Assembly (NCBI GenBank): GCA_022793655.1
Contig: JAAWDG010000001.1
Location: 59,252 to 123,251 of the forward strand
Origin: Clostridiales bacterium
GTDB taxonomy: Bacteria; Bacillota; Clostridia; Oscillospirales; CAG-272
Direction of reading: 5' to 3'
DNA: 64,000 bases
In this document: positions 1 through 64,000 of the stretch, piece by piece
Numbering within the stretch: the first letter of the stretch is position 1
Layout of the letters: every line of letters starts with the position of its first letter
The notes under the pieces: model-generated
What the model saw: the letters and a program-made list of their open reading frames with translations, nothing else
Told to the model about the DNA's origin: nothing
Database searches by the model: none
Translations under genes and position numbers: made by a program

Positions 1-86
1 ACCAAATCCGCGCTTTTATGGCGCAGGGTAGCGCCCCAAAACCGATTGTACATATTGATAATATGGTGGTGAATACCGAACAATAA
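1..86 (+). CDS. proB: 3' end of a glutamate 5-kinase-like gene (partial, runs off the window start)
   Basis: The open frame from position 3 ends at TAA 84-86 (...KPIVHIDNMVVNTEQ*). It lies directly upstream of proA, as in proBA operons. The C-terminal motif resembles the end of a ProB PUA domain. Confidence 0.5.
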   Translation, partial: QIRAFMAQGSAPKPIVHIDNMVVNTEQ

Positions 87-116
87 ATCAGATGGAGCGA
101 AAGGCGGAGAAAACCG

Positions 117-1358
117 ATGAATCAGATTGAACAAATGGGCGCGGCTTTGAAGCGAGCACAGCGAACCTTAGAGACGCTGGACGTAGCGCAGAAAAATGAA
201 GCGCTTTGTGCCATTGCCGCGCACTTAGAGGCAAACACAGAGTCCATCTTGACCGCGAACGCGAAAGATATGGCCGCCGGCCGTGAAAAGGGCATGAGCG
301 AGTCGCTGCTTGACCGGCTGCTGCTAACCAAAGAGCGGGTCTCGGCGATTGCCGATGGCGTGCGGCAGGTGGCGGAGCTGCCCGATCCTGTCGGGCAGAT
401 TATAGAGAGTTGGCAGACCGAAACGGGGCTGCGTATCGAAAAGGTGCGTGTGCCGATTGGCGTCATTGGTATGATTTACGAGGCGAGACCTAATGTCACG
501 GCTGACAGCGCGGCGCTTACGTTAAAAAGCGGCAACGCGGTCATGTTAAGGGGCAGTGCAAGCGCCCTGCAGTCGAATAAAATGATCACTGCGCTTATGA
601 AAGAAGCACTGGCGACAACCGCCGTGCCGGCCGATTGTATCGCATTGCTCGAAGATGTCACGCACGAGGGCGCCGAACAGATGATGCATTTGACCAAGTA
701 TCTAAGTGTGCTGATTCCCCGCGGGGGCGCCGGTTTGATTGCTAACGTAGTGCAAAACGCCAAGGTGCCTGTGATTGAAACGGGTGTGGGCAATTGTCAT
801 ATTTTTATTGACGAAAGCGCAAAGCCGGATATGGCGGCCGCGCTTACGCTGAATGCGAAAACCCAGCGTCCGTCGGTGTGCAACGCGGCCGAAACGCTGT
901 TAGTCGCACAAGGCTATGGCGAAAAAGAGGCGCTGCTTTCAGCGCTTGCCGATGCGGGCGTCACCCTGCATGGAGACCAAGCGGTGTGCGCGTTGTTCCC
1001 GGATGCCTTGCCGGCCGGTGAGACGGACTATGCCGAGGAATATCTTTCGCTGGATATTTGTGTAAAAATCGTGGCCGACGTCAAAGAGGCCGTCAGCCAT
1101 ATTGAGCGGTATGGCACCGGCCATACTGAATTAATTGTGACCGAAAATGCGGAGCATGCCGCCTATTTTATGAAAAATGTGGACGCGGCTTGCGTCAATC
1201 ACAATGCCTCTACCCGCTTTACCGACGGAGGGATGTTTGGTTTCGGCGCCGAGATTGGCATCTCCACTCAGAAAACGCATGCCAGAGGGCCGTTAGGACT
1301 AAGAGAACTGACCATTTATAAATATTTGGTGCATGGCGACGGGCAGATAAGACAATGA
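117..1358 (+). CDS. proA: gamma-glutamyl phosphate reductase
   Basis: 413-aa ORF with a full-length ProA-like sequence (aldehyde dehydrogenase fold, ...VCNAAETLLV..., ...HTELIVTEN...). RBS GGCGGAG upstream. Sits next to proC. Confidence 0.93.
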   Translation: MNQIEQMGAALKRAQRTLETLDVAQKNEALCAIAAHLEANTESILTANAKDMAAGREKGMSESLLDRLLLTKERVSAIADGVRQVAELPDPVGQIIESWQTETGLRIEKVRVPIGVIGMIYEARPNVTADSAALTLKSGNAVMLRGSASALQSNKMITALMKEALATTAVPADCIALLEDVTHEGAEQMMHLTKYLSVLIPRGGAGLIANVVQNAKVPVIETGVGNCHIFIDESAKPDMAAALTLNAKTQRPSVCNAAETLLVAQGYGEKEALLSALADAGVTLHGDQAVCALFPDALPAGETDYAEEYLSLDICVKIVADVKEAVSHIERYGTGHTELIVTENAEHAAYFMKNVDAACVNHNASTRFTDGGMFGFGAEIGISTQKTHARGPLGLRELTIYKYLVHGDGQIRQ

Positions 1359-1427
1359 GCGCGTGAGACGGCACGGACCGTCATCGCGCAGGATTCAATG
1401 CAGGATGGATAGCGAGGTACAGTGGAT

Positions 1428-2243
1428 ATGCTTAACAATCAACGTATTATTTTTCTCGGGGATGGCAACATGGCCGGGGCCATGATCCGCGGGATTGTGG
1501 AAAAAAAGATCATGGCGCCCGGACAGGTGAAGGTCTTGGGGCTTGCCGGCTCGCAAAAGGTGGAAGAACTGGTGGCGCAGTATGGCATTGGCGCCGGCCA
1601 AAAAGAGGATATCGCACAGGCGGACCTTATTTTCTTGGCCTTTAAACCGCAAGATTTAGCGTCGGCCATGGCCGATTACAGCCTCTATTTTAGAGAGGGG
1701 CAAACCATTCTTTCGATTTTGGCGGGTATATCTTGCCAGGCCATTGAAGCTTATGCCAATGGAGCGGCTGTGGTGCGCTTCATGCCGAATTTGGCCCTGT
1801 GCGTGGGTCTTTCCGCCACGGCCTTTTGCTTGGGGCGGGCGGCCGGAAATACGCAGGCCGATATTGCGAGGGCGCTGTTTGCGCCGCTTGGCGTGGTGGT
1901 GCAGGTAAACGAGAACCAAATGAGCGCGGTGACGGCGGTTTCTGGCTCAGGGCCGGCCTATTTCTATGCACTTACCGAGGCAATGGCCGCGGCGGCCGTA
2001 CGGGACGGCATGGACCCTGAAGCGGCCGAGCGCTTAGCGGTGCAGACCCTGATTGGTGCGGCCAAACTCATAGCCGATTCGGGTGTGGGGCCGGCTGTGA
2101 TGCGCGAGCGCATTACCTCAAAAGGCGGAACCACCGCCGCGGCGCTGGCGGCTATGGAGAAGGCTGGCTTTTATGAGACGGTTGAAAAAGGCTATATCGC
2201 TTGCCGTGACCGTTCGGACGAACTCGGCGGCATCAAAAAGTAA
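1428..2243 (+). CDS. proC: pyrroline-5-carboxylate reductase
   Basis: N-terminal Rossmann motif IIFLGDGNMAGAM and a ProC-like C-terminus (SKGGTTAAAL). The track start at 1422 is GTG. ATG 1428 is better spaced from the GAGGTA RBS. Confidence 0.88.
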   Translation: MLNNQRIIFLGDGNMAGAMIRGIVEKKIMAPGQVKVLGLAGSQKVEELVAQYGIGAGQKEDIAQADLIFLAFKPQDLASAMADYSLYFREGQTILSILAGISCQAIEAYANGAAVVRFMPNLALCVGLSATAFCLGRAAGNTQADIARALFAPLGVVVQVNENQMSAVTAVSGSGPAYFYALTEAMAAAAVRDGMDPEAAERLAVQTLIGAAKLIADSGVGPAVMRERITSKGGTTAAALAAMEKAGFYETVEKGYIACRDRSDELGGIKK

Positions 2244-2387
2244 TCATAACAATTTTATTTTTCACAGTTTACGTACATACCATAACCGGTTAACCAATAA
2301 AAGCAAGCGGGCTTGTCTTTTGGCCATGGCGCCAAGCTTTTGGTGAGCCAGATTACATATACAATCAATCGAAAAGGAGAGACTTTA

Positions 2388-4745
2388 ATGAAACGAATTA
2401 CGCCAATACTTCTTGCGTTTGTCATGGCACTGAGTCTTGTGTGCATGATTCCTGTGCAGGCAGAAGAGATTGTAAACGCTGCCGGCTACAGCTATACGGT
2501 GACTCCTATTCTTTCGCCTTATGCCTATTATCTGTATGTGCAAACGGATAATCCCGACCCGAGCAGTTTTCGCTTGTTAGACGAAAGCAGTGAATTTTTT
2601 ACAGCAGAGGATAAGGGGGAGATCCGCTTGCCTACAAGCGGTAACAGCTATTCGATCAAGTATGTGGCTCCCGGTACCTATTACAATAGCCCCCTGCGTT
2701 ATAAAGACGTAGCTTATGAAGACGAGACCACCGGCCGGGTGGCCGGCGGGTATATTTTTTTAGCAAGCAGATTCTTTTCGGACGGCGGCCAATTAACCCT
2801 TTTACAGAAAACAAGCAGCGGCAGTTCGATTTTAGGGGATGAATTTGAGAAGACCACGGTCAAAATCGCTTGCCCGAAGCTCGAGACCCTATACAGCTAT
2901 TTAGTCGACACTTGCACGACAGCGCAAATGAGCTTTTTTGATAAATTAGACGCTGTGCAAAGCTACCTGAATCAGACCGCGGTATACCCGAACAGTGTTT
3001 TTGACGTCGATCGGCCAAGCGAGGACTATCCCTATCCCCTCTTAGCCAGCTCACCCTATCCGGAGTTGGTTCTGAACGAGCATTACAATATGTACGAAAC
3101 TTCGCCAGACGGGATTTTGCTCGCTCAGGCATATCCTTTTGTTTTAGATTCGGCCAGTTTCCCCGGAACCATGCGCACCGTTGCCAAAATGTTGGAGCCG
3201 ACCTGTGAAATCAGCGCCGGCGGTACCCATGCCTATAGCACGATTACCTTTCAAGGCCAATCCAAGACCTACGGCGGTGCAGGAGAAGGCGGCTATACGC
3301 CTTTGCGTTCCGATAAGGCGGGTAAGTTGTTCACCTTTCGGCAGGATTCCGAGATGAACCTTGGCAGCACAGTCGAGGACTATTACGCCAAGCTGATGAG
3401 TTATAAGACGCTTGCCAATCAAGACATGAAGGAATATAAAGATCAGATTGTGGGTGAGACCTATCGCCAAACGATCAAGAATACCGGCGGCACCTGGATT
3501 CGGATTGGCGCGGAGGGCGGCTTTGGTTTCGGCCAAACTTTTGGCTATGCGGTTCCGCTTGGCAACCTTGTGAGAATTGCGTCTGACGCCTGGGTCGACG
3601 GCCGGTATATTAACCGCTATGAGCGGGTTGAACTGAATGCGGACTTTGAGAGCCATCCTAAGGCGAGTATTATTAAACATAATGTGACTTACACAGACCG
3701 TGACGGCGAGAGCCACACCCAGGATGTCATTTATTCCTATAATCCGACCGACGATAACTGGACAGCCCCCAATTTTTATACCAATAGTTATTGGTCTGCC
3801 GACGGGCTTGAGTTGCCGCCCGAACTGATTCTCAGCCGGCAAGAGGCAGAAGCGCTCGTAAAAGGCACAGACGGTTCACGCATACCGGAATCGGGACTTG
3901 TGTACGACGGCACAGAGCCGCCGGGAACCCCCTTTACCACGACGTATGTAACCGGCATCGAACTGCCCGAATCTGCCACGGTGGAACTCAAGGGGAATGC
4001 GACTCTTACCGCGACGGTAAATCCCGCTGATGCGTTTGACGGCTGGGTGAAATGGACTTCTTCAAATCCCGAGGTTGTTACGGTTTATGCAACCATTGAT
4101 TCTCAAAAGGCAACCCTTACCGGCAAGTCCGAAGGGACGGCCGTGATTACGGCGACGACAGCCGACGGTGGCTTTACGGCCTCCTGCGAGGTGACCGTTG
4201 TTCCGGCGCCAAAACCGATCTTTTTCATAGACGTTCCCTCTGGCGAATATTTTGCTGCCCCGGTCAAATGGGCGGTGGCAAACGAAATCGTATTCGGCAC
4301 TTCTGCGAACACATTCAGCCCGAATGATGGCTGCACCCGCGCACAGGCCGTGGCCTTCTTGTGGCGGGCGGCCGGAAAGCCGCAGCCCGAGACAACCGTG
4401 AATCCCTTTACGGATATCTCTGTCGACGATTACTATTATAGCGCCGTGCTTTGGGCGGTGGAAAAGGGTATTACCTACGGCACGTCCAGCACGATTTTCA
4501 GCCCCGATGAGACTTGTACCAGGGGTCAGATTGTGTCTTTCTTATACCGGAGGGTCGGCCGCCCCGCGGTAAGTATCAACAACAACTTTGCCGATGCTAA
4601 GACAGGCTATTTTAAAGAGGCCGTCCAATGGGCCGTAGACAATGATATTACGTATGGCACGTCAAATACTGCTTTTAGTCCTGACGAGACCTGTACCAGA
4701 GGACAAATTGTATCCTTCTTATACCGCAGCATGGTGAAAAGTTAA
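2388..4745 (+). CDS. secreted cell-wall-associated protein with a Big_2-like domain and three C-terminal SLH repeats
   Basis: AAGGAGAG RBS precedes ATG 2388. Signal peptide MKRITPILLAFVMALSLVCMIPVQAEE. An Ig-like segment (ATLTATVNPADA...SSNPEVVTV). Three repeats of the type FxDV...YYxxAVxWAVxxxITxGTSxxxFSPDxxCTRGQxVxFLYR. Confidence 0.85.
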   Translation: MKRITPILLAFVMALSLVCMIPVQAEEIVNAAGYSYTVTPILSPYAYYLYVQTDNPDPSSFRLLDESSEFFTAEDKGEIRLPTSGNSYSIKYVAPGTYYNSPLRYKDVAYEDETTGRVAGGYIFLASRFFSDGGQLTLLQKTSSGSSILGDEFEKTTVKIACPKLETLYSYLVDTCTTAQMSFFDKLDAVQSYLNQTAVYPNSVFDVDRPSEDYPYPLLASSPYPELVLNEHYNMYETSPDGILLAQAYPFVLDSASFPGTMRTVAKMLEPTCEISAGGTHAYSTITFQGQSKTYGGAGEGGYTPLRSDKAGKLFTFRQDSEMNLGSTVEDYYAKLMSYKTLANQDMKEYKDQIVGETYRQTIKNTGGTWIRIGAEGGFGFGQTFGYAVPLGNLVRIASDAWVDGRYINRYERVELNADFESHPKASIIKHNVTYTDRDGESHTQDVIYSYNPTDDNWTAPNFYTNSYWSADGLELPPELILSRQEAEALVKGTDGSRIPESGLVYDGTEPPGTPFTTTYVTGIELPESATVELKGNATLTATVNPADAFDGWVKWTSSNPEVVTVYATIDSQKATLTGKSEGTAVITATTADGGFTASCEVTVVPAPKPIFFIDVPSGEYFAAPVKWAVANEIVFGTSANTFSPNDGCTRAQAVAFLWRAAGKPQPETTVNPFTDISVDDYYYSAVLWAVEKGITYGTSSTIFSPDETCTRGQIVSFLYRRVGRPAVSINNNFADAKTGYFKEAVQWAVDNDITYGTSNTAFSPDETCTRGQIVSFLYRSMVKS

Positions 4746-4756
4746 CGAGTAAAAAA

Positions 4757-4790
4757 ACAGCGTGAAAAGCAGAAAAGCTTTTTACGCTGT
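4757..4790. terminator. bidirectional hairpin terminator between convergent genes
   Basis: acagcgtgaaaagc / gctttttacgctgt stem (one mismatch) with loop agaaaa. An A-run lies upstream and a T-rich run downstream. Confidence 0.6.
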
Positions 4791-4816
4791 CTTTCTTTAT
4801 ATAAAGGGGCAAGGGG

Positions 4817-5404
4817 TTATTCTTCACGGAATAATTGTTCGGCATTTTTCCAATCAATTTGTGGTTTGTTTTGTTCGCGATTGTTTAGCACCTTGCTTTG
4901 CCTGATCTTTAAGTTGACGATATTAAATACAAGGCAGGCCGCAGCCGCAAGAACACTGGCGCCGATCATTCCATAAATGGCATTCATGGTTATATATTCA
5001 AAATCGGGTTGGTAATGGGCAATGAAGGCCACAATGGTTATGATCGCCCCGACGAAGAAAACGATGAGAGGCAGCTCAAACAAGTTCTTTTTTAGGCCGC
5101 TCACGCTCCAGCTCTGTCTTGCTTTGCAATGGGGACAGACATCCTTAAATTCAGGGCTGTAAATTTCTTTTTCGGTTGCATTCTGATAGACTTCTTTTAC
5201 CTTGTTGACTAATTTTTGATGTGCTTCTGCACACAATTTTTGATTTCTCTCTTCTTTAATCGTTTTAAAATTGCTGTTGTAGACGGCTTTATCGCCCACA
5301 ATATGCGCATGTAAAGGACCGCTCCCGGCGCCGCATTGTTCACATTTGAAGGTATACGGAATATCGATATCTTCGCTTCGTGTATGTTTGTAATAAACCG
5401 ACAT
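4817..5404 (-). CDS. hypothetical zinc-ribbon membrane protein
   Basis: GGAGG RBS. Paired CxxC motifs (CEQCG...CPHCK) are followed by two hydrophobic helices. No family recognised. Confidence 0.7.
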   Translation of the reverse strand: MSVYYKHTRSEDIDIPYTFKCEQCGAGSGPLHAHIVGDKAVYNSNFKTIKEERNQKLCAEAHQKLVNKVKEVYQNATEKEIYSPEFKDVCPHCKARQSWSVSGLKKNLFELPLIVFFVGAIITIVAFIAHYQPDFEYITMNAIYGMIGASVLAAAACLVFNIVNLKIRQSKVLNNREQNKPQIDWKNAEQLFREE

Positions 5405-5582
5405 GATTGATTCCTCCTAAAAACATTCTTTTCCATTTAATTTTATATGATATCATACGCTGTTTTCTTTGTCAAGAAAGGCGGCGGTCGCCTCGTCTTT
5501 GTAAAAATGAAACCGCCGTCCACCCTCACAGAGCAGGCGGTTTAAAAGGCATTTGCTCGCATGGCGGTCTGCACGACAGCCC

Positions 5583-6356
5583 TTATTCATTCTCTAACAG
5601 GGCCTGCATTCTTTTTTGCGGCACCGAGGTGAGTTGCACCCAGCTTGGCTTAAAGCCCGCACGAATCGCGTTGCGGGCCGAGGCCACATTGGACCAGGCG
5701 CAGCAGTAAAAGGGAACTTTGCCCATGCCTACAATTTCGAGGGCCAAACGAGCCGTCAGGGCGCTGGCTATCCCTTGTCTGCGATAGGCGGGCAGCACAT
5801 CAATGCCGATTTGCCACATGGAATCACAGTCGGCCGAGGCACCGGCAAGGCCAATGAGGGTATCGCCGTCATACGCGGCCGCCGCGATGCGGTCGTACTG
5901 TTTTCGGTTTTCACAAAGCGCGTTTGTCCAGTCCTCGGTGTAAAGCGGGGCGAACGCCTCCGGTCCTAAAATACGTATCGGATACCGGCAGTCTATGGGG
6001 GATAATTTGGTGAGATCGGGCAGAAAATATTCGGCCATAAAGCAGGGGGCCGCGCCGTATTTTTCAAATTCTTTGGTCAGCAGATGGATGGCCGGCGTCT
6101 CAAAGGCGCGATAAGCAGGAAAACGGCGGCAATAATCGGTGATAAAATCCATGATTCTTTCATCTACCGAGGCAACAAGGCCGGTGCCATAGGTGGCTAA
6201 ATCACAGAAAAAGGGGAGTTCTAAATAATGTCTGGCTCCCTCGCTTGGCTTGGAGGGGAGGATGGTGACGCCGCCCGAGCGGAAATCCTCCGGCTGGCAG
6301 TTTGAATCAATGGCCGATTGGGCCATGGCAATTTGTAAAATGTCAGCATTGGTCAT
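5583..6356 (-). CDS. GNAT-family N-acetyltransfer-like protein
   Basis: The C-terminal segment VLPAYRRQGIASALTARLALEIV matches the GNAT acetyl-CoA binding motif (Q/RxxGxA). GGAG RBS. Confidence 0.75.
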   Translation of the reverse strand: MTNADILQIAMAQSAIDSNCQPEDFRSGGVTILPSKPSEGARHYLELPFFCDLATYGTGLVASVDERIMDFITDYCRRFPAYRAFETPAIHLLTKEFEKYGAAPCFMAEYFLPDLTKLSPIDCRYPIRILGPEAFAPLYTEDWTNALCENRKQYDRIAAAAYDGDTLIGLAGASADCDSMWQIGIDVLPAYRRQGIASALTARLALEIVGMGKVPFYCCAWSNVASARNAIRAGFKPSWVQLTSVPQKRMQALLENE

Positions 6357-6386
6357 AGCTTGGCTCCATTCTTTTGACGGGATTTT

Positions 6387-6818
6387 TTAAAGGCTCATGA
6401 TGCCAAAGGCAATCAGGGGACTGGCGTAGATGGCGATGTAGATCAGCGTGATCCACGGCTGGTATTCCACATAAAACTGCTTAAAGGTTAAAGACCATGG
6501 ATGTTTGATAACAACCCAGCCGAAAATGTCGATGATGAGTGTGGCCGTGCCCCAAATAAGGGCCGTGCCCAGGGCGCTCTGCCAAGTGGCGGCGCTAAGG
6601 CCGGACAAATATAAATAAGCAAAAAAGGGGAAAACGAGCAAATTGTAAAGGGGGTGCCACGGTTTTGTTTTTTCATAGCCCTCACCCATGCCGGGGCCTT
6701 CTTTCATGCTTTTCATATGCAGCACCAAAATGTTAAAGAGGGTATGCAAAATGCCGATTACTGTCACGACGCTATAGGCCGCAAGATACCATAACAATAA
6801 AAGATGAAGATTTTCCAC
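6387..6818 (-). CDS. hypothetical integral membrane protein
   Basis: Four or five hydrophobic helices. The track start at 6908 has no RBS. In-frame GTG 6818 is preceded by GGAAAGGA. The start is uncertain. Confidence 0.55.
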   Translation of the reverse strand: MENLHLLLLWYLAAYSVVTVIGILHTLFNILVLHMKSMKEGPGMGEGYEKTKPWHPLYNLLVFPFFAYLYLSGLSAATWQSALGTALIWGTATLIIDIFGWVVIKHPWSLTFKQFYVEYQPWITLIYIAIYASPLIAFGIMSL

Positions 6819-7059
6819 TTGGATATTCCTTTCCGCTAAAAAGTAGTTTGTATGATTAACTATACCATAAACAAGGCGTTTAGGCAAGGAGGGGGGAGCC
6901 GCAAACACGGCTTTGCTGTGTCTGCGGGTTTTTAACCTGCGCCCTTTTAGAACGTATAGAAAGTATCATCATGTTTAGTTTTTTTCTTTCAGCAGGGGGG
7001 TAACTCTGCGACCCTGCAACACTATTTAAAGTTACAATGAAATATAATTTTATCTATAT

Positions 7060-7532
7060 GCGGGGGTTCCAACCCCCACACCCCCTGCAACTCAAGTTAA
7101 CCTTTCGGTTAACTTGGAAAAAAGTTTGATCAAAAACCACAAGTTAATCTTCGATTAACTTGGCACGGCTAAATTGACCATACGGTCAATTTGCCTATGC
7201 CACAACGTGTAGCGAAAGTCGTTTGAAACAAAGCAAAGAACCCGCCAGAAAGTAAACAAAAAATCAAAAAAACCGCCCTTTTGTTTCTCAAAAGAAACAA
7301 AATGAGACAAGCGCACAGAGTTACCGCTTATTTCGCCTTAGTCCCTTGTCGTTATCAGAATTGAAAATTTGGGGATTTTTGTGAATGTTGGTACGAGTTG
7401 CTCACTAATTTACTAACAAGTTTTTGTTCATTTGGTGCGTGAGCGAATTGCTCGACTGAGCAATTTGCGTGGCGTGGTTTTGCCCCACTTTTGCGCAAAA
7501 GTGGGTGGGGGTGCGGGGGTGAAACCCTCGCA
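7060..7532 (+). repeat. MITE-like element, copy A-left
   Basis: Bounded by GC-rich terminal inverted repeats (GCGGGGGTTCCAACCCCCACACCCCC ... GGGTGGGGGTGCGGGGGTGAAACCCTCGCA). The interior is a chain of short palindromes (aagttaaccNNNNggttaactt, ttgaccatacggtcaa, tgtttctcaaaagaaaca). Homologous to 29237-29670. Confidence 0.75.
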
Positions 7533-7610
7533 TAAAGATAAAGCATAAAGATAAGACAAAACCCTTGTTGAAACGTAGATGTTATCATACAATTATAGTT
7601 TTTTCTTTCA

Positions 7611-8046
7611 GCAGGGGTTCCACCCCTGCGACCCCGCACGCTTTTAGAAAAAAGCGCGGCAAAACTCGGCGAGGGCAATTGACTATACAGTCAATTGCCC
7701 TATGCCTCAAAGTAATCAAAAAACTTGTTAGGAAATTAGCGAGCGGCTCTCCAGATTGTTTTATAACAAAACCAAGTTTTATGCCCCACTAACGACAAGG
7801 GACTAAGGCAAAGTGAACGGAAAGGCCATTGAAAACCTTTTCTCATTATGTTTCCTTTGAGAAACATAGGGGGGCAGCATTTTTGATTTTTCGTTTACTT
7901 TGTGGTGGGTTCTTTGTTTTGTCTCAAACGACTTTCACTACACGTTGCGGCATAGGCAAATTGACCGCATGGTCAATTTAGCCGTGCCAAGTTTTGCCCC
8001 GCTTTTTTCCAAAAGCGGGTGGGGGTGCGGGGGTGAAACCCTCGCA
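7611..8046 (-). repeat. MITE-like element, copy A-right (inverted relative to A-left)
   Basis: The interior is the reverse complement of 7060-7532, with the same TIR type at both ends. Collinear with 34328-34778. Confidence 0.75.
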
Positions 8047-8117
8047 TAAAGATAAAGACTATACTTATCGTAACTTTTCATCGTGCAGCAATGCCGCAAT
8101 AAATAAAAACATTCTGA

Positions 8118-8366
8118 TTATCCTTGGAAGTCTTTTTTGCAAATTTTTGTAATACGCAGAAGAAAAAAAGCCATATAATCTTTTTTCTCCCATGCGATTC
8201 TCTCGTGCTTTTCAAGTTTTTCGTCGGTCATGTCAGAATCTTTGCACATATCAATGACAAAATCCAAGTTGTCTATAATCCAGCAGATAGCCCATTGTGC
8301 CCCTTCCGGCATGTTTTTTATTTCTTTTTCCAGTTTGATTAATTCTTCATTTTCGTTTTTTTCCAT
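8118..8366 (-). CDS. hypothetical 82-aa protein, paralog 1
   Basis: GGAGG RBS precedes MEKNENEELIKLEKEIKNMPEGAQW.... A near-identical copy lies at 34869-35117. The track start at 8408 has no RBS. Confidence 0.7.
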   Translation of the reverse strand: MEKNENEELIKLEKEIKNMPEGAQWAICWIIDNLDFVIDMCKDSDMTDEKLEKHERIAWEKKDYMAFFLLRITKICKKDFQG

Positions 8367-8495
8367 CTTTATACCTCCATATTTTTTACATTGCCGATGT
8401 TTATACATTCACCTCTTATATTCATATTTTAATACAACATACATCTTTTGATAAGATATCTATAGTGTTTATTTATCAACACTATAGATACGATC

Positions 8496-8576
8496 CGCAC
8501 CTACCATGGCGACATCGAAAAGGTCAAAGCCTCCTCCGCCTTCAAAACACTCTTTGCCGGCATACGCAAAGTGTAA
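8496..8576 (+). pseudogene. 3'-terminal fragment (about 26 codons) of a paralog of the 146-aa gene at 27886-28326
   Basis: Translates to RTYHGDIEKVKASSAFKTLFAGIRKV*. The intact gene ends ...VRTYHGDIEKVKASPTFKTLLAGIRKV*. No upstream coding continuation. Confidence 0.75.
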
Positions 8577-8627
8577 AATCCTACAAAGTCCCCTGACAGC
8601 CAGCGCGGCTGCAGGGGACTCTTTATA

Positions 8628-8656
8628 TTGAAGTCAACTTAATTTTATGATATAAT
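8628..8656 (+). promoter_or_regulatory. sigma-70-type promoter (TTGAAG-17 nt-TATAAT) upstream of lrgAB
   Basis: -35 at 8628-8633 and -10 at 8651-8656 with a 17-nt spacer. It directly follows the hairpin agtcccctg...caggggact (8587-8620). The same cassette occurs at 35446-35474 and 27805-27833(-). Confidence 0.6.
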
Positions 8657-8760
8657 AGAACAAATCTAAGTTTTGTTTCCAAAGTTTATCTTGTCACCCC
8701 TTGACGGGGACAAGTCAATCTTTTTAAGACGGCGTTATCAAGAAAGGACCTGCTGCCTCC

Positions 8761-9126
8761 ATGAAGATCATTAAATCGCTTGCTATTATTTTTTTAGTGT
8801 CTTTTTTGGGCGAGGCGCTGCATGTGCTTCTTCCCTTTCTGCCTATACCGGCCTCTATCTATGGTTTGGTCATTATGCTGGCCGGACTTCTTTCGGGGGC
8901 TATTAAGTTAGAAAGCGTGCAAAAAACAGCCGGGTGGCTGATTGCTTTTATGCCGCTGATGTTTATTGGCCCTTCGGTGCAGCTGATGGTTTCGCTGCGG
9001 GGGCAGGGGACCTTTATTCCCGCCTTTGTAATTATCTCCATTGTGTCAACCATCGTCGTGATGGCGGTGACGGGCATGGTGTGCCAGGCGCTGATTCGCA
9101 AAAGGGGGGAGGGGCCGCATGATTGA
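8761..9126 (+). CDS. lrgA: CidA/LrgA-family holin-like membrane protein
   Basis: 121 aa with four TM helices and the LPIPASIYGLV motif. The stop overlaps the start of the LrgB-like gene. Confidence 0.85.
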   Translation: MKIIKSLAIIFLVSFLGEALHVLLPFLPIPASIYGLVIMLAGLLSGAIKLESVQKTAGWLIAFMPLMFIGPSVQLMVSLRGQGTFIPAFVIISIVSTIVVMAVTGMVCQALIRKRGEGPHD

Positions 9127-9829
9127 TTCTTTTTTACAGCAGACAAGCTATTTTGCCTTGGCTCTTAGTTTCGTCGTTTACTATTTTGCTTTCTCGTTGC
9201 AAAAGCGGTGCCGTATTTCGGCGCTGAAGCCGCTGCTTAATCCGCTTTTAATCACGGTTGTTTTTACCATAGGGTTTCTGTTGATTACTCGCACCAGTTA
9301 CGAAACCTTTCAGGCGGGTGCCTCGCATCTTAGTTATCTGCTCACGCCCACAACCGTGTGTCTGGCGGTGCCGCTCTATGAAAAAATCGGCTATTTGAAG
9401 AAAATGCCTGTGGCGATTGGCCTTGGCATCTTAGCGGGTGTGCTGGCCAGCGCCCTGTCTATTTTAGGGATGAGTTTGCTTTTTGGTCTGACCGATCAAC
9501 AATATGTTACCTTGCTGCCAAAATCGGTGACAATGGCTATCGGCATGGATCTTTCAAGTGAACTGGGCGGCCTTTCGTCGATTACGGTAGCGGCGATTAC
9601 CGTCACTGGTTTGTTTGGCAATTTAGTGGCTTCTTATGTGTTTAAAATTTTTCGTATTACCCATCCGGTCGCGAAGGGGCTCGCCTGCGGGACTGCCTCT
9701 CATGCGATGGGCACGGCCAGAGCCGCTGAACTTGGCAAGACAGAAGAGGCCATGAGCGGCCTTGCCATTGCCGTGGCCGGCCTGATGACCGTTTTGGTGG
9801 CGACTTTGTTTTCTCATATTCCGATGTAG
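9119..9829 (+). CDS. lrgB: LrgB/CidB-family membrane protein
   Basis: 236 aa, polytopic, with the LLPKSVTMAIGM motif. Overlaps lrgA by 8 nt (ATGATTGA). Confidence 0.85.
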   Translation: MIDSFLQQTSYFALALSFVVYYFAFSLQKRCRISALKPLLNPLLITVVFTIGFLLITRTSYETFQAGASHLSYLLTPTTVCLAVPLYEKIGYLKKMPVAIGLGILAGVLASALSILGMSLLFGLTDQQYVTLLPKSVTMAIGMDLSSELGGLSSITVAAITVTGLFGNLVASYVFKIFRITHPVAKGLACGTASHAMGTARAAELGKTEEAMSGLAIAVAGLMTVLVATLFSHIPM

Positions 9830-10105
9830 AAAAGCGGCGACGCTTAGTTGCTTGTTGCTATATCGTACGCGCAGCATTGGCTTTTATCGTGTGGCGAAAG
9901 GTGTATACAAAAAAGTAAACGGCACAGCTTTAAACTGTACCGTTTTGTCATGATATGCGGTTTCATTTTTTATGATAAAGTGTAGTGTCTTCATTAAGGT
10001 GCAAGAGCTATTCTTATTGTATGATAAAGTTTCAACTTTCTAAGAATAATTCGTAAGAATTATTCTTATTTTTTTTTGCATTGCGTCGCGAAAAAGCCGC
10101 TATCA

Positions 10106-10651
10106 TTATGATTCCAACTGTCGGCCTAAGAAAGAGGCGGCGCTTTCGACTAATTTTGCTTCAATTTCTTGATTTTTAACCGATTCGCCTTTGGATATGA
10201 GTGAAACAACACAGCCAATAATATCACCGTCGGATACAATCGGCATGGCGCATGAAACGGTATATTTACCTGAATAATCGGCGGTTACATCACATTCGGC
10301 ATCGGTCGCCGGTCGATAGAGGGAACGGCCCTCCATAATGCTTTCCATATGGTGTGAAAGCCGTTTATCCATAAATTCTCTTTTTGGTACCCCCGCGCTG
10401 GCGATGACCGTGTCCCGGTCGCAAATGACGACAGACAGCTCGCATGTTTTATGAAGCGTTTCTGCATATTGTACGGCAAAAGCGCCGAGTTCGCCAATGG
10501 GTGAATATTTTTTAAATATAACCTCGCCGTCACGGTCGGTAAAAATTTCTAACGGATCGCCTTCTCTGATGCGCAGAACTCTTCTTATTTCTTTAGGTAT
10601 AACAACTCTGCCAAGGTCATCGATCCTTCTGACAATTCCTGTTGCTTTCAT
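10106..10651 (-). CDS. spoVT: stage V sporulation protein T (AbrB-family regulator)
   Basis: N-terminus MKATGIVRRIDDLGRVVIPKEIRRVLRIREGDPLEIF is the SpoVT/AbrB swapped-hairpin domain. It is followed by a GAF-like C-terminal domain. AAGGAGAG RBS. Confidence 0.9.
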   Translation of the reverse strand: MKATGIVRRIDDLGRVVIPKEIRRVLRIREGDPLEIFTDRDGEVIFKKYSPIGELGAFAVQYAETLHKTCELSVVICDRDTVIASAGVPKREFMDKRLSHHMESIMEGRSLYRPATDAECDVTADYSGKYTVSCAMPIVSDGDIIGCVVSLISKGESVKNQEIEAKLVESAASFLGRQLES

Positions 10652-10979
10652 ACTATCTCTCCTTACTAAACAAGTTCTTGCCTTTATTATTTACTTTCTG
10701 ACATGAATTATGCGCATGCTGTAAAATAAAGACAGTAATTTTGCAGGGTTATTTTGAAAAGACAATATGATGGTTGTTTATGTTCGCATCAAAAAATTTT
10801 TGATTCGTCTTGCTTTTTAAACGCTTTTATGATAAAATAGGAATGTTCCTAATCGAGTATTCTTAGAACATTCATCTTGCACCCGATAGGGTTGCATGCC
10901 AGCAACGCCTGAAACACCCGACTTCCAGCTACGCTGGTAAGTCGTAATTTTCGGTTGCTGAAAGTTGATAATCACATAA

Positions 10980-11055
10980 AGGGGTATAGCTCAGTTGGTA
11001 GAGCAGCGGTCTCCAAAACCGCGTGTCCAGAGTTCGAGTCTTTGTGCCCCTGCCA
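10980..11055 (+). tRNA. trnW: tRNA-Trp (anticodon CCA), CCA end encoded
   Basis: Acceptor stem AGGGGTA/TGCCCCT. D-arm AGCTCAGTTGGTAGAGC. Anticodon loop CTCCAAA. T-arm GAGTTCGAGTCTT. Discriminator G plus CCA. Confidence 0.9.
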
Positions 11056-11141
11056 GCGGCAAGTTGCCGCGTCTAAACCCGGATGCAGTTTGCGTTCGGG
11101 TTTTGTTTATTCCACGCGGATGGCGGTATCTGTTACGAAAA

Positions 11142-11178
11142 AGCCTTGCGTTTCTTAGAAACGCAAGGCTTTCTTTTT
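11142..11178 (+). terminator. rho-independent terminator downstream of tRNA-Trp
   Basis: agccttgcgtttc / gaaacgcaaggct stem followed by ttcttttt. An additional hairpin lies at about 11075-11108. Confidence 0.65.
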
Positions 11179-11789
11179 GCTTGATATGTGCTGATTTCGG
11201 GAGATTTCTCGTTGCCCGCACTTGACAACGGCTGCTACCCGCTCCGGCACGGTTACAACCGTACACATAGCGGTTATATGTACAGTAAAGGAATGACGGC
11301 CGCTGAGTTTTAAGAAAAAATGCACAAAAAATAAAATTATTTTCAATGCAATATATATAAAAAATAAAATTTATGCACAAAAAATGAATTTTATTGTTGA
11401 CTTTCTATCGATTACATGATACTATGCGTTCATAACCATTATTTTCCAAAACACGAAATGAATTCTCAAGCGCGCCACATTATACTCTATACTGTGTGCC
11501 TACCCAAACGAATTTTTTGCAGACGCACGGTGAATGTTTTAGCATCACGTGCGTCTGTTTTTTCTATAAAGTTCTTTTAATTTTATGACGCTGACACTTT
11601 AAATTATGTAAATTACTATGAGAAAAAAGGGGTAAATAATATGTTATAGATGCTTTTTTCGCTATATCAAAATGTCGATATTATTTAATAAATCAATCCT
11701 AAATATGTCGAACTATTTTCATCTCCTATGGATGAAGGCCACGTCTTCGAGGATATACGAATACAGCTGGATTAAGAAAGGGAAAAACA

Positions 11790-13166
11790 ATGGATATATT
11801 AAAAAACAATGTTTATAAACCTTCAATGTTTAATCATTTTGTGAATGATCCTGAAAGTGGTGCACTTATTCTCTTCAACTCATACTTGGGGGCAAGTAGC
11901 ATCATGAGTGTTCCTCAATTAAAAAAAGATAAAATCAAAAAATGGTTGGATAATGACTGTGTTTATAAAGAAGCTGTAACAGACGACAGTGATTTTATTA
12001 AACTCTCTCGGATGGGGTATTTTGTTGAAAGCTTGGTTAATGAAAAAGAGCAACGAGATATTTTATTGTCTAAGCTTCGGGACGATCCTACTTTGCGTCT
12101 TGTAATACATACTTCAAAAGCATGCAATTTCAGATGCAAGTATTGTTACCTTCATTTCAAAGATGAATACACACCTGAAGATAATATAAGTCTTGATGTT
12201 CAGGAAGGTATAATCAATTTTGTTAGAGACAATATTCAAAACTTTTCCGCGGTTCATGTTGACTGGTTTGGTGGTGAACCGCTGCTAGCCACCAATACTA
12301 TACAGTATGTATCGGAAAAACTGATAGAGATTTGCCGAGAAGCACACAAACCATATGAGGCAGTAATTACGACGAACGGGTATCTTTTGACGCCAAAAAA
12401 CATAGACCTTCTAATAAAAGCTAAAGTCCGACACTTTGCAATAACAATTGACGGAATCAAGGAGCAACACGATTCGTTTAGAATGCTGAAGAATGGCAGC
12501 GGAACATTCGACAAGATAATATCTAATTTGTTGTATATTCGAGATAATGTTAAAACACGCACGATTTCTATTTCTCTAAGAAGTAATATAACTGTAGATG
12601 CAGTAGAATTATTGAATAAATATTATGAATTCTACAATAAAATGTTTGGGGAGGATTCTCGTTTTTATTTATTTGTGCGACCTGTAAAGGACTTGGGCGG
12701 AGATAGTGTTGCTCAAATAAGTTCCTCATTGTTTCAAAAGAATCAAATTGATTTTAGTGTTGTTTTAGACAAGTTGGGTGGTATTGTAGATAGAATAAAA
12801 TTTGATGCTAACTTTATGGATTTGAATGTGGGCGGGATAAGGTGTTTTGCGAATAATAAAAATAGATATACGGTTGGAGTAGATGGGATGATATCAAAAT
12901 GTGATGAATCCATACCGGAAGTTGGAATTGGCAAATTGGATAAATTCGGCCAAATGCAACTGGATACGCCCAAGCTAAATGAGTGGATGAAACCCTCGCG
13001 AGTCAGTGAGAAATGCGACGAATGTTTCTATAGTTGTTGTTGTTTTATGGATCCGTGTCCCAAATCTCGAGTAAATAGTGGTCAAGAATCCTGCCCTTCA
13101 ACATACAGAGAGATTGATTCACTGATTTTACTTTATGTAAAATCATACCCAATAGAGGTTCTTTGA
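11790..13166 (+). CDS. radical SAM/SPASM-domain peptide maturase
   Basis: CX3CX2C motif (SKACNFRCKYCY). GGEPLL motif (WFGGEPLLA). C-terminal SPASM-type cysteines (CFANNKNRYTVGVDGMISKC ... CDECFYSCCCFMDPCP). AAAGGGA RBS. Confidence 0.88.
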   Translation: MDILKNNVYKPSMFNHFVNDPESGALILFNSYLGASSIMSVPQLKKDKIKKWLDNDCVYKEAVTDDSDFIKLSRMGYFVESLVNEKEQRDILLSKLRDDPTLRLVIHTSKACNFRCKYCYLHFKDEYTPEDNISLDVQEGIINFVRDNIQNFSAVHVDWFGGEPLLATNTIQYVSEKLIEICREAHKPYEAVITTNGYLLTPKNIDLLIKAKVRHFAITIDGIKEQHDSFRMLKNGSGTFDKIISNLLYIRDNVKTRTISISLRSNITVDAVELLNKYYEFYNKMFGEDSRFYLFVRPVKDLGGDSVAQISSSLFQKNQIDFSVVLDKLGGIVDRIKFDANFMDLNVGGIRCFANNKNRYTVGVDGMISKCDESIPEVGIGKLDKFGQMQLDTPKLNEWMKPSRVSEKCDECFYSCCCFMDPCPKSRVNSGQESCPSTYREIDSLILLYVKSYPIEVL

Positions 13167-13259
13167 TTGTATGTACAATCGTTTAATATGACACGAGATA
13201 TAATCACTGAGGTTAGTATTACATAAATTGACAGTCACCTATAAACCATGGAGGGATAT

Positions 13260-13529
13260 ATGAGCCACAATACTTATGACAATATTAAGGAAGAGGTTGT
13301 TAAAATACTGGAGAACAACGGAGTCGTTGTAGAGATGGAAAATGATGGCGATGCTGTTTTGGATATCGCAGCCATTGACTCTATTACGTTTATATCATTT
13401 ATTGTTGACATAGAAAATACATTTGGAATTGCTATTCCCGATGAACTGTTATCTCTTATGATTATACAATCGTTAAATGGTTTTGTTTATGTCTTGAGTG
13501 AGCTGCTAATCGAAAAGCGTGAATATTAA
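13260..13529 (+). CDS. acyl-carrier-protein-like small protein
   Basis: 89 aa, acidic. IDSITFISFIVDIENTFGIAIPDELL matches the carrier-protein helix II region, including the DS(L/I) phosphopantetheine-site pattern. GGAGGG RBS precedes ATG 13260. Confidence 0.75.
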   Translation: MSHNTYDNIKEEVVKILENNGVVVEMENDGDAVLDIAAIDSITFISFIVDIENTFGIAIPDELLSLMIIQSLNGFVYVLSELLIEKREY

Positions 13530-13607
13530 GTCGCACAGCAGCGGATATTCAATCCTAATATTATATTGGGATTCATGTCAAATAAACATAAAGAAAGGAG
13601 ATACACT

Positions 13608-13751
13608 ATGAAAAAGCTTAGAAAACCGACTTCCAAGCGCACGGAAACCCTTAACAAGGTACGTATTCTAGGAACGATGGCGACTTCTGAACCTGGTTCA
13701 AAGTATCAAGGCTGTCAGAATCCTCGTGGCTGTGGCTGCACAGCTTGCTAA
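13608..13751 (+). CDS. RiPP precursor peptide candidate (47 aa)
   Basis: AAAGGAG RBS lies 7 nt upstream of ATG 13608. Sequence MKKLRKPTSKRTETLNKVRILGTMATSEPGSKYQGCQNPRGCGCTAC has a basic leader and four Cys in the last 13 residues. It sits between the maturase genes and the exporters. Confidence 0.72.
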   Translation: MKKLRKPTSKRTETLNKVRILGTMATSEPGSKYQGCQNPRGCGCTAC

Positions 13752-13859
13752 CTAACTGAAGTGGATTGTAAATCGGAGTTTCTCTGACTACCATGGAGGA
13801 ACTCCGGTTGAAATCCTTTATAAAGGTTAAAACATGGAAAATTAATTGTTGGAGCTTAT

Positions 13860-15602
13860 ATGAAAAAACAATTCTCATGTCTTTTATTTTATTTTAAAAC
13901 TATATGGAAAAGAGAAAAACTGATTTTCCTTAATATCGGAATCTCTGTTTTAATCAACACATTTGCTTCATATGTAAATATATATTTTCTTAAATATCTT
14001 CTTGATTTCCTTGAAGCGGGAAAATATTCACATTCGATTCTCTGGACACTATGCTGTTTAGTGGTTATGAATCTAACGTCAAATATCTCAAGTTTGCTGA
14101 ATATCACTGTTTCAAACGCATACTACCGCATAAACACGTATCTTCGTTCCCAGGTTTTGAATATCAGTACTTCAGTCAGATTTGAGGAGATCGAAAATCC
14201 GGATGCACTCAATCATTTCGAACTTGCACACAAATGTGTGAACCAGAATATTCTTTCAAGTTACACACAGGTGCTTATAAGCATAGTGTCATCCGTTTTT
14301 GTTATCGCTGGGACGGTATATATTTCGTTTGAAATCAAATGGTGGATGTCAATCCTGGCTCTTAGTGTAACGGCTATCAATACAGTTTGTAATATTCTTA
14401 TCTCAAAAAACGAGATCGCGCGTTTTCATGAGGAGACCGCAGTGAGTAAGCAGCTCGAATACAGCAGGTTTTGGTTGACTGACATCAGCCGTGCTAAGGA
14501 AGTGCGTACATACACACTCCATAGATATATCGTAAATAAGCTGCGTGAGTATAATGACAAACTTTTTGCATCGCTTCATAAATTCACGAAAAAAAGGAAG
14601 AAGCCGTACCTTGTCATTGAAATAATAAACGCTATTCAATTATTTGCCGTATATTCTTTTTGTGCATATCAAATGGTTTCTGAGGGAATCAGTGCCGGAG
14701 ATTTCATGCTGTATTCGTCGGCAGTGTTTACCTTTGGCGGAGCACTCAACAGCATTACGAATAGCGTGATCAGCTTTTGGAACACAAACAGTTTGATGAT
14801 AACATTGATCAGCGTGTTAGATATTACAAAAAATCTCGAAAAGAGGACATTGTTTGACGAAGAGCTTAAAACGATCGAATTCAGAAATGTATCTTTCTCA
14901 TACAACAGCAGCGACGAAAATGCAATTGAGGACATAAGTTTCACTGTCAATTCAAATGAAAAATTCTCGATTATCGGCGAAAACGGTGCAGGGAAAAGTA
15001 CACTTGTTAAACTGCTTCTCGGAATGTATACTCCGACAAAGGGGGCGATCTTTATTAACGGAAAAATAATGGATCCCGAAAAGTATGACTACACACCACT
15101 GTTCAGTGCTGTGTTTCAGGACTACAAGATATTCAGCTTTACCGTCGAAGACAATATAAAAATGAGCGAAAAAGAACTGAGCGAAGGCGAAAAAGAAAAG
15201 ATTCGTTCTTTGCTCGGTTCTATGGGTATGCAGAGCATAAATACGAACTCATTCATTACACAGACGTTTTCAGATGACGGGATAAACTTTTCCGGAGGAG
15301 AGGCACAAAAGCTTGCCATTGTCCGGGCGCTTTACAAGGATGCGCCGATAATAGTTCTTGATGAACCCACCGCTGCACTCTCGCCCCAGAGTGAGTATGA
15401 GATCTATCAGAACTTCAACGCTCTGACAAAGGATAAAACCATTTTATTTATATCTCATCGGCTGTCAAGCTGCCGAATATGCGATAAGATCCTCCTGCTC
15501 CATAACGGCAGACTGGAGGCGCTCGGTTCTCACGATGAGCTTTTCGGATCCAATGTACTCTATACAGAGATGTTTTCCGCTCAGGCAGAGCTGTTCGGTT
15601 AA
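13860..15602 (+). CDS. ABC exporter, fused permease/ATPase subunit 1
   Basis: N-terminal six-helix TMD. Walker A GENGAGKST, signature FSGGEAQK, Walker B IIVLDEPTAAL. No C39 peptidase domain. Confidence 0.9.
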   Translation: MKKQFSCLLFYFKTIWKREKLIFLNIGISVLINTFASYVNIYFLKYLLDFLEAGKYSHSILWTLCCLVVMNLTSNISSLLNITVSNAYYRINTYLRSQVLNISTSVRFEEIENPDALNHFELAHKCVNQNILSSYTQVLISIVSSVFVIAGTVYISFEIKWWMSILALSVTAINTVCNILISKNEIARFHEETAVSKQLEYSRFWLTDISRAKEVRTYTLHRYIVNKLREYNDKLFASLHKFTKKRKKPYLVIEIINAIQLFAVYSFCAYQMVSEGISAGDFMLYSSAVFTFGGALNSITNSVISFWNTNSLMITLISVLDITKNLEKRTLFDEELKTIEFRNVSFSYNSSDENAIEDISFTVNSNEKFSIIGENGAGKSTLVKLLLGMYTPTKGAIFINGKIMDPEKYDYTPLFSAVFQDYKIFSFTVEDNIKMSEKELSEGEKEKIRSLLGSMGMQSINTNSFITQTFSDDGINFSGGEAQKLAIVRALYKDAPIIVLDEPTAALSPQSEYEIYQNFNALTKDKTILFISHRLSSCRICDKILLLHNGRLEALGSHDELFGSNVLYTEMFSAQAELFG

Positions 15603-15637
15603 TAGGTGTATAATTATGATATTAAGAGGAACGAATT

Positions 15638-17410
15638 ATGGCTTTAGCAGATAAAATAAAAAAAGTTTTCAAGACCTCATTTGAAGTGTCTGCGATGTTC
15701 ATACGGAACTGCAAGAAGCTCTTGCTCTTGGATGTTTTTCTTGGAATCAGCCGAGAGGTAAGACAGCTTATTATAACTGTTCTGCCGTCCATAGTGATTT
15801 GGCTTTGTACAGGTTCCGAATATACTATAGTTTCTTCGGTTATCGCGGCGATGGTTGCAGCAATTGCTGTTCTTGGAATCCTTATCGAGAAAGGTCAGTG
15901 CAATCTGTCGGACAACTCATTGCACGCAACCAATACCCTATACTACTTTTTAAATGGTAAAAATGCTCGTCTTGATTTGAAAGATGCCGAAGACGGTACA
16001 ATAATTGATCAGTACTACAAGGCATTTGATAACATTTACAATTTTAGCGATGTGCATTACAGTATTTTCTGTGTTCTTCTTGGCAAACTGATCTCCTTTG
16101 CTATCATGAGCGCCTTCATTATTTCGGTTGACATCAGATTGTATCCGATCGTACTCGCAGAAAACTTTATCGTTTTGATTATTAAGGCAAAGAAGAATCA
16201 TATTGATCACTCATTTGAAGAGGAAATATCAAAGAATACGAAAAAGGTAAAATACCTCTCGGAGCTTCTTTATGATTTTGAAGCCGGACGTGATCTCAGG
16301 ATTTATAACGGAAATGATATGGTAAGCAACAGATACATGGATGAGCTCCTTCACGCAAGAAGAATTGAGATCAAAAAACAACGTAAGGATTTTCTTATAG
16401 ACCTCGTTATCGGTATTTTGGGACTTGGACAACTATTCCTTATATATCTTCTGGCGATAAACAAATATTTTGTCGGAGGACTTTTGCTCGTAAATTTTAT
16501 TCTGTACGTAAACGCATCCAATCAGATTGCCTCATCTATTTCCGATATTGTGTGGACGGTGAGCGTCCTGCACACTGCCTCGATCTATTATGAGGACTTC
16601 AACAAATATATGGAGCTCGAAGAGACAATTCGCGAAAAAGGAACTGATACTCCTCCTTTGGGAAGTTCTGTGCCATTCATAGAGTTTAGAAATGTCTCGT
16701 TTAAATATCCGAATCAGGAGATCTTTTCATTAGAAAATTTCTCATGTACCATTGAATATGGCGATCATATTTCCATAGTCGGTGACAATGGTGCAGGAAA
16801 ATCAACTTTTGTAAAGCTGCTCCTGAGGCTTTACGAGCCGACAGAGGGTACGATCTATTACAAGGGAAAAGATATCAGGGAATACGATTTTGATTCCTAT
16901 CAGACTGTATTTGCTCCGGTATTTCAGGATTATGTTCTGAACGCTTTCTCGATCCGCGAAAACCTGATTTTCGATTATGACGAAAGAAATGATTTGATAA
17001 AATCTTCGCTTGAAAAAACGGGGATGTATGATAAAATCATGGATGTCGGTCTGGACAGACCGTACAGTCGAAAATTCTTTGAGGATGGTATCGAATTGTC
17101 GGGCGGAGAACAGCAGCGGCTTGTGATCTCACGAGCATACTGTAAGAATGCCGAGGTACTCATACTCGACGAACCGACCGCCGCAATCGATCCGCTCTCA
17201 GAACGCAAGCTGTTTGAGGATGTTTTCAGCAGTATTGGGGAAAGAACGAGCATAATGATATCGCACAGGATGTCCTGTTCAAAATTCTCAAACAGAATAT
17301 TTGTGATGGATCACGGAAAGCTCGTTGAGCAAGGTGCTCACGACAAGCTAATCAATGCAAACGGGTTGTATTCTTTTATGTATCGTCGGCAGGCACAGTA
17401 CTATTCGTGA
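15638..17410 (+). CDS. ABC exporter, fused permease/ATPase subunit 2
   Basis: TMD followed by Walker A GDNGAGKST, signature LSGGEQQR and Walker B VLILDEPTAAID. Probable heterodimer partner of the preceding gene. Confidence 0.9.
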   Translation: MALADKIKKVFKTSFEVSAMFIRNCKKLLLLDVFLGISREVRQLIITVLPSIVIWLCTGSEYTIVSSVIAAMVAAIAVLGILIEKGQCNLSDNSLHATNTLYYFLNGKNARLDLKDAEDGTIIDQYYKAFDNIYNFSDVHYSIFCVLLGKLISFAIMSAFIISVDIRLYPIVLAENFIVLIIKAKKNHIDHSFEEEISKNTKKVKYLSELLYDFEAGRDLRIYNGNDMVSNRYMDELLHARRIEIKKQRKDFLIDLVIGILGLGQLFLIYLLAINKYFVGGLLLVNFILYVNASNQIASSISDIVWTVSVLHTASIYYEDFNKYMELEETIREKGTDTPPLGSSVPFIEFRNVSFKYPNQEIFSLENFSCTIEYGDHISIVGDNGAGKSTFVKLLLRLYEPTEGTIYYKGKDIREYDFDSYQTVFAPVFQDYVLNAFSIRENLIFDYDERNDLIKSSLEKTGMYDKIMDVGLDRPYSRKFFEDGIELSGGEQQRLVISRAYCKNAEVLILDEPTAAIDPLSERKLFEDVFSSIGERTSIMISHRMSCSKFSNRIFVMDHGKLVEQGAHDKLINANGLYSFMYRRQAQYYS

Positions 17411-17466
17411 ACCTATAGTTGCACTTTAAAAGTCGGCTTTTAATGAAGAAAGAGCGGGGATTTTAA

Positions 17467-19272
17467 ATGAATAAGGAATATGATGTTGTTGTGATCGATA
17501 CCGGAGTTGAAAAAGCACATTCCAGATTGGCAAATCATGATATTGAATGCATAAAAATAACAAAAGTAACAGATGGGTTTATAGTGGAAGATTTGTCAGA
17601 TGGCGGAGATGATGTCGGACACGGGACAGCTGTATGTGATATAATAGCATCACATTATAAGGACGTTTCTATTCTTGTAATAAAAGCATTTGATAGCACA
17701 CTTAGTGCAGATGAATCATTGATAGTAGATGTTTTGTATTACATCTATGAAAATATCGCTTGTCGAATTATTAATATGAGTTTGGGGATTTCAATAGAAA
17801 GCGATAAATTGAAAGAAATATGTTATAATTTGGCTAATAAAGGGATTATACTTATAGCAGCATTTGATAATGATGGCTCTATAGCATATCCGGCGGCATT
17901 TGATAGTGTTATTGGAGTAACTTCATGTAACTATTGCACCAGAAATAATGATTATATTATTGTGAACGATCAAAGAGTAAACATCGGAGCTAAAGGGGGA
18001 CTTCAGAAAATAGCATGGAGCGCAAACAGTATATTAGTCGGAGTAGGAGATAGCTATGCTTGTGCACATGTTTCTGGAATAAGTGCAAATTTAATATCCC
18101 AAAGAACGGTTGAAAACAAAGAACAATTAATATGCGAACTAAAAGTACTGCAGGATGAAATCGAAAATAATAAAGTTAACGATCCTGTTCGTTGTAAAAC
18201 CCGGGTGGTCAATTTTAGCAAGGTGGCTTTATTCCCATTTAATAAAGAAATGCACGCTCTTGTTAGATTTTCGGATATGTTGCCATTTACAATTACAGGA
18301 ATTTATGATATAAAATATTCTCCTAATATAGGTGTAACGGCAGAACGACTTTTGAGGCTTAATTCTTCTTCGAAAACAACAATAAGAAATATAAACTCTA
18401 TCAATTGGGATGAAATTGATACATTAATTATTGGCCACACGCGGGATTTGTTTAACAATATTGTGAAGAATAATTCATTGCTCCATCTTTTATTATCTCA
18501 GGCTGAAACACTGAACAAAAATGTATTTTCATTTGATCAGATTCCTAAATCATTTGAGAATGTGCCCAATTTTGTTGCCCCGCCTATTTATAGGAATTAC
18601 GAACCTATTCCTTTTGGAAAACTATATCATATTTCCAAACCGGTTCTGGCTGTTTTTGGAACCGATTCTCAACAAGGTAAATTTTCTCTTCAGTTAGCTT
18701 TGAGAAAAAATCTTTTGTCTCGTGGTTATAAGGTTGGTCAATTAGGAACAGAACCAACAAGTTTTTTGTTTGAAATGGATGAATGTATTCATTTTGGATA
18801 CGATTCGGATTTGAACCCGGTTGGTTTTGAATTTGTGTCATTGGTAAACTCACTTTTAAATAATATATCTAGTCGAAACGTGGATATTATAATTACCGGT
18901 TGTCAATCGTCTACTTTATTGACTAATGAGGGAAATTTAGCATATTATCCTGTTCAACAGATTAATTTTTTATTAGGTACGCTTCCGGATGCTGTTATTT
19001 TGGTTGTCAATCCTGATGACCAAGAAAAGACAATTGATAGGACTATTTCATTTATAGAATCTTGTGTGGAAACAAAGGTTATTGCTATTGTTGTTTTCCC
19101 TATGGAAAAAAATCCTTCTAATAAAAATTTGATCAAAACGCATATTTCAGAAAATTCATATAGCAGCATTAAGAAATCAATGCAAAGTAGATACAATATA
19201 AACGTTTTTATCTTTGATGATGATAATGAAATAAACCAATTAACAGAATTGATTGAAGACTTTTTTGGATAA
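17467..19272 (+). CDS. S8 (subtilisin-like) serine peptidase fused to a roughly 350-aa C-terminal domain of unknown function
   Basis: Catalytic-triad contexts VVVIDTGV (Asp), VGHGTAV (His), NMSLG (oxyanion Asn) and GDSYACAHVSG (Ser). No signal peptide. The C-terminal half contains GTDSQQGKFS, reminiscent of DUF1611-type proteins. Confidence 0.8.
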   Translation: MNKEYDVVVIDTGVEKAHSRLANHDIECIKITKVTDGFIVEDLSDGGDDVGHGTAVCDIIASHYKDVSILVIKAFDSTLSADESLIVDVLYYIYENIACRIINMSLGISIESDKLKEICYNLANKGIILIAAFDNDGSIAYPAAFDSVIGVTSCNYCTRNNDYIIVNDQRVNIGAKGGLQKIAWSANSILVGVGDSYACAHVSGISANLISQRTVENKEQLICELKVLQDEIENNKVNDPVRCKTRVVNFSKVALFPFNKEMHALVRFSDMLPFTITGIYDIKYSPNIGVTAERLLRLNSSSKTTIRNINSINWDEIDTLIIGHTRDLFNNIVKNNSLLHLLLSQAETLNKNVFSFDQIPKSFENVPNFVAPPIYRNYEPIPFGKLYHISKPVLAVFGTDSQQGKFSLQLALRKNLLSRGYKVGQLGTEPTSFLFEMDECIHFGYDSDLNPVGFEFVSLVNSLLNNISSRNVDIIITGCQSSTLLTNEGNLAYYPVQQINFLLGTLPDAVILVVNPDDQEKTIDRTISFIESCVETKVIAIVVFPMEKNPSNKNLIKTHISENSYSSIKKSMQSRYNINVFIFDDDNEINQLTELIEDFFG

Positions 19273-19323
19273 TTCCATTTGATGTTTTAAGTTATTAATC
19301 AATATTTTTTTGGGGAGTCAAAA

Positions 19324-20352
19324 ATGAAAAAGTTACTTTCAATTGAGTATAAACATCTCGTCGATGTGACAGAATGCTGGACGCTTGAAAAATTGTCAAT
19401 TATACAGGCCTCTCCCTTTTCAGAAGATTGGCTTGCTTCACATCTGAATATTATTATGCATTCTGATTACTCGGTGAGTTTTGGAGATTCATATTATAAA
19501 TATTCACCAGCTTATTTTGATGATATTTTGCACGCCAAAGTTATAGATTATTTTCAGAATCAAAATGTGTTAGATATTATTATTGACAATATAAATCAAG
19601 GGAGATATGTCAAGTTTTTTCGATGGTTAATATATGGTTACAATATTGATGAAAAAATAGTTTATGTCTTATTTGAAAAGACTACTCCTGAGGAAAATAT
19701 CATTACTTTTGATGAAGTAGAGACAAGATTTAGAGGGTTTATAAAAGAATTTGGTAAAGAGGACTTATCGAATAGAGATATTAATGCTCGCTTATATGTA
19801 GCAAAACACTTTCAATATCCATTTGTTACTTATGCGATTCGAAAAGATTATTCTGTTGACAATTGCCCATATTCTGCATTAACTAAAATTGACCGAGAAA
19901 TATGGGGGAATAGATTACAGATTACAGGGTGGGATGATACCAATCCTGAGAAAGTTACAATGGTCTATGATGGGATTGCCTGTTTACAAGGTTTGAAAAA
20001 ACAGGTGTTTGCATACACGATGGGCGACACTGCTAATGTTTCGCGATTGGCCCAAACAATAAAGAAGTTACATGAGCATCGATGCCTGTTGCTATTATCT
20101 CTAAATTATATTCGAAAAAAGTGGAAGATAGAGTTAGATTCATGCGATGAATGTATAAAAACATACAGTGCTTGCTGCAATATAGTTGAGCGGTGGTGTC
20201 TTTTAGCTTTAAAATACGAAGCGATATCAGAACCACGGTTGTTGCAAAAAATTCATGATGCAATTGATAAGCAGTTAGAACAAGAAAAACATGCTCTTTT
20301 AGAATTCCGAAAAATAGCCTATGGTTGGTATAACGAACAGAATCTTATTTAA
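19324..20352 (+). CDS. hypothetical 342-aa protein, last gene of the island operon
   Basis: GGGGAG RBS and a long AT-rich ORF co-directional with the cluster. No family recognised by eye. Confidence 0.7.
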   Translation: MKKLLSIEYKHLVDVTECWTLEKLSIIQASPFSEDWLASHLNIIMHSDYSVSFGDSYYKYSPAYFDDILHAKVIDYFQNQNVLDIIIDNINQGRYVKFFRWLIYGYNIDEKIVYVLFEKTTPEENIITFDEVETRFRGFIKEFGKEDLSNRDINARLYVAKHFQYPFVTYAIRKDYSVDNCPYSALTKIDREIWGNRLQITGWDDTNPEKVTMVYDGIACLQGLKKQVFAYTMGDTANVSRLAQTIKKLHEHRCLLLLSLNYIRKKWKIELDSCDECIKTYSACCNIVERWCLLALKYEAISEPRLLQKIHDAIDKQLEQEKHALLEFRKIAYGWYNEQNLI

Positions 20353-20523
20353 TAGTAACATCTTGGGTGTTCGATAATAGATTATTTCAAATCATGTATG
20401 TACACGGCGTGGCATGTGTACCTCACCCAATAAAGCATCATTTGTCGTATGGACTTAAACAAAATCTATTAAAAGCCTTGACACGTGACGATTTTGAGTT
20501 CTGCTGTCGTTTCCTGACATCCA

Positions 20524-20568
20524 CTCCAAAACCGCGTGTCCAGAGTTCGAGTCTTTGTGCCCCTGCCA
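20524..20568 (+). repeat. displaced 3' half of tRNA-Trp (att-like direct repeat)
   Basis: Identical to 11011-11055. No 5' half of a tRNA precedes it. A hairpin terminator follows. Confidence 0.85.
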
Positions 20569-20573
20569 TTAAG

Positions 20574-20610
20574 AAAATCCTTGAAACATCTTGCTTCAAG
20601 GATTTTTTCT
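20574..20610 (+). terminator. rho-independent terminator immediately after the displaced tRNA 3' half
   Basis: aaaatccttgaa / ttcaaggatttt stem followed by a T-run. Probably the original tRNA-Trp terminator. Confidence 0.65.
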
Positions 20611-20776
20611 GTCCTAAATCGGCGTAAAACGGGCTGGGTTGACCATACGCCTAATTAGGCCAAGGCCGGTCCAACCGAATGAAGGTCTTTGTTTGCTGCA
20701 TTAGGCAGATAGCATAGGCGGTCTTTTCATATAGACGCAATCCTGCGATTGTTGTCTTGTTGTTTCGGCGTCTGCC

Positions 20777-22204
20777 TTAATTAACTGTTTCTGTTTCCAT
20801 AAAATCGCCAAAGGTTAGGACTAAGGGATAATCTTTGATTGGAATATTATGGATGGTTAATTTGCCGTCGGACCGATTTTCCAATATACTTTCCGGCAGT
20901 TCATATACGGTGCCGTCAAGCAAGTCGACAAGTCTCACTTGCCCTGCAAGCGACGCGGTGTAAAAGGTAACGGTCGATTCAAAGTCAGTGGTCAAGAGGG
21001 GGGTGCTGTTCCAGTATACATAAGCCGCGGAACCGTTTTCGCGCTGAAAGCCGGCCTCTATAATGGAAGCGTCGTTGCAGTCCATGCCGAATAGTCTTTC
21101 GGATCCCTCTTGCCAGCGGATGATCGGCAAATCGGCCTTGTGGAAATCACCGGCAAATATGGAGGCTAATGCCTGCAGCGCATAGTATGAAGGCTTTGGC
21201 GTATAGCTGCCAACCGAATGCCCCTCGGCGTCAAAATCGGCACCCAAAACGCCGAAATAGCCGTAGTCCAAATAACTGGCGAGGTCGCCCACCGTACCAT
21301 GGAGCGCTTCGATCATATCCACACAGGAAAAATAAGAGGTGAATTTCACCTCGGCCATCAAGTCGGCCATGAGGTGGCGCAGCAGTTGCTTGGCTTGTTT
21401 ATAAGGGGTCCATGCGCCGCCGCACAGTGCGCCCATGCCGTCGCTTCTTGATTGAGAGCCTGATTCACCCTGTATAATCTCGATTTGCGCATTAAACTGA
21501 TTGCATAGCCCGCGCAGCGCTGTGACACGGCGAAATACTGCGGTTTCATCAACGGTATATTCATGATAAGACAACGCGTCTATGTATTGGCCCATGCCTA
21601 CGCTGAATGCATCATAGGCAAAATCAAGCGGCTTTGCGATTGCAAGCGAGCCGCCGATGATTTTGGCGCCGCTGTCTCCTTTTCTCAAAGCGATTGCCGT
21701 GTCAATCACAAACTGGCCGTATTCTTTGCCGCTTGGACCGTGTTTCCAGCACCATTTTCCGTCCGGTTCGTTCCATATCTCGTAGTACGAGACCCGCCCT
21801 TTCATATGCGCCGCAAGCGCTGTCATATAATCGGCCCATGCTTTTTTCATTGTCTCGTCTTTTACGGGCGGGCAGCCAACCGCGCCGAAAAACTTTGCGG
21901 CCTCTTCATCATAAAGGCCGTTTCCGTAAACGGTGTTGATCCATGGAATCAGCCCCCTGTCTAAAAGGTTATTGACAATACTGTCAATCCACGAAAAATC
22001 ATATACGCCCTTTTCTTTTTCGGTTCTTGCCCAGCCGCTTTGAATACGCACCCATTTTACCCCAAGTGCGGCCAGTTTGTCATAGGCGTTTTCGGGATTA
22101 AACACATCCCTGTCTAATTTCTCAAACCCGATGCCTAACCGCGAGGTTTTGACTTCAGCCGCGTTTTTGGGTTTTACTTTGCCTGCTCGAATCAATCGTT
22201 CCAT
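20777..22204 (-). CDS. clan GH-A (TIM-barrel) glycoside hydrolase
   Basis: YYEIWNEPD acid/base motif and a (beta/alpha)8-like periodicity. The start is moved to ATG 22204 (MERLIRAG), which has a GAGAGGAA RBS. The track start at 22249 has none. The GH family was not determined. Confidence 0.75.
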   Translation of the reverse strand: MERLIRAGKVKPKNAAEVKTSRLGIGFEKLDRDVFNPENAYDKLAALGVKWVRIQSGWARTEKEKGVYDFSWIDSIVNNLLDRGLIPWINTVYGNGLYDEEAAKFFGAVGCPPVKDETMKKAWADYMTALAAHMKGRVSYYEIWNEPDGKWCWKHGPSGKEYGQFVIDTAIALRKGDSGAKIIGGSLAIAKPLDFAYDAFSVGMGQYIDALSYHEYTVDETAVFRRVTALRGLCNQFNAQIEIIQGESGSQSRSDGMGALCGGAWTPYKQAKQLLRHLMADLMAEVKFTSYFSCVDMIEALHGTVGDLASYLDYGYFGVLGADFDAEGHSVGSYTPKPSYYALQALASIFAGDFHKADLPIIRWQEGSERLFGMDCNDASIIEAGFQRENGSAAYVYWNSTPLLTTDFESTVTFYTASLAGQVRLVDLLDGTVYELPESILENRSDGKLTIHNIPIKDYPLVLTFGDFMETETVN

Positions 22205-22407
22205 GTTGGTTTCCTCTCTTGTTCTTTGCTTATCATTTTTCGCTGCCATTGGCTCGCTAGGTGATGGTCTTAACTTTCTCTCATCATACCATAAAAAAGC
22301 AGGGACTACAATTGATTCTTCTGTTTTTTTGTTTCTTTTTCACCTATGCCAAAACCTTTTCATAGTATTTAATAAGAAAAACATAGGTAAGGCGGAGGAA
22401 AAGATTG

Positions 22408-24183
22408 ATGAGCGACAGGAAAAAAGCCGAAAAGAACTTGCTTGATTATGTAAAGACGAATGTCCGTTCATTTGATGAGATTCCGTTTAACAACGCAGAT
22501 GGATTGGTCTTTACACAGGTGGCCAACATGCGCTTGGAAAACAGCGGCATCGATATAGGAGCGGGAGAGGCAAAGCCGTTTGTAACACTTTATCAGGATA
22601 TGCAGGATGGGTTAGGGCACGCCGCCGCGAAACGGTCGTTTTACGCCATGACAAAAGACAACCGAGAGCTGCTGCAAGCCTTGGCCGAAAGTCCGCGCTT
22701 TCGCGGGGTGATGGTTGGTAATTTTGTGGAAAATCCGGCAAGTCAGGGCGTCGCTGGCTTTACGGCACTGAATGAAGAGACGGCGATTGAACAATTTGCG
22801 GCGGTCACAATGACCTATGTGCAAAAAGACCAGCCGGTGCATTTTATGGCATTTCGCGCGACGGATGGTTCAGCAGACGGTTGGACAGAGGATCTGTTGC
22901 TGTTGGCCAGCGATGGCACACAATCGCAGGAGGACAGCAAAAATTATATGAATTTGGTGGGCGAAAAACTCGACGGTCCGCTTTGCGGCGGCGGACATTC
23001 TAAGGGTGGCAATAATTTTGAATATGGCTATTTGTTTTGTAATGACCCGATTCGGCGCCGCATAGAGACCGGTTATCTGTATGATAGCCCTGGTTTATAT
23101 AAGGGTGTGATTGACCAGTCACTGTATGATTCGCTTTTTCAACAAGTCATTCATGGGCATTTTTTGTGTCCGCAGGACGCCATCATTGGTTTATTGCTGC
23201 ACGAGAACCAAAATGCGGCATTTATACACAGCGTCGAGACAGGCCTTGGCGAGCATGATCCGTATAGTTGGGAGGTAGATCCGCAAACCGGCGATTTTCG
23301 CCCGGGCGAGCAGTCTATGCTCTCTAAATATATGAACGAGGCGTTAGATCGATCTGTCAACAAAATGACAGCGACCGAGCGAGAGGCGCTGTATGGGTTT
23401 GCCTATTACATTATGCAAAGTTACGGCGACACCGAGGCCGACGGTGGCATCGGCAAAATTGTTCGCTTGTTTACCCATGGCTGGCATACAGAAGATGGCC
23501 GCCTGCGGCTTGCTAAATTGGGAGAAATTTGGCAGGTGTTCGCTGATGATTGGAACAGTATGTCGAACGAGAAGCAGGCCTTCTTTTTGGACTCGCTTGG
23601 CTGTATCTTAACCTCTTTTGCCGCAGTATCTTTTGAATACGCTTGGGATGCCGCCGGGGCATGGGTGGAAGAAAAGAAAGCGAAGCTAAGGGCGGCTCTT
23701 GATGCGGCCGTACAGCAGGTAGGCCGTTGGGTAAGTCAAAAGCAAGAGGCCTGCAAACAGGTTTTGCTGTCTGCCTATGACGCTTTTGAAGAGCAACTCG
23801 GCCGATTCATCGGCTTATGCCGCGGGCCGGCGTGCACAGAGTCGGAGAGCGAACCCGCCGTCACACCTGATGCGGCCGTGGCGGTAGCGGCCCCTGCGCC
23901 AGTGCAGCCAGCGCCAAGGGAGAGGGAGCCGGCCAAAGCAGACGCGCAGGATTTGCGCCGGTATGTTTCACGGCTAAGGCGGGTAAGCCGTACTATCGCG
24001 TTATTGGATGTCGAGATGGACGCGCTCATGGCCGCTGCCAATGACAACGAAAACATACAGCGCGGCCGGCCGCCATCTCTCTTGATCCGCAGCTGGCAGG
24101 TGGGCCAGTGTACCGAATGGTTAAACGAGACGGCCGGCAAGATGGAAGCCGAGGCGTATAGGGGAAGGGAGGCATCCTTGTAA
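22408..24183 (+). CDS. alpha/beta-hydrolase-like protein (DUF2974/Mbeg1-like) with a Pro/Ala-rich and helical C-terminal extension
   Basis: The GGHSKGGN nucleophile-elbow-type motif resembles what I recall of the DUF2974 family. GGAGG RBS precedes ATG 22408. Confidence 0.65.
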   Translation: MSDRKKAEKNLLDYVKTNVRSFDEIPFNNADGLVFTQVANMRLENSGIDIGAGEAKPFVTLYQDMQDGLGHAAAKRSFYAMTKDNRELLQALAESPRFRGVMVGNFVENPASQGVAGFTALNEETAIEQFAAVTMTYVQKDQPVHFMAFRATDGSADGWTEDLLLLASDGTQSQEDSKNYMNLVGEKLDGPLCGGGHSKGGNNFEYGYLFCNDPIRRRIETGYLYDSPGLYKGVIDQSLYDSLFQQVIHGHFLCPQDAIIGLLLHENQNAAFIHSVETGLGEHDPYSWEVDPQTGDFRPGEQSMLSKYMNEALDRSVNKMTATEREALYGFAYYIMQSYGDTEADGGIGKIVRLFTHGWHTEDGRLRLAKLGEIWQVFADDWNSMSNEKQAFFLDSLGCILTSFAAVSFEYAWDAAGAWVEEKKAKLRAALDAAVQQVGRWVSQKQEACKQVLLSAYDAFEEQLGRFIGLCRGPACTESESEPAVTPDAAVAVAAPAPVQPAPREREPAKADAQDLRRYVSRLRRVSRTIALLDVEMDALMAAANDNENIQRGRPPSLLIRSWQVGQCTEWLNETAGKMEAEAYRGREASL

Positions 24184-24383
24184 TGGCGGATGGCAAAGAG
24201 AAATGGCGCTGGATCGAAAAGGAACTACAGGGCGTAATTGATGAGCTAACGACGATCGCGCAAGCCCTGATGGCAGGGGAGGTTGGGGCGGAACATGCGG
24301 CGCATGCGGCCGCATTAAGCGACGCTGCCGACTGGTATAAAGAGATTTTAGCCTTGTTCCAAGCGACAGAAAAGGGAGAATGA
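24183..24383 (+). CDS. hypothetical 66-aa helical protein, translationally coupled
   Basis: Its ATG overlaps the upstream stop (TAATG at 24181-24185). The composition is amphipathic and helical. Confidence 0.5.
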   Translation: MADGKEKWRWIEKELQGVIDELTTIAQALMAGEVGAEHAAHAAALSDAADWYKEILALFQATEKGE

Positions 24384-24454
24384 AAAAGCGCTTATCAAGC
24401 GGGAAACGCTCGATAAGCGCTTTATAAACTTTTGGGCAGGCAATTTCCATAAAG

Positions 24455-24640
24455 ATAGTTTTTTCTTTCAGCAGAAAACGGCTTTTCCGTTTTCTGCGGG
24501 TTTCAACCCCCGTACCGGTTGCCTCTGTATAGAGAAAACGAAAATAATAAGATAAACCCCCGTTAAAACGTAGATGTTACCATAAATTATAGTTTTTTCT
24601 TTTGTTGCAGGGGCGCGGGGCAGAGCCCTGCATAAAGAAA
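24455..24640. repeat. two copies of the short hairpin unit (tagttttttctttcagcag...)
   Basis: Shares ...aaacgtagatgttaccataaattatagttttttctttNNgcagggg... with 7575-7640, 29700-29790 and (reverse complement) 33965-34075 and 34160-34250. Confidence 0.7.
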
Positions 24641-24644
24641 AAAA

Positions 24645-25139
24645 CTATATGTTTGTTTTCTTCTGTGCGAGTTCCCGCGCTTCTTTGCCGGTGATATGAT
24701 CAATGGCGATTTCCACCATGGTGGTACGCGCATAGAGTTTATCCATCTCTTGCTGCCGGCCCGCCGGGTCGTCGGGTGAAAAGCGGGCGGCAAGCAGGGA
24801 AAGAGCGGCACGCTTTTCGGCGTCATCCCGCAAAACACGGGCGGTGCCGAACAGAATGACACTGCGATAATAGGTGGTGTATTCCTGCGGTTTCACGTTG
24901 TCCTCGGCAATTACACAAAAAGACACCTTGGGATTTTTCGCAATCGCGTCTAACTTATGGCCCTCGGCCGCACAGTGGAAATAAATTTTATGATCTTGGT
25001 ATACATAGCTAAGCGGCACCGCATAAGGATAGGCCCCGTCATCGGTGAGCGCCAAAACGCCGGAGGTTGCTTTTTCTAATAGTTTAACACATTCTTCGGG
25101 CGAGAGCTGCTGCCCTTTGCGACGCATTGTTCTAAACAT
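24645..25139 (-). CDS. pyridoxamine 5'-phosphate oxidase-family flavoprotein
   Basis: GAAAGGAA RBS precedes ATG 25139 (MFRTMRRKGQQLS...). The split-barrel pattern LALTDDGAYPYAVPLSYVY...IYFHCA is typical of this family. Confidence 0.75.
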   Translation of the reverse strand: MFRTMRRKGQQLSPEECVKLLEKATSGVLALTDDGAYPYAVPLSYVYQDHKIYFHCAAEGHKLDAIAKNPKVSFCVIAEDNVKPQEYTTYYRSVILFGTARVLRDDAEKRAALSLLAARFSPDDPAGRQQEMDKLYARTTMVEIAIDHITGKEARELAQKKTNI

Positions 25140-25335
25140 TCTGTTTTTCCTTTCTATGTAGTTCGTCTTGTTTTTTGGGGTAAACATAAGACCATCTCTG
25201 ACGGGATAATATTAAAGATTATCCTTTGCGGGGCAGTCTTACAGAATCGCCCCCAGGAGAGATTTGAAAGTTTGTCTTGTTCTCATTCGGGGCGATATTC
25301 CGGCCAAGCCGGCTGTTGGACGATAATTTTTATTA

Positions 25336-25370
25336 AAAATAAAATGCGGCATTACATCCGCATTTTATTT
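25336..25370 (-). terminator. terminator of the metY-metA operon
   Basis: aaaatgcgg / ccgcatttt stem flanked by A and T runs, just after the metA stop. Confidence 0.6.
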
Positions 25371-25376
25371 GAGTCA

Positions 25377-26297
25377 TTAATCGTCAATCTCGCTAAGATC
25401 ATAAGGCGTGCTTTGATAAACAAAATAGTTGAGCCAGTTGGAATAAAGCAAATGAGCGCTGGAACGCCAGGTGCTTGCCGGCGATTTTTTAGGATCGTTA
25501 TCCGGAAAGTAGTTGACCGGCAGTTTGGTGGGCAACCCCGCCTCTTTATCGCGCTCGTACTCCCGCTTTAATGTGTCGGTGTCATATTCCGAGTGGCCGG
25601 TTAAAAAGATCTGCCGGCCCTTTTCGGTGGCTATCGCATACACCCCGGCCTCCTCGCTGGAGGCAAGGATTTTGAGGGCGGGGACTGCTTCAACATCGGC
25701 CCGGTTTAGAGTCGTGTGCCGGGAATGGGGCACCATGAAGGTATCGTCAAAACCGCGAAAAAGCATAGAGCCCTTGTGCTCCACCTGATGGGCAAACACG
25801 CCGAACATTTTCTCGGGCAAAGGTATTTTCTCAATGCCGTAGTGATAGTAAAGCGCCGCCTGTGCGCCCCAGCAGATGTGCAGCGTACTGGTGACATTCT
25901 TTTTGCTCCACGCCATGATTTGGCATAACTCCTGCCAATATTCCACCTGTTCAAACGGCAAATGCTCAATCGGCGCACCGGTGATGATCATGCCGTCAAA
26001 CTTGTTTTCTTTGATCTCGTCAAAGGTTTTATAGAAGGTCAGCATATGCTCTTCCGAGGTGTTTTTGGAAACATGACTGGCCGTTTTGAGCAGTTCTAAC
26101 TCCACCTGAATGGGCGTGTTGCCGAGCAGCCTTGCTAACTGGGTTTCGGTGGTGATTTTGGTGGGCATCAGGTTTAACAATAACAGCTTTAAGGGTCTGA
26201 TATCCTGGGTCAGCGCCCTTGTTTCGGGAATGACAAAGATGTTTTCCTGGTGCAGGGTTTGAATGGCCGGCAGTCCGTTGGGAATTTTTATCGGCAT
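25377..26297 (-). CDS. metA: homoserine O-acyltransferase (MetA family)
   Basis: [22 protein letters not shown]... is a canonical MetA N-terminus. 306 aa. GGAGGAAG RBS. Confidence 0.92.
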
Positions 26298-26312
26298 AGG
26301 CTTCCTCCTGCT

Positions 26313-27587
26313 TTAGATGGCAGCCAGCGCCTGGGCGAGGTCCTCGATGATATCCTCTGCGTCTTCAATGCCGCAGGACAAACGCACCAGGTCGGAGGAA
26401 ACGCCGGCGGCCGCTAACTCCTCTTCGCTTAATTGACGGTGGGTCGAGCTTGCCGGATGCAGACAGCAGGAACGAGCGTCGGCCACGTGGGTGGCGATGG
26501 AAATGAGCTTCAGATTTTTCATGAAAGCTTCCGCTGCGCTGCGTCCGCCCTTGACGCCGAAGGAAATGACGCCGCACGAGCCGTTCGGCATATATTTTTT
26601 AGCCAGTTCATACCCTGAATCGCCCGGCAGGCCGCAATAGGTGATCCAGCCGATTTTTTCGTGATTTTGCAAAAATTCAGCAACGGCTTGCGCATTTTCG
26701 CAGTGCTTTTTCATGCGTACGTGCAGGCTCTCAATGCCAAGGCCCAGCAAATAAGCGCTTTGCGGGGACTGCACACAGCCGAGGTCCCGCATGAGCTGTA
26801 CGGTGGCTTTGGTGATATAGGCGCCGGCCAGGCCGAAGCGTTCGGTATAGGTCACGCCGTGATAGCTTTCGTCGGGCGTGCACAAACCGGGATACCGGTC
26901 GGGATACTTGGTCCAGTCAAACCGGCCGCTGTCTACTAAACAACCGCCGACGGCTGAGCCGTGACCGTCTAAATACTTGGTGGTGGAATGGGTAACGATA
27001 TCTGCCCCCCACTCAAACGGACGACAGCCCACCGGCGTAGGGAAGGTGTTATCGATAATCAGCGGACAGCCATGCTCGTGGGCCACTTTTGCAAATTTTT
27101 CAATATCAAGCACCGTCAGAGCCGGATTGGCCAGCGTTTCGCCAAAGACAGCTTTGGTATTCGGCCGGAAGGCTGCGTGCAGCTCTTCTTCGGTGCAGTC
27201 GGGCGAAACGAATGTGAAATCAATGCCCATGCGTTTCATGGTGACGGCGAACAGATTAAAGGTGCCGCCATAGATGGTGGAGGAGGACACCACGTGATCA
27301 CCGCAGGAAGCAATGTTGAAAATGGCAAAGAAGTTAGCGGCTTGTCCCGAGCCGGTCAGCATAGCGGCGGTGCCGCCCTCCAGCTCGCATATTTTAGCGG
27401 CGACGGTGTCGCAGGTGGGATTTTGCAGGCGGGAATAAAAATAGCCGGCTGCCTCAAGGTCAAACAGTTTGCCCATCGCCTCGCTGGTTTCATATTTGAA
27501 TGTAGTTGATTGAATAATCGGAATTTGTCTTGGTTCTCCGTTTTTCGGGCGGTATCCGCCTTGTACGCATTTGGTTTCTGTTTTCAT
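26313..27587 (-). CDS. metY: O-acetylhomoserine sulfhydrylase (PLP-dependent, Cys/Met metabolism family)
   Basis: Start moved to ATG 27587 (MKTETKCVQGGY...), which has a GAAAGGAAG RBS. PLP-lysine context HSTTKYLDGHG. Confidence 0.9.
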   Translation of the reverse strand: MKTETKCVQGGYRPKNGEPRQIPIIQSTTFKYETSEAMGKLFDLEAAGYFYSRLQNPTCDTVAAKICELEGGTAAMLTGSGQAANFFAIFNIASCGDHVVSSSTIYGGTFNLFAVTMKRMGIDFTFVSPDCTEEELHAAFRPNTKAVFGETLANPALTVLDIEKFAKVAHEHGCPLIIDNTFPTPVGCRPFEWGADIVTHSTTKYLDGHGSAVGGCLVDSGRFDWTKYPDRYPGLCTPDESYHGVTYTERFGLAGAYITKATVQLMRDLGCVQSPQSAYLLGLGIESLHVRMKKHCENAQAVAEFLQNHEKIGWITYCGLPGDSGYELAKKYMPNGSCGVISFGVKGGRSAAEAFMKNLKLISIATHVADARSCCLHPASSTHRQLSEEELAAAGVSSDLVRLSCGIEDAEDIIEDLAQALAAI

Positions 27588-27720
27588 GCGGTGTTCTTCC
27601 TTTCTGCTTTTGATTGCTATATTATATTTTGAAATTATTTGAATCAAATTATGCGATAAAGCTTTTGTTAAAAAACATATAGGTATTATTTATATTGTAC
27701 CATAAAGTCTTAGCTACCAC

Positions 27721-27780
27721 AAAGTTTATCGGTTCCGGCAGAGCCGGAATGTCACCCTTTTGGGTGGCAAGATAAACTTT
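27721..27780 (-). repeat. three-way-junction-forming module in the metY leader
   Basis: On the minus strand: AAAGTTTATC [TTGCCACCC-AAAA-GGGTGACA] [TTCCGGC-TCT-GCCGGAA] CC GATAAACTTT. Related copies at 35504-35563, 36714-36769 and 36827-36876. Confidence 0.6.
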
Positions 27781-27804
27781 AGAAACAAATCTTTGATTTG
27801 TTTC

Positions 27805-27833
27805 ATTATACCACAAAATCAACTTGACTTCAA
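27805..27833 (-). promoter_or_regulatory. sigma-70-type promoter (TTGAAG-17 nt-TATAAT) for metY-metA
   Basis: Reverse complement of 27828-27833 is TTGAAG. Reverse complement of 27805-27810 is TATAAT. The spacer is 17 nt. It lies downstream of the terminator hairpin at 27841-27876. Confidence 0.6.
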
Positions 27834-27885
27834 TATACAAAGTCCCCTGAAGCTGTGCTGGCTGTCGGGGGACTTTTTTAGGGTT

Positions 27886-28326
27886 TTACACTTTGCGTAT
27901 ACCGGCTAAGAGTGTTTTGAACGTAGGAGAAGCTTTGACCTTTTCGATATCGCCGTGGTAAGTGCGGACAGTGACTTCTAATGCCGTACAGCCGGCCACG
28001 CTCGCTTCAATCAACAGCCTCGCTTCATAGATTTGCTCGTTATCATCGCCGTATGTCGCGCAGTGGCCGGCAAGGCCGCCAAACATAACCGTTTCGATAG
28101 GCCGGCAGGTGCCGTAGATGCCCATTTGGGTATCGATGAGCGCTTCTTTGGTGCCCAAATTGTTGGTGTGCACTTTATAGACCACTTGAAAATGCCGGTC
28201 AGGCGAAGTAAACACAAGCGTGTTTTCGGCCGCATCGGCCGAGTCGCCGAGCAGATAATAGTTTTCGGGCACGGTGATTGCTACCCCACTTGTTTCAAAA
28301 CAAGTCTTGTTTTTGAGTAAATACAT
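27886..28326 (-). CDS. hypothetical 146-aa protein
   Basis: AAAGGGG RBS lies inside the end of the upstream gene, and the start is 1 nt after the upstream stop (TGATATG). Its 3' end is duplicated as fragments at 8496-8576 and 35310-35393. Confidence 0.7.
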   Translation of the reverse strand: MYLLKNKTCFETSGVAITVPENYYLLGDSADAAENTLVFTSPDRHFQVVYKVHTNNLGTKEALIDTQMGIYGTCRPIETVMFGGLAGHCATYGDDNEQIYEARLLIEASVAGCTALEVTVRTYHGDIEKVKASPTFKTLLAGIRKV

Positions 28327-28327
28327 A

Positions 28328-28573
28328 TCAAACCCCTTTCTTGCTGCACAGCAGCTCGCGGCAGTGTGCGCAAATGCACTTGCCGTTTAATTCGGCTATT
28401 GTCTCCTCGCACCCGCAAAAGGTACAGGAGGCGTTTTGTTTTTTGATGATGATTTCATCATCTTTCATGGTGATTTGCACCGGTGCACCGACGCCCAAAT
28501 CAAGGGCGGTGCGCATAGGTGTGGGCAGCATGACCCGCCCCATTTCGTCTACCGTTTTTGTGATTGTTTGCAT
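28328..28573 (-). CDS. AbrB/MazE/SpoVT-type DNA-binding domain protein with a C-terminal zinc ribbon
   Basis: VDEMGRVMLPTPMRTALDLGVGAPVQI is a SpoVT-AbrB domain. The C-terminus has CTFCGC...CICAHC. GAAAGGAA RBS. Confidence 0.78.
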   Translation of the reverse strand: MQTITKTVDEMGRVMLPTPMRTALDLGVGAPVQITMKDDEIIIKKQNASCTFCGCEETIAELNGKCICAHCRELLCSKKGV

Positions 28574-28685
28574 GAGTTATTCCTTTCTTGTTCTCTTTTG
28601 TTTTTGTAAACAATATTTATGGGGGCTATATCCCCTTATATTTTAAGAATATAACCCCCATAATATGAATAGGGGGATAAATGTA

Positions 28686-28886
28686 ATGATTATATTTAAT
28701 AAACTATGGAAAACTATGGATAAAAAAGGTGTGTCGACTTATCAGCTTAGAGAAAAATGTGGAATTGACAGCAAAACCATTCGCCGTTTGCGTGCTAACG
28801 AAAATGTAGAAACCAAAACGCTGGACAAACTGTGTGAGGCGTTAGCATGTCAATTAGAGGATATTGCAGAGTATAAGCGTGATTGA
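28686..28886 (+). CDS. XRE-family helix-turn-helix regulator, paralog 1
   Basis: MIIFNKLWKTMDKKGVSTYQLREKCGIDSKTIRRLRANENVETKTLDKLCEALACQLEDI is a Cro/C1-type HTH. GGGGGA RBS precedes ATG 28686. Confidence 0.8.
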   Translation: MIIFNKLWKTMDKKGVSTYQLREKCGIDSKTIRRLRANENVETKTLDKLCEALACQLEDIAEYKRD

Positions 28887-28973
28887 TTAGATGGCCACAG
28901 CAAATGGGGGTTATATCCCCTTAACAAATTAGATTATAATCCCCATACTATTAACTGTCAAGGGGGGAATTGT

Positions 28974-29183
28974 ATGATTATATTCGATAAATTATGGAAA
29001 ACAATGGAGCAAAAAGGCGTAACGACTTATCAGCTTAGAGAAAAATGTGGGATTGACAGCAAAACGATTCGCCGTTTGCGCGCCAACGAAAATATAGAAA
29101 CCAAAACGCTGGACAAACTGTGTGAGGCGTTAGCATGTCGGTTAGAAGATATTGCAGAGTATAGAGAAGAGAAATTTATGTAA
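28974..29183 (+). CDS. XRE-family helix-turn-helix regulator, paralog 2
   Basis: Close paralog of the preceding gene by eye, with a duplicated upstream region. Confidence 0.8.
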   Translation: MIIFDKLWKTMEQKGVTTYQLREKCGIDSKTIRRLRANENIETKTLDKLCEALACRLEDIAEYREEKFM

Positions 29184-29236
29184 TTAAAATAAACCCTCGT
29201 TTTAACGGGGGTTTTGTCTTATCTTTTTTCTTCTTT

Positions 29237-29670
29237 GCGGGGGTTCCAACCCCCACACCCCCGCAAACTTTTACGCAAAAGTTTGATCAAAACCCGGCAA
29301 GGCTAAATTGACCATGCGGTCAATTTGCCTATGCCACAATGGGTAGTGAAAATCGTTTGAAACAAAGCAAAGAACCCGCCACAAAGTAAATGAGAAATCA
29401 AAAATGCCACCCTATTGTTTCTCAAAAGAAACAAGATGAGAAAAGGTTTTCAATGGCCTTTCCGCTTGCTTTGTCTTAATCCCTTGTCGTTATTAGAATT
29501 GCAACCTTTGTTTTTTTTGCGAATGTTGGTACGAGTTGCTCGCTAATTTACTAACAAGTTTTCGTTCATTTTGTGCGTGAGAGAATTGACTGCATGGTCA
29601 ATTCTCGTTAGCTGGTTTTGGCCCGCTTTTGCGCAAAAGCGGGTGGGGGTGCGGGGGTGAAACCCTCGCA
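29237..29670 (+). repeat. MITE-like element, copy C
   Basis: Same TIRs and collinear interior as 7060-7532. Confidence 0.75.
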
Positions 29671-29831
29671 TATAGATAAAGTATATTAAAATAAAGTCCT
29701 CGTTAAAACGGAAACGCTGCCATAAATTATTGTTTTTTTCTTCTTAGCAGGGGTTCCGCTCCTACGACCCTTGCTAAGGGAAAGATTATATTTATTGTAA
29801 CTTTAAATCGCACTACAAAGCAAAATAAAAA

Positions 29832-29855
29832 AGCAGGAGATAGAAATCTCCTGCT
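29832..29855. terminator. bidirectional hairpin terminator (RNase J side)
   Basis: agcaggaga / tctcctgct stem flanked by A6 and T6 runs. An inverted copy of the same module lies at about 33886-33920. Confidence 0.65.
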
Positions 29856-29904
29856 TTTTTAATCTAATCCAAAACTTTTTAAAAATCGCCCGCCAGGTTT
29901 ATTC

Positions 29905-31581
29905 TTATATGTTCATAATCACTGGCAATATCATCGGCCGACGCTTGGTCTTTTGATAAATACACTTGGAAAGCTCATCCCGCACGGCGTTTTTCAGCTG
30001 GTTCCACTCAACCTTGCCCCGGCTTAAGCACTTGTCAATCTCCTCGGCTGAGATAGCGCGCAGTTCTTCCATAAGCTCCTCGTTTTCACGCACATAGACA
30101 AACCCGCGCGACACGACATCCGGCCCCGAAGCAATCTGATAGGTGTTGGTATCCACCGTGGCCACCACCACAATCAACCCGTCCTCAGACAAGTGCTTGC
30201 GGTCTCTCAGCACGATGTTGCCAACGTCGCCGACGCCTAAGCCATCTACCAACACATTACCGGCCGTCTCCACCCCGTTAAAGCGAATGCCCTTGCCGTC
30301 AATTTCAAGCACCTTGCCAATGTCCGAGACAAACACGTGGTTGGCCGGCATGCCCATGCTGCATGCTAACTCCTTGTGCGCATACAAATGCTTATATTCA
30401 CCGTGCACCGGCATAAAGTACCGCGGGCGAACCAGCGCATGCATCAACTTGAGTTCTTCGGCGCACGCGTGCCCCGAGACATGCACCGAGACTGACTGAT
30501 CACGGAACACCGAAATGCCTTTCTTGCACAGCTCATTGATAATATTATCCACCAATTTTTCGTTGCCGGGTATCGCATGAGCCGAAATAACCACCAAATC
30601 ATTCACACCTAACTGCACCCGGTCATGCTCAGAATAAGCCATGCGGTAAAGGGCCGACATAGGTTCACCCTGCGATCCGGTGGAAATAATCGTTAATTTC
30701 TCAGGCGGATATTTCTTCATTTCGGTTATATCGATAATCGTGCCCTTGGGCACTTTCATATAGCCAAGCTCCATAGCCGCCGAAACGATATTCAGCATAC
30801 TGCGTCCGGTAATGGCCACCTTTCTCCCATACTGCGCCGAGGCGTCAATAATCTGCTGTACTCTATGTACATTGGAGGAGAATGTCGCAATGACAATCCG
30901 TTTGTCCTGATGGCGCATAAAAATATTGTCAAGGCTCTTGCCCACGTTCTTTTCAGAGGGGGAATATCCTTCTCTTTCCACGTTGGTGGACTCGCACATG
31001 AATAGCAGCACGCCTTTTTTGCCAAGGGCGCCCAGCCGGCTCAGGTCCGTGACCTCGCCGTCCACCGGCGTATAGTCCACCTTAAAGTCGCCCGAGTGGA
31101 CAAGCACGCCAAGCGGCGTGGTGATAGCCAGCGCGCACGCATCGGCAATGGAGTGATTCACGTGAATAAACTCAACCTTAAACGACCCGCTTTCCACGAC
31201 GTCGCCCGCTTTCACGCAGACAAGCTCGGGTTGGGTTTCATACTTATGCTCGGTCAGTTTATTCGCCAAAATGCCAAGGGTTAGTTTGGTGCCGTATACA
31301 GGCACATGCAGTTCCTTTAACACATAGGGCAGCGCGCCGATATGGTCCTCATGCCCGTGCGTTAAAAAAATGCCTTTAATCTTATCCTGCTTATTGATCA
31401 AATACGAAATATCCGGAATGACAAGGTCAATGCCTAACATATCATCATCCGGAAAGCCAAGTCCGCAGTCGATCACGATGATCTCGTCATTATACTCGAT
31501 CACCGTCATGTTCTTGCCGATCTCGGAAAGTCCGCCCAGCGGGACAATGCGGATTTTTCCGTTTATTTTCTTTTTTCTCAT
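29905..31581 (-). CDS. rnj: ribonuclease J
   Basis: Metallo-beta-lactamase motif THGHEDHIGALPYV, a beta-CASP region and a C-terminal domain. 558 aa, typical RNase J length. Confidence 0.93.
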   Translation of the reverse strand: MRKKKINGKIRIVPLGGLSEIGKNMTVIEYNDEIIVIDCGLGFPDDDMLGIDLVIPDISYLINKQDKIKGIFLTHGHEDHIGALPYVLKELHVPVYGTKLTLGILANKLTEHKYETQPELVCVKAGDVVESGSFKVEFIHVNHSIADACALAITTPLGVLVHSGDFKVDYTPVDGEVTDLSRLGALGKKGVLLFMCESTNVEREGYSPSEKNVGKSLDNIFMRHQDKRIVIATFSSNVHRVQQIIDASAQYGRKVAITGRSMLNIVSAAMELGYMKVPKGTIIDITEMKKYPPEKLTIISTGSQGEPMSALYRMAYSEHDRVQLGVNDLVVISAHAIPGNEKLVDNIINELCKKGISVFRDQSVSVHVSGHACAEELKLMHALVRPRYFMPVHGEYKHLYAHKELACSMGMPANHVFVSDIGKVLEIDGKGIRFNGVETAGNVLVDGLGVGDVGNIVLRDRKHLSEDGLIVVVATVDTNTYQIASGPDVVSRGFVYVRENEELMEELRAISAEEIDKCLSRGKVEWNQLKNAVRDELSKCIYQKTKRRPMILPVIMNI

Positions 31582-31793
31582 ATGTTTCCTTTCTCTCTGT
31601 AAAAGCGCGCAAAAACTGTCTTGATTCCTTTTTATACAAACGATTCAAATGCACAAAAAGGCAAGACTTTTACGCTCTCGATCCGTTATAACCGGCGTCG
31701 GTTCAGAATGTCCGGCGAACAACATTCTCTGGCACGGTTTTTATTATACGAACAACTCAAGTAGTAAAATTATAACAGAAACAAGCCAAAAAG

Positions 31794-32084
31794 TCAATGC
31801 ATCAGCATAAAGACGGCAAAGCCCAGCAGCAGCGCGCCCCCCATGATTCCCGCGATAATACGCAGCTTGATCATGCGGTCTAATTTCTTTTGAGCCTGCT
31901 CTTGTTTAAAATAGCCGCCGAGGAATCCTTCGCTCACAATCTGATTGGCGGCGGCCGCCATATCAAGCGGCTCGCCCGCCGGTTTTGGTTTCTTTTTGTT
32001 ATCCTTTAATATAAAATAAGCCTCTTCAAACAGATCTGACCCTGTGCCCGCTAAACGGATAATTTTTCGTTGTTTATCTTTCAT
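31794..32084 (-). CDS. hypothetical small membrane-anchored protein
   Basis: C-terminal TM helix IIAGIMGGALLLGFAVFMLM. The start is set at MKDKQRK (GGAAAGGA about 13 nt upstream). The start is uncertain, and the track start is 32225. Confidence 0.45.
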   Translation of the reverse strand: MKDKQRKIIRLAGTGSDLFEEAYFILKDNKKKPKPAGEPLDMAAAANQIVSEGFLGGYFKQEQAQKKLDRMIKLRIIAGIMGGALLLGFAVFMLMH

Positions 32085-32341
32085 TGGGTGTGGATTTTTC
32101 CTTTCCTTTCGCTCGGGTTGCCCCTCTTTATACGCTCCGGCCTGCCTGCCGGCTTCCTTCATAGCGAGTATCTGGCCGTGAAAAATGATTTTATTCATTG
32201 CAATTACGCAAGTTTTATGGTACACTTTAAGAAATGTACAAAATAAGACAGAATCATTACCGATTTGCTATTTTTCGCGCCTGCCAAGGCCCCCTTGTGT
32301 AATCGGAATGAATGCTGCTCGCACGCAGCAGAACGGAGATT

Positions 32342-33844
32342 ATGATGAATTTTGAACTCCTCGCTTTTATCTTTTATTTTCTTTTGGTGCTGGCCATTGG
32401 TCTTTACTTCTTTTTCAAGAGCAAAGACGCCGGCGAAAAGGAATATTTCTTAGGCGGCCGCCGTATGGGACCGTGGGTTACCGCTATGTCGGCGCAGGCA
32501 TCGGACATGTCGGCCTGGCTGCTCATGGGCCTGCCGGGCAGCATTCTTGCGTTTGGCTTTGGCCAAATGTGGGTGGGCATTGGTCTTGCGCTTGGTACCG
32601 CCGCTAACTGGATTTTTGTGGCAGCCAGACTCCGTCGCTTTTCCAAGGCGGCAAACGACTCCATTACCTTGCCCCAGTATCTTTCCAATCGGTTTGCCAC
32701 CCAAAACCGGGTGCTGCAAATCATTTGCGCTATTATTTTCCTTGTCTGCTTTACCATTTACGTGGCGTCCAGCTTTGTAGCGGGTTCAACTGTGTTTACC
32801 ACTCTGTTTCCCAGCCTGTCTGGTCAATGGACCATGGCGATTTTTGCTTTCATTATTATTGCCTATACCTTTCTTGGCGGCTTTAAGGCTGTCTGCTGGA
32901 CCGACTTTTTTCAGGGCCTGTTGATGTTAGCGGCTCTGCTGGCCGTTCCGATTGTGATTTTGATTACCCAAAACCTTGATTTCTCGCTGCTTTCCACCGT
33001 GTACACAAACGCCGCCGACGGCACCGTGTACACCTTCGGTTCCAATCTGTTCGGTGCGGATCCTCGTGAAATTATATCCGGACTTGCCTGGGGGCTTGGC
33101 TATTTCGGCATGCCGCACATTTTGGTTCGGTTTATGTCTATCGAAAAACCATCTATGGTGAAAAAGAGCGCGACAGTTGCCATCATCTGGGTTGTGCTGG
33201 CCCTGTTTGCCACCAGTCTGATTGCCTATTTCGGCCGTATCTTAGTGGCCGGTGAACTGCTGCCCCTTGGCTTGCAGGAGAGCGTCTTTATCGTGCTGGC
33301 CCGCAAACTCTTTCCGCCGGTCATTGCCGGTCTGCTCATGGCCGCGATCATGGCTGCCTCTATGTCTACGGCGGACTCACAGCTTTTGGTGGCCTCAAGC
33401 TCGTTCACCTCGGATATTTACAAGCCCTTTATTCGCAAGAGCGCGTCGGAAAAGGAAGTGCTTTGGGTAGGCCGGGGCGTGGTGATTGCTGTGGCAGGCA
33501 TCGCGTACCTCATTGCCTCGAACAAAGGCGCCGGCGCACAGGCGATTATGGATATGGTGGGCAACGCCTGGGGCGGATTCGGCTCGGCCTTTGGCCCGGT
33601 GGTAATCCTCTCGCTGTTCTGGCGGCGGCTGACATACAAGGGAGCGATTGCCGGCGTTATCGGCGGCGCGCTGACCGACGTGCTTTGGTATCTGTTTTTA
33701 ACCAAGTCCACCGGCATTTATGAACTGCTGCCCGGTTTCGCTGCCGGTCTTGTCTGCGCGGTGATTGTCACGCTGATTGACAAGGCTCCCGCCAAAGAAA
33801 CCACCGATATTTTTGACAAAGCCACAGCTGGTGGAGATGAATAA
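32342..33844 (+). CDS. putP: sodium:proline symporter (SSS family)
   Basis: FLGGRRMGPWVTAMSAQASDMSAWLLMGLPG is the PutP signature region. About 13 TM segments. GGAG RBS precedes ATG 32342. Confidence 0.9.
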   Translation: MMNFELLAFIFYFLLVLAIGLYFFFKSKDAGEKEYFLGGRRMGPWVTAMSAQASDMSAWLLMGLPGSILAFGFGQMWVGIGLALGTAANWIFVAARLRRFSKAANDSITLPQYLSNRFATQNRVLQIICAIIFLVCFTIYVASSFVAGSTVFTTLFPSLSGQWTMAIFAFIIIAYTFLGGFKAVCWTDFFQGLLMLAALLAVPIVILITQNLDFSLLSTVYTNAADGTVYTFGSNLFGADPREIISGLAWGLGYFGMPHILVRFMSIEKPSMVKKSATVAIIWVVLALFATSLIAYFGRILVAGELLPLGLQESVFIVLARKLFPPVIAGLLMAAIMAASMSTADSQLLVASSSFTSDIYKPFIRKSASEKEVLWVGRGVVIAVAGIAYLIASNKGAGAQAIMDMVGNAWGGFGSAFGPVVILSLFWRRLTYKGAIAGVIGGALTDVLWYLFLTKSTGIYELLPGFAAGLVCAVIVTLIDKAPAKETTDIFDKATAGGDE

Positions 33845-34080
33845 ACCCTAACGGGGGCTATTCTTAAAAAGTTTTGGATTAGATTAAAAAAGCAAGAGAC
33901 TTCTATCTCCTGCTTTTTTATTTTGCTTTGTAGTGCGATTTTAAAGTTACGATAAATATAATCTTTATATTTCCCTTTGCAGGGGTTCCACCCCTACGAC
34001 CCCTGCTGAAAGAAAAAACTATAATTTATGACAACATTTCCGTTTTAACGAGGACTTTATTTTAATATACTTTATCTATA

Positions 34081-34176
34081 TGCGAGGGTTTCACCCCCGC
34101 ACCCCCACAAACTTTTGCGCCAAGTTAACCGAATGGTTAACTTGAGTTGCAGGGGGTGTGGGGGCGGCGCCCCTGC
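34081..34176. repeat. miniature derivative of the MITE-like element (two TIRs around one hairpin)
   Basis: tgcgagggtttcacccccgcacccccac...caagttaaccgaatggttaacttg...gcagggggtgtggggg. Confidence 0.6.
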
Positions 34177-34327
34177 TGAAAGAAAAAACTATAATTTATG
34201 GCAACATGTCCGTTTTAATGAGGACTTCATTTTAATATACTTTATCTTTATGCGAGGGTTTTACCCCTACGACTCTCGCTTTTTAAATGAATATCGCTAA
34301 AAAACGAGAAGTTACTTTTTCTTTACA

Positions 34328-34778
34328 CAGGGCTCCGCCCCGCGCCCCGCAACCTTTTACGCAAAAGTTTGACAAAAACTACAAGTTAATCTTCGATTAA
34401 CTTGGCCACGAGAATTGACCATGCAGTCAATTCTCTCACGCACAAAATGAACGAAAACTTGTTAGGAAATTAGCGAGCGACTCTTTAGCTTGTTTCATTA
34501 AAAACCAAGTTTTTGGTTCCACTAACGACAAGGGACTAAAGACAAAGCAAGCGGAAAGGCCATTGAAAACCTTTTCTTGTTTTGTTTCCTTTGAGAAACA
34601 GAAAGGCAGCATTTTTGATTTTTTGTTTACTTTGTGGCGGGTTCTTTGCTTTGTCTCAAACAAATTTCACTACACGTTGTGGCATAGGCAAATTGACCGC
34701 ATGGTCAATTTAGCCGAGCCAGGTTTTGTCCCACTTTTTCCTAAAAGTGGGTGGGGGCGCGGGGGGTGAAACCCCTGC
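34328..34778 (-). repeat. MITE-like element, copy D
   Basis: Collinear with 7611-8046 and with the same TIR type. Confidence 0.75.
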
Positions 34779-34868
34779 TGAAAGAAAAAAGATATATAAT
34801 AACTGTTATCTCTATATTGGAACAGCCGGCGCGGGGCTTGGATCCCGCAATAAATAAAAACATTCTGA

Positions 34869-35117
34869 TTATCCTTGGAAGTCTTTTTTGCAAATTTTTG
34901 TAATACATAGAAGAAAAAAGGCCATATAATCTTTTTTCTCCCATGCGATTCTCTTGTGCTTGTCAAGTTCTTCGTCTGTTATGTCAGAATCTTTGCACAT
35001 GTCAATGACAAAATCCAAGTTGTCTATAATCCAGCAGATAGCCCGTTGTGCCCCTTCCGGCATGTTTTTTATTTCTTTTTCCAGTTTGATTAATTCTTCA
35101 TTTTCGTTTTTTTCCAT
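34869..35117 (-). CDS. hypothetical 82-aa protein, paralog 2
   Basis: Differs from the 8118-8366 product at only a few residues (for example AQRAIC versus AQWAIC). Same GGAGG RBS. Confidence 0.7.
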   Translation of the reverse strand: MEKNENEELIKLEKEIKNMPEGAQRAICWIIDNLDFVIDMCKDSDITDEELDKHKRIAWEKKDYMAFFLLCITKICKKDFQG

Positions 35118-35309
35118 CTTTATACCTCCATGTTTTTTGTCGAATATATTTTATATTCTTTTTCACTAATATGATATATGAGAAAATTCTAATATAAAAA
35201 TTGCGTTGTTACTATGAGGTAAAATCATGCGAACAATCATAAAAATCGTAGACAAAACGAGACGCCACAACAGGGCCCCTGCGAGAAGGACAACCTGTTC
35301 ATTTTTTCC

Positions 35310-35393
35310 GTCCGCACTTACCATGGCGACATCGAAAAGGTTAAAGCCTCTTCTACATTCAAAACACTCTTAGCCGGCATTCACAAAGTATAA
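35310..35393 (+). pseudogene. second 3'-terminal fragment of a paralog of the 146-aa gene
   Basis: Translates to VRTYHGDIEKVKASSTFKTLLAGIHKV*. The same terminator and promoter cassette follows. Confidence 0.75.
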
Positions 35394-35445
35394 GTCCATA
35401 TAAAAGTCCCCTGACAGCCAGCGCGGCCGCAGGGGACTTTGTATA

Positions 35446-35474
35446 TTGAAGTAAATTGAACTTTATGCTATAAT
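35446..35474 (+). promoter_or_regulatory. sigma-70-type promoter (TTGAAG-17 nt-TATAAT)
   Basis: -35 at 35446-35451 and -10 at 35469-35474. It follows the hairpin at 35404-35438. Confidence 0.6.
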
Positions 35475-35503
35475 AAACATAGGCTAACGCCGTTGTTTAT
35501 TAA

Positions 35504-35563
35504 AAAGATTGTCTTGTCACCCATTAGGGTGACATTCCGGCAGCGCCGGAAACACCAATCTTT
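35504..35563 (+). repeat. three-way-junction-forming module
   Basis: AAAGATTG [TCTTGTCACCC-ATTA-GGGTGACA] [TTCCGGC-AGC-GCCGGAA] ACAC CAATCTTT. Confidence 0.6.
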
Positions 35564-35723
35564 CCGGTTTGCTAAAACTTTATCATATAATAAAACAAAT
35601 CGAAGATTTATTTTTACCCTTGCATCATTTGCCGGAGGTACCGGCATCGCATAGATTCCTTTATTAATTAAGGAAAACTTTTTTACAAAAACTCCAAAAT
35701 GCTCATAAGAGGAGATGAAATTT

Positions 35724-36686
35724 ATGCCGGCACAACAAAGAAGAACCCCTCCTGCAAACAGGCCAAGGAATAGCGGGAATAATAGAAATAATAGAAACAG
35801 CAGAAATAGCAGGAACAGCAGCGCGCGTTCCCGCCGCCGAAAGGCACGTCCTATTTATTTAAGGCTTGGCTTTTGGATTGCCGTTTGCGTTTTAATCTTG
35901 CTCATTGTTTTGATTACCAAGGGACTGAATCGGGAACGCATCGACGCCAGCCAAGAGGGGAGTTCAGATTCCTCTTCCGCGGCGGCTGCGAATCCGACCG
36001 GCGGCGCTTCGGTGGAGCCTTCCGCCGGACAGCCTTTGGCAACCCTGCCGAGCAGCGGGGCGGCCACGCAGCCCTCTTCGAGCGCCGGCAAAGCGACCGA
36101 ACCGTCTAAATCATCGGGCGGGCAAGCGACTGCCCCCGTCTTGTCGGGCTATATCGAGACGCGGGATGTTTCGGCCGGCAATTACAAAATCGGGGTGGAT
36201 ATTCCGGCCGGCACGGTGGACATCGCCGCGGTTTCGGGACATGGCAACTTAGCAACTTCGGATGGGGCTTTGGCGCTCTCGAACTTCAGCGGGAACGATA
36301 GCAACAAGAAAAACGGAGTGGCTTTGGCCGACGGCGCCTATTTGACCGTTTCGGGCAGCTTAAAGATAAAGATTCAATATACGACCACGCCGCAGATTGA
36401 CGAGCAGAGCGAGAAGGGCGCCGCTGTGTATACCTTGGCCGGCGGTTTGTCATCCGATTTTGCCATAGGCAAGGATTTGCCGTCAGGCGTTTACAATATT
36501 TCGGTGCTTGCGGGCTATGGCGAGGTAGTGACCTCGGACGCGGACAGCGGTACGGGCATCAGCGGCATGATGGGTCTTGCCGACGGCGGCGATAATTATC
36601 AGCAGAGCGCGGGCGGTATTGTGCTGAACGATGGCGTAACCCTGACGGTGCGCAACTGCACCATTACCCTCACGAAGGTTGGATAA
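35724..36686 (+). CDS. hypothetical membrane-anchored protein with an Arg/Asn/Ser-rich N-terminus and two repeated beta-rich C-terminal modules
   Basis: The RBS AGAGGAG abuts ATG 35715, so ATG 35724 is preferred. One TM helix (LGFWIAVCVLILLIVLI), a Ser/Ala/Pro linker, and an internal repeat (...IGVDIPAGTVDIAAVSGHGNLATSD / ...IGKDLPSGVYNISVLAGYGEVVTSD). Confidence 0.7.
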   Translation: MPAQQRRTPPANRPRNSGNNRNNRNSRNSRNSSARSRRRKARPIYLRLGFWIAVCVLILLIVLITKGLNRERIDASQEGSSDSSSAAAANPTGGASVEPSAGQPLATLPSSGAATQPSSSAGKATEPSKSSGGQATAPVLSGYIETRDVSAGNYKIGVDIPAGTVDIAAVSGHGNLATSDGALALSNFSGNDSNKKNGVALADGAYLTVSGSLKIKIQYTTTPQIDEQSEKGAAVYTLAGGLSSDFAIGKDLPSGVYNISVLAGYGEVVTSDADSGTGISGMMGLADGGDNYQQSAGGIVLNDGVTLTVRNCTITLTKVG

Positions 36687-36713
36687 GAATAACCCTGGGG
36701 GGTTATTCTTAAG

Positions 36714-36769
36714 AAATTTAACTGGCCGCGCGCTGCGCGACCTGCCGATAAACCGGCACCGTTAAATTT
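36714..36769 (+). repeat. three-way-junction-forming module (distal copy upstream of the aconitase-family gene)
   Basis: AAATTTAAC ... two hairpins ... GTTAAATTT. Preceded by the hairpin aagaataacccNNggggttattctt. Confidence 0.55.
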
Positions 36770-36826
36770 CAAGGCAGCTGAAACGTTATTGCATCGATAA
36801 GAATAAGCCTTGCGGCTTATTCTTAA

Positions 36827-36876
36827 AAAGTTTATCTTTTCGCTTAGTCAAGCGAAATGCCAGCTTCGCAGGCACC
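36827..36876 (+). repeat. three-way-junction-forming module (proximal copy)
   Basis: AAAGTTTATC [TTTTCGCTT-AGTC-AAGCGAAA] [TGCCAGCTTCGCAGGCA] CC GATAAACTTT, then ACGGTAGCTGAAACTTTATGATACAAG. Confidence 0.55.
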
Positions 36877-36978
36877 GATAAACTTTACGGTAGCTGAAAC
36901 TTTATGATACAAGAAAAGCAGGTCTTTGGCCTGTTTTAGATGCTAATAAATTATATAGGATGAGAAAGGGAGAAACAA

Positions 36979-39219
36979 ATGACAGAGATCATGCAGGGCG
37001 GCGTATTTTATGAAAATGGCAAACTGGTTCGCCAGAGTACCGTTTCGGCTGAGGAGGCCAGAAAAAACACGATGGCGTATCGAATTTTGCAAGCGCACAA
37101 TACGTCTGGCAAAGAAGATAAATGTAAAATCAAATTCGACGCCATGGCGTCGCACGATATTACCTATGTGGGCATTATTCAAACGGCAAGAGCCAGCGGA
37201 CTGCGCGAGTTTCCGCTGCCTTATGTGCTGACCAACTGCCACAACAGCTTGTGCGCCGTTGGCGGAACGATTAACGAGGACGACCACGTGTTTGGCCTTT
37301 CGGCGGCCCAAAAATACGGCGGCATCTATGTGCCGGCGCATCAGGCGGTCATTCACTCGTTTATGCGGGAGACCATGACTGGCTGCGGCCGTATGATTTT
37401 AGGCTCCGACAGCCACACCCGCTATGGGGCGCTGGGCACCATGGCCATTGGCGAGGGCGGACCCGAATTGGTTAAACAGCTGTTAGGCCGGACCTATGAC
37501 ATCGATTTGCCCGAGGTTGTGGCAGTTTATTTGACCGGCAAGCCAAATGCTGGTGTTGGCCCGCAGGACGTGGCCCTTGCGCTGATTGGCGCAACCTTTG
37601 CGTCGGGCTTTGTGAAAAACAAGGTGCTTGAGTTTATTGGGGACGGCATTTCGTCGCTGCCTATCGAATACCGGAACGGCATTGACGTGATGACGACCGA
37701 AACCACCTGTTTAAGTTCCATTTGGCAGACCGATGAGGCAACAAAAGCCTATTATCAAAACCATGGACGGGAAGAGGATTACGCGCCCCTTTCGGTACAA
37801 GGCACCGCCTATTATGACGGCGCGGTGGTCATTGACCTTAGCAAAGTGAAACCGATGATTGCCCTGCCTTTCCATCCGAGCAATGTATATACTATCAAGG
37901 AACTGAACGAGAACGCGGCGGATATCCTGCGTGAGGTAGAAAAGAAGGCGGCTGAACAGTTAGATAACAAAGAGTTGCGCCTGGGTCTTGTTGATAAATT
38001 GACAAAAGACGGCAAAATACAGGTCGAGCAAGGAGTTATCGCGGGCTGTGCCGGCGGTATTTATGATAACTTAGTGGCCGCAGCGGATATTCTGCGGGGC
38101 AAGAGCATTGGCAACGGTGCGTTCGCGCTGTCGGTTTACCCGGCCTCGGCGCCTGTAGCCCTGGAGCTTATGCGTAATGGTACCACGGCCGACTTGATGG
38201 CGGCTGGCGCTACCATGCGGACGGCCTTTTGCGGACCCTGCTTCGGTGCAGGGGATGTGCCGGCAAACGGCGGCCTTTCCATTCGTCATTCCACCCGTAA
38301 TTTCCCGAACCGGGAGGGAAGCAAGCCGGCGAACGGTCAAATTGCGTCGGTGGCGCTGATGGATGCACGTTCGATTGCGGCGACTGCTGCAAACGGCGGT
38401 GTGCTGACGCCGGCCGACGAGATCGAAGTGACCTATACCAACAAACCTTATCATTTTGATGATGAGATATACGCGAACCGGGTATACTATGGATACGGCA
38501 AGGCGCAGCCTGAGGCGGCCTTACATTTTGGTCCGAATATTGCCGACTGGCCGGAGATGATTCCGTTAGCTGACAATCTGCTTATGAAGGTGGTTGCGGA
38601 AATCCATGACCCGGTGACGACAACTGATGAGTTAATTCCTTCGGGTGAGACTTCTTCCTATCGCTCGAATCCCATGAAATTGGCCGAGTTTACCTTGTCG
38701 CGCAAGGTGCCTGCTTATGTGGAACGGGCTAAAGACGTGTATGAATGGGAGAAAGCGCGCCGTGCGGGACAAACGCCGGATGAATTAAAGGAAATTTATG
38801 CACAGATTCAGGCCATGGGCGGCGATGATCCGCTTTCCATTCAAATTGGCAGTGTGATTTATGCAAACAAGCCGGGCGATGGTTCGGCGCGTGAGCAGGC
38901 GGCCTCTTGCCAGCGGGTTCTGGGGGGCAGCGCCAATGTGGCCAAGGAGTATGCGACCAAGCGCTATCGGAGCAATTTGATTAACTGGGGCATGCTGCCG
39001 TTTTTGCTCCAAGATGAACTTTCTTTCGCTGACGGCGATTATCTGTATCTGCCCGGCGTCAGAGAGGCGCTGGCGAACAAGAGCAGCACGTTTAAAGGAT
39101 ATGTTGTGAAGGCAGACGGCTGCACGCCGATTACGTTAAAAATGGATGAGCTCACCGACGATGAGCGGGAAATCGTTTTGGCGGGCTGTCTTATCAACTA
39201 TTATCGGTCGAACCAATAA
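36979..39219 (+). CDS. aconitase-family hydratase (probable aconitate hydratase)
   Basis: [21 protein letters not shown] and [10 protein letters not shown] correspond to the aconitase Fe-S ligand and active-site motifs. 746 aa. AAAGGGAG RBS. Confidence 0.85.
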
Positions 39220-39243
39220 AAATGATGTGAAACGAGAAAAACC

Positions 39244-40023
39244 ATGTTACATGTAGAACTTCTTACTTATACGCCCGATGCCGAAAGGGTGGTGGCTGCG
39301 GCGGCGAAACTCTGCTATGCAAAGAGCGATATTCCAACCCTGATGGAGGGGCTGACGCCCGAAAAAACCGACAGCTTTTTGGCCTTCCTTTCTTCGCTGG
39401 GGCATGAAAGTCCGGTGGAGCATGCTTCGTTTACGTTTGGGGTGGATGGGGTATCCCGTGCGCTGCTGGCCCAACTCACCAGACACCGCATTGCTTCGTT
39501 CTCGGTGCAGAGCCAGCGCTATGTGGACAAAAGCAGTTTTACCTATGTGGTGCCGCCTGAGATTGAGGCTATTCCGGAAGCGAAAGCCGAGTTTATCAAA
39601 GCGATGGAAGAGGACGCAGCCCATTATGAATCATTGAAGCAAACGCTTTGGCAAGCGCATACCAAGCGGCTGACCGAGCAGGGCATGGAACCCAAAGAGG
39701 CCGAAAAGGCTGCTGAAAAGATGGCGAATGAAGACGCCCGGTTTATCTTGCCGAATGCATGTGAAACAAGGTTAATTGTTACCATGAATGTGCGTTCTCT
39801 TTATCATTTTTTCAATCTTCGCTGCTGCCAGCGCGCGCAGTGGGAGATTCGTGAGTTGGCTTGGCGGATGCTGGCCGAAGTGAAGCGGGTCAGCCCGACG
39901 TTGTTTCGTGTGGCGGGGCCTTCCTGCGTTAGCGGGGCGTGTCCGGAAGGGAAGATGTCTTGCGGCCGGATGGCCGAAATGCGCGAACGTGCCGAGGCGC
40001 TTGGCCAAACAGACAAGGCATAA
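39244..40023 (+). CDS. thyX: FAD-dependent thymidylate synthase
   Basis: The ThyX signature RHRIASFSVQSQRY is present. Confidence 0.9.
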   Translation: MLHVELLTYTPDAERVVAAAAKLCYAKSDIPTLMEGLTPEKTDSFLAFLSSLGHESPVEHASFTFGVDGVSRALLAQLTRHRIASFSVQSQRYVDKSSFTYVVPPEIEAIPEAKAEFIKAMEEDAAHYESLKQTLWQAHTKRLTEQGMEPKEAEKAAEKMANEDARFILPNACETRLIVTMNVRSLYHFFNLRCCQRAQWEIRELAWRMLAEVKRVSPTLFRVAGPSCVSGACPEGKMSCGRMAEMRERAEALGQTDKA

Positions 40024-40627
40024 CGCTTGAACGGCTCTATCGAATCGAGTCATGCGGCGCGGGTGAAGATATTATTTGTCTAAAAGATAATCATCTGTTT
40101 GCGGCAATTTGATTGATGTTAAAAGGATGGGATTAAAATCCCATCCTTATTTTTGTTTCAAAGAATTGGCGTTTATGAATGCTGAAAATGGCTTTGATTT
40201 GTGTGAACATAAGACGCGGGCAAAATGGTGTGGTGCGATGTCGCCAGGCAAGTTTCTCTAATCTTAATTGTAGCGAGTTACCGTAAAACAAGCGGCGTTT
40301 GTGCAACTTGTATAATTGTAAAAAATTTCGGTCGAATTTTGTGCAAACGTGACAAAAAACAAGATGTGAATAAATTAAGAAAAGAAACGCAATATTGTTA
40401 ATAACATAACAAAGTTAACAAAAAGAGTGCAATTCTGTTTAAATTACACAAAATGTACAATTGATTTCATACACAATCACTAAATATAGGTAGGGCGAAA
40501 AACAAAAGCTTTTTGTCAAACGCAGGAGCTTTTTGAAGGACGAGCGGTGTAAAAATGAACATTGTTAAATAATTGGCAATAAAAGAGGTTTCTCCTTGTC
40601 CGCTAAGGGCCTGCATGCGTTTTTTTG

Positions 40628-40657
40628 TTGACAGAGGGAGTGAAATTGTGCTATAAT
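40628..40657 (+). promoter_or_regulatory. candidate promoter of the sugar-uptake locus
   Basis: TTGACA (40628-40633), an 18-nt spacer ending in TGC, then TATAAT (40652-40657). About 125 nt upstream of the binding-protein gene. Confidence 0.55.
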
Positions 40658-40786
40658 TTGTATGCAAGTAAATACGGTGACGTAAGACGGTTGTTTAGAA
40701 AGGTCTAAACAGCGTCTTTTTGTGCGTTATGCGCAAAAACAGACCCGAATACGATACAAAACTCTTTCGGTAGGAGGAAAATGATA

Positions 40787-43700
40787 ATGAACAAATCGCA
40801 TGGAGTAAGGTTTATTGCTATGCTTTTGGCGGCTGTGACCCTGCTGGCAGGTTTCTCGTTTGTCGTTTCGGCAGATGAGACAACAGAGCAGGATCGCGCT
40901 GAAAATGTAGCGGATCTTACAGAATTGCTGTCGGCGATCAAATATTCGTCATATCTGATCAGGCATCAGGATGTGCCGAACGCTGATCAAACGGTGACCA
41001 TCGATGCGACGGCTTTTTCGGCAGACGACACAACCGCTGCTATTGGCAGTGGGGAGGACCAGGTCCGTGTTGTCCGGTATGCCGATATGGATGGTGAAGG
41101 CAATTATAAAGCCGGTACCGAGAAAGAGGGCATTTACTGTCCTACAAATGGCGCGGTCGGCTGGAAGATTAACGTGCCTAAAACGGGTATGTATTCAATT
41201 TCGATTGAATATTATCCGGTAGAGGGTAAATCGTCATCGATTGAGCGTACGCTGTATATAGACGGCGCGGTGCCTTTTTATGAGGCGCGCTTCTTGACCT
41301 GCTCTAAGGTATGGTCTGATGAGTACAGCGATGAATACAATGGAACAAGAGACAACTCTTTTAAACAAGATATTAATGGAAATGAGATTAAACCGGGCAA
41401 AATGCAGACCCCGAGTTGGAGAACCTATGAGTTCATCGATTCAACCGGTTTTTATACAGATCCTTTCCAATTTTATTTAGAAGAGGGCACTCACGTTCTT
41501 CAGTTAGAGGCGAGAAGAGAAGCCTATGCGATTAAGTCAATCACGCTGCATCCGATTGAGAACTTGAAATCCTATGAGGATTATCTGAATCAATACAGCG
41601 AGAGCGATTATGTTTCGGCTGAGGCGATTGAATCTGCACAGCCGGATGGCGAGGGCGTTATTAAGATTGAAGCAGAGCTTGTCCATCAGACGTCGGATAT
41701 GTCTATTTATCCGAAATATGATAAGAGCAGCGCGATTACCAGCCCGCAGAGTTCTTCTAAAATTATATTAAACTCGATTGGCGGCGAACAGCAGTGGACC
41801 ACGGTGGGCCAATGGGCCAGCTGGAAGGTAACGGTGCCGAAAGCGGGTCTCTATAAAATAGCGCTCCGCTTTAAACAGGGGTCAGACGCCGGACTCTTTT
41901 CCTCTCGTCAGATTAAAGTAAATGGAAAGATTCCGTTTGACGAGGCGAAGTATTTACAGTTCAGCTCGGGCGATTCCTGGCAGTCGGCTTATTTAAATGA
42001 TGGTTCGGATGAAAATGCCGAAGGATTCCTTTTCTATTTGGAAGAGGGCGAAAACATCATTGAACTTGAAGCTGTTTTCGGCAATATGGCGGACATATTG
42101 GTGCGGCTCAACGCAGCGCTCAGCATCATCAACCGCGCATATATTGATATTTTAATGATTACCGGTACAAAGCCGGATAAGGATACTGACTACAACTTTT
42201 ACAAATTGATTCCGGGTACCATTGACAATTTGGCGGCTATGTCGGATGAATTGTATGATATTGCTGATCAGTTAGCTGAGATTTCCGGTAAAAGCCAAAA
42301 TACGGCTACGCTGGAAACGGTGGCGCGTCTGCTCTATAAAATGGGCCACAAAGAAGACGACGTTGCTAAAAACCTGAACAATCTGAAAAACAATATTGGT
42401 ACACTGGGTACATGGATTCAGACGGCGATGAAACAACCCCTTGAAATTGATTATATTCAAATTCAAGGCGCTGATTCGGGCAAAAAACAACTGCCTAAGG
42501 CGAAAGACGGCTTTTTCCAGTCAATTGGTTTTGAGCTTGCGCAGTTCGGTCTCTCCTTTACTTCAGATTTTAATACATTAGGTGCCTTAGAGGATGTGCC
42601 CGAGGAGGATACGGTTGTTGTTTGGACGACATCCGGCCGTGACCAGGCGCAGATTATCAGAACTTTGGCAAACAATGAGTTTACGCCAAACACGGGCATT
42701 AATGTATCCTTAAAATTAGTTGCTGCGGGCTCACTGCTTCCTTCTATTTTAGCAGGGGTTGGGCCGGATGTTTCGATGGATACGACCAGTTCGGATGTAA
42801 TTAACTGGGCGATTCGAGATGCGGTCATAGGCCTAAATGATTTTGAGGGCTTTGACGAAATTACCAGTGAATTTCCTGCTGCGGCGTTGGTGCCCCTGAC
42901 GCTGTATACAGATGATATCTATGGGTATAATGCTGAGAATGACGGGCCAATCCCAGAAGACAGGGTGAAGGCCACCACCTATGCACTGCCGCAGACATTG
43001 TCTTTCTATATGATGTTTTACCGTGCGGATATTCTGCAAAGCTTAGGCGTATCCGTGCCAAAAACTTGGGACGATGTGTATGCGCTGCTGCCGATTTTGC
43101 AGAACAACCAAATGCAGGCAGCCCTGCCGATTGCTTTGGCGGGCGAAAATCTGTTCTTGTATCAGATGAAAGATACAAACGCTTCGTTCCGCGATGGTTT
43201 GTATGCGGATAACGGCCGGCGAATCAATTTGGATTCCAATGTGGCGCTCGAAGCATTTGATGAACTTTGCTCTATGTTTACGCAGTATCGTTTGCCGGTT
43301 ACCTATGATTTTGCGAACCGGTTTAGAACAGGTGAAATTCCAATCGGTATAGTGGATTATACCGTGTATACACAGCTGAGCGTTTTCGCACCCGAGATCA
43401 AGGGCTTGTGGGACTTTGTTCCGCTGCCAGGCTGGGAAGATGAGAACGGAAATATCAATAACACAGCGGTTGCCACGGTGACGGGTATGATCATGCCCCG
43501 AGGCAATCGAACCGAAGAAAAAGAACGCAACGCGTGGGAATATATGAAATGGTTTGTCAGCGCGGAGACACAGTCCAGCTATGCCAATGAATATTCGGCA
43601 GTGCTTGGTTCAGACACAAAAGCGAATACGGCCAACACCAAGGCGCTTGCTGATTTGCCATGGACGACGGATGAATATACCAGCCTGATGGCGCAGTTTA

Positions 43701-43921
43701 ATCATTTGACAGCTGTTCCCGAGTATCCGGGCGGTTATATCGTTACCCGTTTTGTTGAATCGGCTTTCATGGAAGCATATAACGACAATGCTTCTCCTGT
43801 GACTTCTATGCTGAATCGTATTACGGATATTAATAAAGAAATTTCGAGAAAACGAGAAGAGTTTGATCTTGATTTCTATGAAATTTCATATGCTTCCAAC
43901 TTTACGGAAAGCGCAGAATAA
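40787..43921 (+). CDS. giant extracellular solute-binding protein with two N-terminal carbohydrate-binding-like modules
   Basis: Signal peptide/anchor FIAMLLAAVTLLAGFSFVVSADE. Two repeated modules (...WKINVPKTGMYSISIEYYP... / ...WKVTVPKAGLYKIALRFKQ...). The C-terminal half resembles family-1 sugar-binding proteins. Adjacent to permease genes. Confidence 0.75.
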   Translation: MNKSHGVRFIAMLLAAVTLLAGFSFVVSADETTEQDRAENVADLTELLSAIKYSSYLIRHQDVPNADQTVTIDATAFSADDTTAAIGSGEDQVRVVRYADMDGEGNYKAGTEKEGIYCPTNGAVGWKINVPKTGMYSISIEYYPVEGKSSSIERTLYIDGAVPFYEARFLTCSKVWSDEYSDEYNGTRDNSFKQDINGNEIKPGKMQTPSWRTYEFIDSTGFYTDPFQFYLEEGTHVLQLEARREAYAIKSITLHPIENLKSYEDYLNQYSESDYVSAEAIESAQPDGEGVIKIEAELVHQTSDMSIYPKYDKSSAITSPQSSSKIILNSIGGEQQWTTVGQWASWKVTVPKAGLYKIALRFKQGSDAGLFSSRQIKVNGKIPFDEAKYLQFSSGDSWQSAYLNDGSDENAEGFLFYLEEGENIIELEAVFGNMADILVRLNAALSIINRAYIDILMITGTKPDKDTDYNFYKLIPGTIDNLAAMSDELYDIADQLAEISGKSQNTATLETVARLLYKMGHKEDDVAKNLNNLKNNIGTLGTWIQTAMKQPLEIDYIQIQGADSGKKQLPKAKDGFFQSIGFELAQFGLSFTSDFNTLGALEDVPEEDTVVVWTTSGRDQAQIIRTLANNEFTPNTGINVSLKLVAAGSLLPSILAGVGPDVSMDTTSSDVINWAIRDAVIGLNDFEGFDEITSEFPAAALVPLTLYTDDIYGYNAENDGPIPEDRVKATTYALPQTLSFYMMFYRADILQSLGVSVPKTWDDVYALLPILQNNQMQAALPIALAGENLFLYQMKDTNASFRDGLYADNGRRINLDSNVALEAFDELCSMFTQYRLPVTYDFANRFRTGEIPIGIVDYTVYTQLSVFAPEIKGLWDFVPLPGWEDENGNINNTAVATVTGMIMPRGNRTEEKERNAWEYMKWFVSAETQSSYANEYSAVLGSDTKANTANTKALADLPWTTDEYTSLMAQFNHLTAVPEYPGGYIVTRFVESAFMEAYNDNASPVTSMLNRITDINKEISRKREEFDLDFYEISYASNFTESAE

Positions 43922-43981
43922 TGACATCGGCGGGAGGGAGGCTCCCTCCCCCAAGAAATAAACAGAAGGAGAGATTTCAAA

Positions 43982-44974
43982 ATGGCAAAAGACATAGCTG
44001 TTCCCGCAGATGAAATGACGGGAAAAGCCAATAAGCCTAAAGAAAATAAGAAGCCGGTGTCCAGAAAAGACATGTCAAGACTGCAATGGACGTGGAAAGA
44101 GATTAAGCGGAACAAAACGGCTTATTTCTTAGTGGCGCCTTTTATGCTTATATTCTTTGTATTTACGGTTGTGCCGGTTTTTGTCTCAATTGGGCTTAGC
44201 TTAACTGACTTTAATATGCTGCAAGTGCCGGACTTTATATTCTTAGATAACTATATCACGTTGTTCTTGGACGATGATTTGTTTATCAAGGCGCTGCAGA
44301 ACACGCTCATTTTCGCAGCGATTACCGGACCGGTTTCTTACATATTATCTTTTGTGGTTGCTTGGTTTATCAATGAGCTGCCGCCGAAATTCAGAGCGCT
44401 GGTTACGCTTGTGTTCTATGCACCGTCTATTTCGGGCATGGTGTATACCATTTGGGCGACCATTCTTTCAGGTGACTCTTATGGATGGGTCAATGGATTT
44501 TTGTTAAATACCGGTATTGTTACCGAGCCTATTCAGTTCTTTAAAAATGTTGATTATTGTATGCCATGCTGCATTATTGTTGCTTTGTGGACATCGCTTG
44601 GAACGGCGTTCTTATCCTTTATCGCCGGTTTGCAGGTAGTAGACCGCAGCCTTTATGAAGCGGGCGCTGTGGACGGTGTTAAAAACCGTTGGCAGGAACT
44701 CTGGTACATTACCCTGCCGGTTATGAAGAGCCAGTTGATGTTCGGTGCCATCATGGCGATTACGACTTCGTTTGGTTTCGGCGCGGTCGTGGATGCCTTA
44801 GCAGGCAACCCGTCTGTCGACTATTGTGCATGGACGCTCACCCACCATTTAGCAGACTATGGTAACAGCCGTTTTGAGGTTGGTTATTCCTCGGCGATTG
44901 CGGTGGTGTTGTTTGCACTGATGTTTGGTTCTAACCTGTTAGTTAATAAATTGCTTAGTAAGCTGGGACAGTGA
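43982..44974 (+). CDS. ABC sugar transporter permease (MalF/UgpA-like), pair 1
   Basis: Six TM segments with an EAA-loop region YEAGAVDGVKNRWQELWYITLP. Confidence 0.88.
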   Translation: MAKDIAVPADEMTGKANKPKENKKPVSRKDMSRLQWTWKEIKRNKTAYFLVAPFMLIFFVFTVVPVFVSIGLSLTDFNMLQVPDFIFLDNYITLFLDDDLFIKALQNTLIFAAITGPVSYILSFVVAWFINELPPKFRALVTLVFYAPSISGMVYTIWATILSGDSYGWVNGFLLNTGIVTEPIQFFKNVDYCMPCCIIVALWTSLGTAFLSFIAGLQVVDRSLYEAGAVDGVKNRWQELWYITLPVMKSQLMFGAIMAITTSFGFGAVVDALAGNPSVDYCAWTLTHHLADYGNSRFEVGYSSAIAVVLFALMFGSNLLVNKLLSKLGQ

Positions 44975-44984
44975 GGAGGAGGAA

Positions 44985-45860
44985 ATGGCTAAGAAAATTC
45001 GTATCAGAAAACATTCCGTTGTCCTCAACCGTTCCAGAGGGGGCGATTTAGGAATCGGAATTATGCTTACCATCATGGGCGCCTTTATGTTTTTGCCCAT
45101 GTTGTATGCAATTCTTCAATCTTTAAAGCCGCTTGATGAGCTGTGGATGTTCCCGCCGCGCTTCTTCGTGGTGAACCCTACCTTTAAAAACTATACCGAC
45201 CTCTTTCGGTTGATGAACACATCCTGGGTGCCTTTTTCGAGATATCTTTTCAACACGGTGTTTATCTCGGTGGCAGGTACGTTTGGTAACTTGATTTTGT
45301 CTTCGATGGCGGCTTATGCGCTTTCCAAGATTAAATTCCCAGGACGCGGATGGATGTTCCAGATGGTCGTCCTTTCGCTGATGTTTAATGCAACGGCTGC
45401 GTCCATTGCAAACTTTATTGCCATGAGCCTTCTTGGCTGGGTTGACACTTATTGGTCGATTATTGTGCCGGCTTGGGGTTCAACGCTGGGTCTTTACTTA
45501 ATGAAACAGTTTATGGAGACGGCCGTGGCCGATACGGTGCTGGAATCAGCAAGACTGGACGGCTGCAGCGAGTTTACAACCTTCTTGAAAATCGCCATGC
45601 CGATGGTTAAACCGGCTTGGCTGACTCTGATTGTTTATTCGTTCCAAGGACTGTGGAACACGGGTGCTTCTATTTATATCTATTCAGAGGAACTCAAGAC
45701 GTTCAGCTATGCAATCAGCCAGATTCTTTCGGGCGGTATTGTCAGAGCCGGCGCCGGCGCTGCGTCTACGGTGGTGATGATGATTGTGCCGATTGTGGTG
45801 TTTGTCATTACACAAAGTAATATCATTGAGACGATGGCATCGTCCGGTATGAAGGACTAA
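44985..45860 (+). CDS. ABC sugar transporter permease (MalG/UgpE-like), pair 1
   Basis: EAA-loop region LESARLDGCSEFTTFLKIAMP. Polytopic. Confidence 0.88.
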   Translation: MAKKIRIRKHSVVLNRSRGGDLGIGIMLTIMGAFMFLPMLYAILQSLKPLDELWMFPPRFFVVNPTFKNYTDLFRLMNTSWVPFSRYLFNTVFISVAGTFGNLILSSMAAYALSKIKFPGRGWMFQMVVLSLMFNATAASIANFIAMSLLGWVDTYWSIIVPAWGSTLGLYLMKQFMETAVADTVLESARLDGCSEFTTFLKIAMPMVKPAWLTLIVYSFQGLWNTGASIYIYSEELKTFSYAISQILSGGIVRAGAGAASTVVMMIVPIVVFVITQSNIIETMASSGMKD

Positions 45861-45870
45861 GGGGGTAAAA

Positions 45871-48027
45871 ATGAAGAGATTTATGAGTGTTTTAGCCCTG
45901 TGCCTGATGATGGTGATCGTAGTGGGACCGATTGCAGGCAACGCAGCGGCGTATTCCTCCTTTACCTATTCGATCGACGGCGAGCAGCTGCTTTCGCCCG
46001 ATGGCTATACGCCGGACCGGACGATTACCTCAGAATATATGGGGCTGCATGCTTCACTAAATGAGCCGACTGACTTAGTGACCGATGCAAATGGCAATGT
46101 ATATATTGCCGATCCAAATAACAATCGTATTATTATTTTGGATCAGTACTATAAACTAATTTACGAATTAAAAACATTTGTCAATGACCAGGGTATTAAC
46201 GATGCACTAAGCGGTGCACGCGGACTGTGCGTAACAGACAAGTATATTTATGTTGCCGACACAGGCTTAAAGAGAATACTGGTTTTTGAAAAATTTAATG
46301 CCGAGACGGGCAAATGTGAATTTGTCAATCGTTTTGAAGAGCCGGAATCTGACTCCTTTGCAAAAGACAGTACCTACATGCCGGTCGCTATTGCGGCCGA
46401 CCGGGCCGGACGTATGTATGTTGTATCGGCTACGACCTATGAAGGTATTATCGCGCTCAATGCGGACGGTACGTTCAGTGGATTTGTTGGTGCACAAAAG
46501 GGTAACTATAATGCATTAGACCTTTTCTGGAGACGTTTTCAGACGAAAGAGCAAAGAGAAGCAAGTCAATCGAATTTATCGGTGGAATACAACAATATAA
46601 CCATTGATGAAAATGGATTCGCCTATGCGACGACTTCTGCCATTGATCCTGCAAAGCAGCAGGCAACCATTGAGAGCAAGTCGAGCGATGGCACCTATGC
46701 CCCTGTTAAAAAACTCAATACAGCGGGCGATGATATCATGCGTCGTAACGGATTTTATCCACCCTCGGGTGCGGTTTCGGTTACGAGCGAGAACCAAGCA
46801 GCAGAAGGACAAATCTTTGGTGCCTCTACCATTGTCGATGCGGCGATTGGTCCAGAGGGCACATGGTCTATTTTGGACCAGAAGCGAAGCATGATCTTTA
46901 CTTATGATGCGGATGGTCAGCTGTTGTTTGCTTTTGGCGACAAGGGTGAACAGTTAGGTAACCTCAAATCGCCGAACTCAATCACTTATCAAGGCGACAA
47001 GCTCTTAGCACTGGATGCTACCATGAACTCGGTGACGATTTATACCAGAACTGAGTATGGCGATATATTGATTAATGCACTAAAAGCCAATAACGACCGC
47101 CGATTTGATGAGGCGACCACGTATTGGAAAGCAATTTTGCAGAGAAACAACAACTTCGACGCAGCTTACCAAGGCTTAGGCCAGGCCGCTTATCGAAGCG
47201 GAAACTGGGATCTTTCCATGGATTATTTTGGCTCATGTCTGTCCCTTAATGAATATTCCGATTCGTTTAAGATGTGGCGTAAAGACTGGGTTGAGAAATA
47301 TGTCATTGTCATTCCCATTTTTGTGATTGTTGTTTTATTTGCTATTGTTAAATTCTTTGGCTATGCTAATAAAGTGAACAAACGGGTGGCGACCTCAGGC
47401 GAGAAACGGAAACTTTCACATGAACTGCTTTATGGATTCCATTTGATTTTCCATCCATTTGATGGTTTCTGGGACTTAAAGCATGAAAAGCGAGGTTCTT
47501 TACGAGCAGCACTGATTTATTTAGTAATTACGGTGGCGGCGTTTGTATACGCCAGCGTTGGTAAATCATTCTTATTTGATCCAATCAAATCGACCAGCAG
47601 TATTTTTATGCAGGCTGCATCGGTTGTACTGCCTGTGTTGCTTTGGTCGGTGGCGAACTGGTGTTTGACAACATTGATGGAAGGCGAAGGCAGCTTTAAG
47701 GACGTTTTTGTGGCTACTTGCTATGCGCTGCTGCCGCTGCCCATGCTGATGATTCCATCGGTATTGCTTACACATGTGTTTACCCTGAACGAAAGTGGAT
47801 TCCTATCTTTGATTGATGGTATCATGTGGGTATGGATTGGTCTTTTGATCTTCTTTGGCTGCATGATCACCCATGATTATACAATCGGAAAGAACACGGT
47901 CACTTGTCTTTTCACCATTGTGGGTATGTGTTTGATTATGTTTATCGGCATTTTGTTCTCAACAATGATGGTGAAGATGGTTACGCTTGTATCCAATATT
48001 GCTACCGAGCTTTCGTACCGAATGTAG
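45871..48027 (+). CDS. NHL-repeat beta-propeller / TPR / Yip1-type membrane domain fusion protein
   Basis: Signal peptide. NHL-type repeats (DANGNVYIADPNNNRIIILD, YIYVADTGLKRILVF). A TPR-like segment (YWKAILQRNNNFDAAYQGLGQAAYRSGNW). Five C-terminal TM helices of Yip1 type. Confidence 0.7.
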   Translation: MKRFMSVLALCLMMVIVVGPIAGNAAAYSSFTYSIDGEQLLSPDGYTPDRTITSEYMGLHASLNEPTDLVTDANGNVYIADPNNNRIIILDQYYKLIYELKTFVNDQGINDALSGARGLCVTDKYIYVADTGLKRILVFEKFNAETGKCEFVNRFEEPESDSFAKDSTYMPVAIAADRAGRMYVVSATTYEGIIALNADGTFSGFVGAQKGNYNALDLFWRRFQTKEQREASQSNLSVEYNNITIDENGFAYATTSAIDPAKQQATIESKSSDGTYAPVKKLNTAGDDIMRRNGFYPPSGAVSVTSENQAAEGQIFGASTIVDAAIGPEGTWSILDQKRSMIFTYDADGQLLFAFGDKGEQLGNLKSPNSITYQGDKLLALDATMNSVTIYTRTEYGDILINALKANNDRRFDEATTYWKAILQRNNNFDAAYQGLGQAAYRSGNWDLSMDYFGSCLSLNEYSDSFKMWRKDWVEKYVIVIPIFVIVVLFAIVKFFGYANKVNKRVATSGEKRKLSHELLYGFHLIFHPFDGFWDLKHEKRGSLRAALIYLVITVAAFVYASVGKSFLFDPIKSTSSIFMQAASVVLPVLLWSVANWCLTTLMEGEGSFKDVFVATCYALLPLPMLMIPSVLLTHVFTLNESGFLSLIDGIMWVWIGLLIFFGCMITHDYTIGKNTVTCLFTIVGMCLIMFIGILFSTMMVKMVTLVSNIATELSYRM

Positions 48028-48042
48028 AAAGGAGGAAAGTCT

Positions 48043-51024
48043 ATGAAAAATTATGCAAAAAAAATATCAATACTTCTTGCGCTTATCTTAACCCTTACGG
48101 GCTTTCAGGGACTTTTCAGCCTTTCTGTATTAGCTGATGATACCGTTGCATCTGTCTCTGATGAAGAAGAGGAAGAAGAACTGCCGGATTACACAAAAAT
48201 CCAGCATGCAACGGGCCAAGCCAAATTAGAGGATATACGCTCTAAATTAGCCTATGATGAAGAGGGCAATTATTTAGGCGGCAACAATCTTTTTACCAGA
48301 AGAGGTGACTATTATCTTTATGTAGATGCTTTTTCGGGTGAAGTGATTTGGCAAAACAAGAAAACAGGCGAAATGCTGTTTTCAAACCCCTATGATGTGG
48401 CATATCCCGAGACGGCCAGAACGTCAAGCGTCAAGCAAGAACTGCTCAGCCAGATTATTCTGACTTATTCAGATTCAGTGTCTGAGCAAACGATGAACTC
48501 TTATCGGGACGCTTGCCAAAACGAGCAAATTACGCTTAAATATATAACCAACGGTATTCGTGTCAACTATTCAATTGGTGAAGAAGAGGGCCGTAAGTTG
48601 GTACCGCGTATGATTGAAAAATCGCGTTTTGAAAGCCTGATCTTGAATCTGATTCCCGAAGGCCGGGACAGAGAGTTGATCTTAACCTACTATACGCTGC
48701 TTGATCAAAGCGATGAAACATTAACATCCGCGCAGCTTACTCATTTAAAGCAGAATTATCCGATCACTAATACCATGGCGGTATATGTGTTTGACTCGGA
48801 TGCTTTAAAGAGAGAGTTAAACAATGTGGAAGGCATTATTTCCCGCTATACCGAATATACCTTCGATGATTTGAACGAGGACCATTCTACGGTTGGTTAT
48901 GAAGGAAACGATGCGGCACCGCCTGTTTTCAGAATGGGACTTGAATATACACTGGACGAGGACGGTTCCTTGCAGGTTCGTCTGGCGTCAAGCGGTATTC
49001 GCTATGATGAGGATAACTACCAGTTAAAATCAATCAGCATTTTGCCTTATTTTGGTGCAACCAGCAACAAATATCAAGGTTACACCTTCTTGCCGGATGG
49101 AAGCGGCGCGCTGATTCAGAACAGTGACGAGGCTTACACGCTCGCAGGTCAAATCTATGGCAGAGACTTTGCATACCATCAACTCAGCGGTGCGAACCAA
49201 GAGACAATTCGGATGCCTGTATTCGGCGTTGTTCAGCATACAGACCCTGTTGTGAAAGCGGAGGAAAGTGATGTAGAGCAGACGGATGAGCCTGTTACAG
49301 AACCGACCGATGAGGAGGGGGAACCCGAGGATCCAGACGCCGAGGGTGAAGATGAGACCGAAGACGAACCAGAGGAAGAAGAGGAGCCCATCCCCGTTCC
49401 CGATGGAACCGTTTTAAAGCCTGACAGCGCATATGGTTATTTTGCTGTGATCGAAGAGGGCGCACCGTTAGCAACCATTACATCAACGCATGGCGGTACG
49501 GTGTATAAATACAGTTCTGTTTACACACGATTCTCACCCAGAGCGTCGGATACATACGATTTAAAGGGTTCTTTGGCAGTTGACGGCAATACCATGTACA
49601 CGGTGAACAGCAAGCGTAAGTACACGGGTAACTACACACTTCGCTTCTATATGCTGACGGATGATGCGTTAGCGTCACGTGCAAATCTCACAAAAGATGA
49701 GTACTACGAAGTCAGCTATATGGGTATGGCCAAAGCATATCAGGATTATCTGGTAAATAAAGAAGGCCTTACAGCACTGACCAAAGAGACAACTTCATCG
49801 GGCGTTCCGTTGTATATTGAATCGTTCGGTGCTTTGGACACCGATGGCACTTTCCTTAGCTTCCCTGTTACGGTCAAGCGGGCGCTGACCACCTTTGATG
49901 ATCTCAAAGACATGTATGGGACGCTTGAGGAAGCGGGCATTACCAATGTCAACTTCAAATTAACCGGCTTTACAAACGGTGGTATGAGGCCGACCAGCCC
50001 CTATCATGTTAAGTTTGTGGATAAAGTTGGCGGAAACTCGGGCTTTAAAGATTTTCTGTCTTATGCGAGCGAGAAAAATATTGGCGTATACCCAGACTTT
50101 GATTTCTCGTATGTAGCAAAGACGGGATGGTTTGATGGCTTTGACATTAAAAAGCAGGCGATCAAAACCATTGATGACCGTTATACACAAAAGAGAGAAT
50201 ACAGCGCGATTTACCAAAGCTTTGAAAATACAGGCTTAATTGGTGTATCGCCCCGCGCTATGAAGGACGTATATGAGAACTTTACCAAAGAATATGCGAA
50301 ACTCGGCGCGACGACGCTTTCGGTTAGCACGCTGGGCTCGGATTTGAACTCAGATTTCAACCGTAAAAATCCGAATGACCGTTCAGATGCACAAATGGAA
50401 GTCAGCGACTTGTTAGCGCAGATGGATGAAGATTATCAAAGCATCATGCTGGATGGCGGTAACGCGTATACGCTGAAATATGCCGATCATATTTTAAATA
50501 TGCCGCTTGAATCCAGCCGGTTTGCGAAAGCAAGCCAGTCGATTCCGTTTATGTCGCTGGTTCTGCACGGCTTTGTGCAGTATACAGGCCGCCCCACCAA
50601 TATGGCGAGCGATTCGAGCTATGAGCTGTTAAAAATGATTGAGGCGGGTGCGAATCCATATTTTGTATTGTCTTCTCAAAATCTTTCTTACTTGAAAGAG
50701 GATGAGACACTAAATAAATATTATTCTGTGTCTTTTGATATCTGGAAAGATGATTTGGTTGAGACATATACAACCATGAACGATCTATTTAAAGAACTGC
50801 AAACCGAAACAATTGCCAATCATGAGTTCCTTGGCGGTATGCGTGTTCATACAGCAGAAGAGTCGGCAGCGGCTTCTTCAGAAAAGCAGTTTGAAACCGA
50901 TTCAGGTACGATTGTGCGGGTAACCTATTCAAATGGAACGCAGTTCTATATCAACTATAACAGTTTTGACGTAACAACCGAAGATGGGGCAGCCATTCCT
51001 GCCAACAGCTACGTAAAACGTTAA
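48043..51024 (+). CDS. large secreted protein of unknown function (possibly DUF5696-like)
   Basis: Signal peptide and an acidic insert (EESDVEQTDEPVTEPTDEEGEPEDPDAEGEDETEDEPEEEEEP). I recall this family co-occurring with Yip1-type and extra permease genes in Firmicute sugar loci. This recollection is unverified. Confidence 0.6.
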   Translation: MKNYAKKISILLALILTLTGFQGLFSLSVLADDTVASVSDEEEEEELPDYTKIQHATGQAKLEDIRSKLAYDEEGNYLGGNNLFTRRGDYYLYVDAFSGEVIWQNKKTGEMLFSNPYDVAYPETARTSSVKQELLSQIILTYSDSVSEQTMNSYRDACQNEQITLKYITNGIRVNYSIGEEEGRKLVPRMIEKSRFESLILNLIPEGRDRELILTYYTLLDQSDETLTSAQLTHLKQNYPITNTMAVYVFDSDALKRELNNVEGIISRYTEYTFDDLNEDHSTVGYEGNDAAPPVFRMGLEYTLDEDGSLQVRLASSGIRYDEDNYQLKSISILPYFGATSNKYQGYTFLPDGSGALIQNSDEAYTLAGQIYGRDFAYHQLSGANQETIRMPVFGVVQHTDPVVKAEESDVEQTDEPVTEPTDEEGEPEDPDAEGEDETEDEPEEEEEPIPVPDGTVLKPDSAYGYFAVIEEGAPLATITSTHGGTVYKYSSVYTRFSPRASDTYDLKGSLAVDGNTMYTVNSKRKYTGNYTLRFYMLTDDALASRANLTKDEYYEVSYMGMAKAYQDYLVNKEGLTALTKETTSSGVPLYIESFGALDTDGTFLSFPVTVKRALTTFDDLKDMYGTLEEAGITNVNFKLTGFTNGGMRPTSPYHVKFVDKVGGNSGFKDFLSYASEKNIGVYPDFDFSYVAKTGWFDGFDIKKQAIKTIDDRYTQKREYSAIYQSFENTGLIGVSPRAMKDVYENFTKEYAKLGATTLSVSTLGSDLNSDFNRKNPNDRSDAQMEVSDLLAQMDEDYQSIMLDGGNAYTLKYADHILNMPLESSRFAKASQSIPFMSLVLHGFVQYTGRPTNMASDSSYELLKMIEAGANPYFVLSSQNLSYLKEDETLNKYYSVSFDIWKDDLVETYTTMNDLFKELQTETIANHEFLGGMRVHTAEESAAASSEKQFETDSGTIVRVTYSNGTQFYINYNSFDVTTEDGAAIPANSYVKR

Positions 51025-51039
51025 GGAAAGGAGATCAAT

Positions 51040-52008
51040 ATGACATCAGCAGCAAAAGCAGCCGCGCCTAAAAAGAGTCGCCGCGGTGCATCGCTACAAG
51101 CGAAAAAACAGCGTGCGGGGTGGATTTTTGTTCTCCCGTTTATCGTTGGATTGGTAATGGTATATTTACCGATTGTTGTGAACTCAATCGTTGTAAGCTT
51201 TCATAAATTTTCTCCGCTGAGAAATGGCTATGCGCTTGATTTCGTGGGGTTTGAAAATTATCAGTACGCATTATTTAAGGATACCGACTTTGTTCAAAAG
51301 TTGGTATCCGGCATCCAGTCCTTGATCTTTAGTATTCCTGCCATTGTTATTTTTTCCTTGTTTATGGCGGTGTTACTGAATCAAAAAATGCTTGGGCGGG
51401 CTGCTTTCAGAGCTATCTTCTTCGTGCCGGTTATTCTTAGCACAGGTATTGTTGAGAAAATAGATTTAGGCAATAAGATGATCAATGACTTAGGCGAATC
51501 CGCCGGGATTGATACCGGTGCTACCGAAGAGGCCGGCGGACAACTCAACCAGATTGTTTCCGCGGTGGATATTGAGAATTTATTCTCGAATATGGCGGTT
51601 GGTACAGGACTTGTAAAATATGTTGTAACGCTGGTGAACGGCGTATACGATATTATCAACCGTTCGGGTGTACAAATGCTTATTTTCCTTGCCGGTTTGC
51701 AGTCCATTTCGCCGGCGATTTACGAGTCTTGCTCCATTGATGGTGCAACGACATGGGAAACCTTCTGGAAAATTACATTCCCCATGATCTCGCCTATGAT
51801 TTTGGTTAATGCAATTTATACCATTATTAATTCCTTTACTTCGGGTAAAAATGAGATGATGGTTTATATCAACCAAGTTTATACGAGCAGCGGCGGTAAT
51901 GTGCGCAGCGCGGCGATGTCTTGGATTTATTTCTTGATTGTTATGGTCGTGGTTGGTATCGTAGCGGCTATTATATCGAGTTATATCTTCTATCAGAGAA
52001 AAGATTAG
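51040..52008 (+). CDS. ABC sugar transporter permease (MalF-like), pair 2
   Basis: EAA-loop region YESCSIDGATTWETFWKITFP. Polytopic. Confidence 0.85.
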   Translation: MTSAAKAAAPKKSRRGASLQAKKQRAGWIFVLPFIVGLVMVYLPIVVNSIVVSFHKFSPLRNGYALDFVGFENYQYALFKDTDFVQKLVSGIQSLIFSIPAIVIFSLFMAVLLNQKMLGRAAFRAIFFVPVILSTGIVEKIDLGNKMINDLGESAGIDTGATEEAGGQLNQIVSAVDIENLFSNMAVGTGLVKYVVTLVNGVYDIINRSGVQMLIFLAGLQSISPAIYESCSIDGATTWETFWKITFPMISPMILVNAIYTIINSFTSGKNEMMVYINQVYTSSGGNVRSAAMSWIYFLIVMVVVGIVAAIISSYIFYQRKD

Positions 52009-52024
52009 GAAAGGAGGAGAAAAA

Positions 52025-53017
52025 ATGAATCAGGCAAAAATAAAAAAGGAAACCAAGAATTCAATTAAAGTCGAATTTGAAGATCGAACATCCCGCTTAG
52101 AACGCTGGAAACTGAAATATCTTTCGTTTAATTTTTTGGGAAGAGTCATTTTCTATATTTTGAGATTCTTGCTCCTTCTTGGAATTTCATACGTTATTCT
52201 GTATCCTTTTCTGACCAAGATCACCTCGTCGTTTATGAGTCTTGATGACTTGGTTGACAGTACGGTAAAGCTTATTCCTAAATATCCTACCTTGGATCGA
52301 TATCGCATGTATATTACCGGGTACGGCTATTTTAGAGCTTTGTTCAATACGCTGTTCCTTTCAGCGGCATTAGGTCTTTTGCAGACATTTGTGTGCTGCT
52401 TTATTGGTTACGGTTTTGCGAAATATAAGTTTAAAGGCAATCGAATTTTGTTTATGCTGGTTGTGTTTACGATGATTGTACCGCACAACGCGCTACAATT
52501 TGCCATGTATATGAAATTCAGATTCTTTGATATATTTGGCATTATAGAACTCATCAAGGGTTCTGCGATCAACACGCTGAATACCTTCTTCCCGTTTATT
52601 GCGCTTTCGGCGACGGGGCTGGCCTTTCAGAATGGTCTTTATATCTTTATGATGCGCCAGTTCTTCAAAGGGGTGCCCGACGAGTTAGAGGAATCGGCCT
52701 ATATCGATGGTTCAGGTGTGTTCAGAACTTTCTTCACCATCATTCTGCCCCTTTCGGTGCCTATGATGGTGACGATCTTCTTGTTTGCATTCTCTTGGCA
52801 GTGGACCGACTATTTTTACACCAATTTGTTCCTGCCCAGCGGAAAAACGTTGCTTATGGGTAACTTTGTAGCAAGCGATTTGGCGAATGCAACCGGACAG
52901 GGCGCGGCCAACTTGGCGGCAGCTTCGTTGCTGATCATTGCCCCGCTGATCATTGTATATTTGTTTGGACAAAAATACTTGATTCAGGGTATTGAAAGAT
53001 CGGGTATTGTTGGTTAA
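52025..53017 (+). CDS. ABC sugar transporter permease (MalG-like), pair 2
   Basis: EAA-loop region EESAYIDGSGVFRTFFTIILP. Polytopic. Confidence 0.85.
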   Translation: MNQAKIKKETKNSIKVEFEDRTSRLERWKLKYLSFNFLGRVIFYILRFLLLLGISYVILYPFLTKITSSFMSLDDLVDSTVKLIPKYPTLDRYRMYITGYGYFRALFNTLFLSAALGLLQTFVCCFIGYGFAKYKFKGNRILFMLVVFTMIVPHNALQFAMYMKFRFFDIFGIIELIKGSAINTLNTFFPFIALSATGLAFQNGLYIFMMRQFFKGVPDELEESAYIDGSGVFRTFFTIILPLSVPMMVTIFLFAFSWQWTDYFYTNLFLPSGKTLLMGNFVASDLANATGQGAANLAAASLLIIAPLIIVYLFGQKYLIQGIERSGIVG

Positions 53018-53044
53018 AAGCAATTGAATAAGATGTAATAAAGA

Positions 53045-53078
53045 AAAACAGTCAGATATCTGACTGTTTTTTCTTTTT
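53045..53078 (+). terminator. rho-independent terminator ending the transporter operon
   Basis: Perfect palindrome aaaacagtcagatatctgactgtttt followed by a T-run. Confidence 0.75.
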
Positions 53079-53267
53079 GCCGCTGGACTTAAGAAATGCA
53101 CCATGATTCGACAAATTTTTATGGTAATAACAGCCAAGAACAAAGGACGCAAATTGTCACATGTGACAAAAAGTGGGAATTTTGGCTATTCATTATTGAT
53201 AGATTTTCCAAATTATTATAAAATGAAGTTGTATACAACAACATTTATAAGAAGAGGAGGAAAAAGA

Positions 53268-56200
53268 ATGAGATTTCGAAAGGTTTTATCTGCTGTTTTA
53301 GCGCTTGTGATCGTGCTGTCTTTATGTCCAGCGTCGGTTTATTCGCAAGCGGCGCAGGCACTCACGGGTCCAGTTCCTTTAGGTGAGCCTGTACGTTTGG
53401 TAAGCGCTGACGGCAATGGCGCGTTTATGTCCGCCTTAACATTTACGCCCGAAACAGAAACCTGTTTTACGATGATTTTTGATATCCAGGGTGCGACCGA
53501 GAGCGAGCCCTACACCATTGGCGGTGTAACAGGCAGCTTGAACGGGGGCATTAATCCGAATAATTCGGGGAATATGCCGGTTGGCTGGACTGTTTCGTAT
53601 ACAGGAAACGGCGCGAAATATCTTTCGGTCGGATTTTATTGCTGGCAGTGGTTAGATTATTCAACTTTTCAGGTGAACAGTCTTTCGCTGTCTGATCCCA
53701 ATGGTACCCGTTCGGGGGCCACAGATTTGGGACCGAACACAGGAGCAACCTTTGAGCTGCTTGATATTGTCATGGGCGGCGCCGGCTATGACATTACGTT
53801 CAAGAGCGAGGATGGCAGTGAAACGTATTATCATGGCACAGGCACACTTAGCAATCCGCACCAATGGGCGGTTGCCAACGGCGATTTTCCGGCGCTTGAG
53901 GAGGTCTATGCAGGGGCACCGACGAAACCGAGCCAAGGGAATATCAGCTATGAGTTTGCCGGTTGGGTGGATGAAAACGGCAAGCCGGTCTTATATGCGG
54001 CCGGGACCAAAACGGTTTATGCTTCGTATAAAGCGGTGGAAACCCGTACGCTGCACACAGTTACATTGGTGTCCCCTTCATCGGCTGGGCCGGACGGGTT
54101 GGCAGACGTGACGGTAACGCCTGATTTGCAGGGGGACAAGCTAAAAGATGGCATCATGACGCTTTCTTATGATCCGTCGGTCGTTCGTTATGTGTCCGCA
54201 CAGGTTGGCCCTGAATTTAGTGGGCTGCAAGCAAGCTTCAGCGATGACAAGGCGGGGAGCGTAACCATCCGGTATTCCTCAGAAGAGGAGATCGCCGGCA
54301 CGACAGGCCCGCTTTTCTCGTTTGCGTTTCAGACGAAATCGTTGGCGGCCGCAGGTCAAAGAGCGGTCTTTGCGTTGTCAGCTTCGCCGGGGAGCGTTTC
54401 GGATGCCGCATCATTTTATGATGTCGTCGATAATCATGCAAACGGAGTGCTGACCATTGCTTCAGTTGATCGATTCAGCGTGTATGAGCAGGGCATCAGA
54501 CAAGAGGCCATTGCTTTCACAGAAGAAAAAATCACGCTGATTGGCGAAGAGGGACTCTATAACGGCTCTTACCAAACACATTCTGATGGAACAAGGGCGA
54601 TTGGCTTTGTGTTTGATGTAACCGGCGTGACGTCGCCCATTACCATTGGCGATGTATTCGGAACCTTTATGACAAACGGCTCGGACACGCTGCAAAGCAC
54701 AAACGATTCTTCGGCTTATATTACCGAGAACAGCACCTTTACCGGCGGCCAGCCTATTTCACAGGATGGCCGGTATATCGCGTGGCTCGGCCATTCATTT
54801 TTAAGCGATTCAGGAGCTTATCTTGCTCTGATTACACAATTTAATATCAGCGATGCCACGGGCGCAGAGAAATTTGCCGATACGGTGAATAGGAATACAG
54901 GCGCTTCGTTCCGGTTGGTTGGCATAGCGGAGGCCCATACCGACGCATTGCCCAGCGCAGAAATTGTATTTAAAGATGAACAAGACAGTCTGCTGCAAAC
55001 TGCTACGGTCGATTTCAGCGGCGGGTTTACCGATTATAGCGCAAACGCATGCGGCAAAGCGCCTTTGCTTGCTACTTTATTTACGGGTACTCTGCCCGAT
55101 AAAATTGAGAATGGCGTGCGCTATCGCTTAGCAGGTTGGCAGACGAAAGATGGACAGTCGGTTCGTTATGCAGACCGCAGCATGACCGTGTATCCCATTT
55201 ACGAAGAGGTGCCAACCATGGCCCTTACGGTACAGGCTGACCCGGCCGAGCGGGACGACCGTGCTGTTGTACATGTCGGCTGTCAAGACAATACCGATAA
55301 AGCCGGTGTCATTGCATTCAATCTTTTGTATGACCCGTCGGTATATACTTATCGGCAAGTGACCACAGGGATCGAAGGGGCTTCGGTCACAGCGGCGGTG
55401 CAGCAAGAAGGCATACTTGCCGTACAAATTACCAGTGAGGTGGGTATCAGCGCACCTAATACAGCGCTTGCGGATATTGTGTTTGCTGTGTCAGCTGAGG
55501 CCGAGACAGGGGCGTATCCCTTCACAGTGCAGGCCGGAAGCGACCCGTCATTGAGCACGACGGGCAAAGAATATTGGCTGGAAGGCAGTTCAGCACAAGG
55601 CTCCGTGACCGATCTAATGACTTATTATGATTATAAAAATAAGACGCCTGATGGACGGTTGGTTGGCACGGTCATGACGCCGCCCGAAAAATGGTCCGGC
55701 AATGCAAACAAGGATGTGTCGCTTGCTATCGATGGTGACTATGATACCGCTTGGCGGTGTTCGGGTCAAAACTATTATACAGCCAAGCTGCAATATTATG
55801 GCTTTGATTTTGGTGGAGAGACTCGTCTTTCGTCCATTACGTTTAAAGCGGCGCACTATTCTTCTGCATACGGCGGACTGCGCTTAGAAGTATCGAACGA
55901 CAATCTAAATTGGCAGACCATTTGGACCGACGCGACCGAAGGTTACGCGGGCCGGATTGTCACTGTTGACGCGAGCAATTGGGATGCCTCTGTCATGACA
56001 GAGGGCAGCCTTTGGCGGTATATACGCCTTGCCTATGGCAATGAACAAGAGTATGCCGGCTGGACGATGCTTTCTGTATATGAATTAGAAGCAAGCGGTC
56101 AGGTGGTCATTCCCAAAGCAGAGAAAGCGAACGGATTTACAAATCCAAATCCGGCAGCGCAGTCTCTTCCTGCCGCGGCGATGGCTGGGGGTGTTCGCTT

Positions 56201-58115
56201 AATTGGTTCAGGTTCGCTGTATGAAAAGGCCACGGGCCTTAGTGAATATACCATTGGCACCGATAATCAAGTTGGGTTTACCGTGGCGCTCAAATTTGAG
56301 GGCATAGAAACACCGATCACCATTAGCAACTGGAACGCTAACTGGAGAAATTATCAGGCGACGAACGCGGGCAACGGCGTTTCGAAGTTCAAGACAACCA
56401 TTGAAAAGGATGGTACCTACTTGCTTTTCTTCCCGATAAATACCATCACGTGGACAGGGTCGCTTGCTCCTTTTGCGGCGGGTGAAACGATTCGTTCGCT
56501 TACCATGTTTGATGCCGGCAATAAAGTAGCGGGCACCGAATCGGTCAATGAAAATGAGAACGCCGTGGTTTCACTGCTTGGCATTTATGATGGTTATATT
56601 CCCAGTGTGGGTGTGCGTTTTGAAGTTGACGACGGGGATATGACCGGACGTTATTACGCATATACGGCTACCGGCATTGACGGGCGGGACAGCACGTCGG
56701 ATACGGCGATTCAATGTGTGAGAATGGCTCCGCTTACTGAGCGCTTCCTTTCGGCTATGCCGGCAAGAGGGGAGCCACAAAAAGCGATTCAGGGTACAAA
56801 TGCCTATCTCTATAACGGTTGGAAAGACGCGAGTGGCCAGCTTATTGACGCGGCGTATCAGGACATGACAGTGTATGTGTCGTTTGCAGAAACCTGTGCG
56901 CATACTGCGCCGGTCGAGACCGAAACGCTTGAACCAACCTGCACCCGGGAGGGTCGGGTGATGACCACCTGTACTGCGTGCGGCCAGGTTATCGATACCC
57001 AGGTGATTCCCGCTTTGGGTCATAGCTATACAGAGAGGGTGATCAAAGCGCCTACTTATTTGAATGTGGGTGCCAAGCAGCTTGTCTGTTCAAGAGACGG
57101 TGTTTCCTATACAGAAGAAATGCCTGTGCTGATACCGGATGAAAACGCCCCGCTGTTGGCGTTTGGCGATAAAACGGCCTATGCAGAGGGGATATTCGAC
57201 ATACCGCTCACTTTAACAAACAATCCGGGTGTTGCCACCCTGTCGTTCTTTGTCGCGGCGGACAGTGCCAAGTTAAGCTTGTTAAGGGTAAAGAACGGAG
57301 AGCTGTTTGATACCATCGACGTGACGCCGGTTGAGGGGACGAATCTGACACAGATTACATTATCCAATATCCTGCCGGCGATGGTTACTGAGGATGGCAC
57401 AGCGGCGGTTTTGACTTATTCGGTTTCGCCATCAGCTGTGGCTGATGAAGTGTATACTATCAGCATCACCGCTGGGGCTTCGTATGAAAATGAATTGGCG
57501 AAAGACGATGCGGGTGCCTTAGTAGCGCTGGCGCCTAAGGCTGGTGAAATCACAATCGGCACGCACGAACATGAATCGATTGTTGTGGGCGCGCAGCCGC
57601 CTTCTTACTGGCATGCTTTTTATACCGGTGACACCGTTTGCCCGATTTGCGGCAAGATTTTTGAAACGGGCAAACGATGCGAAGCGTTAGCCGTTACCGA
57701 GGCATCGCCGCATATCAACGTGGATCTTACCTTAGAAGGCTCGGTGTGCACAGCCACCCTGTCCCTCAAAAACAATCCGGGACTTACCGGCCTTGCCTTT
57801 GATTTTATGTATGATGAGGCGGCGTTTGCGCTTACTTCTGTTTCCTTTGGCGGTTTGTTTGATAATGCGGGGTCCTCCTTTGCCGATCATGCCGACGGGC
57901 CTGTACGCCTTGTCTTTGATTCGGCCACGGCCGCCTCTTCGATAGAAGAAGATGGCGTGTTGGCCGTGCTGACCTTTGCTGTAAAAGAAGGCTATACGCC
58001 GGGGGACAAGTCCTTTGTCATATCTCTTTGTGACCAAATGTACGAGATGGGGTATGATTATGCGCTTCACGAAGTTTCGGTGGGCGCTCTTGGCGGTAAA
58101 ATTACCCTTTCGTAA
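53268..58115 (+). CDS. 1615-aa secreted multidomain surface protein (cohesin-like, discoidin/F5-8C-like, Listeria-Bacteroides-type repeats)
   Basis: GGAGG RBS precedes ATG 53268. Signal peptide MRFRKVLSAVLALVIVLSLCPASVYSQA. Four cohesin-like modules (...MTLSYDPSVVRYV..., ...FNLLYDPSVYTYRQV...). A discoidin-like module (AIDGDYDTAWRC). Repeats of the type Y.F.GW.d..G......t.VYa.Y. Cys-rich zinc-ribbon-like inserts. Confidence 0.75.
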   Translation: MRFRKVLSAVLALVIVLSLCPASVYSQAAQALTGPVPLGEPVRLVSADGNGAFMSALTFTPETETCFTMIFDIQGATESEPYTIGGVTGSLNGGINPNNSGNMPVGWTVSYTGNGAKYLSVGFYCWQWLDYSTFQVNSLSLSDPNGTRSGATDLGPNTGATFELLDIVMGGAGYDITFKSEDGSETYYHGTGTLSNPHQWAVANGDFPALEEVYAGAPTKPSQGNISYEFAGWVDENGKPVLYAAGTKTVYASYKAVETRTLHTVTLVSPSSAGPDGLADVTVTPDLQGDKLKDGIMTLSYDPSVVRYVSAQVGPEFSGLQASFSDDKAGSVTIRYSSEEEIAGTTGPLFSFAFQTKSLAAAGQRAVFALSASPGSVSDAASFYDVVDNHANGVLTIASVDRFSVYEQGIRQEAIAFTEEKITLIGEEGLYNGSYQTHSDGTRAIGFVFDVTGVTSPITIGDVFGTFMTNGSDTLQSTNDSSAYITENSTFTGGQPISQDGRYIAWLGHSFLSDSGAYLALITQFNISDATGAEKFADTVNRNTGASFRLVGIAEAHTDALPSAEIVFKDEQDSLLQTATVDFSGGFTDYSANACGKAPLLATLFTGTLPDKIENGVRYRLAGWQTKDGQSVRYADRSMTVYPIYEEVPTMALTVQADPAERDDRAVVHVGCQDNTDKAGVIAFNLLYDPSVYTYRQVTTGIEGASVTAAVQQEGILAVQITSEVGISAPNTALADIVFAVSAEAETGAYPFTVQAGSDPSLSTTGKEYWLEGSSAQGSVTDLMTYYDYKNKTPDGRLVGTVMTPPEKWSGNANKDVSLAIDGDYDTAWRCSGQNYYTAKLQYYGFDFGGETRLSSITFKAAHYSSAYGGLRLEVSNDNLNWQTIWTDATEGYAGRIVTVDASNWDASVMTEGSLWRYIRLAYGNEQEYAGWTMLSVYELEASGQVVIPKAEKANGFTNPNPAAQSLPAAAMAGGVRLIGSGSLYEKATGLSEYTIGTDNQVGFTVALKFEGIETPITISNWNANWRNYQATNAGNGVSKFKTTIEKDGTYLLFFPINTITWTGSLAPFAAGETIRSLTMFDAGNKVAGTESVNENENAVVSLLGIYDGYIPSVGVRFEVDDGDMTGRYYAYTATGIDGRDSTSDTAIQCVRMAPLTERFLSAMPARGEPQKAIQGTNAYLYNGWKDASGQLIDAAYQDMTVYVSFAETCAHTAPVETETLEPTCTREGRVMTTCTACGQVIDTQVIPALGHSYTERVIKAPTYLNVGAKQLVCSRDGVSYTEEMPVLIPDENAPLLAFGDKTAYAEGIFDIPLTLTNNPGVATLSFFVAADSAKLSLLRVKNGELFDTIDVTPVEGTNLTQITLSNILPAMVTEDGTAAVLTYSVSPSAVADEVYTISITAGASYENELAKDDAGALVALAPKAGEITIGTHEHESIVVGAQPPSYWHAFYTGDTVCPICGKIFETGKRCEALAVTEASPHINVDLTLEGSVCTATLSLKNNPGLTGLAFDFMYDEAAFALTSVSFGGLFDNAGSSFADHADGPVRLVFDSATAASSIEEDGVLAVLTFAVKEGYTPGDKSFVISLCDQMYEMGYDYALHEVSVGALGGKITLS

Positions 58116-58164
58116 AACTTTGACAATGTTAGACAAGCACTTTTGACGCAATGTACAGAAAAAA

Positions 58165-58203
58165 GGGGGGCACGGCCGGTCTTTTAGACCGCCGTGCCCC
58201 TTC
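58165..58203. terminator. bidirectional terminator between convergent genes
   Basis: ggggcacggccggtc / gaccgccgtgcccc stem with A-rich 5' and T-rich 3' flanks. Confidence 0.7.
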
Positions 58204-58218
58204 ATTTGTAAAGAATCG

Positions 58219-58812
58219 TTACTTCTTAAATGAGTCGAAGATTTCTAAAAATTTAAACTTGATTTTATAACGGGTTGAGTCTGAGTCGGTAATCAGACGA
58301 ATTTGATTGACGGTGAAGCCCGCTTGGGTCAGTTCCTCTTCTGGCTTGGCCGAAGTTGTGCACAACATGGGAAACAGCACGCACCACCAGTTTTGTCCCT
58401 TGTTTTCACCGATTTTCACCTGCATGGAAAGATAGTGTCCGGCCGGCAGGGTGACGGCCTCGTATTCACGGCGGGGATAATATTCCCGGTCGAAATCAAT
58501 GTGAATTTCATTGTCGAAGCCTTCTTCATAAACCGTTTGCTGGGCCGTTTGACTGATCAAATCAATGTTTTCCCTTAAGATGTTTTCTGCATCTTCTTTA
58601 TTCTCGGTGCCCTCTAACAGGGGGGCGATTTTTGTGAGAATCGCATCGCGCACCTTTAATTTCAGTGCTTGGTCCTCTTGGCTGTCTGAATTGGCAATGA
58701 CGTGCAGCCGCACGGTTTTGTTGTATATGTCCGCGTCTTCTGCGGTGGGGAGCATGGGCACAAGTGCTGCGATGATAAGTATGGCCGCGAGGCCGGCAAT
58801 TATTTTTTTCAT
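58219..58812 (-). CDS. spoIIR: stage II sporulation protein R
   Basis: VRLHVIANSDSQEDQALKLKVRDAIL is the SpoIIR signature. Start set at MKKIIAGLAA (signal peptide), with a GAGAGGAA RBS. Confidence 0.88.
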   Translation of the reverse strand: MKKIIAGLAAILIIAALVPMLPTAEDADIYNKTVRLHVIANSDSQEDQALKLKVRDAILTKIAPLLEGTENKEDAENILRENIDLISQTAQQTVYEEGFDNEIHIDFDREYYPRREYEAVTLPAGHYLSMQVKIGENKGQNWWCVLFPMLCTTSAKPEEELTQAGFTVNQIRLITDSDSTRYKIKFKFLEIFDSFKK

Positions 58813-59008
58813 GATAATATGATTCCTCTCTTGATGGATAAGAAGCGGATCATAGATTCCAGAAAAATGGTTCGAACCGTTGACGGGCAATCAGCTTCAT
58901 TGCCCCAAACCGGAATGTTCCTGCTTGATTTGATTGTGCACTGTTTTGCTGCGTTTTATACAGTGAAAATTTTTTGCATTGTAAAATTTTTTATAAAGTA
59001 AAACCTTT

Positions 59009-59710
59009 TTACAGAGTAAAAAAGGAATTTGTTTTTTCGTCTTTAGAGGGAAACACGCGAAGATTGTTGCAGCTGTCGCAGGTGGCCAAAAAAACGTCTT
59101 TGATTTTATAGCCCTGTTTTTGCACCTGCCGTTCTAACCAAGAGGTCTCATGACCGGTGGCTTTTAGGTTTTTGTGTATGATCTTACCATCGTAAATCAC
59201 GCCGATGGAGGCCGAGGCGACTGTCTCTGGCTCTTTGAGATCGGAAAGCACGGCGGGTCTTGCGGATTCTTTGGGCAGAATGGAGAGCTGGCCCGAGGTT
59301 TCTAAGACGGCCAGTTCGATGTCGGTTAAATCAAAGTATCCCATCACCCGGCAGCGCTCCATAAAATCGTTTAAATCAATTTTCGCTCGTTTAAAGTTCG
59401 CTTTAATGAGTTTGCCGCTTTGCAAAAGCACAGTAGGGTCGCCGTCAATCAGCCGGCGAAAGGAAAGGCTTTTTAGGACAGCAAAGGAGATAATCAGCGA
59501 AACAACGAGATACACGACCAACGCGATGAGCGGGTATAAGGGCGTTTCCAGTTCAGTGGCCAGCTCAGCGGCGATTGAACCAATGGTGATGCCGTTTACA
59601 TAATCAAACATTTTGAGTTGTGAAAGCTGTTTGTTGCCTAATAATTTTGTAATGATAAAAATAACAACGATGGAAAACAGTGCGCTCAGCGCGATTTTTA
59701 CGAAGTCCAT
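59009..59710 (-). CDS. DUF421 (YetF-like) membrane protein
   Basis: Three N-terminal TM helices plus the FDYVNGITIGSIAAELA motif and a C-terminal soluble domain typical of the YetF/YdfS family. Confidence 0.75.
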   Translation of the reverse strand: MDFVKIALSALFSIVVIFIITKLLGNKQLSQLKMFDYVNGITIGSIAAELATELETPLYPLIALVVYLVVSLIISFAVLKSLSFRRLIDGDPTVLLQSGKLIKANFKRAKIDLNDFMERCRVMGYFDLTDIELAVLETSGQLSILPKESARPAVLSDLKEPETVASASIGVIYDGKIIHKNLKATGHETSWLERQVQKQGYKIKDVFLATCDSCNNLRVFPSKDEKTNSFFTL

Positions 59711-59959
59711 ATCCTATTATGCCTTTCTTTGTTTTGGTTGTTGAGAATAGCATTGCCAGCCCATGAAAAATTATGCGAAATAAAGCGAAATTCTTGAAAT
59801 TTTCATATTTATAGTGTATCCTAATAGCAACAAGATAATCGCCTTAATAGGCGGTAAGACTTATTTTGAAAAGACGGTCATTTTTTTCTGGATGACTGCG
59901 TAAGATGATAAAAAAAGCAAGTGGTAAACGGTGTAACAAATCAGAAAGGCATGGTTAAA

Positions 59960-60214
59960 ATGGCAGAACAAAAACAGCAGACGCTCACTTTTTCTCTACA
60001 GGAGACCAAGGAATTAGAGATGAAGCAAGCTTTGCAGGAAGTATATGCGGCGCTGACAGAAAAGGGCTACAATCCGATTAATCAAATTGTGGGCTATATT
60101 TTGTCGAGCGATCCTACCTATATTACGAATTATAAGAACGCAAGAGGCATCATTCGGCGCATTGACATTGATGATTTGCTGAATGCATTGGTTCGCAATT
60201 ATCTTGGCATCTAA
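59960..60214 (+). CDS. ireB: IreB-family regulatory phosphoprotein (UPF0297)
   Basis: ALTEKGYNPINQIVGYILSSDPTYITNYKNARGIIRRIDIDDLL matches the UPF0297 core. AGAAAGG RBS favours the MAEQ start. Confidence 0.8.
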   Translation: MAEQKQQTLTFSLQETKELEMKQALQEVYAALTEKGYNPINQIVGYILSSDPTYITNYKNARGIIRRIDIDDLLNALVRNYLGI

Positions 60215-61074
60215 TGGAGTTTTATGATTTTACCGGCGCAGGGCAGCGGCCCTGCCGGGCGGTGCTTGGTACCTTTGATGGCATGCACCAGGGGCATTTG
60301 TCCCTTTTCTCTGCGGCGGCAGCTTGCAGCGAGAGGGACGGCTTGGCCCTTTGCGCGGTTGTGATTGAGAGGGAAAAGGGCGAGCGGCTCACGACGATTG
60401 AGAGGCGTATGGATCTCATTCGACAGGCGGGCGCCGATTTTGCTTATTTGTTTATGTTGGGTGAAATTAAAGACCTGTCTTGTGAAGCGTTTGCGGACAA
60501 GCTGCAAAGGGAACTATCGGTGCGTGCTTGTGTATGCGGCTATAATTTTCGTTTTGGCAAAGATCGTGCCGGCAGCGGCGATTTGTTGAATGATTGGCTG
60601 CCGACGGTGATTGTACCGGCGGTGTGTATGGATGGCGCGGCCATTAGTTCGACCAAGATAAAAGGACTGCTGAAGCAAGGCAGCCCCGAACAAGCGGCGA
60701 AATTATTGGGCAGGGGCTATTCCGTTCGCGGCGTGGTGAAGCATGGCCGCGGCTTGGGGGCTGATTTTGGCTTTCCCACCGCAAACTTGACTTTTCCGCC
60801 CCGTGCGGTTTTGCCGGCGAAAGGGGTGTACGTGACCGATGTCTTAGCAGACGGCTGCCGCATGCGTGCGGTGACCAATGTGGGGACAAGACCTACCGTA
60901 GGCGGAACCCAGTTTCGCGCCGAGAGTTTTCTTCTTGATTTTACCGGTGATTTATATGAAAAGGAAATCCAAGTGATTTTTTTGACTCATCTGCGAGATG
61001 AGATGAAATTTGATTCGACCGAGGCGCTGTGCGCGCAAATTCGGCAGGATGTGGAAAAAGCGAGAGCGTATTAA
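60214..61074 (+). CDS. ribF: bifunctional riboflavin kinase / FAD synthetase
   Basis: N-terminal GTFDGMHQGH nucleotidyltransferase motif. C-terminal riboflavin kinase motif GRGLGADFGFPTANL. Start overlaps the ireB stop (TAATG). Confidence 0.88.
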   Translation: MEFYDFTGAGQRPCRAVLGTFDGMHQGHLSLFSAAAACSERDGLALCAVVIEREKGERLTTIERRMDLIRQAGADFAYLFMLGEIKDLSCEAFADKLQRELSVRACVCGYNFRFGKDRAGSGDLLNDWLPTVIVPAVCMDGAAISSTKIKGLLKQGSPEQAAKLLGRGYSVRGVVKHGRGLGADFGFPTANLTFPPRAVLPAKGVYVTDVLADGCRMRAVTNVGTRPTVGGTQFRAESFLLDFTGDLYEKEIQVIFLTHLRDEMKFDSTEALCAQIRQDVEKARAY

Positions 61075-61083
61075 AGGAGCAGC

Positions 61084-62367
61084 ATGAAACGAAAAATCGG
61101 ATGTTTGGTGATCTTGGCGCTTTTCGTTGGCGTCATGCCCTATATGGTTCATGCCGGCGAAGCGCCGAAACTGAAAGAGGCACGCTTTGTTTGCGCATAT
61201 AATACCGATTATGATACGATGTTGTATGCAGAAAATGAAGATAAAGTGGTGTATCCAGCCTCTACAGTCAAAATCATGACGGCTATCCTATCCTTAGAGT
61301 ATTATCAGGGGAAAATGGACAGCAACATTACGATTTCGCAAGAAGTATTGGATTTAGCCGGCGGGACGCTGATTGGCTTTAAGCTTGACGAAGTGCTCAC
61401 CGCTGAGGAGCTTTTATATGGGCTGATTGTTGGCAACGGCAATGACGCGGCTTATGCGCTGACCCTTTCCATTGCGCCAAGCGTTGATGAATTTGTGTCT
61501 TTGATGAATCAAAAGGCCGAGGCGCTCGGCGCCAAGAACACGCATTATACCAATCCAACCGGTGTGGATGATAACGGCGCTTATACCACAGTGGCTGATG
61601 TCGCGCGCATTGCGGCTTATGCGGCTAAAATGAAGTCATATACGACGATTAGCTCGTGTGAGAAATACACCATGGGCGCAACCAACATGAGCGTAGAACG
61701 AACCATCGCCAATAAAAATTACATTGTGTCCAATTCGTATGTTTCTACTTATTATCTTTCTTATGCGACGGGTTTAAATACAGGCATGACGGTGAAGGGG
61801 GGCAACTGCTGTGTGGTTTCGGCCCTGAAAGACGGTATTACCAATGTAGCGGTGGTTATGAATGTGGGGCGGACAGAAGCATTAAAAACCACGGCGTTTG
61901 CCGATGCTAAAGCCTTGATCGAGTGGACTTATCAACAATATCGCTATGAAAAAGTGTTGACAACAGCCGATATTGTGTGCGAAATCCCCGTTACGTTATC
62001 AAGTTCAACCGATCATGTGGCGCTGCTGCCCGGCGAAGATGTGTATGTGTATTTGCCGAACGATGCCGATGTGGAAAATGATATTGTTCGTACCTATGAA
62101 TTGACCGAGAAATCTTTGCGCGCACCTGTCGAGGCGGGCGTCGAGGCAGGGGAAATGGTTCTCTATTATCGTGACGCAGAAGTGGGCCGGGTCAGCTTGG
62201 TAACGAAAAATGAGGTAGAGGGTTCGATCGGGCTGAAAATGGGCGCGTGGTTTCGTGCGTTTTTCAGCAATCTGTGGACGCTTATTTTCATTGCGCTCGG
62301 TGTTCTCATTGTGATTACGTGGATTTTGCTGACTGCCTACCAACGGGGCAGCCGAAAAAAACGTTGA
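61084..62367 (+). CDS. D-alanyl-D-alanine carboxypeptidase (PBP5-like serine peptidase)
   Basis: Signal peptide. SxxK motif PASTVKIMTA. GNGNDAA (SxN-like). C-terminal TM anchor. Confidence 0.85.
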   Translation: MKRKIGCLVILALFVGVMPYMVHAGEAPKLKEARFVCAYNTDYDTMLYAENEDKVVYPASTVKIMTAILSLEYYQGKMDSNITISQEVLDLAGGTLIGFKLDEVLTAEELLYGLIVGNGNDAAYALTLSIAPSVDEFVSLMNQKAEALGAKNTHYTNPTGVDDNGAYTTVADVARIAAYAAKMKSYTTISSCEKYTMGATNMSVERTIANKNYIVSNSYVSTYYLSYATGLNTGMTVKGGNCCVVSALKDGITNVAVVMNVGRTEALKTTAFADAKALIEWTYQQYRYEKVLTTADIVCEIPVTLSSSTDHVALLPGEDVYVYLPNDADVENDIVRTYELTEKSLRAPVEAGVEAGEMVLYYRDAEVGRVSLVTKNEVEGSIGLKMGAWFRAFFSNLWTLIFIALGVLIVITWILLTAYQRGSRKKR

Positions 62368-62622
62368 TTTTAGAGGACTCAAGCGTTTCTTGATTTGTAT
62401 AAAATGTATAAATTTAAGCGGAATAAATTGTCAACGCTTACATTTAAAGACCTCTTGCACGAATGGTTTTGATATGATAAAATAAAGATGGGCAAAACGC
62501 TTTTTATGGGGATTTTTGTCGCATGCTTTGGCCGCAAGCGGGCGGGCAAGGCACTCTGATAGGAGTTTTCGTGATGGAAGCGGTTTGATTCTATAAGAAT
62601 ACTTAGAAACTTGAAGGAGAAC

Positions 62623-64000
62623 ATGATGAAGAAAATACTTTCAACCATCCTTGTGCTGGTCATGGTTGTTTGCGCGCTGCCGTTTCCCGCGGTAGTTGCC
62701 GCAGATGACGATTTGCAGCTTCAGGACATTGACTATAACGAGCTGGTTGGTCGGTTGAACCAGGCTGATGCTGGTTTTACCCGTTCCAGCCGAACGATTA
62801 TGTCGAATCGTTTGGATGAGTCAAGTTCGCTGCCGGCCGACAACTATGGATATCAATTTTATTATATTGATTTAAGACGGTGGAGCTCGAATAACGGTGG
62901 GCAAGACGGCGATATTGACCAGTGGTTCTTAGATTATCTCGACCGTACACTTGCTGATTTACGGAACAACGGCGGCGGATGCATCATTCGCGGCACTTAT
63001 GCTTCCGGTGGTGAAAAGAATGCCGAGCCGTCTACCTTTATGCAGCTGCAGAGACATCAAAAGCAGTTAAGTAAGGTATTCAGTAAGTATGCAGATATTA
63101 TTGTTGCGATTGAGTGTGGCATGGCCGGTGCTTACGGCGAAATGCACAGTGGTCTTTACTCGGCTGAGGATTACAAAGGTCAGATTCTGGATACATGGCT
63201 GACCAACCTGCCTGATCAGATTACGGTCAACGTAAGAACATCAGACGAGTATCGTTATTATATTAATAATTCCGACGTATACTTCAATAAATACAGAGGT
63301 AAAACGATCAACGGGATTAAATACCCCAATATGCTTGCTGAATTTAATTATGATAAGTTCCCGTTCCCAGAGGGTGAGATTTTTAATCGTATCGGTCTTT
63401 ATAATGACGCTATGATTCAAGACGGTAACGATGGCGGTACCTTTAGCGGTGGGCGCGATCATTATGTTGCTTGGATGAATGGCCGTTCCTCTCTAATCTC
63501 TTATGGCGGCGAATTTTCAGGTGATAAACAGTATCGGTATCTATCCAATATATGGCTGCCGTTAAGGGCTATTCCGGAATTTTATCAGACTCACTTAAGT
63601 TATTATCACGGCGGCAACAACGCATATGCAGTAACAGGCCAGTTTAAGTATGAATTTACACAAACAGCAAATTATGATGACGAAGCAGCCGCAGCCGCAG
63701 CCGCCAAAACGGTAAAAGGCTGGTATGACACATTTGGCAGCGGTATGACCTACAAGATTGAGCAAAATGGCAATACGGTTGATTACACAACTGGTGGTTG
63801 GTCAAATGCCATTGTAAATGATGATTTGATTGCGGCCATTGGTAAAGCAACTGATTTAACGGCTGATATTACGGCCTATAAAGACCGCACGGTGGCTGAG
63901 TATTTTGAAGACCATGTTGGTTACCGCATTGTGCTGAAGTCTTCTTATCTTTCTAAAAATGTAGATAAGGGCGGCGTGCTGACTGTTAAGGGCAGCGTTG
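62623..64000 (+). CDS. secreted protein, 5' part only (runs off the window end). Possibly DUF4874/DUF4832-like
   Basis: Not in the ORF track because no stop falls within the window. GAAGGAGA RBS, ATGATG start and signal peptide MMKKILSTILVLVMVVCALPFPAVVAADD. The frame stays open to position 64000. The family guess is weak. Confidence 0.6.
   Translation, partial: MMKKILSTILVLVMVVCALPFPAVVAADDDLQLQDIDYNELVGRLNQADAGFTRSSRTIMSNRLDESSSLPADNYGYQFYYIDLRRWSSNNGGQDGDIDQWFLDYLDRTLADLRNNGGGCIIRGTYASGGEKNAEPSTFMQLQRHQKQLSKVFSKYADIIVAIECGMAGAYGEMHSGLYSAEDYKGQILDTWLTNLPDQITVNVRTSDEYRYYINNSDVYFNKYRGKTINGIKYPNMLAEFNYDKFPFPEGEIFNRIGLYNDAMIQDGNDGGTFSGGRDHYVAWMNGRSSLISYGGEFSGDKQYRYLSNIWLPLRAIPEFYQTHLSYYHGGNNAYAVTGQFKYEFTQTANYDDEAAAAAAAKTVKGWYDTFGSGMTYKIEQNGNTVDYTTGGWSNAIVNDDLIAAIGKATDLTADITAYKDRTVAEYFEDHVGYRIVLKSSYLSKNVDKGGVLTVKGSV

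What the first reader, a model, noticed from the sequence alone, without database searches (positions are those of the whole stretch)
11011..20568. AT-rich tRNA-Trp island carrying a compact, uncharacterised radical-SAM RiPP maturation/export system
About 9.5 kb lies between a complete tRNA-Trp (10980-11055) and an exact 45-nt copy of its 3' half (20524-20568). The stretch from roughly 11.33 to 20.5 kb is conspicuously AT-rich: one sampled line is about one-third G+C, against flanks that look above 50% by eye.

It holds seven co-directional, tightly spaced genes:
- a radical SAM/SPASM enzyme (CNFRCKYC; C-terminal CDECFYSCCCFMDPC)
- an 89-aa acyl-carrier-like protein
- a 47-aa Cys-rich peptide
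- two fused TMD-NBD ABC exporters
- a cytoplasmic S8 protease fusion
- a 342-aa unknown protein

This is RiPP gene-cluster architecture, but I cannot assign it to a chemically characterised class (sactipeptide, ranthipeptide, and so on). From memory, TIGRFAMs/NCBI name a bioinformatically defined set: the radical SAM/SPASM 'Clo7bot' peptide maturase, a 'peptide maturation system acyl carrier-related protein', and TIGR04066-family proteins. I know of no described product for that set. I cannot verify here that this cluster belongs to it.
Basis: partly seen in the sequence, partly recalled or inferred. Interest (0 to 1): 0.88.

Follow-up and report, generated by a model that had tools for sequence, protein, structure and literature searches.

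The report
tRNA-Trp islet with uncharacterised RiPP operon
A 9.5-kb AT-rich insert next to a tryptophan tRNA gene carries an intact seven-gene operon that most likely makes, trims and exports a small cysteine-cross-linked peptide, using a helper module (carrier protein plus protease/P-loop fusion) whose chemistry nobody has yet worked out.

Summary
tRNA-Trp lies at 10980-11055. An exact 45-nt copy of its 3' half lies at 20524-20568. Between them are 9.2 kb at 36% G+C (flanks 47-48%) and seven co-directional intact genes.

The operon is a real radical-SAM RiPP cluster. A 47-aa precursor has a conserved leader and a hypervariable Cys-rich core. It recurs beside homologous rSAM genes down to about 30% identity, together with an ACP-like protein (attachment Ser 19/19), two ABC half-transporters and an S8::DUF1611 fusion.

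None of the proteins reaches the curated cutoff of any NCBIfam family (TIGR04463, CefB, Clo7bot, CcpM/TIGR04068, TIGR04069, TIGR04066, QhpE). It is a sister variant of the bioinformatically defined CcpM system, not a member.

Three new points:
- The 342-aa "unknown" has the fold of CtaG/CcbD carrier-protein-dependent papain-like ligases. It keeps the Cys but lacks the family's conserved His.
- The leader/ACP/S8::DUF1611/ABC module also occurs with an MNIO enzyme instead of an rSAM on a Bacillus mycoides plasmid.
- The six-gene core occurs at about 85% nt identity in three unrelated contexts, two of them beside tRNA-Trp.

No integrase is present. The product chemistry is unknown.

The parts
10980..11055 (+). 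tRNA-Trp (CCA), complete. Left boundary of the insert.
   Evidence: ARAGORN. Rfam tRNA, 62.8 bits.
11011..11055 (+). Left copy of the exact 45-nt direct repeat (3' half of the tRNA; attL-like).
   Evidence: the repeat finder family D1, 100% identity.
11056..11310 (+). tRNA-proximal segment of normal G+C (50%) with two terminator-like hairpins (11075-11103, 11140-11172). It is shared at about 80% identity with related genome L010, which carries a different cargo.
11320..11391 (+). Three copies of a 19-nt A-rich repeat (ATGCACAAAAAATAAAATT) at the start of the AT-rich DNA. Function unknown; possibly an operator or UP-like region.
   Evidence: the repeat finder families D2/D3.
11397..11566 (+). 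Promoter-like site (TTGACT-17-TACTAT, with TG), then a structured stretch of about 130 nt that ends in a strong hairpin plus T-run. It is conserved in L010 and L001-L004, which all lie beside tRNA-Trp, and absent from L223. No Rfam match.
   Evidence: (z = -3.1).
11790..13166 (+). Radical SAM/SPASM-type peptide maturase (458 aa). The roughly 100-aa N-terminal extension is presumed to bind the leader.
   Evidence: Pfam Radical_SAM, 67 bits. Best NCBIfam match is TIGR04463, 157 bits against a cutoff of 525. Best PDB match is CteB 5wgg, E 3e-21. C112/C116/C119 and the seven C-terminal Cys are invariant in 40 homologues.
13260..13529 (+). ACP-like carrier protein (89 aa). Ser41 is equivalent to the phosphopantetheine-attachment Ser36 of E. 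coli AcpP.
   Evidence: Pfam PP-binding, 23.5 bits (gathering score 20.8). Weak matches to NCBIfam ACP models. The Ser is conserved in 19 of 19 cluster-linked homologues. GGAGG Shine-Dalgarno.
13608..13751 (+). Precursor peptide, 47 aa: MKKLRKPTSKRTETLNKVRILGTMATSEPGSKYQGCQNPRGCGCTAC. It has a conserved leader and a Cys-rich core that ends in Cys.
   Evidence: AGGAG Shine-Dalgarno. Homologous or analogous small ORFs occupy the same position in L001-L009, L055-L073 and L223, with leader MKKxLKKP...LY and variable cores.
13860..15602 (+). ABC exporter half-transporter 1 (TMD-NBD, 580 aa). No C39 peptidase domain.
   Evidence: Pfam ABC_membrane and ABC_tran. NCBIfam MsbA-type and bacteriocin-exporter-type matches, all below cutoff.
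15638..17410 (+). ABC exporter half-transporter 2 (590 aa). Presumed heterodimer partner of ABC1.
   Evidence: The pair is conserved in relatives.
17467..19272 (+). Cytoplasmic fusion protein. The N-terminal half is a QhpE-like S8 serine protease (about residues 1-230) with no signal peptide or propeptide. The C-terminal half is a DUF1611 / TIGR04066-like P-loop protein (about residues 250-601).
   Evidence: NCBIfam QhpE, 127 bits against a cutoff of 165. TIGR04066, 65-68 bits against 200, aligned over the full model. Pfam S8 and DUF1611. D11/H52/S196/N135 and P-loop G398..G404-K405 are invariant in 45 homologues. AF2 model pLDDT 89. Foldseek matches 2g0t/2obn (TM 0.70-0.72) and subtilisins.
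19324..20352 (+). 342-aa protein with the CtaG/CcbD/AziU3-like fold (papain-like, carrier-protein-dependent ligase). Cys18 is retained. The family's conserved His-Glu is replaced by Phe99-Arg100.
   Evidence: AF2 model pLDDT 82. Foldseek PDB top hits are CtaG, CcbD (including complexes with PCP) and AziU3/U2, E about 6e-4, TM about 0.5 over the full length. Family of 741 representatives. Cys 95% and His 91% conserved among 123 full-length members. No Pfam, NCBIfam or PDB sequence hit.
20524..20568 (+). Right copy of the 45-nt repeat (attR-like partial tRNA-Trp 3' half).
20574..20610 (+). Hairpin plus T-run immediately after the right repeat. Probably the original terminator of the tRNA gene.
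   Evidence: Read directly from the sequence. Inference only.

Best explanation
An integrase-less genomic islet, inserted at or recombined into the 3' end of tRNA-Trp, carries a horizontally mobile six-gene RiPP cassette plus a variable seventh gene.

Proposed pathway:
1. The 47-aa precursor is bound through its conserved leader (MKKLRKP...KVRILG).
2. The rSAM/SPASM enzyme introduces cross-links that involve the four Cys of the C-terminal core. These are most likely Cys-to-carbon thioethers, as made by CteB, PapB and QhpD.
3. The cytoplasmic QhpE-like S8 domain removes the leader.
4. The DUF1611-type P-loop domain fused to that protease, together with the holo-ACP-like protein, carries out a carrier-protein-dependent step coupled to cleavage. 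My best single guess is capping or acylation of the newly exposed N-terminus.
5. The two ABC half-transporters export the product.
6. The seventh protein is a CtaG-like fold that has lost the catalytic His. It probably acts as a non-canonical or non-catalytic partner of the carrier protein.

Shown here:
- gene content, motifs and folds
- conservation of the precursor and of the module
- mobility of the cassette

Inferred:
- the thioether chemistry
- the cleavage site
- any acyl transfer
- the bioactivity of the product
For: Island:
- tRNA, 45-nt exact repeat and a 36% versus 47-48% G+C contrast.
- The block 11773-19301 recurs at 82-85% nt identity in L001 (next to another tRNA-Trp, with different flanks) and in L223 (IS66/HTH_7 context).
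- Related genome L010 has a different AT-rich cargo at the same tRNA-Trp, plus an extra 18-nt copy of the tRNA 3' end.
- Related genome L215 lacks the islet at its tRNA-Trp.

RiPP logic:
- The order rSAM / ACP-like / small ORF / ABC / ABC / S8::DUF1611 is conserved from 96% down to about 30% rSAM identity.
- Precursors share a leader but not a core, and 10 of 13 end in Cys.
- The rSAM cluster Cys and the seven SPASM Cys are invariant. The nearest solved structure is the thioether-forming CteB.

Processing and export:
- The S8 triad is intact and there is no signal peptide. The S8 domain is QhpE-like.
- QhpD/QhpE/QhpF use the same order: rSAM thioethers, then cytoplasmic S8 leader removal, then an efflux ABC transporter (PMC7876137).

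Carrier step:
- The ACP Ser is conserved 19/19 and the P-loop is invariant.
- The C-terminal half of the fusion has the DUF1611 fold.
- S8 and TIGR04066 are separate genes in CcpM clusters but fused here.
- The U342 family has the CtaG/CcbD fold, and members sit beside PP-binding and AMP-binding genes.
- The same leader/ACP/S8::DUF1611/ABC module serves an MNIO enzyme in Bacillus mycoides p479.
- The product of a CcpM-type cluster, SacP23, had a blocked N-terminus (PMC10731318).
Against: - No protein reaches any curated family cutoff.
- The generic SPASM HMMs miss the C-terminal domain, and the last Cys spacing is X4 rather than X3.
- No integrase or other recombinase lies in or near the islet.
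- The first ~500 nt after the tRNA are shared with L010 at core-genome divergence. The left end may therefore be old or native rather than newly inserted.
- The window's CtaG-like protein lacks the family's His. The equivalent gene is absent (L001, L005) or unrecognisable (L223, L009) in relatives.
- Nothing shows that the ACP is loaded or what it would carry.
- No acyl-activating enzyme or PPTase is in the operon.
- The blocked N-terminus of SacP23 has other possible causes and comes from a different, only distantly related cluster.
Confidence: 0.68

Rival explanations
1. The ACP-like protein and the DUF1611 domain have no acyl chemistry. They act as a leader-binding adaptor or chaperone (an RRE substitute) that presents the precursor to the protease and the exporter. 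The CtaG-like protein is an immunity or scaffold factor.
For: - The module is tied to a conserved leader and is independent of the core-modifying enzyme, working with either an rSAM or an MNIO.
- There is no adenylating or acyl-activating gene in the operon.
- The window's CtaG-like protein lacks the His, and the Bacillus one lacks the Cys.
- The window ACP-like protein matches canonical ACP models only weakly.
Against: - The phosphopantetheine-attachment Ser is conserved 19/19.
- The P-loop residues are invariant across 45 fusions.
- Most members of the U342 family keep Cys and His and sit with carrier proteins.
Confidence: 0.3
2. The rSAM does not make thioethers. It makes a different cross-link or modification, for example a C-C cyclophane, epimerisation, or a C-terminal Cys transformation, so the product would be a chemically new RiPP class.
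For: - The rSAM is below the cutoff of every thioether family: PapB 115/340, SCIFF 85/425, CcpM 97/500.
- It also matches cyclophane-forming families (YhhB, GrrM) and DynA.
- The core has few acidic acceptors.
- 10 of 13 cores end in Cys.
Against: - Cys is the only feature common to all cores.
- The best-matching families all act on Cys-rich peptides (TIGR04463, CefB, Clo7bot, PapB).
- The nearest solved structure is CteB.
Confidence: 0.2
3. The region is not an inserted mobile islet. It is an old, vertically inherited variable locus downstream of tRNA-Trp. The 45-nt repeat is a relic of an unrelated earlier event, and cargo is exchanged by homologous recombination through conserved flanks.
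For: - No integrase is present.
- The tRNA-proximal ~500 nt are shared with L010 at about 80%, the same divergence as the core genes.
- L010 and L001 show no matching far-end repeat.
Against: - The repeat is exact over 45 nt and brackets exactly the AT-rich DNA.
- The same cassette lies beside a different tRNA-Trp in unrelated flanks in L001, and inside IS-rich DNA in L223.
- L215 lacks the segment at its tRNA-Trp.
Confidence: 0.25
4. The operon matures a protein-derived cofactor or a signalling peptide for the cell's own use, by analogy with QhpC, rather than a secreted antimicrobial.
For: QhpD/E/F-like logic, and the S8 domain is closest to QhpE.
Against: - No dehydrogenase or other client genes are present.
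- The cores are hypervariable between relatives, as expected for diversifying secreted products.
- The cassette is mobile.
Confidence: 0.1

Closest known systems
CcpM-type 'Cys-rich peptide' maturation system (NCBIfam TIGR04068 rSAM, TIGR04069 ACP-related protein, TIGR04066 protein, plus S8 protease and ABC exporter). Examples are the Roseburia intestinalis L1-82 cluster and the Paenibacillus polymyxa SacP23 cluster.
   Same: - Same parts list: rSAM, ACP-related protein, TIGR04066-like protein, subtilase, ABC exporter and a small Cys-containing precursor.
- The TIGR04066 model aligns end to end with the C-terminal half of the fusion.
- ACP-like proteins of relatives give weak TIGR04069 hits.
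- The product chemistry is also unsolved there.
   Different: - The rSAM scores 97 bits against a cutoff of 500.
- The window ACP gives no TIGR04069 hit.
- The TIGR04066 score is 65-68 against a cutoff of 200.
- S8 and TIGR04066 are fused into one 601-aa protein here.
- There are two ABC half-transporters here.
- There is an extra CtaG-like gene here.
Quinohemoprotein amine dehydrogenase maturation (QhpD rSAM/SPASM, QhpE subtilisin-like leader peptidase, QhpF efflux ABC transporter)
   Same: - The order of events and the compartment match: cytoplasmic rSAM thioether formation on a leader-bearing peptide, cytoplasmic S8 leader removal, then ABC export.
- The S8 domain's best NCBIfam match is QhpE, with full model coverage.
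   Different: - Both proteins are below cutoff (QhpE 127/165; QhpD model 75/453).
- The substrate is a 47-aa free peptide, not an enzyme subunit.
- There are no qhpABG genes.
- The ACP-like, DUF1611 and CtaG-like parts have no Qhp counterpart.
Ranthipeptide/SCIFF and sactipeptide maturases (PapB, CteB, AlbA-type)
   Same: - rSAM with an N-terminal extension and a C-terminal seven-Cys auxiliary-cluster domain.
- Cys-rich core.
- CteB is the best PDB match.
   Different: - Below all cutoffs (PapB 115/340, SCIFF 85/425, RumMC 68/720).
- The precursors are unrelated to SCIFF.
- The accessory genes differ.
CtaG / BtrH / AsbE / CcbD papain-like carrier-protein-dependent amide ligases
   Same: [quoted passage not shown]
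- A Cys at the start of the first helix.
- A carrier protein encoded nearby.
- Family members are found with PP-binding and AMP-binding genes.
   Different: - Under 12% sequence identity, with no sequence-level hit.
- The window protein has Phe in place of the conserved His.
- The context is a ribosomal peptide operon, not a thiotemplated non-ribosomal pathway.
MNIO (DUF692) RiPP clusters, here the Bacillus mycoides p479 locus
   Same: - Same leader motif (MKKxLKKP...LY).
- Same PP-binding protein, S8::TIGR04066 fusion, ABC exporter and a distant U342-like last gene.
   Different: The core-modifying enzyme is an MNIO (BufB/HvfB-like, 231/310 bits) with a partner protein, instead of an rSAM.

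Membership tests
CcpM system (TIGR04068/04069/04066) | rSAM reaches the TIGR04068 cutoff (500 bits) | tested here: not met
   97 bits. Relatives score 77-103 bits.
CcpM system (TIGR04068/04069/04066) | ACP-related protein reaches the TIGR04069 cutoff (70 bits) | tested here: not met
   No hit for the window protein even at E<=10. Cluster-linked relatives score 16-24 bits.
CcpM system (TIGR04068/04069/04066) | TIGR04066 protein reaches the cutoff (200 bits) | tested here: not met
   64.6-67.6 bits, although the alignment covers model positions 2-357 of 361.
CcpM system (TIGR04068/04069/04066) | Subtilase and ABC exporter in the same cluster | tested here: met
   Compare.
Clo7bot rSAM (TIGR04334) | Reaches the cutoff (600 bits) | tested here: not met
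   123.6 bits.
TIGR04463 rSAM/SPASM RiPP maturase | Reaches the cutoff (525 bits) | tested here: not met
   156.7 bits; this is the best-scoring family. Relatives score 164-210 bits.
Radical SAM/SPASM peptide maturase (superfamily) | CX3CX2C radical SAM cluster motif | tested here: met
   C112/C116/C119 are invariant in 40 sequences. Pfam Radical_SAM, 67 bits.
Radical SAM/SPASM peptide maturase (superfamily) | Seven-Cys SPASM signature CX9-15GX4C...CX2CX5CX3C...C | tested here: inconclusive
   All seven Cys and the Gly are invariant (C352, G366, C371, C409, C412, C418, C423, C435), but the last spacing is X4. The Pfam SPASM and NCBIfam generic SPASM models give no hit. The C-terminal region shows only weak similarity to CefB and the anaerobic sulfatase maturase.
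Radical SAM/SPASM peptide maturase (superfamily) | Adjacent co-conserved precursor peptide with a conserved leader and a variable core | tested here: met
Ranthipeptide / sactipeptide | Cys-S to C-beta/gamma or C-alpha thioether in the product | not testable with these tools
   Requires MS/MS or NMR. Model scores are below cutoff (PapB 115/340; SCIFF 85/425; RumMC 68/720).
QhpE subtilisin-like leader peptidase | Reaches the cutoff (165 bits); catalytic Asp/His/Ser; cytoplasmic | tested here: not met
   127 bits. The triad D11/H52/S196 is invariant and there is no signal peptide, so it works like QhpE but is not a member.
DUF1611 (PF07755) proteins | Pfam gathering score and fold | tested here: met
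   41.2 bits against 25. Foldseek matches 2g0t/2obn, TM 0.70-0.72 normalised to the target. The P-loop is invariant.
Holo acyl/peptidyl carrier protein | PP-binding domain with the conserved attachment Ser | tested here: met
   Pfam, 23.5 bits against 20.8. The Ser aligned with E. coli AcpP Ser36 is present in 19/19 (the AcpP sequence was supplied from memory).
Holo acyl/peptidyl carrier protein | Actually phosphopantetheinylated and loaded | not testable with these tools
   Needs intact-protein MS.
CtaG/BtrH-like papain-like carrier-dependent ligase | Bipartite papain-like plus helical fold | tested here: met
   Foldseek matches CtaG, CcbD and AziU3/U2, E about 6e-4, probability 1.00, TM about 0.5. 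Fold description from PMC12865890. The model pLDDT is 82 from only 8 sequences.
CtaG/BtrH-like papain-like carrier-dependent ligase | Cys-His-Asp catalytic triad | tested here: not met
   Cys18 is present. The family's conserved His (91% of 123 members) is Phe99 in the window protein, and D107 is Asn.
tRNA-integrated genomic island | tRNA at one end and a direct repeat of the tRNA 3' end at the other | tested here: met
tRNA-integrated genomic island | Deviant composition and variable presence or cargo among relatives | tested here: met
   L010, L215, L001 and L223.
tRNA-integrated genomic island | Integrase or recombinase gene | tested here: not met
   None among the ORFs of the islet or its flanks.

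The most novel reading that the evidence does not exclude
The holo-ACP-like protein, the DUF1611-type P-loop domain fused to the leader peptidase and (in most clusters) a CtaG-like papain-fold ligase form a thiotemplated tailoring station that acts on a ribosomal peptide. It would cap, acylate or ligate the N-terminus released by the fused protease. This would be a portable RiPP/thiotemplate hybrid module that works with either rSAM or MNIO core enzymes, and its product class has never been described.
Probability: 0.25. Interest if true: 0.8.

Novelty: new variant of a known kind. Interest (0 to 1): 0.55.

Why it matters
Radical-SAM RiPPs from anaerobic gut Firmicutes are a large and mostly unexplored reservoir of peptide natural products.

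This cluster belongs to a widespread, unmodelled family. More than 120 protein clusters (90% identity) of the rSAM and more than 120 of the S8::DUF1611 fusion match, nearly all over more than 90% of the query length.

Its accessory module (ACP-like protein, protease/P-loop fusion, often a CtaG-like protein) has been flagged by TIGRFAMs for years but never explained. The same leader and module serve both rSAM and MNIO enzymes. One member of the cluster has the fold of carrier-protein-dependent ligases. Together these give a concrete, testable hypothesis for what the module does.

If a carrier-protein-dependent step on a ribosomal peptide is confirmed, it would add a new tailoring logic to RiPP biosynthesis and a compact six-gene cassette for engineering.

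If the module is only an adaptor, the finding is one more uncharacterised thioether-type RiPP on a small mobile islet.

Tried and rejected
- Exact-protein look-up of the flanking SpoVT gave nothing, so the source genome is not in that index.
- The genome-contig scan with the flanking GH39-like protein found only relatives at or below 83% identity. There was no conspecific genome and no clean empty site.
- Rfam at gathering and E-value thresholds found only the tRNA.
- Viral contigs hold only distant rSAMs (at most about 30% identity over the full length) and no copy of the conserved tRNA-proximal element. A prophage origin is therefore not supported.
- Pfam, NCBIfam and a PDB sequence search on the 342-aa protein gave nothing. 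Only structure prediction plus Foldseek gave a lead.
- I tried to show that the seventh genes of L009 and L223 are the same family. hhalign was weak for L009 (probability 23%) and null for L223 (1%), so no claim is made.
- The rSAM fragment in L215 next to the U342 homologue is not orthologous (22% identity). I rejected the idea that it is a decayed copy of this cluster.
- Literature searches for CcpM, TIGR04463, Clo7bot, OhkG/FlmE, CefB, DUF1611/DgcN and MNIO plus ACP found no paper that describes this module's chemistry.
- From memory, DUF1611 includes an acetyl-CoA-dependent N-acetyltransferase (DgcN). I could not verify this here, so it is not used as evidence.
- No far-end tRNA repeat was found in L001/L002.

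Full report
**Observation**

ARAGORN and Rfam find a single tRNA in the window, tRNA-Trp(CCA), at 10980-11055. Its last 45 nt (11011-11055) recur exactly at 20524-20568. No other long repeat exists in the region.

The DNA from 11311 to 20523 is 36.0% G+C. The flanks are 48.2% and 47.3%, and only 3 of 107 flank 500-bp windows fall as low as the island mean. The 255 nt directly after the tRNA are 50% G+C.

Seven intact, co-directional ORFs fill the AT-rich DNA. Shine-Dalgarno sequences support the 47-aa start of the peptide gene (ATG at 13608, AGGAG) and the 89-aa start of the carrier-protein gene (ATG at 13260, GGAGG). The flanking genes are housekeeping: LrgA/LrgB, SpoVT, a GH39-like hydrolase, an Mbeg1-like protein, and MetA/MetY-like enzymes. 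Neither the flanks nor the insert encode an integrase.

**The enzymes, one by one**

*rSAM (458 aa).* It has Pfam Radical_SAM and significant full-length matches to many rSAM/SPASM peptide-maturase families:
- TIGR04463: 157 bits
- CefB: 133 bits
- FlmE/OhkG: 128 bits
- Clo7bot: 124 bits
- PapB: 115 bits
- CcpM: 97 bits
- SCIFF: 85 bits
- QhpD: 75 bits

All are far below the curated cutoffs of 340-600 bits. Its best solved relative is the thioether-forming CteB (5wgg, E 3e-21). In an alignment of 40 homologues (36-90% identity), the CX3CX2C cysteines and seven C-terminal cysteines with the SPASM Gly are invariant. The last spacing is X4 rather than X3, and the generic SPASM HMMs do not detect the domain.

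*Carrier protein (89 aa).* It passes the Pfam PP-binding gathering score (23.5 against 20.8) and weakly matches ACP models. It gives no TIGR04069 hit. The Ser aligned with the attachment Ser36 of E. coli AcpP is present in all 19 cluster-linked homologues I collected.

*ABC proteins (580 and 590 aa).* Both are TMD-NBD half-transporters without a peptidase domain.

*Fusion protein (601 aa).*
- Its N-terminal part is an S8 protease closest to QhpE (127 bits against a cutoff of 165) and has no signal peptide or propeptide.
- Its C-terminal 350 residues align end to end with TIGR04066 (65-68 bits against a cutoff of 200) and pass Pfam DUF1611.
- In 45 homologous fusions, the triad D11/H52/S196, N135 and a P-loop (G398..G404-K405) are invariant.
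- An AlphaFold2 model (pLDDT 89, pTM 0.84) matches subtilisins with its N-terminal half. Its C-terminal half matches the DUF1611 crystal structures 2g0t and 2obn (target-normalised TM 0.70-0.72).

**The seventh gene**

The 342-aa protein has no Pfam, NCBIfam or PDB sequence match. The word-indexed search found only nine relatives.

An AlphaFold2 model built on eight sequences (pLDDT 82) has an N-terminal alpha/beta domain and a long C-terminal helical region. Foldseek against the PDB returns one coherent set over the full length, at E about 6e-4, probability 1.00 and TM about 0.5:
- CtaG of closthioamide biosynthesis
- CcbD, including its complexes with a PCP domain
- AziU3/U2

CtaG is described as a papain-like, carrier-protein-dependent ligase. 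It has a Cys/His/Asp triad and exactly this bipartite architecture, and BtrH and AsbE are structural relatives (PMC12865890).

A profile search of 1.84 billion representatives finds 741 family members. Among 123 full-length members, Cys18 is 95% conserved and a papain-like H-E-x3-Y-G-Y-D motif is about 90% conserved. The window protein and its closest relatives instead have F99-R100 and N107.

Family members with the His sit directly after PP-binding genes, next to an AMP-binding enzyme (L218-L220). Another sits after an ACP-like gene and two ABC genes (L216).

The fold and the family's link to carrier proteins are therefore supported. The window's own copy fails the catalytic-triad test and may be non-catalytic.

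**Is it a RiPP cluster?**

Homologues of the rSAM are numerous: 2353 hits, with the top 120 all at E below 1e-83. Almost all come from metagenomes and are unnamed.

In every context long enough to judge, the same order recurs: rSAM, ACP-like gene, small ORF, ABC, ABC, S8::DUF1611 fusion. This holds from 86% down to about 30% rSAM identity.

The small ORFs share a leader (MKKxLKKP, about 8-10 residues, then a hydrophobic x-L-Y-like motif). Their Cys-rich cores are otherwise unrelated, and 10 of 13 end in Cys.

All rSAMs from such clusters again score best on TIGR04463, at 160-210 bits, which is below cutoff. Their ACP-like proteins give only 16-24 bits on TIGR04069. This is a distinct family that NCBIfam release 20 does not model.

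**Relation to known systems**

The parts list equals that of the bioinformatically defined CcpM set: TIGR04068 rSAM, TIGR04069 ACP-related protein, TIGR04066 protein, subtilase and ABC exporter. That set has been seen in Roseburia intestinalis and in the Paenibacillus polymyxa SacP23 cluster (PMC4573289 and PMC10731318).

There the subtilase and the TIGR04066 protein are separate genes. Here they are fused, which argues for functional coupling.

The chemistry of that system is unsolved. SacP23 was purified at 3404 Da, Edman degradation failed ("blocked N-terminus"), and its thioethers "remain to be elucidated".

The sequence of events most likely follows the quinohemoprotein amine dehydrogenase pathway. 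There QhpD (rSAM) makes Cys-to-Asp/Glu thioethers on a leader-bearing peptide, the cytoplasmic subtilisin-like QhpE removes the leader, and the efflux ABC transporter QhpF exports the product (PMC7876137).

**A portable module**

A tblastn search of plasmids found full-length S8::TIGR04066 fusions on large Bacillus plasmids. On B. mycoides p479 the fusion is preceded by an ABC exporter, a PGAP-annotated "phosphopantetheine-binding protein" and two identical 44-aa ORFs (MKKALKKPTKVGKEVEETKVTLYMGELGCGTGCTGGVLGRTRGW). These ORFs carry the same leader motif.

The fusion is followed there by an MNIO (DUF692; BufB/HvfB-like, 231 bits), a 247-aa partner and a 326-aa protein. That last protein aligns with the 342-aa family over 290 columns (hhalign probability 82%), including the H-x4-Y-G-F-D motif.

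The leader, carrier protein, protease/P-loop fusion, exporter and (often) CtaG-like gene thus form a module that is independent of the core-modifying enzyme. This ties the module's function to leader handling, cleavage and export rather than to the Cys chemistry.

**Mechanism I commit to**

1. Leader-guided rSAM cross-linking of the four core Cys, most likely as thioethers.
2. Cytoplasmic leader removal by the S8 domain.
3. A carrier-protein-dependent step coupled to cleavage, performed by the fused P-loop domain and the holo-ACP-like protein. My best single guess is capping of the new N-terminus.
4. Export by the ABC heterodimer.

Steps 1, 2 and 4 rest on homology and conserved motifs. Step 3 is inference from four observations: the invariant Ser and P-loop, the gene fusion, the carrier-linked CtaG-like family, and the blocked N-terminus of SacP23. 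I give step 3 roughly 0.3. The main rival, at about the same probability, is that the ACP-like protein and P-loop domain act as a non-catalytic leader adaptor.

**The islet**

The six-gene block (window 11773-19301) occurs at 82-85% nt identity in two other settings:
- L001-L004: it lies downstream of a tRNA-Glu/Met/Trp array and upstream of cotJ, catalase and dnaX. There is no seventh gene, and an IS element sits between the peptide gene and ABC1.
- L223: it lies in IS66/HTH_7-rich AT-rich DNA with a different seventh gene.

Two related genomes share the window's flanks at about 80% identity:
- L010 has tRNA-Trp followed by a different AT-rich cargo (AAA ATPase, ABC exporter and two unknown proteins; 28-37% G+C). 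It also has an extra 18-nt copy of the tRNA 3' end about 165 nt downstream.
- L215 lacks all of this at its tRNA-Trp. It carries a separate AT-rich cassette with a 50%-identical homologue of the 342-aa protein on the other side of the GH gene.

The tRNA-Trp 3' end is therefore a recurrent target, and the cassette is mobile. However, no integrase is present in any of these loci. The first ~500 nt after the tRNA are shared between the window and L010 at core-genome divergence. That stretch includes a promoter-like site plus a structured, terminator-ended element of about 130 nt, which L001-L004 also carry. The left end may be an old backbone with exchangeable cargo. A clean empty site was not found.

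**Verdict**

The cluster is a member of none of the named families. The recalled TIGRFAM set conflated Clo7bot with CcpM. The "island" lacks a recombinase.

It is a new variant of a known kind: an rSAM RiPP operon, sister to the uncharacterised CcpM system.

Interest is moderate. Uncharacterised rSAM RiPP clusters are common in gut Clostridia. The portable carrier-protein/protease-P-loop module and its link to CtaG-like ligases nevertheless turn a long-standing "known unknown" into something directly testable.

Noticed in passing
window 11397-11566 (also L010 13441-13560, L001 about 870-1060, L003 about 158): A conserved promoter-like site (TTGACT-17-TACTAT) is followed by a structured stretch of about 130 nt that ends in a strong hairpin plus T-run (MFE -32.6 kcal/mol, z = -3.1). 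It occurs in three genomes, always between tRNA-Trp and the AT-rich cargo, whatever the cargo. It is absent from L223 and from viral contigs, and has no Rfam match. It could be a small RNA or a leader belonging to the islet backbone.
   Followed up: partly
L010 9200-14950: A related genome has a different AT-rich cargo at the same tRNA-Trp (AAA_15/21 ATPase, ABC exporter, and 132-aa and 215-aa unknown proteins). It also has a second, 18-nt copy of the tRNA 3' end at 14691-14708, followed by DNA homologous to window 11056-11245. This suggests nested insertions at this tRNA.
   Followed up: partly
L217 (Bacillus mycoides plasmid p479, NZ_CP036025.1 about 452.7-459.7 kb): This is an MNIO (DUF692) RiPP-like cluster. 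It uses the same leader motif, PP-binding protein, S8::TIGR04066 fusion and ABC exporter, plus a distant homologue of the 342-aa protein. PGAP annotates the fusion only as 'S8 family serine peptidase' and the precursors as hypothetical.
   Followed up: partly
L218-L220 (Logan contigs with P0248): A His-containing member of the 342-aa family lies in a small thiotemplate-like set: PP-binding (91 aa), AMP-binding enzyme, PP-binding (119 aa), then the CtaG-like protein. The family has about 741 representatives and no Pfam model.
   Followed up: partly
L215 6300-10300: A related genome carries a separate AT-rich cassette between the Mbeg1-like gene and the GH39-like gene. It holds a LytTR regulator, a 52-aa ORF, a non-orthologous 298-aa rSAM, a 160-aa ABC ATPase and a 50%-identical homologue of the 342-aa protein. 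In the window that position is a 156-bp intergenic gap.
   Followed up: partly
L001/L002 3407-4441: An IS element (DDE_Tnp_IS240/IS66-type transposase) is inserted between the precursor gene and ABC1 in the 86%-identical cluster. This probably uncouples export from maturation in those strains.
   Followed up: no
window about 7413-8063, 27690-27968, 29219-29694, 34057-34820, 35143-35472: A repeated intergenic sequence of about 130-450 bp occurs in several copies in the window. It also occurs in L010 and L215, where it lies upstream of metY/metA-like genes. It showed up as multiple BLAST hits. There is no Rfam hit at the gathering threshold.
   Followed up: no
contig of P0042 (DNA not available): Two related clusters lie about 6 kb apart on one contig. 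One is a shorter set (391-aa rSAM, 82-aa ACP-like protein, 60-aa ORF, one ABC) and the other is the full set. Each is preceded by Peptidase_S24 and GNAT genes, and a Phage_rep_org_N gene lies between them.
   Followed up: no
window 11320-11391: Three copies of a 19-nt A-rich repeat (ATGCACAAAAAATAAAATT; spacing 33 and 20 nt) lie exactly where the G+C content drops.
   Followed up: no

Follow-up and report, generated by a model that had tools for sequence, protein, structure and literature searches.

A putative acyl-carrier protein in a mobile radical-SAM RiPP cassette of gut Clostridia

A small gene from a Clostridiales bacterium, located in a 64,000-nucleotide stretch of DNA (the window), is an obligate part of a mobile radical-SAM (rSAM) RiPP cassette that is widespread in gut Clostridia. 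By profile searches and a structural model, its 89-residue product is a genuine acyl-carrier-type protein with an intact attachment serine; its 4'-phosphopantetheinylation is putative. Carrier proteins are characteristic of polyketide and non-ribosomal assembly lines, and pathways to ribosomal peptides do not typically use them. The cassette is predicted from its sequence to cross-link, trim and export small Cys-rich peptides. The main new point, as judged from alignments, is that the family of the window protein keeps the serine without exception, unlike the carrier-related proteins already catalogued as TIGR04069.

The carrier protein and its gene

The ATG of the carrier gene is preceded, 4 nt upstream, by a GGAGGG ribosome-binding site; an alternative ATG at 13248 has no such site. 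The protein is acidic, with a pI of 4.05 and 17 Asp/Glu residues versus 4 Lys/Arg. An initial annotation, made from the DNA letters, had recognized a carrier-protein helix II signature with a DS(I) site in the motif AAIDSITFISFIVDIENTFGIAIPDELL, which corresponds to residues 37–64, and this reading is borne out by both profile and fold. The Pfam PP-binding model (PF00550) matches the protein above its gathering score (23.6 bits, E 6.2e-5, against 20.8 bits), in an alignment that covers residues 37–64 only. The AlphaFold2 model, built on a 149-sequence alignment, has the four-helix carrier fold (pLDDT 83.1, pTM 0.75), with helices predicted at residues 5–19, 41–55, 61–67 and 72–88 and Ser41 capping helix II. 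The putative phosphopantetheine site is this Ser41, in D40-S41-I-T-F. In a Foldseek search of the PDB with this model, ACPs accounted for 49 of the 50 top matches (best match 1vku, TM 0.72–0.75), and many of the top matches were ACPs that serve a structural role in larger assemblies (complex I, MmpL5-AcpM and EmbAB-AcpM). The model is all-helical and lacks the winged helix-turn-helix (three strands and three helices) of a PqqD-like RRE, a difference in fold that does not by itself speak against leader binding.

The protein shares a four-helix fold, its acidity and the DS(L/I) at the start of helix II with type II ACPs (AcpP, PF00550; DltC, AsbD, AmcB), but its helix II, with the sequence SITFISFIV, is hydrophobic where theirs is acidic, and its PDE and SLNGF motifs are family-specific. 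Fourteen NCBIfam ACP models match it, with E values of 2e-7 to 1e-2, all under their own cut-offs; on models of such ACPs it scores 15–31 bits against cut-offs of 66–146 bits (AcpP TIGR00517, 16.4 bits, cut-off 70.45; DltC NF003464, 19.7 bits, cut-off 68), and the FAS, Dlt or siderophore context of such proteins is absent.

A profile search run exhaustively over 1.84 billion representative proteins yielded 1200 relatives of the carrier at E<=1e-3, of which 104 reach E<=1e-10; almost all of the relatives are free-standing and 76–120 aa long. The initial annotation had named two points on which the carrier assignment could fail, the four-helix fold and the conservation of the serine among homologues. 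The fold is as expected in the model described above, and conservation of the serine proved to be complete: Ser41, like Glu52, is invariant in the representatives aligned (149/149). Asp40 is found in 136/149 and Ile/Leu42 in 126/149; Gly21, Asp40 and Pro60 are each conserved at >=90% in this alignment. The Asp40 position tolerates N, E, S or T, and the presence of Ser41 in every sequence while its neighbour varies argues for a chemical role of the serine rather than a helix-capping one. With the family HMM, the window protein scores 104 bits and cassette carriers 85–113 bits, versus 35 bits or less for the three other carrier proteins of the genome, which are encoded separately, on contigs C5, C16 and C14. 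One lower-scoring relative (~62 bits) adjoins an FkbH-domain protein (222 bits, above cut-off), in a cluster that also has two rSAM/SPASM and two ABC genes, and another relative of ~62 bits adjoins a MenE-like AMP-ligase. Two fusion candidates from a Rosetta-stone search were rejected, P0117 as a false positive (ankyrin/kinase) and P0123 as an unrelated triple ACP.

Metatranscriptome contigs from two studies match the window exactly at 13468–13624, 13609–13759 and 13695–13852, covering the 3' end of the carrier gene, the precursor gene and the first ABC gene; one contig spans the ACP–precursor junction. They constitute weak evidence for transcription of the carrier gene and its co-transcription with the precursor gene, given the low depth and the possibility of DNA carry-over.

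The genomic island and the conserved cassette

The carrier gene sits in a low-GC island of ~9.5 kb (0.30–0.42 GC, vs ~0.5 in the flanks) that lies between two copies of a perfect 45-nt direct repeat corresponding to the 3' end of tRNA-Trp. The island contains seven genes, all on the + strand, and no integrase. Its features are listed in Table 1.

Table 1. Coordinates of the island features in the window, with the evidence for each assignment
Feature	Coordinates	Strand	Evidence
Left copy of the 45-nt direct repeat, 3' end of tRNA-Trp (10980-11055)	11011..11055	+	
Radical-SAM/SPASM RiPP maturase, 458 aa, CNFRCKYC, Cys-rich C-terminus	11790..13166	+	PF04055 67 bits
Free-standing ACP-fold carrier protein, 89 aa	13260..13529	+	PF00550, AF2 fold, Foldseek, family HMM
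Cys-rich precursor, 47 aa, MKKLRKP leader, core ...GCQNPRGCGCTAC	13608..13751	+	Leader shared across loci
ABC exporter, permease/ATPase, without C39 domain	13860..15602	+	PF00005, PF00664; conserved in cassette
Second ABC exporter subunit	15638..17410	+	PF00005
S8 subtilase domain (QhpE-like), N-terminal half of fusion	17467..18216	+	PF00082 56.8 bits; NF049966 QhpE 127 bits
TIGR04066-like/DUF1611 (DgcN-fold) P-loop domain, C-terminal half of fusion	18217..19272	+	PF07755, AF2, Foldseek
Diverged member of recurring ~330-355-aa accessory family	19324..20352	+	Family HMM E 2.6e-7
Right copy of the 45-nt direct repeat	20524..20568	+	

A common layout is found in nine contexts retrieved with ACP homologues and in three retrieved with the S8::DUF1611 fusion: a gene for an rSAM maturase is followed by the ACP-like gene and, usually, by a gene for an MKKLxKP peptide, and the set is completed by ABC exporter(s) and S8::DUF1611. 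The ACP-like gene is directly downstream of the rSAM gene in nearly all loci, with a spacing that varies between an overlap of 8 nt and a gap of 101 nt; the two genes overlap by 1–8 nt in three loci (L020, L027 and L029). The rSAM, ACP and S8::DUF1611 genes occur together in all ACP-anchored contexts and in 3/3 fusion-anchored contexts.

This association also holds at the level of genomes. Among 301 genomes sampled across the order, nine have both the ACP and a DUF1611-like gene, two the ACP only, two a DUF1611-like gene only and 288 neither (11 genomes with each; Fisher p = 6e-14). Where both are present, the two genes are always 1–6 kb apart, and in one of the 'DUF-only' genomes a carrier just below threshold adjoins an rSAM gene. 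Two S8::DUF1611 + ABC cassettes in one genome have neither rSAM nor ACP genes, which indicates that the DUF1611 domain is not strictly dependent on the carrier, and that the carrier tracks the rSAM protein more tightly. The cassette is present in ~3–4% of the genomes of the order, and this patchy distribution fits its mobile contexts, which include tRNA islands, conjugative elements and nearby recombinases.

Proteins encoded beside the carrier

The best NCBIfam model for the maturase is TIGR04463 (157 bits, cut-off 525), and TIGR04068 (CcpM) also matches (97 bits, cut-off 500), both below cut-off; the best PDB sequence match is CteB (5wgg). The maturase has an N-terminal extension of ~100 aa ahead of CxxxCxxC, into which full-length models of sibling RiPP maturases reach (TIGR04463 starting at residue 14, CefB at residue 11); a profile of 11 such N-terminal regions gave weak matches in the PDB (E ~1–2). 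CteB-like maturases usually carry their own RRE in an extension of this kind. No PqqD or RRE family was detected with Pfam and NCBIfam in any island protein. In related loci, the ACP gene is usually followed by a small open reading frame (31–53 aa) with an MKKLxKP leader, and 17 of the 19 distinct precursors have a C-terminal Cys.

The S8 domain of the fusion protein is probably the leader peptidase, as judged from its sequence; the sequence contexts of its catalytic Asp, His, Asn and Ser hardly vary among 80 homologues. The combination of a SPASM thioether-forming maturase with a cytoplasmic, signal-less S8 leader peptidase is also seen in the QhpD rSAM/SPASM–QhpE pair of quinohemoprotein amine dehydrogenase (NF049966 QhpE, 127 bits; TIGR03906, 75 bits), although a carrier protein, a DUF1611 domain and an exported peptide are all missing from the Qhp system. 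TIGR04066 aligns over its full length with the C-terminal half of the fusion, at 64.6–68.3 bits (cut-off 200), and the AlphaFold2 model of this half (pLDDT 93.8) resembles the DUF1611 structures 2g0t and 2obn in the PDB (Foldseek, TM 0.66–0.70). It also matches 7xrj, deposited under the title N-acetyltransferase DgcN (E 1.7e-9, TM 0.63–0.66), which has the same two-domain fold and P-loop at ~15% identity; the domain in the window differs from DgcN in being fused to a protease and in its RiPP context. DgcN presumably uses acetyl-CoA. BioD, MinD and MeaB-type P-loop proteins are the next-best folds, and the Walker-A-like motif GTxxxQGK is invariant in homologues of the domain, which is a candidate partner of the carrier.

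The 342-aa protein at the end of the island gave no homologue in 26 loci in a single-sequence phmmer search. The conclusion that it is not conserved was nevertheless ruled out by a profile of the neighbouring family, an accessory protein of ~330–355 aa that recurs in at least 11 loci: this profile recovers the 342-aa protein at E 2.6e-7, the next open reading frame being at 0.37. Four members of this family match BtrH_N or Peptidase_C39_2, at 17.8–20.6 bits and all below cut-off. BtrH is an ACP:aminoglycoside acyltransferase (PMC10318531), and BtrH_N is a papain-like acyltransferase that moves an ACP-bound acyl group to an amine in butirosin biosynthesis. The BtrI/BtrH pair of butirosin, in which a small carrier likewise stands beside a BtrH_N-like protein, is a precedent for ACP-dependent N-acylation; the window differs in that the matches to BtrH_N fall short of the cut-off, a ribosomal peptide would be the acceptor, and BtrJ/K-type loaders are absent. 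The initial annotation had raised, as one possibility, that a carrier-tethered group is transferred to the peptide by one of these two proteins, the C-terminal half of the S8 fusion or the 342-aa protein. The DgcN fold of the former and the weak BtrH_N similarity of the accessory family lend this proposal some substance, but it is weakened for the 342-aa copy, which reads FFRWLIYGYN where the family has HDxLIxGYD and thus lacks the HD motif.

Loading enzymes and phosphopantetheinyl transferases

The island had been described as having no recognisable loading enzymes, and this was upheld: no PPTase, adenylating-enzyme, ketosynthase or acyltransferase family was detected with Pfam and NCBIfam in any of the seven island proteins. 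The same holds for loaders (adenylating enzyme, acyltransferase or FkbH) in ~20 loci of the core family. A candidate PPTase is present in the genome of the window outside the island, on another contig, as an Sfp-like open reading frame (C18:59673-60224) that scores under the cut-offs of AASDHPPT_N (19.8 bits) and ACPS (18.5 bits) and contains GLDIE and WTKRES motifs. In locus L026, a gene for an Sfp-type PPTase (possibly frameshifted) and a formyltransferase-like gene are found beside the cassette; this PPTase and the Sfp-like protein of the window's genome match each other best. Of the 301 genomes of the order, 171 have Sfp-like homologues, with or without the cassette, which makes their distribution uninformative.

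Relationship to the CcpM system

The CcpM system was described in silico in Haft's TIGRFAMs, and consists of a TIGR04065 peptide, TIGR04066, a TIGR04068 rSAM/SPASM protein, TIGR04069, a subtilase and an ABC exporter. The set that includes the TIGR04069 'acyl carrier-related protein' has been pointed out in Roseburia intestinalis L1-82 (PMC4573289), and an equivalent set in the SacP23 cluster of Paenibacillus polymyxa (PMC10731318), in both cases without experiments on the ACP-related protein; none were found in the literature searched. The initial annotation called both roles that it proposed for the carrier unusual for radical-SAM RiPP systems. This is overstated, since the pairing had already been catalogued as TIGR04069 and noted in these two organisms, and the association is, thus, not categorically new.

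The window cassette and the CcpM system have a common parts list: maturase, TIGR04066/DUF1611-like protein, ACP-fold protein, S8 protease, ABC exporter and Cys-rich precursor. The expected neighbours of TIGR04069 are all found in the island (rSAM/SPASM, TIGR04066 and S8 in fused form, and ABC exporter). The carrier itself, however, was rejected as a member of TIGR04069, as it has no match to this model at E<=1 (cut-off 70 bits) and differs in the serine column; the sole match in a scan of the whole genome is another open reading frame on contig C14, at 19.7 bits, and the model touches 20 of the 149 members of the carrier family (best E 4e-7). TIGR04065 gave no match to the window precursor. 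The gene order also differs: canonical CcpM loci have TIGR04066, the ACP-related gene and S8 in this order, the S8 and TIGR04066 genes being separate, whereas in the window cassette the carrier gene follows the rSAM gene, and S8 and TIGR04066 are fused. The two neighbours of the ACP-related gene in CcpM are, therefore, the genes that are fused in the window.

TIGR04069 and the window carrier family share DIExxFxIxIP(D/E) and S-x-N motifs that are lacking in housekeeping AcpP. In the serine column, the five canonical TIGR04069 proteins above cut-off (5/5) have Pro or Ala followed by Arg-Asp-Leu, where the window family has D-S-I/L. TIGR04069 proteins, lacking the serine, are thus not pantetheinylatable at the canonical site. 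By these comparisons, the cassette is a diverged sister of CcpM that is distinct, very large and uncurated.

Possible functions of the carrier

The best reading of these observations, which we hold tentatively, is that a holo-carrier shuttles an acyl group within a complex of maturase and protease. The Sfp-type PPTase encoded on another contig of the genome would convert the carrier to its holo form, and the holo-carrier would form part of a complex that also contains the maturase and the S8::DUF1611 protein. Its pantetheine arm would bear a small acyl thioester and offer it to the DgcN-fold domain, possibly with the help of the BtrH_N-like accessory protein, and this domain would move the acyl group onto a core-peptide amine, most plausibly the new N-terminus generated when the fused S8 domain cuts off the MKKLxKP leader. 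As the cassette encodes no loader, loading may proceed from primary metabolism (acyl-CoA) or may be performed by the P-loop domain itself. Acyl transfer is supported by the invariance of Ser41, the membership of the carrier in the core of the cassette, the ~62-bit relatives that adjoin loaders, the PPTase of L026, the DgcN fold together with the BtrH_N-like accessory protein, and the position of the ACP-related gene in CcpM between the two genes that are fused in the window. It is weakened by the lack of a loader in ~20 core loci, by the cassettes without a carrier, by BtrH_N matches that all stay under the cut-off, by the missing HD motif of the 342-aa copy, and by TIGR04069, which lacks the serine and keeps its TIGR04066 partner, so that no pantetheine arm is needed for the fold to function in CcpM. 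There are known RiPPs in which an ACP-bound acyl group is placed on the N-terminus, the lipidated goadvionins (with GdvG) and lipolanthines. The window cassette has neither the PKS or FAS machinery nor the GNAT transferase that their clusters encode.

As the main alternative, it is possible, although rather doubtful, that the protein never carries cargo and is a non-catalytic docking subunit, its ACP fold bridging or activating the maturase and the S8::DUF1611 protein, or chaperoning the precursor, much like the ACP subunits of complex I, MmpL5 or EmbAB; a pantetheine arm, if present, would be a structural plug. The many structural-subunit ACPs among the top Foldseek matches point in this direction, as do the missing loader in ~20 loci and the frequent translational coupling of the carrier gene to the rSAM gene (L020, L027, L029). 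So do the motifs shared with TIGR04069, a Ser-less sister family for which a purely docking role of the fold is possible. Such a role sits less easily with a serine retained in 149/149 sequences when other residues could cap the helix, with dedicated loaders beside the nearest lower-scoring relatives, and with the PPTase gene next to one cassette. However, the serine would equally be retained for a structural acyl-pantetheine plug, and docking therefore overlaps with acyl transfer as regards the holo state. The initial annotation had also suggested that the fold acts as a leader-binding module where a PqqD-like element would otherwise be; here, the carrier would bind MKKLxKP on behalf of the maturase. 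This appears unlikely: no PqqD or RRE family was detected in the island and the carrier gene always adjoins the maturase and precursor genes, but the maturase keeps its own N-terminal extension of ~100 aa, and leader binding leaves the invariant Ser unexplained.

The precursor itself might be the cargo. The P-loop DUF1611 domain would then spend ATP on activating a precursor carboxylate, such as that of the conserved C-terminal Cys, and pass it to the pantetheine thiol, and the peptide would be held on the carrier as a pantetheine thioester during cross-linking or C-terminal chemistry. This would make a separate loader unnecessary, and it is in keeping with the invariant GTxxxQGK motif, with BioD-type ATP-dependent ligases as the next-best folds after the DUF1611 structures, and with the 17/19 precursors that end in Cys. 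We consider it quite improbable, as the DUF1611 family offers no precedent (its one named member was deposited as an acetyltransferase), two precursors lack a terminal Cys, and such tethering is impossible in the Ser-less CcpM sister system. Least probable by far is an ordinary fatty-acid or teichoic-acid carrier present by chance, to which the weak matches to AcpP, DltC and AcpM models might point: these matches are far below cut-offs, and a housekeeping ACP was ruled out by the gap in family HMM scores (104 bits vs 35 or less for the three other carriers of the genome), by strict synteny and by co-occurrence with the cassette.

Biological significance

The cassette is very common, with at least 520 clusters of the S8::DUF1611 fusion at 90% identity and ~1200 representative ACP-like proteins at 50% identity. 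It is conceivable, although doubtful as a whole, that it represents a large class of gut-Clostridia RiPPs tailored via a dedicated holo-carrier, in which an acyl group or the peptide is handled by a protease-fused DgcN-fold domain, the Ser-less TIGR04069 proteins being a derived, docking-only branch. If true, carrier chemistry would be integral to a radical-SAM RiPP pathway, with a new peptide-acting acyltransferase or ligase fold. Should the carrier merely dock, the window family and the Ser-less TIGR04069 proteins would document the conversion of a carrier protein into a scaffold. If it delivers a group to the peptide, the DUF1611 fold would gain a second function, and the products would be acylated thioether peptides, hybrids for which the gut microbiome has so far provided no described example.

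Carrier proteins and their loading

The catalogued "acyl carrier-related protein" family TIGR04069, sister to the window's carrier family, appears from its sequences to have kept the carrier fold and lost the attachment site, because the pantetheine-serine column holds proline or alanine, followed by Arg-Asp-Leu, in all five canonical members inspected (loci L035-L040, other Clostridia genomes). The window's own genome (GCA_022793655.1, 1.84 Mb) encodes four carrier-protein ORFs, and its sole phosphopantetheinyl transferase (PPTase) candidate is a diverged Sfp-like ORF of 171 aa; no AcpS-type enzyme was detected in this genome, with zero PF01648 (ACPS) matches at cut-off.

In a RiPP-like operon from another genome (L031), the ACP scores 62 bits against the HMM of the window carrier's family, and the accompanying FkbH-domain protein scores above its cut-off. 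This gene set suggests the presence of a glyceryl-ACP loader within a radical-SAM peptide cluster.

Coordinates of the features discussed (positions in the window, in loci (L) fetched from other genomes, or in contigs (C) of the window's own genome)
Feature	Location	Content
tRNA-Trp, with left repeat copy at its 3' end; right repeat copy	window 10980-11055; 20524-20568	
Metatranscriptome match	window 13468-14300	ACP 3' end, precursor, first ABC gene
Precursor	window 13608-13751	
PPTase candidate (C18) and three carrier-protein ORFs (C5, C16, C14)	C18:59673-60224; C5:128572-128811; C16:26661-26903; C14:14052-14303	
RiPP-like operon	L031 1-13545 (genome G084, contig C64)	two rSAM/SPASM maturases, two ABC exporters, NTP_transf_5 protein, ACP, FkbH-domain protein
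Sub-variant cassette	L022 10270-15935; L026 13196-18604; L029 4940-10540	extra ~337-aa radical-SAM gene, ~250-aa Formyl_trans_N protein
agr-like module	L004 2750-7368	AgrB, LytTR response regulator, histidine kinase; just upstream of cassette

Cassette variants and precursors

In the sub-variant cassettes, the second radical-SAM gene overlaps the end of the carrier gene. L026 additionally carries IS insertions and an apparently frameshifted Sfp-type PPTase ORF. Two S8::DUF1611 and ABC cassettes on one contig (genome G225, contig C2; L033 and L034), one of them adjoining a type I restriction-modification system, lack both the rSAM gene and the carrier; such cassettes may be leftovers of complete ones, or may serve processing and export in trans. 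The 19 distinct precursors (window and L001-L029) all share an MKKLxKP-type leader, 17 end in cysteine, and several have cores made up of repeated C-x-G-x-Y-x-x-C units.

Expression and mobility

Two mouse-gut metatranscriptome studies contain contigs with exact matches to part of the window locus, at very low depth, and none of these contigs covers the rSAM gene. At either edge of the low-GC island (~9.5 kb) lies a perfect 45-nt copy of the 3' end of tRNA-Trp, and no ORF for an integrase or any other recombinase is present within the island. A 68%-identical cassette (L004) is found on a contig that resembles a conjugative element, with a TraG/T4SS coupling protein, and the agr-like module next to it suggests control by quorum sensing.

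What the first reader, a model, noticed from the sequence alone, without database searches (positions are those of the whole stretch)
13608..13751. Candidate precursor peptide with a GCQNPRGCGCTAC core
The 47-aa ORF has the best RBS in the island (AAAGGAG, 7-nt spacing). Its leader is basic (MKKLRKPTSKRTETLNKVRILG...). All four cysteines sit in the last 13 residues, and the peptide ends in Cys. It lies exactly between the modifying genes and the exporter genes. An imperfect hairpin follows (cggagtt 13774-13780 / aactccg 13800-13806, no U-tract) and could attenuate read-through, as is often seen after RiPP structural genes. There is only one precursor copy. The track's TTG start at 13566 has no RBS.
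Basis: partly seen in the sequence, partly recalled or inferred. Interest (0 to 1): 0.7.

Follow-up and report, generated by a model that had tools for sequence, protein, structure and literature searches.

The report
Cys-rich RiPP precursor peptide gene
The 47-codon ORF is very probably a real gene for the precursor of a small cysteine-rich peptide that neighbouring enzymes cross-link, trim and export; it belongs to an unnamed, chemically unexplored branch of a peptide-maturation system common in gut Clostridia.

Summary
ORF 13608-13751 encodes MKKLRKPTSKRTETLNKVRILGTMATSEPGSKYQGCQNPRGCGCTAC, preceded by AAAGGAG with a 7-nt spacer and followed by a stable hairpin.

The ORF is conserved in at least 16 related peptide clusters and loci. 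It always sits in the order rSAM/SPASM, ACP-like protein, peptide, two ABC exporters, then a subtilase fused to a DUF1611/TIGR04066 domain. Codon changes in the core are almost all synonymous (12 synonymous, 2 non-synonymous against the L087 relative, whose rSAM is 54% identical).

Within the close family the core is invariant (…PG.K[YF]..C.NPRGCGC..C) and the leader varies. Across a wider family of more than 1,500 subtilase-DUF1611 proteins the reverse holds: the leader motif MKKLxKP…φLYxxE is shared and the Cys-rich core differs.

The rSAM model matches the thioether synthase CteB over its full length. No curated family cut-off is met. The gene set and leader motif parallel Haft's CLI_3235/CcpM system (SacP23), whose chemistry is unsolved.

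The cluster lies on a 9.5-kb low-GC island at tRNA-Trp, flanked by exact 45-bp direct repeats.

Verdict: a genuine RiPP precursor and a new variant of a known kind. The thioether chemistry and the role of the ACP and DUF1611 parts are inferred, not shown.

The parts
10980..11055 (+). Intact tRNA-Trp(CCA). Its 3' 45 nt (11011-11055) form the left direct repeat of the island.
   Evidence: ARAGORN and Rfam tRNA at 62.8 bits. Exact 45-mer match.
11790..13166 (+). Radical SAM/SPASM peptide maturase (458 aa). It has an N-terminal RRE-like domain, CX3CX2C at C112/C116/C119, and SPASM cysteines C352, C371, C409, C412, C418, C423, C435.
   Evidence: Pfam Radical_SAM at 67 bits. Best NCBIfam hit is TIGR04463 at 157 bits, below the 525 cut-off. 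The Cys residues are invariant in 60 homologues. AF2 pLDDT is 93, and the best PDB match is CteB 5wgg over the full length, TM 0.67-0.69. By sequence, CteB gives E = 3e-21.
13248..13529 (+). ACP-like carrier protein (93 aa; the start may be the ATG at 13260). The phosphopantetheine-type Asp-Ser is at D44-S45.
   Evidence: PF00550 at 23.5 bits, above the 20.8 cut-off. Weak hits to many ACP models and none to TIGR04069. The DS motif is kept in 20 of 21 aligned family members; the exception (L005) has SS, so the Ser itself is present in all.
13594..13600 (+). Shine-Dalgarno AAAGGAG, 7 nt upstream of the precursor ATG.
   Evidence: Sequence. A strong SD at the same distance is present in L001, L003, L084, L087 and L088.
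13608..13751 (+). Precursor peptide gene (47 aa). The leader is about residues 1-24, with motifs MKKLRKP and VRILGT. The core is about residues 25-47 and ends ...PGSKYQGCQNPRGCGCTAC.
13771..13809 (+). 15-bp stem-loop right after the precursor stop codon, without a U-tract. Probably a partial terminator or transcript stabiliser.
   Evidence: Fold at z = -4.8. Hairpins of different sequence sit at the same position in L001-L003, L084, L087, L088 and in several distant loci.
13860..15602 (+). ABC exporter half-transporter 1 (580 aa), with no C39 peptidase domain.
   Evidence: Alignments to bacteriocin ABC models start after the peptidase domain.
15638..17410 (+). ABC exporter half-transporter 2 (590 aa).
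17467..19272 (+). Fusion protein (601 aa). The N-terminal part is a subtilase with no signal peptide (triad D11/H52/S196). The C-terminal part is a full two-domain DUF1611/TIGR04066-like protein with P-loop GTDSQQGK405.
   Evidence: Pfam S8 plus DUF1611. QhpE at 127 bits and TIGR04066 at 65-68 bits, both below cut-off. The residues are invariant in 43 homologues. AF2 pLDDT 88.8. Foldseek hits subtilisins and the DUF1611 structures 2g0t and 2obn, TMt about 0.7.
19324..20352 (+). 342-aa protein of unknown function inside the island. An accessory gene, absent from the closest relative L001.
   Evidence: No Pfam or NCBIfam hit. Only one distant homologue, in L007, directly after the fusion gene.
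20524..20568 (+). Right direct repeat: an exact copy of the tRNA-Trp 3' 45 nt. It marks the end of the low-GC island.
   Evidence: GC profile.

Best explanation
ORF 13608-13751 is the structural (precursor) gene of a ribosomally synthesised, post-translationally modified peptide.

Proposed pathway:
1. The basic leader (MKKLRKP...VRILGT) is bound by the N-terminal RRE-like domain of the adjacent radical SAM/SPASM enzyme.
2. That enzyme uses its three Fe-S clusters to turn some or all of Cys36/42/44/47 into intramolecular thioether cross-links, of the sactionine or ranthionine type. These go to carbons of other core residues; the invariant Asn38-Pro-Arg-Gly segment is the obvious acceptor region.
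3. The cytoplasmic subtilase domain of the 601-aa fusion protein removes the leader somewhere around residues 24-28.
4. The DUF1611/TIGR04066 P-loop domain fused to the subtilase, together with the ACP-like protein, performs a further step coupled to leader removal. This is most likely capping of the new N-terminus.
5. The heterodimeric ABC pair exports a product of about 2 kDa, probably a narrow-spectrum bacteriocin or signal.
6. The hairpin after the stop codon keeps precursor mRNA in excess over enzyme mRNA.

Shown: the gene is real, conserved and under purifying selection; the synteny; the domain architectures and folds; the leader motif shared across the family.

Inferred: the thioether chemistry, the cleavage site, the role of the ACP and DUF1611 parts, and the biological activity.
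For: - Gene reality. There are 10 homologous clusters at 69-91% identity with an invariant PGSKYQGCQNPRGCGC core. More distant members keep C-x-N-P-R-G-C-G-C-x-x-C. In the core, synonymous against non-synonymous codon changes are 6:0, 8:2, 6:2 and 12:2 in four pairwise comparisons (binomial). A strong SD is conserved.
- Context. The order rSAM, ACP, peptide, ABC, ABC, S8-DUF1611 is kept in L001-L003, L084-L088 and L175.
- Wider family. Of 17 species-representative loci carrying the S8-DUF1611 fusion, 15 have a small ORF with the leader MKKLxK[PK]...φ[LF]Y..E and a Cys-containing tail (13 directly downstream of the ACP-like gene; in L005 downstream of the fusion gene; in L007 after the rSAM gene). 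The strict motif search gave no hit in about 60 loci lacking the fusion.
- Enzyme. The seven SPASM cysteines and CX3CX2C are invariant. All top NCBIfam neighbours act on Cys-rich peptides: TIGR04463, CefB, Clo7bot, PapB, CcpM, SCIFF. The full-length structural match is to the thioether synthase CteB, including its N-terminal domain.
- Protease. The catalytic triad is invariant and there is no signal peptide. The ABC proteins lack a C39 domain.
- ACP and DUF1611 relevance. The Ser is kept across the family. The P-loop residues are invariant. The fusion to the protease is conserved in more than 1,500 proteins.
- SacP23. This is the only expressed member of the parallel CLI_3235 system. It has the same gene set and an MRKLVKR... 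leader, is antimicrobial, and has an Edman-blocked N-terminus with a mass different from that predicted (PMC10731318).
- Hairpin. It is conserved by position in the relatives.
Against: - There are no expression, proteomic or mass-spectrometry data.
- No protein of the cluster reaches the curated cut-off of any named RiPP family, so the chemistry is extrapolated from remote relatives.
- The acceptor residues are unknown.
- The window's clade has lost the upstream fifth Cys that most relatives keep.
- Compared with the closest relative (L001/L002), the window lacks three genes upstream of the rSAM.
- Related clusters have decayed in other lineages, with a truncated rSAM or a deleted leader. The system is therefore dispensable and could be silent here.
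- No immunity gene is recognisable.
- A role for the ACP and DUF1611 parts in N-terminal capping rests on the domain fusion, on one indirect observation in SacP23, and on my unverified recollection that a DUF1611 enzyme (DgcN) is an acetyl-CoA-dependent N-acetyltransferase. The literature search did not retrieve it.
Confidence: 0.75

Rival explanations
1. The ORF is a genuine secreted Cys-rich peptide, but its cysteines form disulfides or bind metal. In this reading the rSAM installs a different modification (epimerisation, C-methylation, a C-C or C-O cross-link), or acts on Cys in another way than thioether formation.
For: SPASM enzymes catalyse many reaction types: the Foldseek list includes SuiB, TigE, ChlB and the epimerase EpeE. 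No curated thioether-synthase model is matched above cut-off. The CGC and CxxC spacings also occur in metal-binding peptides (general knowledge).
Against: The closest sequence and structure neighbours are all Cys-targeting thioether enzymes or Cys-rich-peptide maturases. Across the wider family, Cys is the only residue type common to otherwise unrelated cores.
Confidence: 0.15
2. The gene is real in evolutionary terms, but the cluster in this genome is a silent or decaying relic on a mobile island and makes no product.
For: The window lacks the 234-, 94- and 74-aa genes that precede the rSAM in L001/L002. Relatives show repeated erosion from the same (left) end: the rSAM is 5'-truncated in L171, L174 and L177, and the rSAM, ACP and leader are deleted in L170, L172, L173 and L176. 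No clear promoter was identified, because the consensus scan is not informative.
Against: All six core genes are intact in the window, with catalytic residues in place. The three missing genes are also absent from L084 and L087, whose core clusters are intact.
Confidence: 0.08
3. The ORF is a chance open frame or a mis-called piece of intergenic DNA. The conservation would then reflect a regulatory RNA element.
For: The ORF is short and lies in AT-rich DNA. A structured RNA lies immediately downstream.
Against: The synonymous excess follows the codon phase. Amino-acid conservation persists down to 47% rSAM identity while the DNA is diverged. The SD and ATG are conserved. There is no Rfam hit.
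Confidence: 0.02

Closest known systems
CLI_3235 / CcpM 'Cys-rich peptide' maturation system. Haft's in-silico families are TIGR04065 (precursor), TIGR04068 (rSAM CcpM), TIGR04066 and TIGR04069 (ACP-related). Examples are the Roseburia intestinalis L1-82 cluster and SacP23 of Paenibacillus polymyxa.
   Same: The parts list is the same: rSAM/SPASM, a TIGR04066-type protein, a small ACP-like protein, a subtilase, ABC export, and a short Cys-rich precursor (PMC4573289; PMC10731318). The SacP23 leader MRKLVKR...TIEAFGC resembles MKKLRKP...VRILGT. The C-terminal half of the window's fusion protein aligns end to end with TIGR04066.
   Different: All four HMMs fail: 97 against 500 bits, 65-68 against 200 bits, and no hit for TIGR04069 or TIGR04065. 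Here the subtilase and the TIGR04066 protein are one polypeptide. The carrier protein scores as an ordinary ACP. The core (…NPRGCGC..C) is unrelated to the CxC repeats of CLI_3235 peptides.
Ranthipeptide and sactipeptide synthases: CteB (thermocellin, PDB 5wgg) and PapB (freyrasin).
   Same: Three-domain architecture of RRE, rSAM and SPASM with seven conserved SPASM cysteines. They give the best PDB sequence and fold matches. PapB is the best-scoring biochemically characterised NCBIfam family known to me (115 bits). The substrate is Cys-rich.
   Different: About 20% identity only, below family cut-offs. Those systems have no ACP or DUF1611 partner. PapB targets CxxxD motifs, and the window's core has no Asp or Glu after residue 28.
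TIGR04463 'rSAM_vs_C_rich' and CefB (Cys-every-fifth) maturase families.
   Same: These are the highest-scoring curated models for the window's rSAM and for every wider-family rSAM tested. They are also associated with very short Cys-rich peptides (family names).
   Different: Scores are 150-194 against a cut-off of 525, and 112-169 against a cut-off of 600. This is not membership. The partners of those families were not examined here.
QhpC/QhpD/QhpE maturation of quinohemoprotein amine dehydrogenase.
   Same: An rSAM/SPASM enzyme makes Cys thioethers in a small Cys-containing polypeptide, and a cytoplasmic subtilisin-like protease removes its leader (established knowledge). The window's S8 domain is most similar to QhpE (127 bits).
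   Different: The score is below the QhpE cut-off of 165. There are no dehydrogenase subunit genes. The peptide is exported by ABC transporters rather than assembled into an enzyme.

Membership tests
RiPP precursor peptide (generic) | Short ORF encoded next to its maturase and conserved with it across genomes. | tested here: met
RiPP precursor peptide (generic) | Two-part leader and core with a family-wide recognition motif in the leader. | tested here: met
   MKKLxK[PK] and φLY..E motifs are shared by 15 of 17 wider-family loci and by the window's clade, while the cores differ.
RiPP precursor peptide (generic) | The peptide is translated and post-translationally modified. | not testable with these tools
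   Only indirect evidence: purifying selection on the codons.
Sactipeptide / ranthipeptide | rSAM maturase with a SPASM domain carrying auxiliary Fe-S cluster cysteines. | tested here: met
   CX3CX2C plus seven SPASM Cys are invariant. CteB-like fold.
Sactipeptide / ranthipeptide | Maturase belongs to a curated thioether-synthase family (PapB, SCIFF/ScfB, RumMC, CteB-like). | tested here: not met
   Scores against cut-offs: PapB 115 vs 340, SCIFF 85 vs 425, RumMC 68 vs 720.
Sactipeptide / ranthipeptide | Cys S to Cα (sacti) or Cβ/Cγ (ranthi) thioether in the mature peptide. | not testable with these tools
   Needs MS/MS and NMR.
CLI_3235 / CcpM system | rSAM matches TIGR04068 above cut-off. 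| tested here: not met
   97 bits against 500.
CLI_3235 / CcpM system | TIGR04066 protein present. | tested here: inconclusive
   Full-length alignment (2-347 against 2-356 of 361), E = 6e-19, but 68 bits against a cut-off of 200, and fused to a subtilase.
CLI_3235 / CcpM system | TIGR04069 ACP-related protein present. | tested here: not met
   No TIGR04069 hit even at E <= 10. The protein matches ordinary ACP models and PF00550.
CLI_3235 / CcpM system | Precursor matches TIGR04065. | tested here: not met
   No hit for the window's peptide. Only a non-significant hit (E = 1.4) of the L031 leader to model positions 1-9.
TIGR04463 rSAM family | Score above the curated cut-off. | tested here: not met
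   157 against 525 for the window. 150-194 for ten wider-family members.
tRNA-integrated genomic island | Direct repeats formed by the tRNA 3' end, plus atypical composition. | tested here: met
   Exact 45-bp repeats at 11011-11055 and 20524-20568. GC is 32-40% inside against about 50% outside. The same repeats bracket the cluster in L001.
tRNA-integrated genomic island | Integrase encoded in the island. | tested here: not met
   No integrase domain among the island ORFs.

The most novel reading that the evidence does not exclude
The ACP-like protein and the DUF1611/TIGR04066 P-loop domain, which is fused to the leader protease, carry out a RiPP tailoring reaction not yet described and mechanistically coupled to leader removal. 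One possibility is transfer of an acyl group from the phosphopantetheinylated carrier onto the newly exposed N-terminus. Another is carrier-tethered activation leading to cyclisation. If so, this peptide and the more than 1,500 related clusters in gut Clostridia would form a new RiPP class rather than another sacti- or ranthipeptide.
Probability: 0.25. Interest if true: 0.8.

Novelty: new variant of a known kind. Interest (0 to 1): 0.55.

Why it matters
The peptide family has no name, no Pfam or NCBIfam model and no characterised member. Its enzyme set is shared with a very large, uncharacterised group of gut-bacterial clusters: more than 1,500 subtilase-DUF1611 fusion proteins and more than 2,000 rSAM relatives.

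The window gives a compact six-gene version with a single, short, highly constrained substrate. That makes it a convenient entry point for two questions: what the ACP and TIGR04066 components do in RiPP maturation (open since the families were defined in silico), and what these peptides do in gut communities (bacteriocin, signal or other).

The leader motif defined here can also be used to find the otherwise unannotated precursors in related clusters.

Tried and rejected
1. A resemblance of C-x-N-P-x-x-C...C-T-A-C to heat-stable enterotoxin or guanylin peptides (recalled from memory). Pfam at E <= 10 and the PDB sequence search gave nothing except a chance kringle 'CRNPRG' match at E = 9. The Cys spacing also differs. 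Dropped.
2. Phage carriage. A scan of viral contigs with the rSAM profile found nothing closer than 30% identity.
3. Literature on DUF1611, DgcN and ACP-containing rSAM RiPPs. The searches returned nothing relevant beyond two papers that mention the TIGR families. Haft & Basu 2011 could not be retrieved under the PMC id I tried. The DgcN analogy is therefore unverified memory.
4. The 342-aa gene and the three upstream genes of L001. No family hits, and only one distant homologue of the 342-aa protein.
5. A looser leader regex meant to link Paenibacillus and Bacillus loci to the CLI_3235 leader gave only noise.
6. The consensus promoter and terminator scan was uninformative in this AT-rich island.
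7. The TTG start at 13566 was rejected: there is no SD, and the N-terminal extensions called in some metagenomic homologues are not conserved beyond what the RBS region explains.

Full report
**Observation**

Window 13608-13751 (+) reads ATG...TAA and encodes MKKLRKPTSKRTETLNKVRILGTMATSEPGSKYQGCQNPRGCGCTAC.
- AAAGGAG lies at 13594-13600, 7 nt before the ATG.
- The alternative TTG at 13566 has no SD.
- The peptide has four Cys in the last 12 residues and ends in Cys.
- The first 23 residues carry 8 K/R and 1 D/E.
- A six-frame motif search finds no second copy in the window.
The spacer folds with z = -4.8 against shuffles.
- No U-tract follows.

The description is therefore correct, with the hairpin understated.

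**Neighbourhood**

All genes are on the + strand:
- rSAM/SPASM enzyme, 11790-13166.
- 93-aa ACP-like protein, 13248-13529 (PF00550 above cut-off). Its better start may be 13260, which has a GGAGGG SD.
- The peptide.
- Two ABC half-transporters without a C39 peptidase domain, 13860-15602 and 15638-17410.
- A 601-aa protein, 17467-19272, whose N-terminal half is a subtilase and whose C-terminal half is DUF1611/TIGR04066-like.
- An orphan 342-aa gene, 19324-20352.

The block has 32-40% GC in a genome of about 50% GC. It is bracketed by exact 45-bp direct repeats, one being the 3' end of an intact tRNA-Trp at 10980-11055, the other at 20524-20568. The same repeats flank the homologous cluster in the metagenomic locus L001. 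The cluster therefore rides on a small tRNA-targeting island that carries no integrase of its own.

**Is the ORF a gene?**

A protein search finds 10 clusters at 69-91% identity. All are unnamed and all come from metagenomes or MAGs. They are invariant from P29 to C44 and at C47. An exhaustive profile search of 1.84 billion representative proteins finds only six 50%-identity clusters, so the peptide family is small.

More distant members were recovered by walking from rSAM homologues at 60%, 54% and 47% identity, from the profile search and from a back-translated DNA pattern. They keep the consensus C-x(2-3)-G-x-x-[FY]-x(1-2)-[GA]-C-x-N-P-R-G-C-G-C-x-x-C. The window's clade has lost the first Cys.

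In codon alignments, the core shows these synonymous:non-synonymous changes against the window:

| Comparison | Synonymous | Non-synonymous |
|---|---|---|
| L001 | 6 | 0 |
| L003 | 8 | 2 |
| L084 | 6 | 2 |
| L087 | 12 | 2 |

The leader shows 5:19 against L087. A crude binomial for 12 of 14 gives about 3e-6 to 3e-5. Every relative has a strong SD at the same distance. This is a translated gene under strong purifying selection on its C-terminal 19-20 residues.

**Family context**

Synteny (rSAM, ACP, peptide, ABC, ABC, fusion) is kept in all close loci.

A scan of species-representative genomes with an rSAM profile returned 80 loci. Seventeen of them, from Lachnospiraceae, Oscillospiraceae, Erysipelotrichaceae, Spirochaetaceae and Paludibacteraceae MAGs, also carry the ACP-like gene and a fusion protein of about 600 aa.

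In 15 of these 17 loci there is a small ORF, in 13 of them directly after the ACP-like gene (in L005 it follows the fusion gene; in L007 it follows the rSAM gene). It begins M(x)KKLxK[PK]..K, continues with φ-[LF]-Y-x-x-[EN], and ends in a short, Cys-containing and otherwise unrelated tail. Several loci have two to seven tandem copies. The strict motif gave 22 hits, all on the cluster strand and at that position (in L005 downstream of the fusion gene). It gave no hit in the roughly 60 loci without the fusion.

In the alignment, the window's VRILGT occupies the place of the φLY..E motif. It places the leader/core boundary near residue 24. The mature peptide is then about 19-24 residues rather than 13.

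The ACP-like proteins keep the Asp-Ser of the phosphopantetheine site in 20 of 21 aligned sequences, and the exception (L005, Ser-Ser) still has the Ser. The fusion protein family has more than 1,500 members, with an invariant subtilase triad (D11, H52, S196) and P-loop (G398...G404-K405).

**Enzymes**

The rSAM has CX3CX2C (C112/116/119) and seven further cysteines arranged as in a SPASM domain. All are invariant in 60 homologues. Its AF2 model (pLDDT 93) superposes over its full length, including the N-terminal β3-α3 RRE-like domain, on the thioether synthase CteB (TM 0.67-0.69). anSME, TigE, ChlB and SuiB follow. CteB is also the only strong PDB sequence hit.

The best NCBIfam neighbours are all maturases of Cys-rich peptides, with these scores:

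| Family | Bits |
|---|---|
| TIGR04463 | 157 |
| CefB | 133 |
| Clo7bot | 124 |
| PapB | 115 |
| CcpM | 97 |
| SCIFF | 85 |

None reaches its cut-off. The same holds for ten wider-family rSAMs. The peptides hit no model.

The fusion protein model (pLDDT 88.8) is a subtilisin joined by a disordered linker to a complete two-domain DUF1611 fold (2g0t, 2obn; TMt about 0.7). Its C-terminal half aligns end to end with TIGR04066 at E = 6e-19, but at 68 bits against a cut-off of 200. The protein has no signal peptide, so leader removal should be cytoplasmic.

**Comparison with what is known**

The parts list equals that of the CLI_3235/CcpM system defined in silico (TIGR04065/66/68/69). That system has been noted in Roseburia intestinalis (PMC4573289) and in Paenibacillus polymyxa, where SacP23 was expressed heterologously (PMC10731318).
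- SacP23's precursor is MRKLVKRSTNVGDTIEAFGCGCSC..., a leader of the same pattern.
- The product kills MRSA.
- It weighs 3.4 kDa rather than the predicted 4.46 kDa.
- It is refractory to Edman degradation.
- Its cross-links are undetermined.

The window's system works like that one, but it fails every HMM membership test, fuses two of the proteins, and has an unrelated core. I therefore file it as a new variant of that kind and not as a member.

**Mechanism**

Best supported pathway:
1. Leader binding by the RRE of the rSAM.
2. Radical formation of Cys-derived thioethers.
3. Leader cleavage by the fused subtilase.
4. A coupled step by the DUF1611 domain with the carrier protein.
5. ABC export.

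The gene's reality, the architecture, the folds and the family motif are shown. The chemistry is inferred from remote homology.

The proposed N-terminal capping is a hypothesis. It rests on the conserved fusion, on the conserved carrier Ser, and on SacP23's blocked N-terminus. My recollection that the DUF1611 enzyme DgcN is an N-acetyltransferase could not be verified in the library.

The hairpin after the stop codon recurs at the same position, with unrelated sequences, in all close loci and in several distant ones. This fits a processing or attenuation element that raises precursor mRNA over enzyme mRNA, as is known for lantibiotic operons (established knowledge).

**Caveats**

- Relative to L001/L002, the window lacks three small genes upstream of the rSAM.
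- In other lineages the cluster is visibly decaying from that end.
- The system is therefore dispensable, and expression here is unproven.
- No immunity gene is evident.

**Verdict**

It is a new variant of a known kind, of moderate interest. Interest would be higher if the ACP and DUF1611 step proves to be new chemistry.

Noticed in passing
window 11011-11055 and 20524-20568; L001 5550-5594 and 15878-15922: Exact 45-bp direct repeats, identical to the 3' end of tRNA-Trp, bracket the 9.5-kb low-GC RiPP island. The same repeats bracket the homologous cluster in another metagenomic genome with different flanks. No integrase lies inside. L001 appears to hold two such elements in tandem.
   Followed up: partly
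window 11172-11790, compared with L001 6244-8195: The window lacks the 234-, 94- and 74-aa genes that precede the rSAM gene in the closest relatives (L001/L002). These genes have no family hits. Only short remnants at 72-76% identity remain, at 11461-11562 and 11693-11759.
   Followed up: partly
L171, L174, L177; L170, L172, L173, L176: These are decayed versions of the cluster in metagenomes, one of them labelled human gut. In the first group the rSAM has lost its first ~188 codons, including CX3CX2C. In the second group the rSAM, the ACP and the leader half of the precursor are deleted, while the ABC genes and the fusion gene persist.
   Followed up: partly
window 13248 vs 13260: The ACP-like gene probably starts at the ATG at 13260, which has GGAGGG 4 nt upstream, rather than at 13248, which has no SD.
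   Followed up: no
window 19324-20352: This is an orphan 342-aa protein inside the island with no Pfam or NCBIfam hit. Its only detectable relative (23% identity) sits in the same position after the fusion gene in L007. It could be an immunity or accessory protein.
   Followed up: partly
P0253: One metagenomic homologue of the precursor is frameshifted after ...EPGSK and loses the Cys-rich tail. This is either a pseudogene or an assembly error.
   Followed up: no
L006 9576-11531; L041 9338-9877; L046 9417-9621: Distant family members carry two to seven tandem precursor genes with the same leader and different Cys-rich cores. The Spirochaetaceae MAG has at least seven. The window has a single copy.
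   Followed up: partly
window 10106-10651 (-): A SpoVT sporulation regulator (TIGR02851, 238 bits, above cut-off) lies just upstream of the tRNA-Trp. It marks the host as a spore-forming Firmicute.
   Followed up: no
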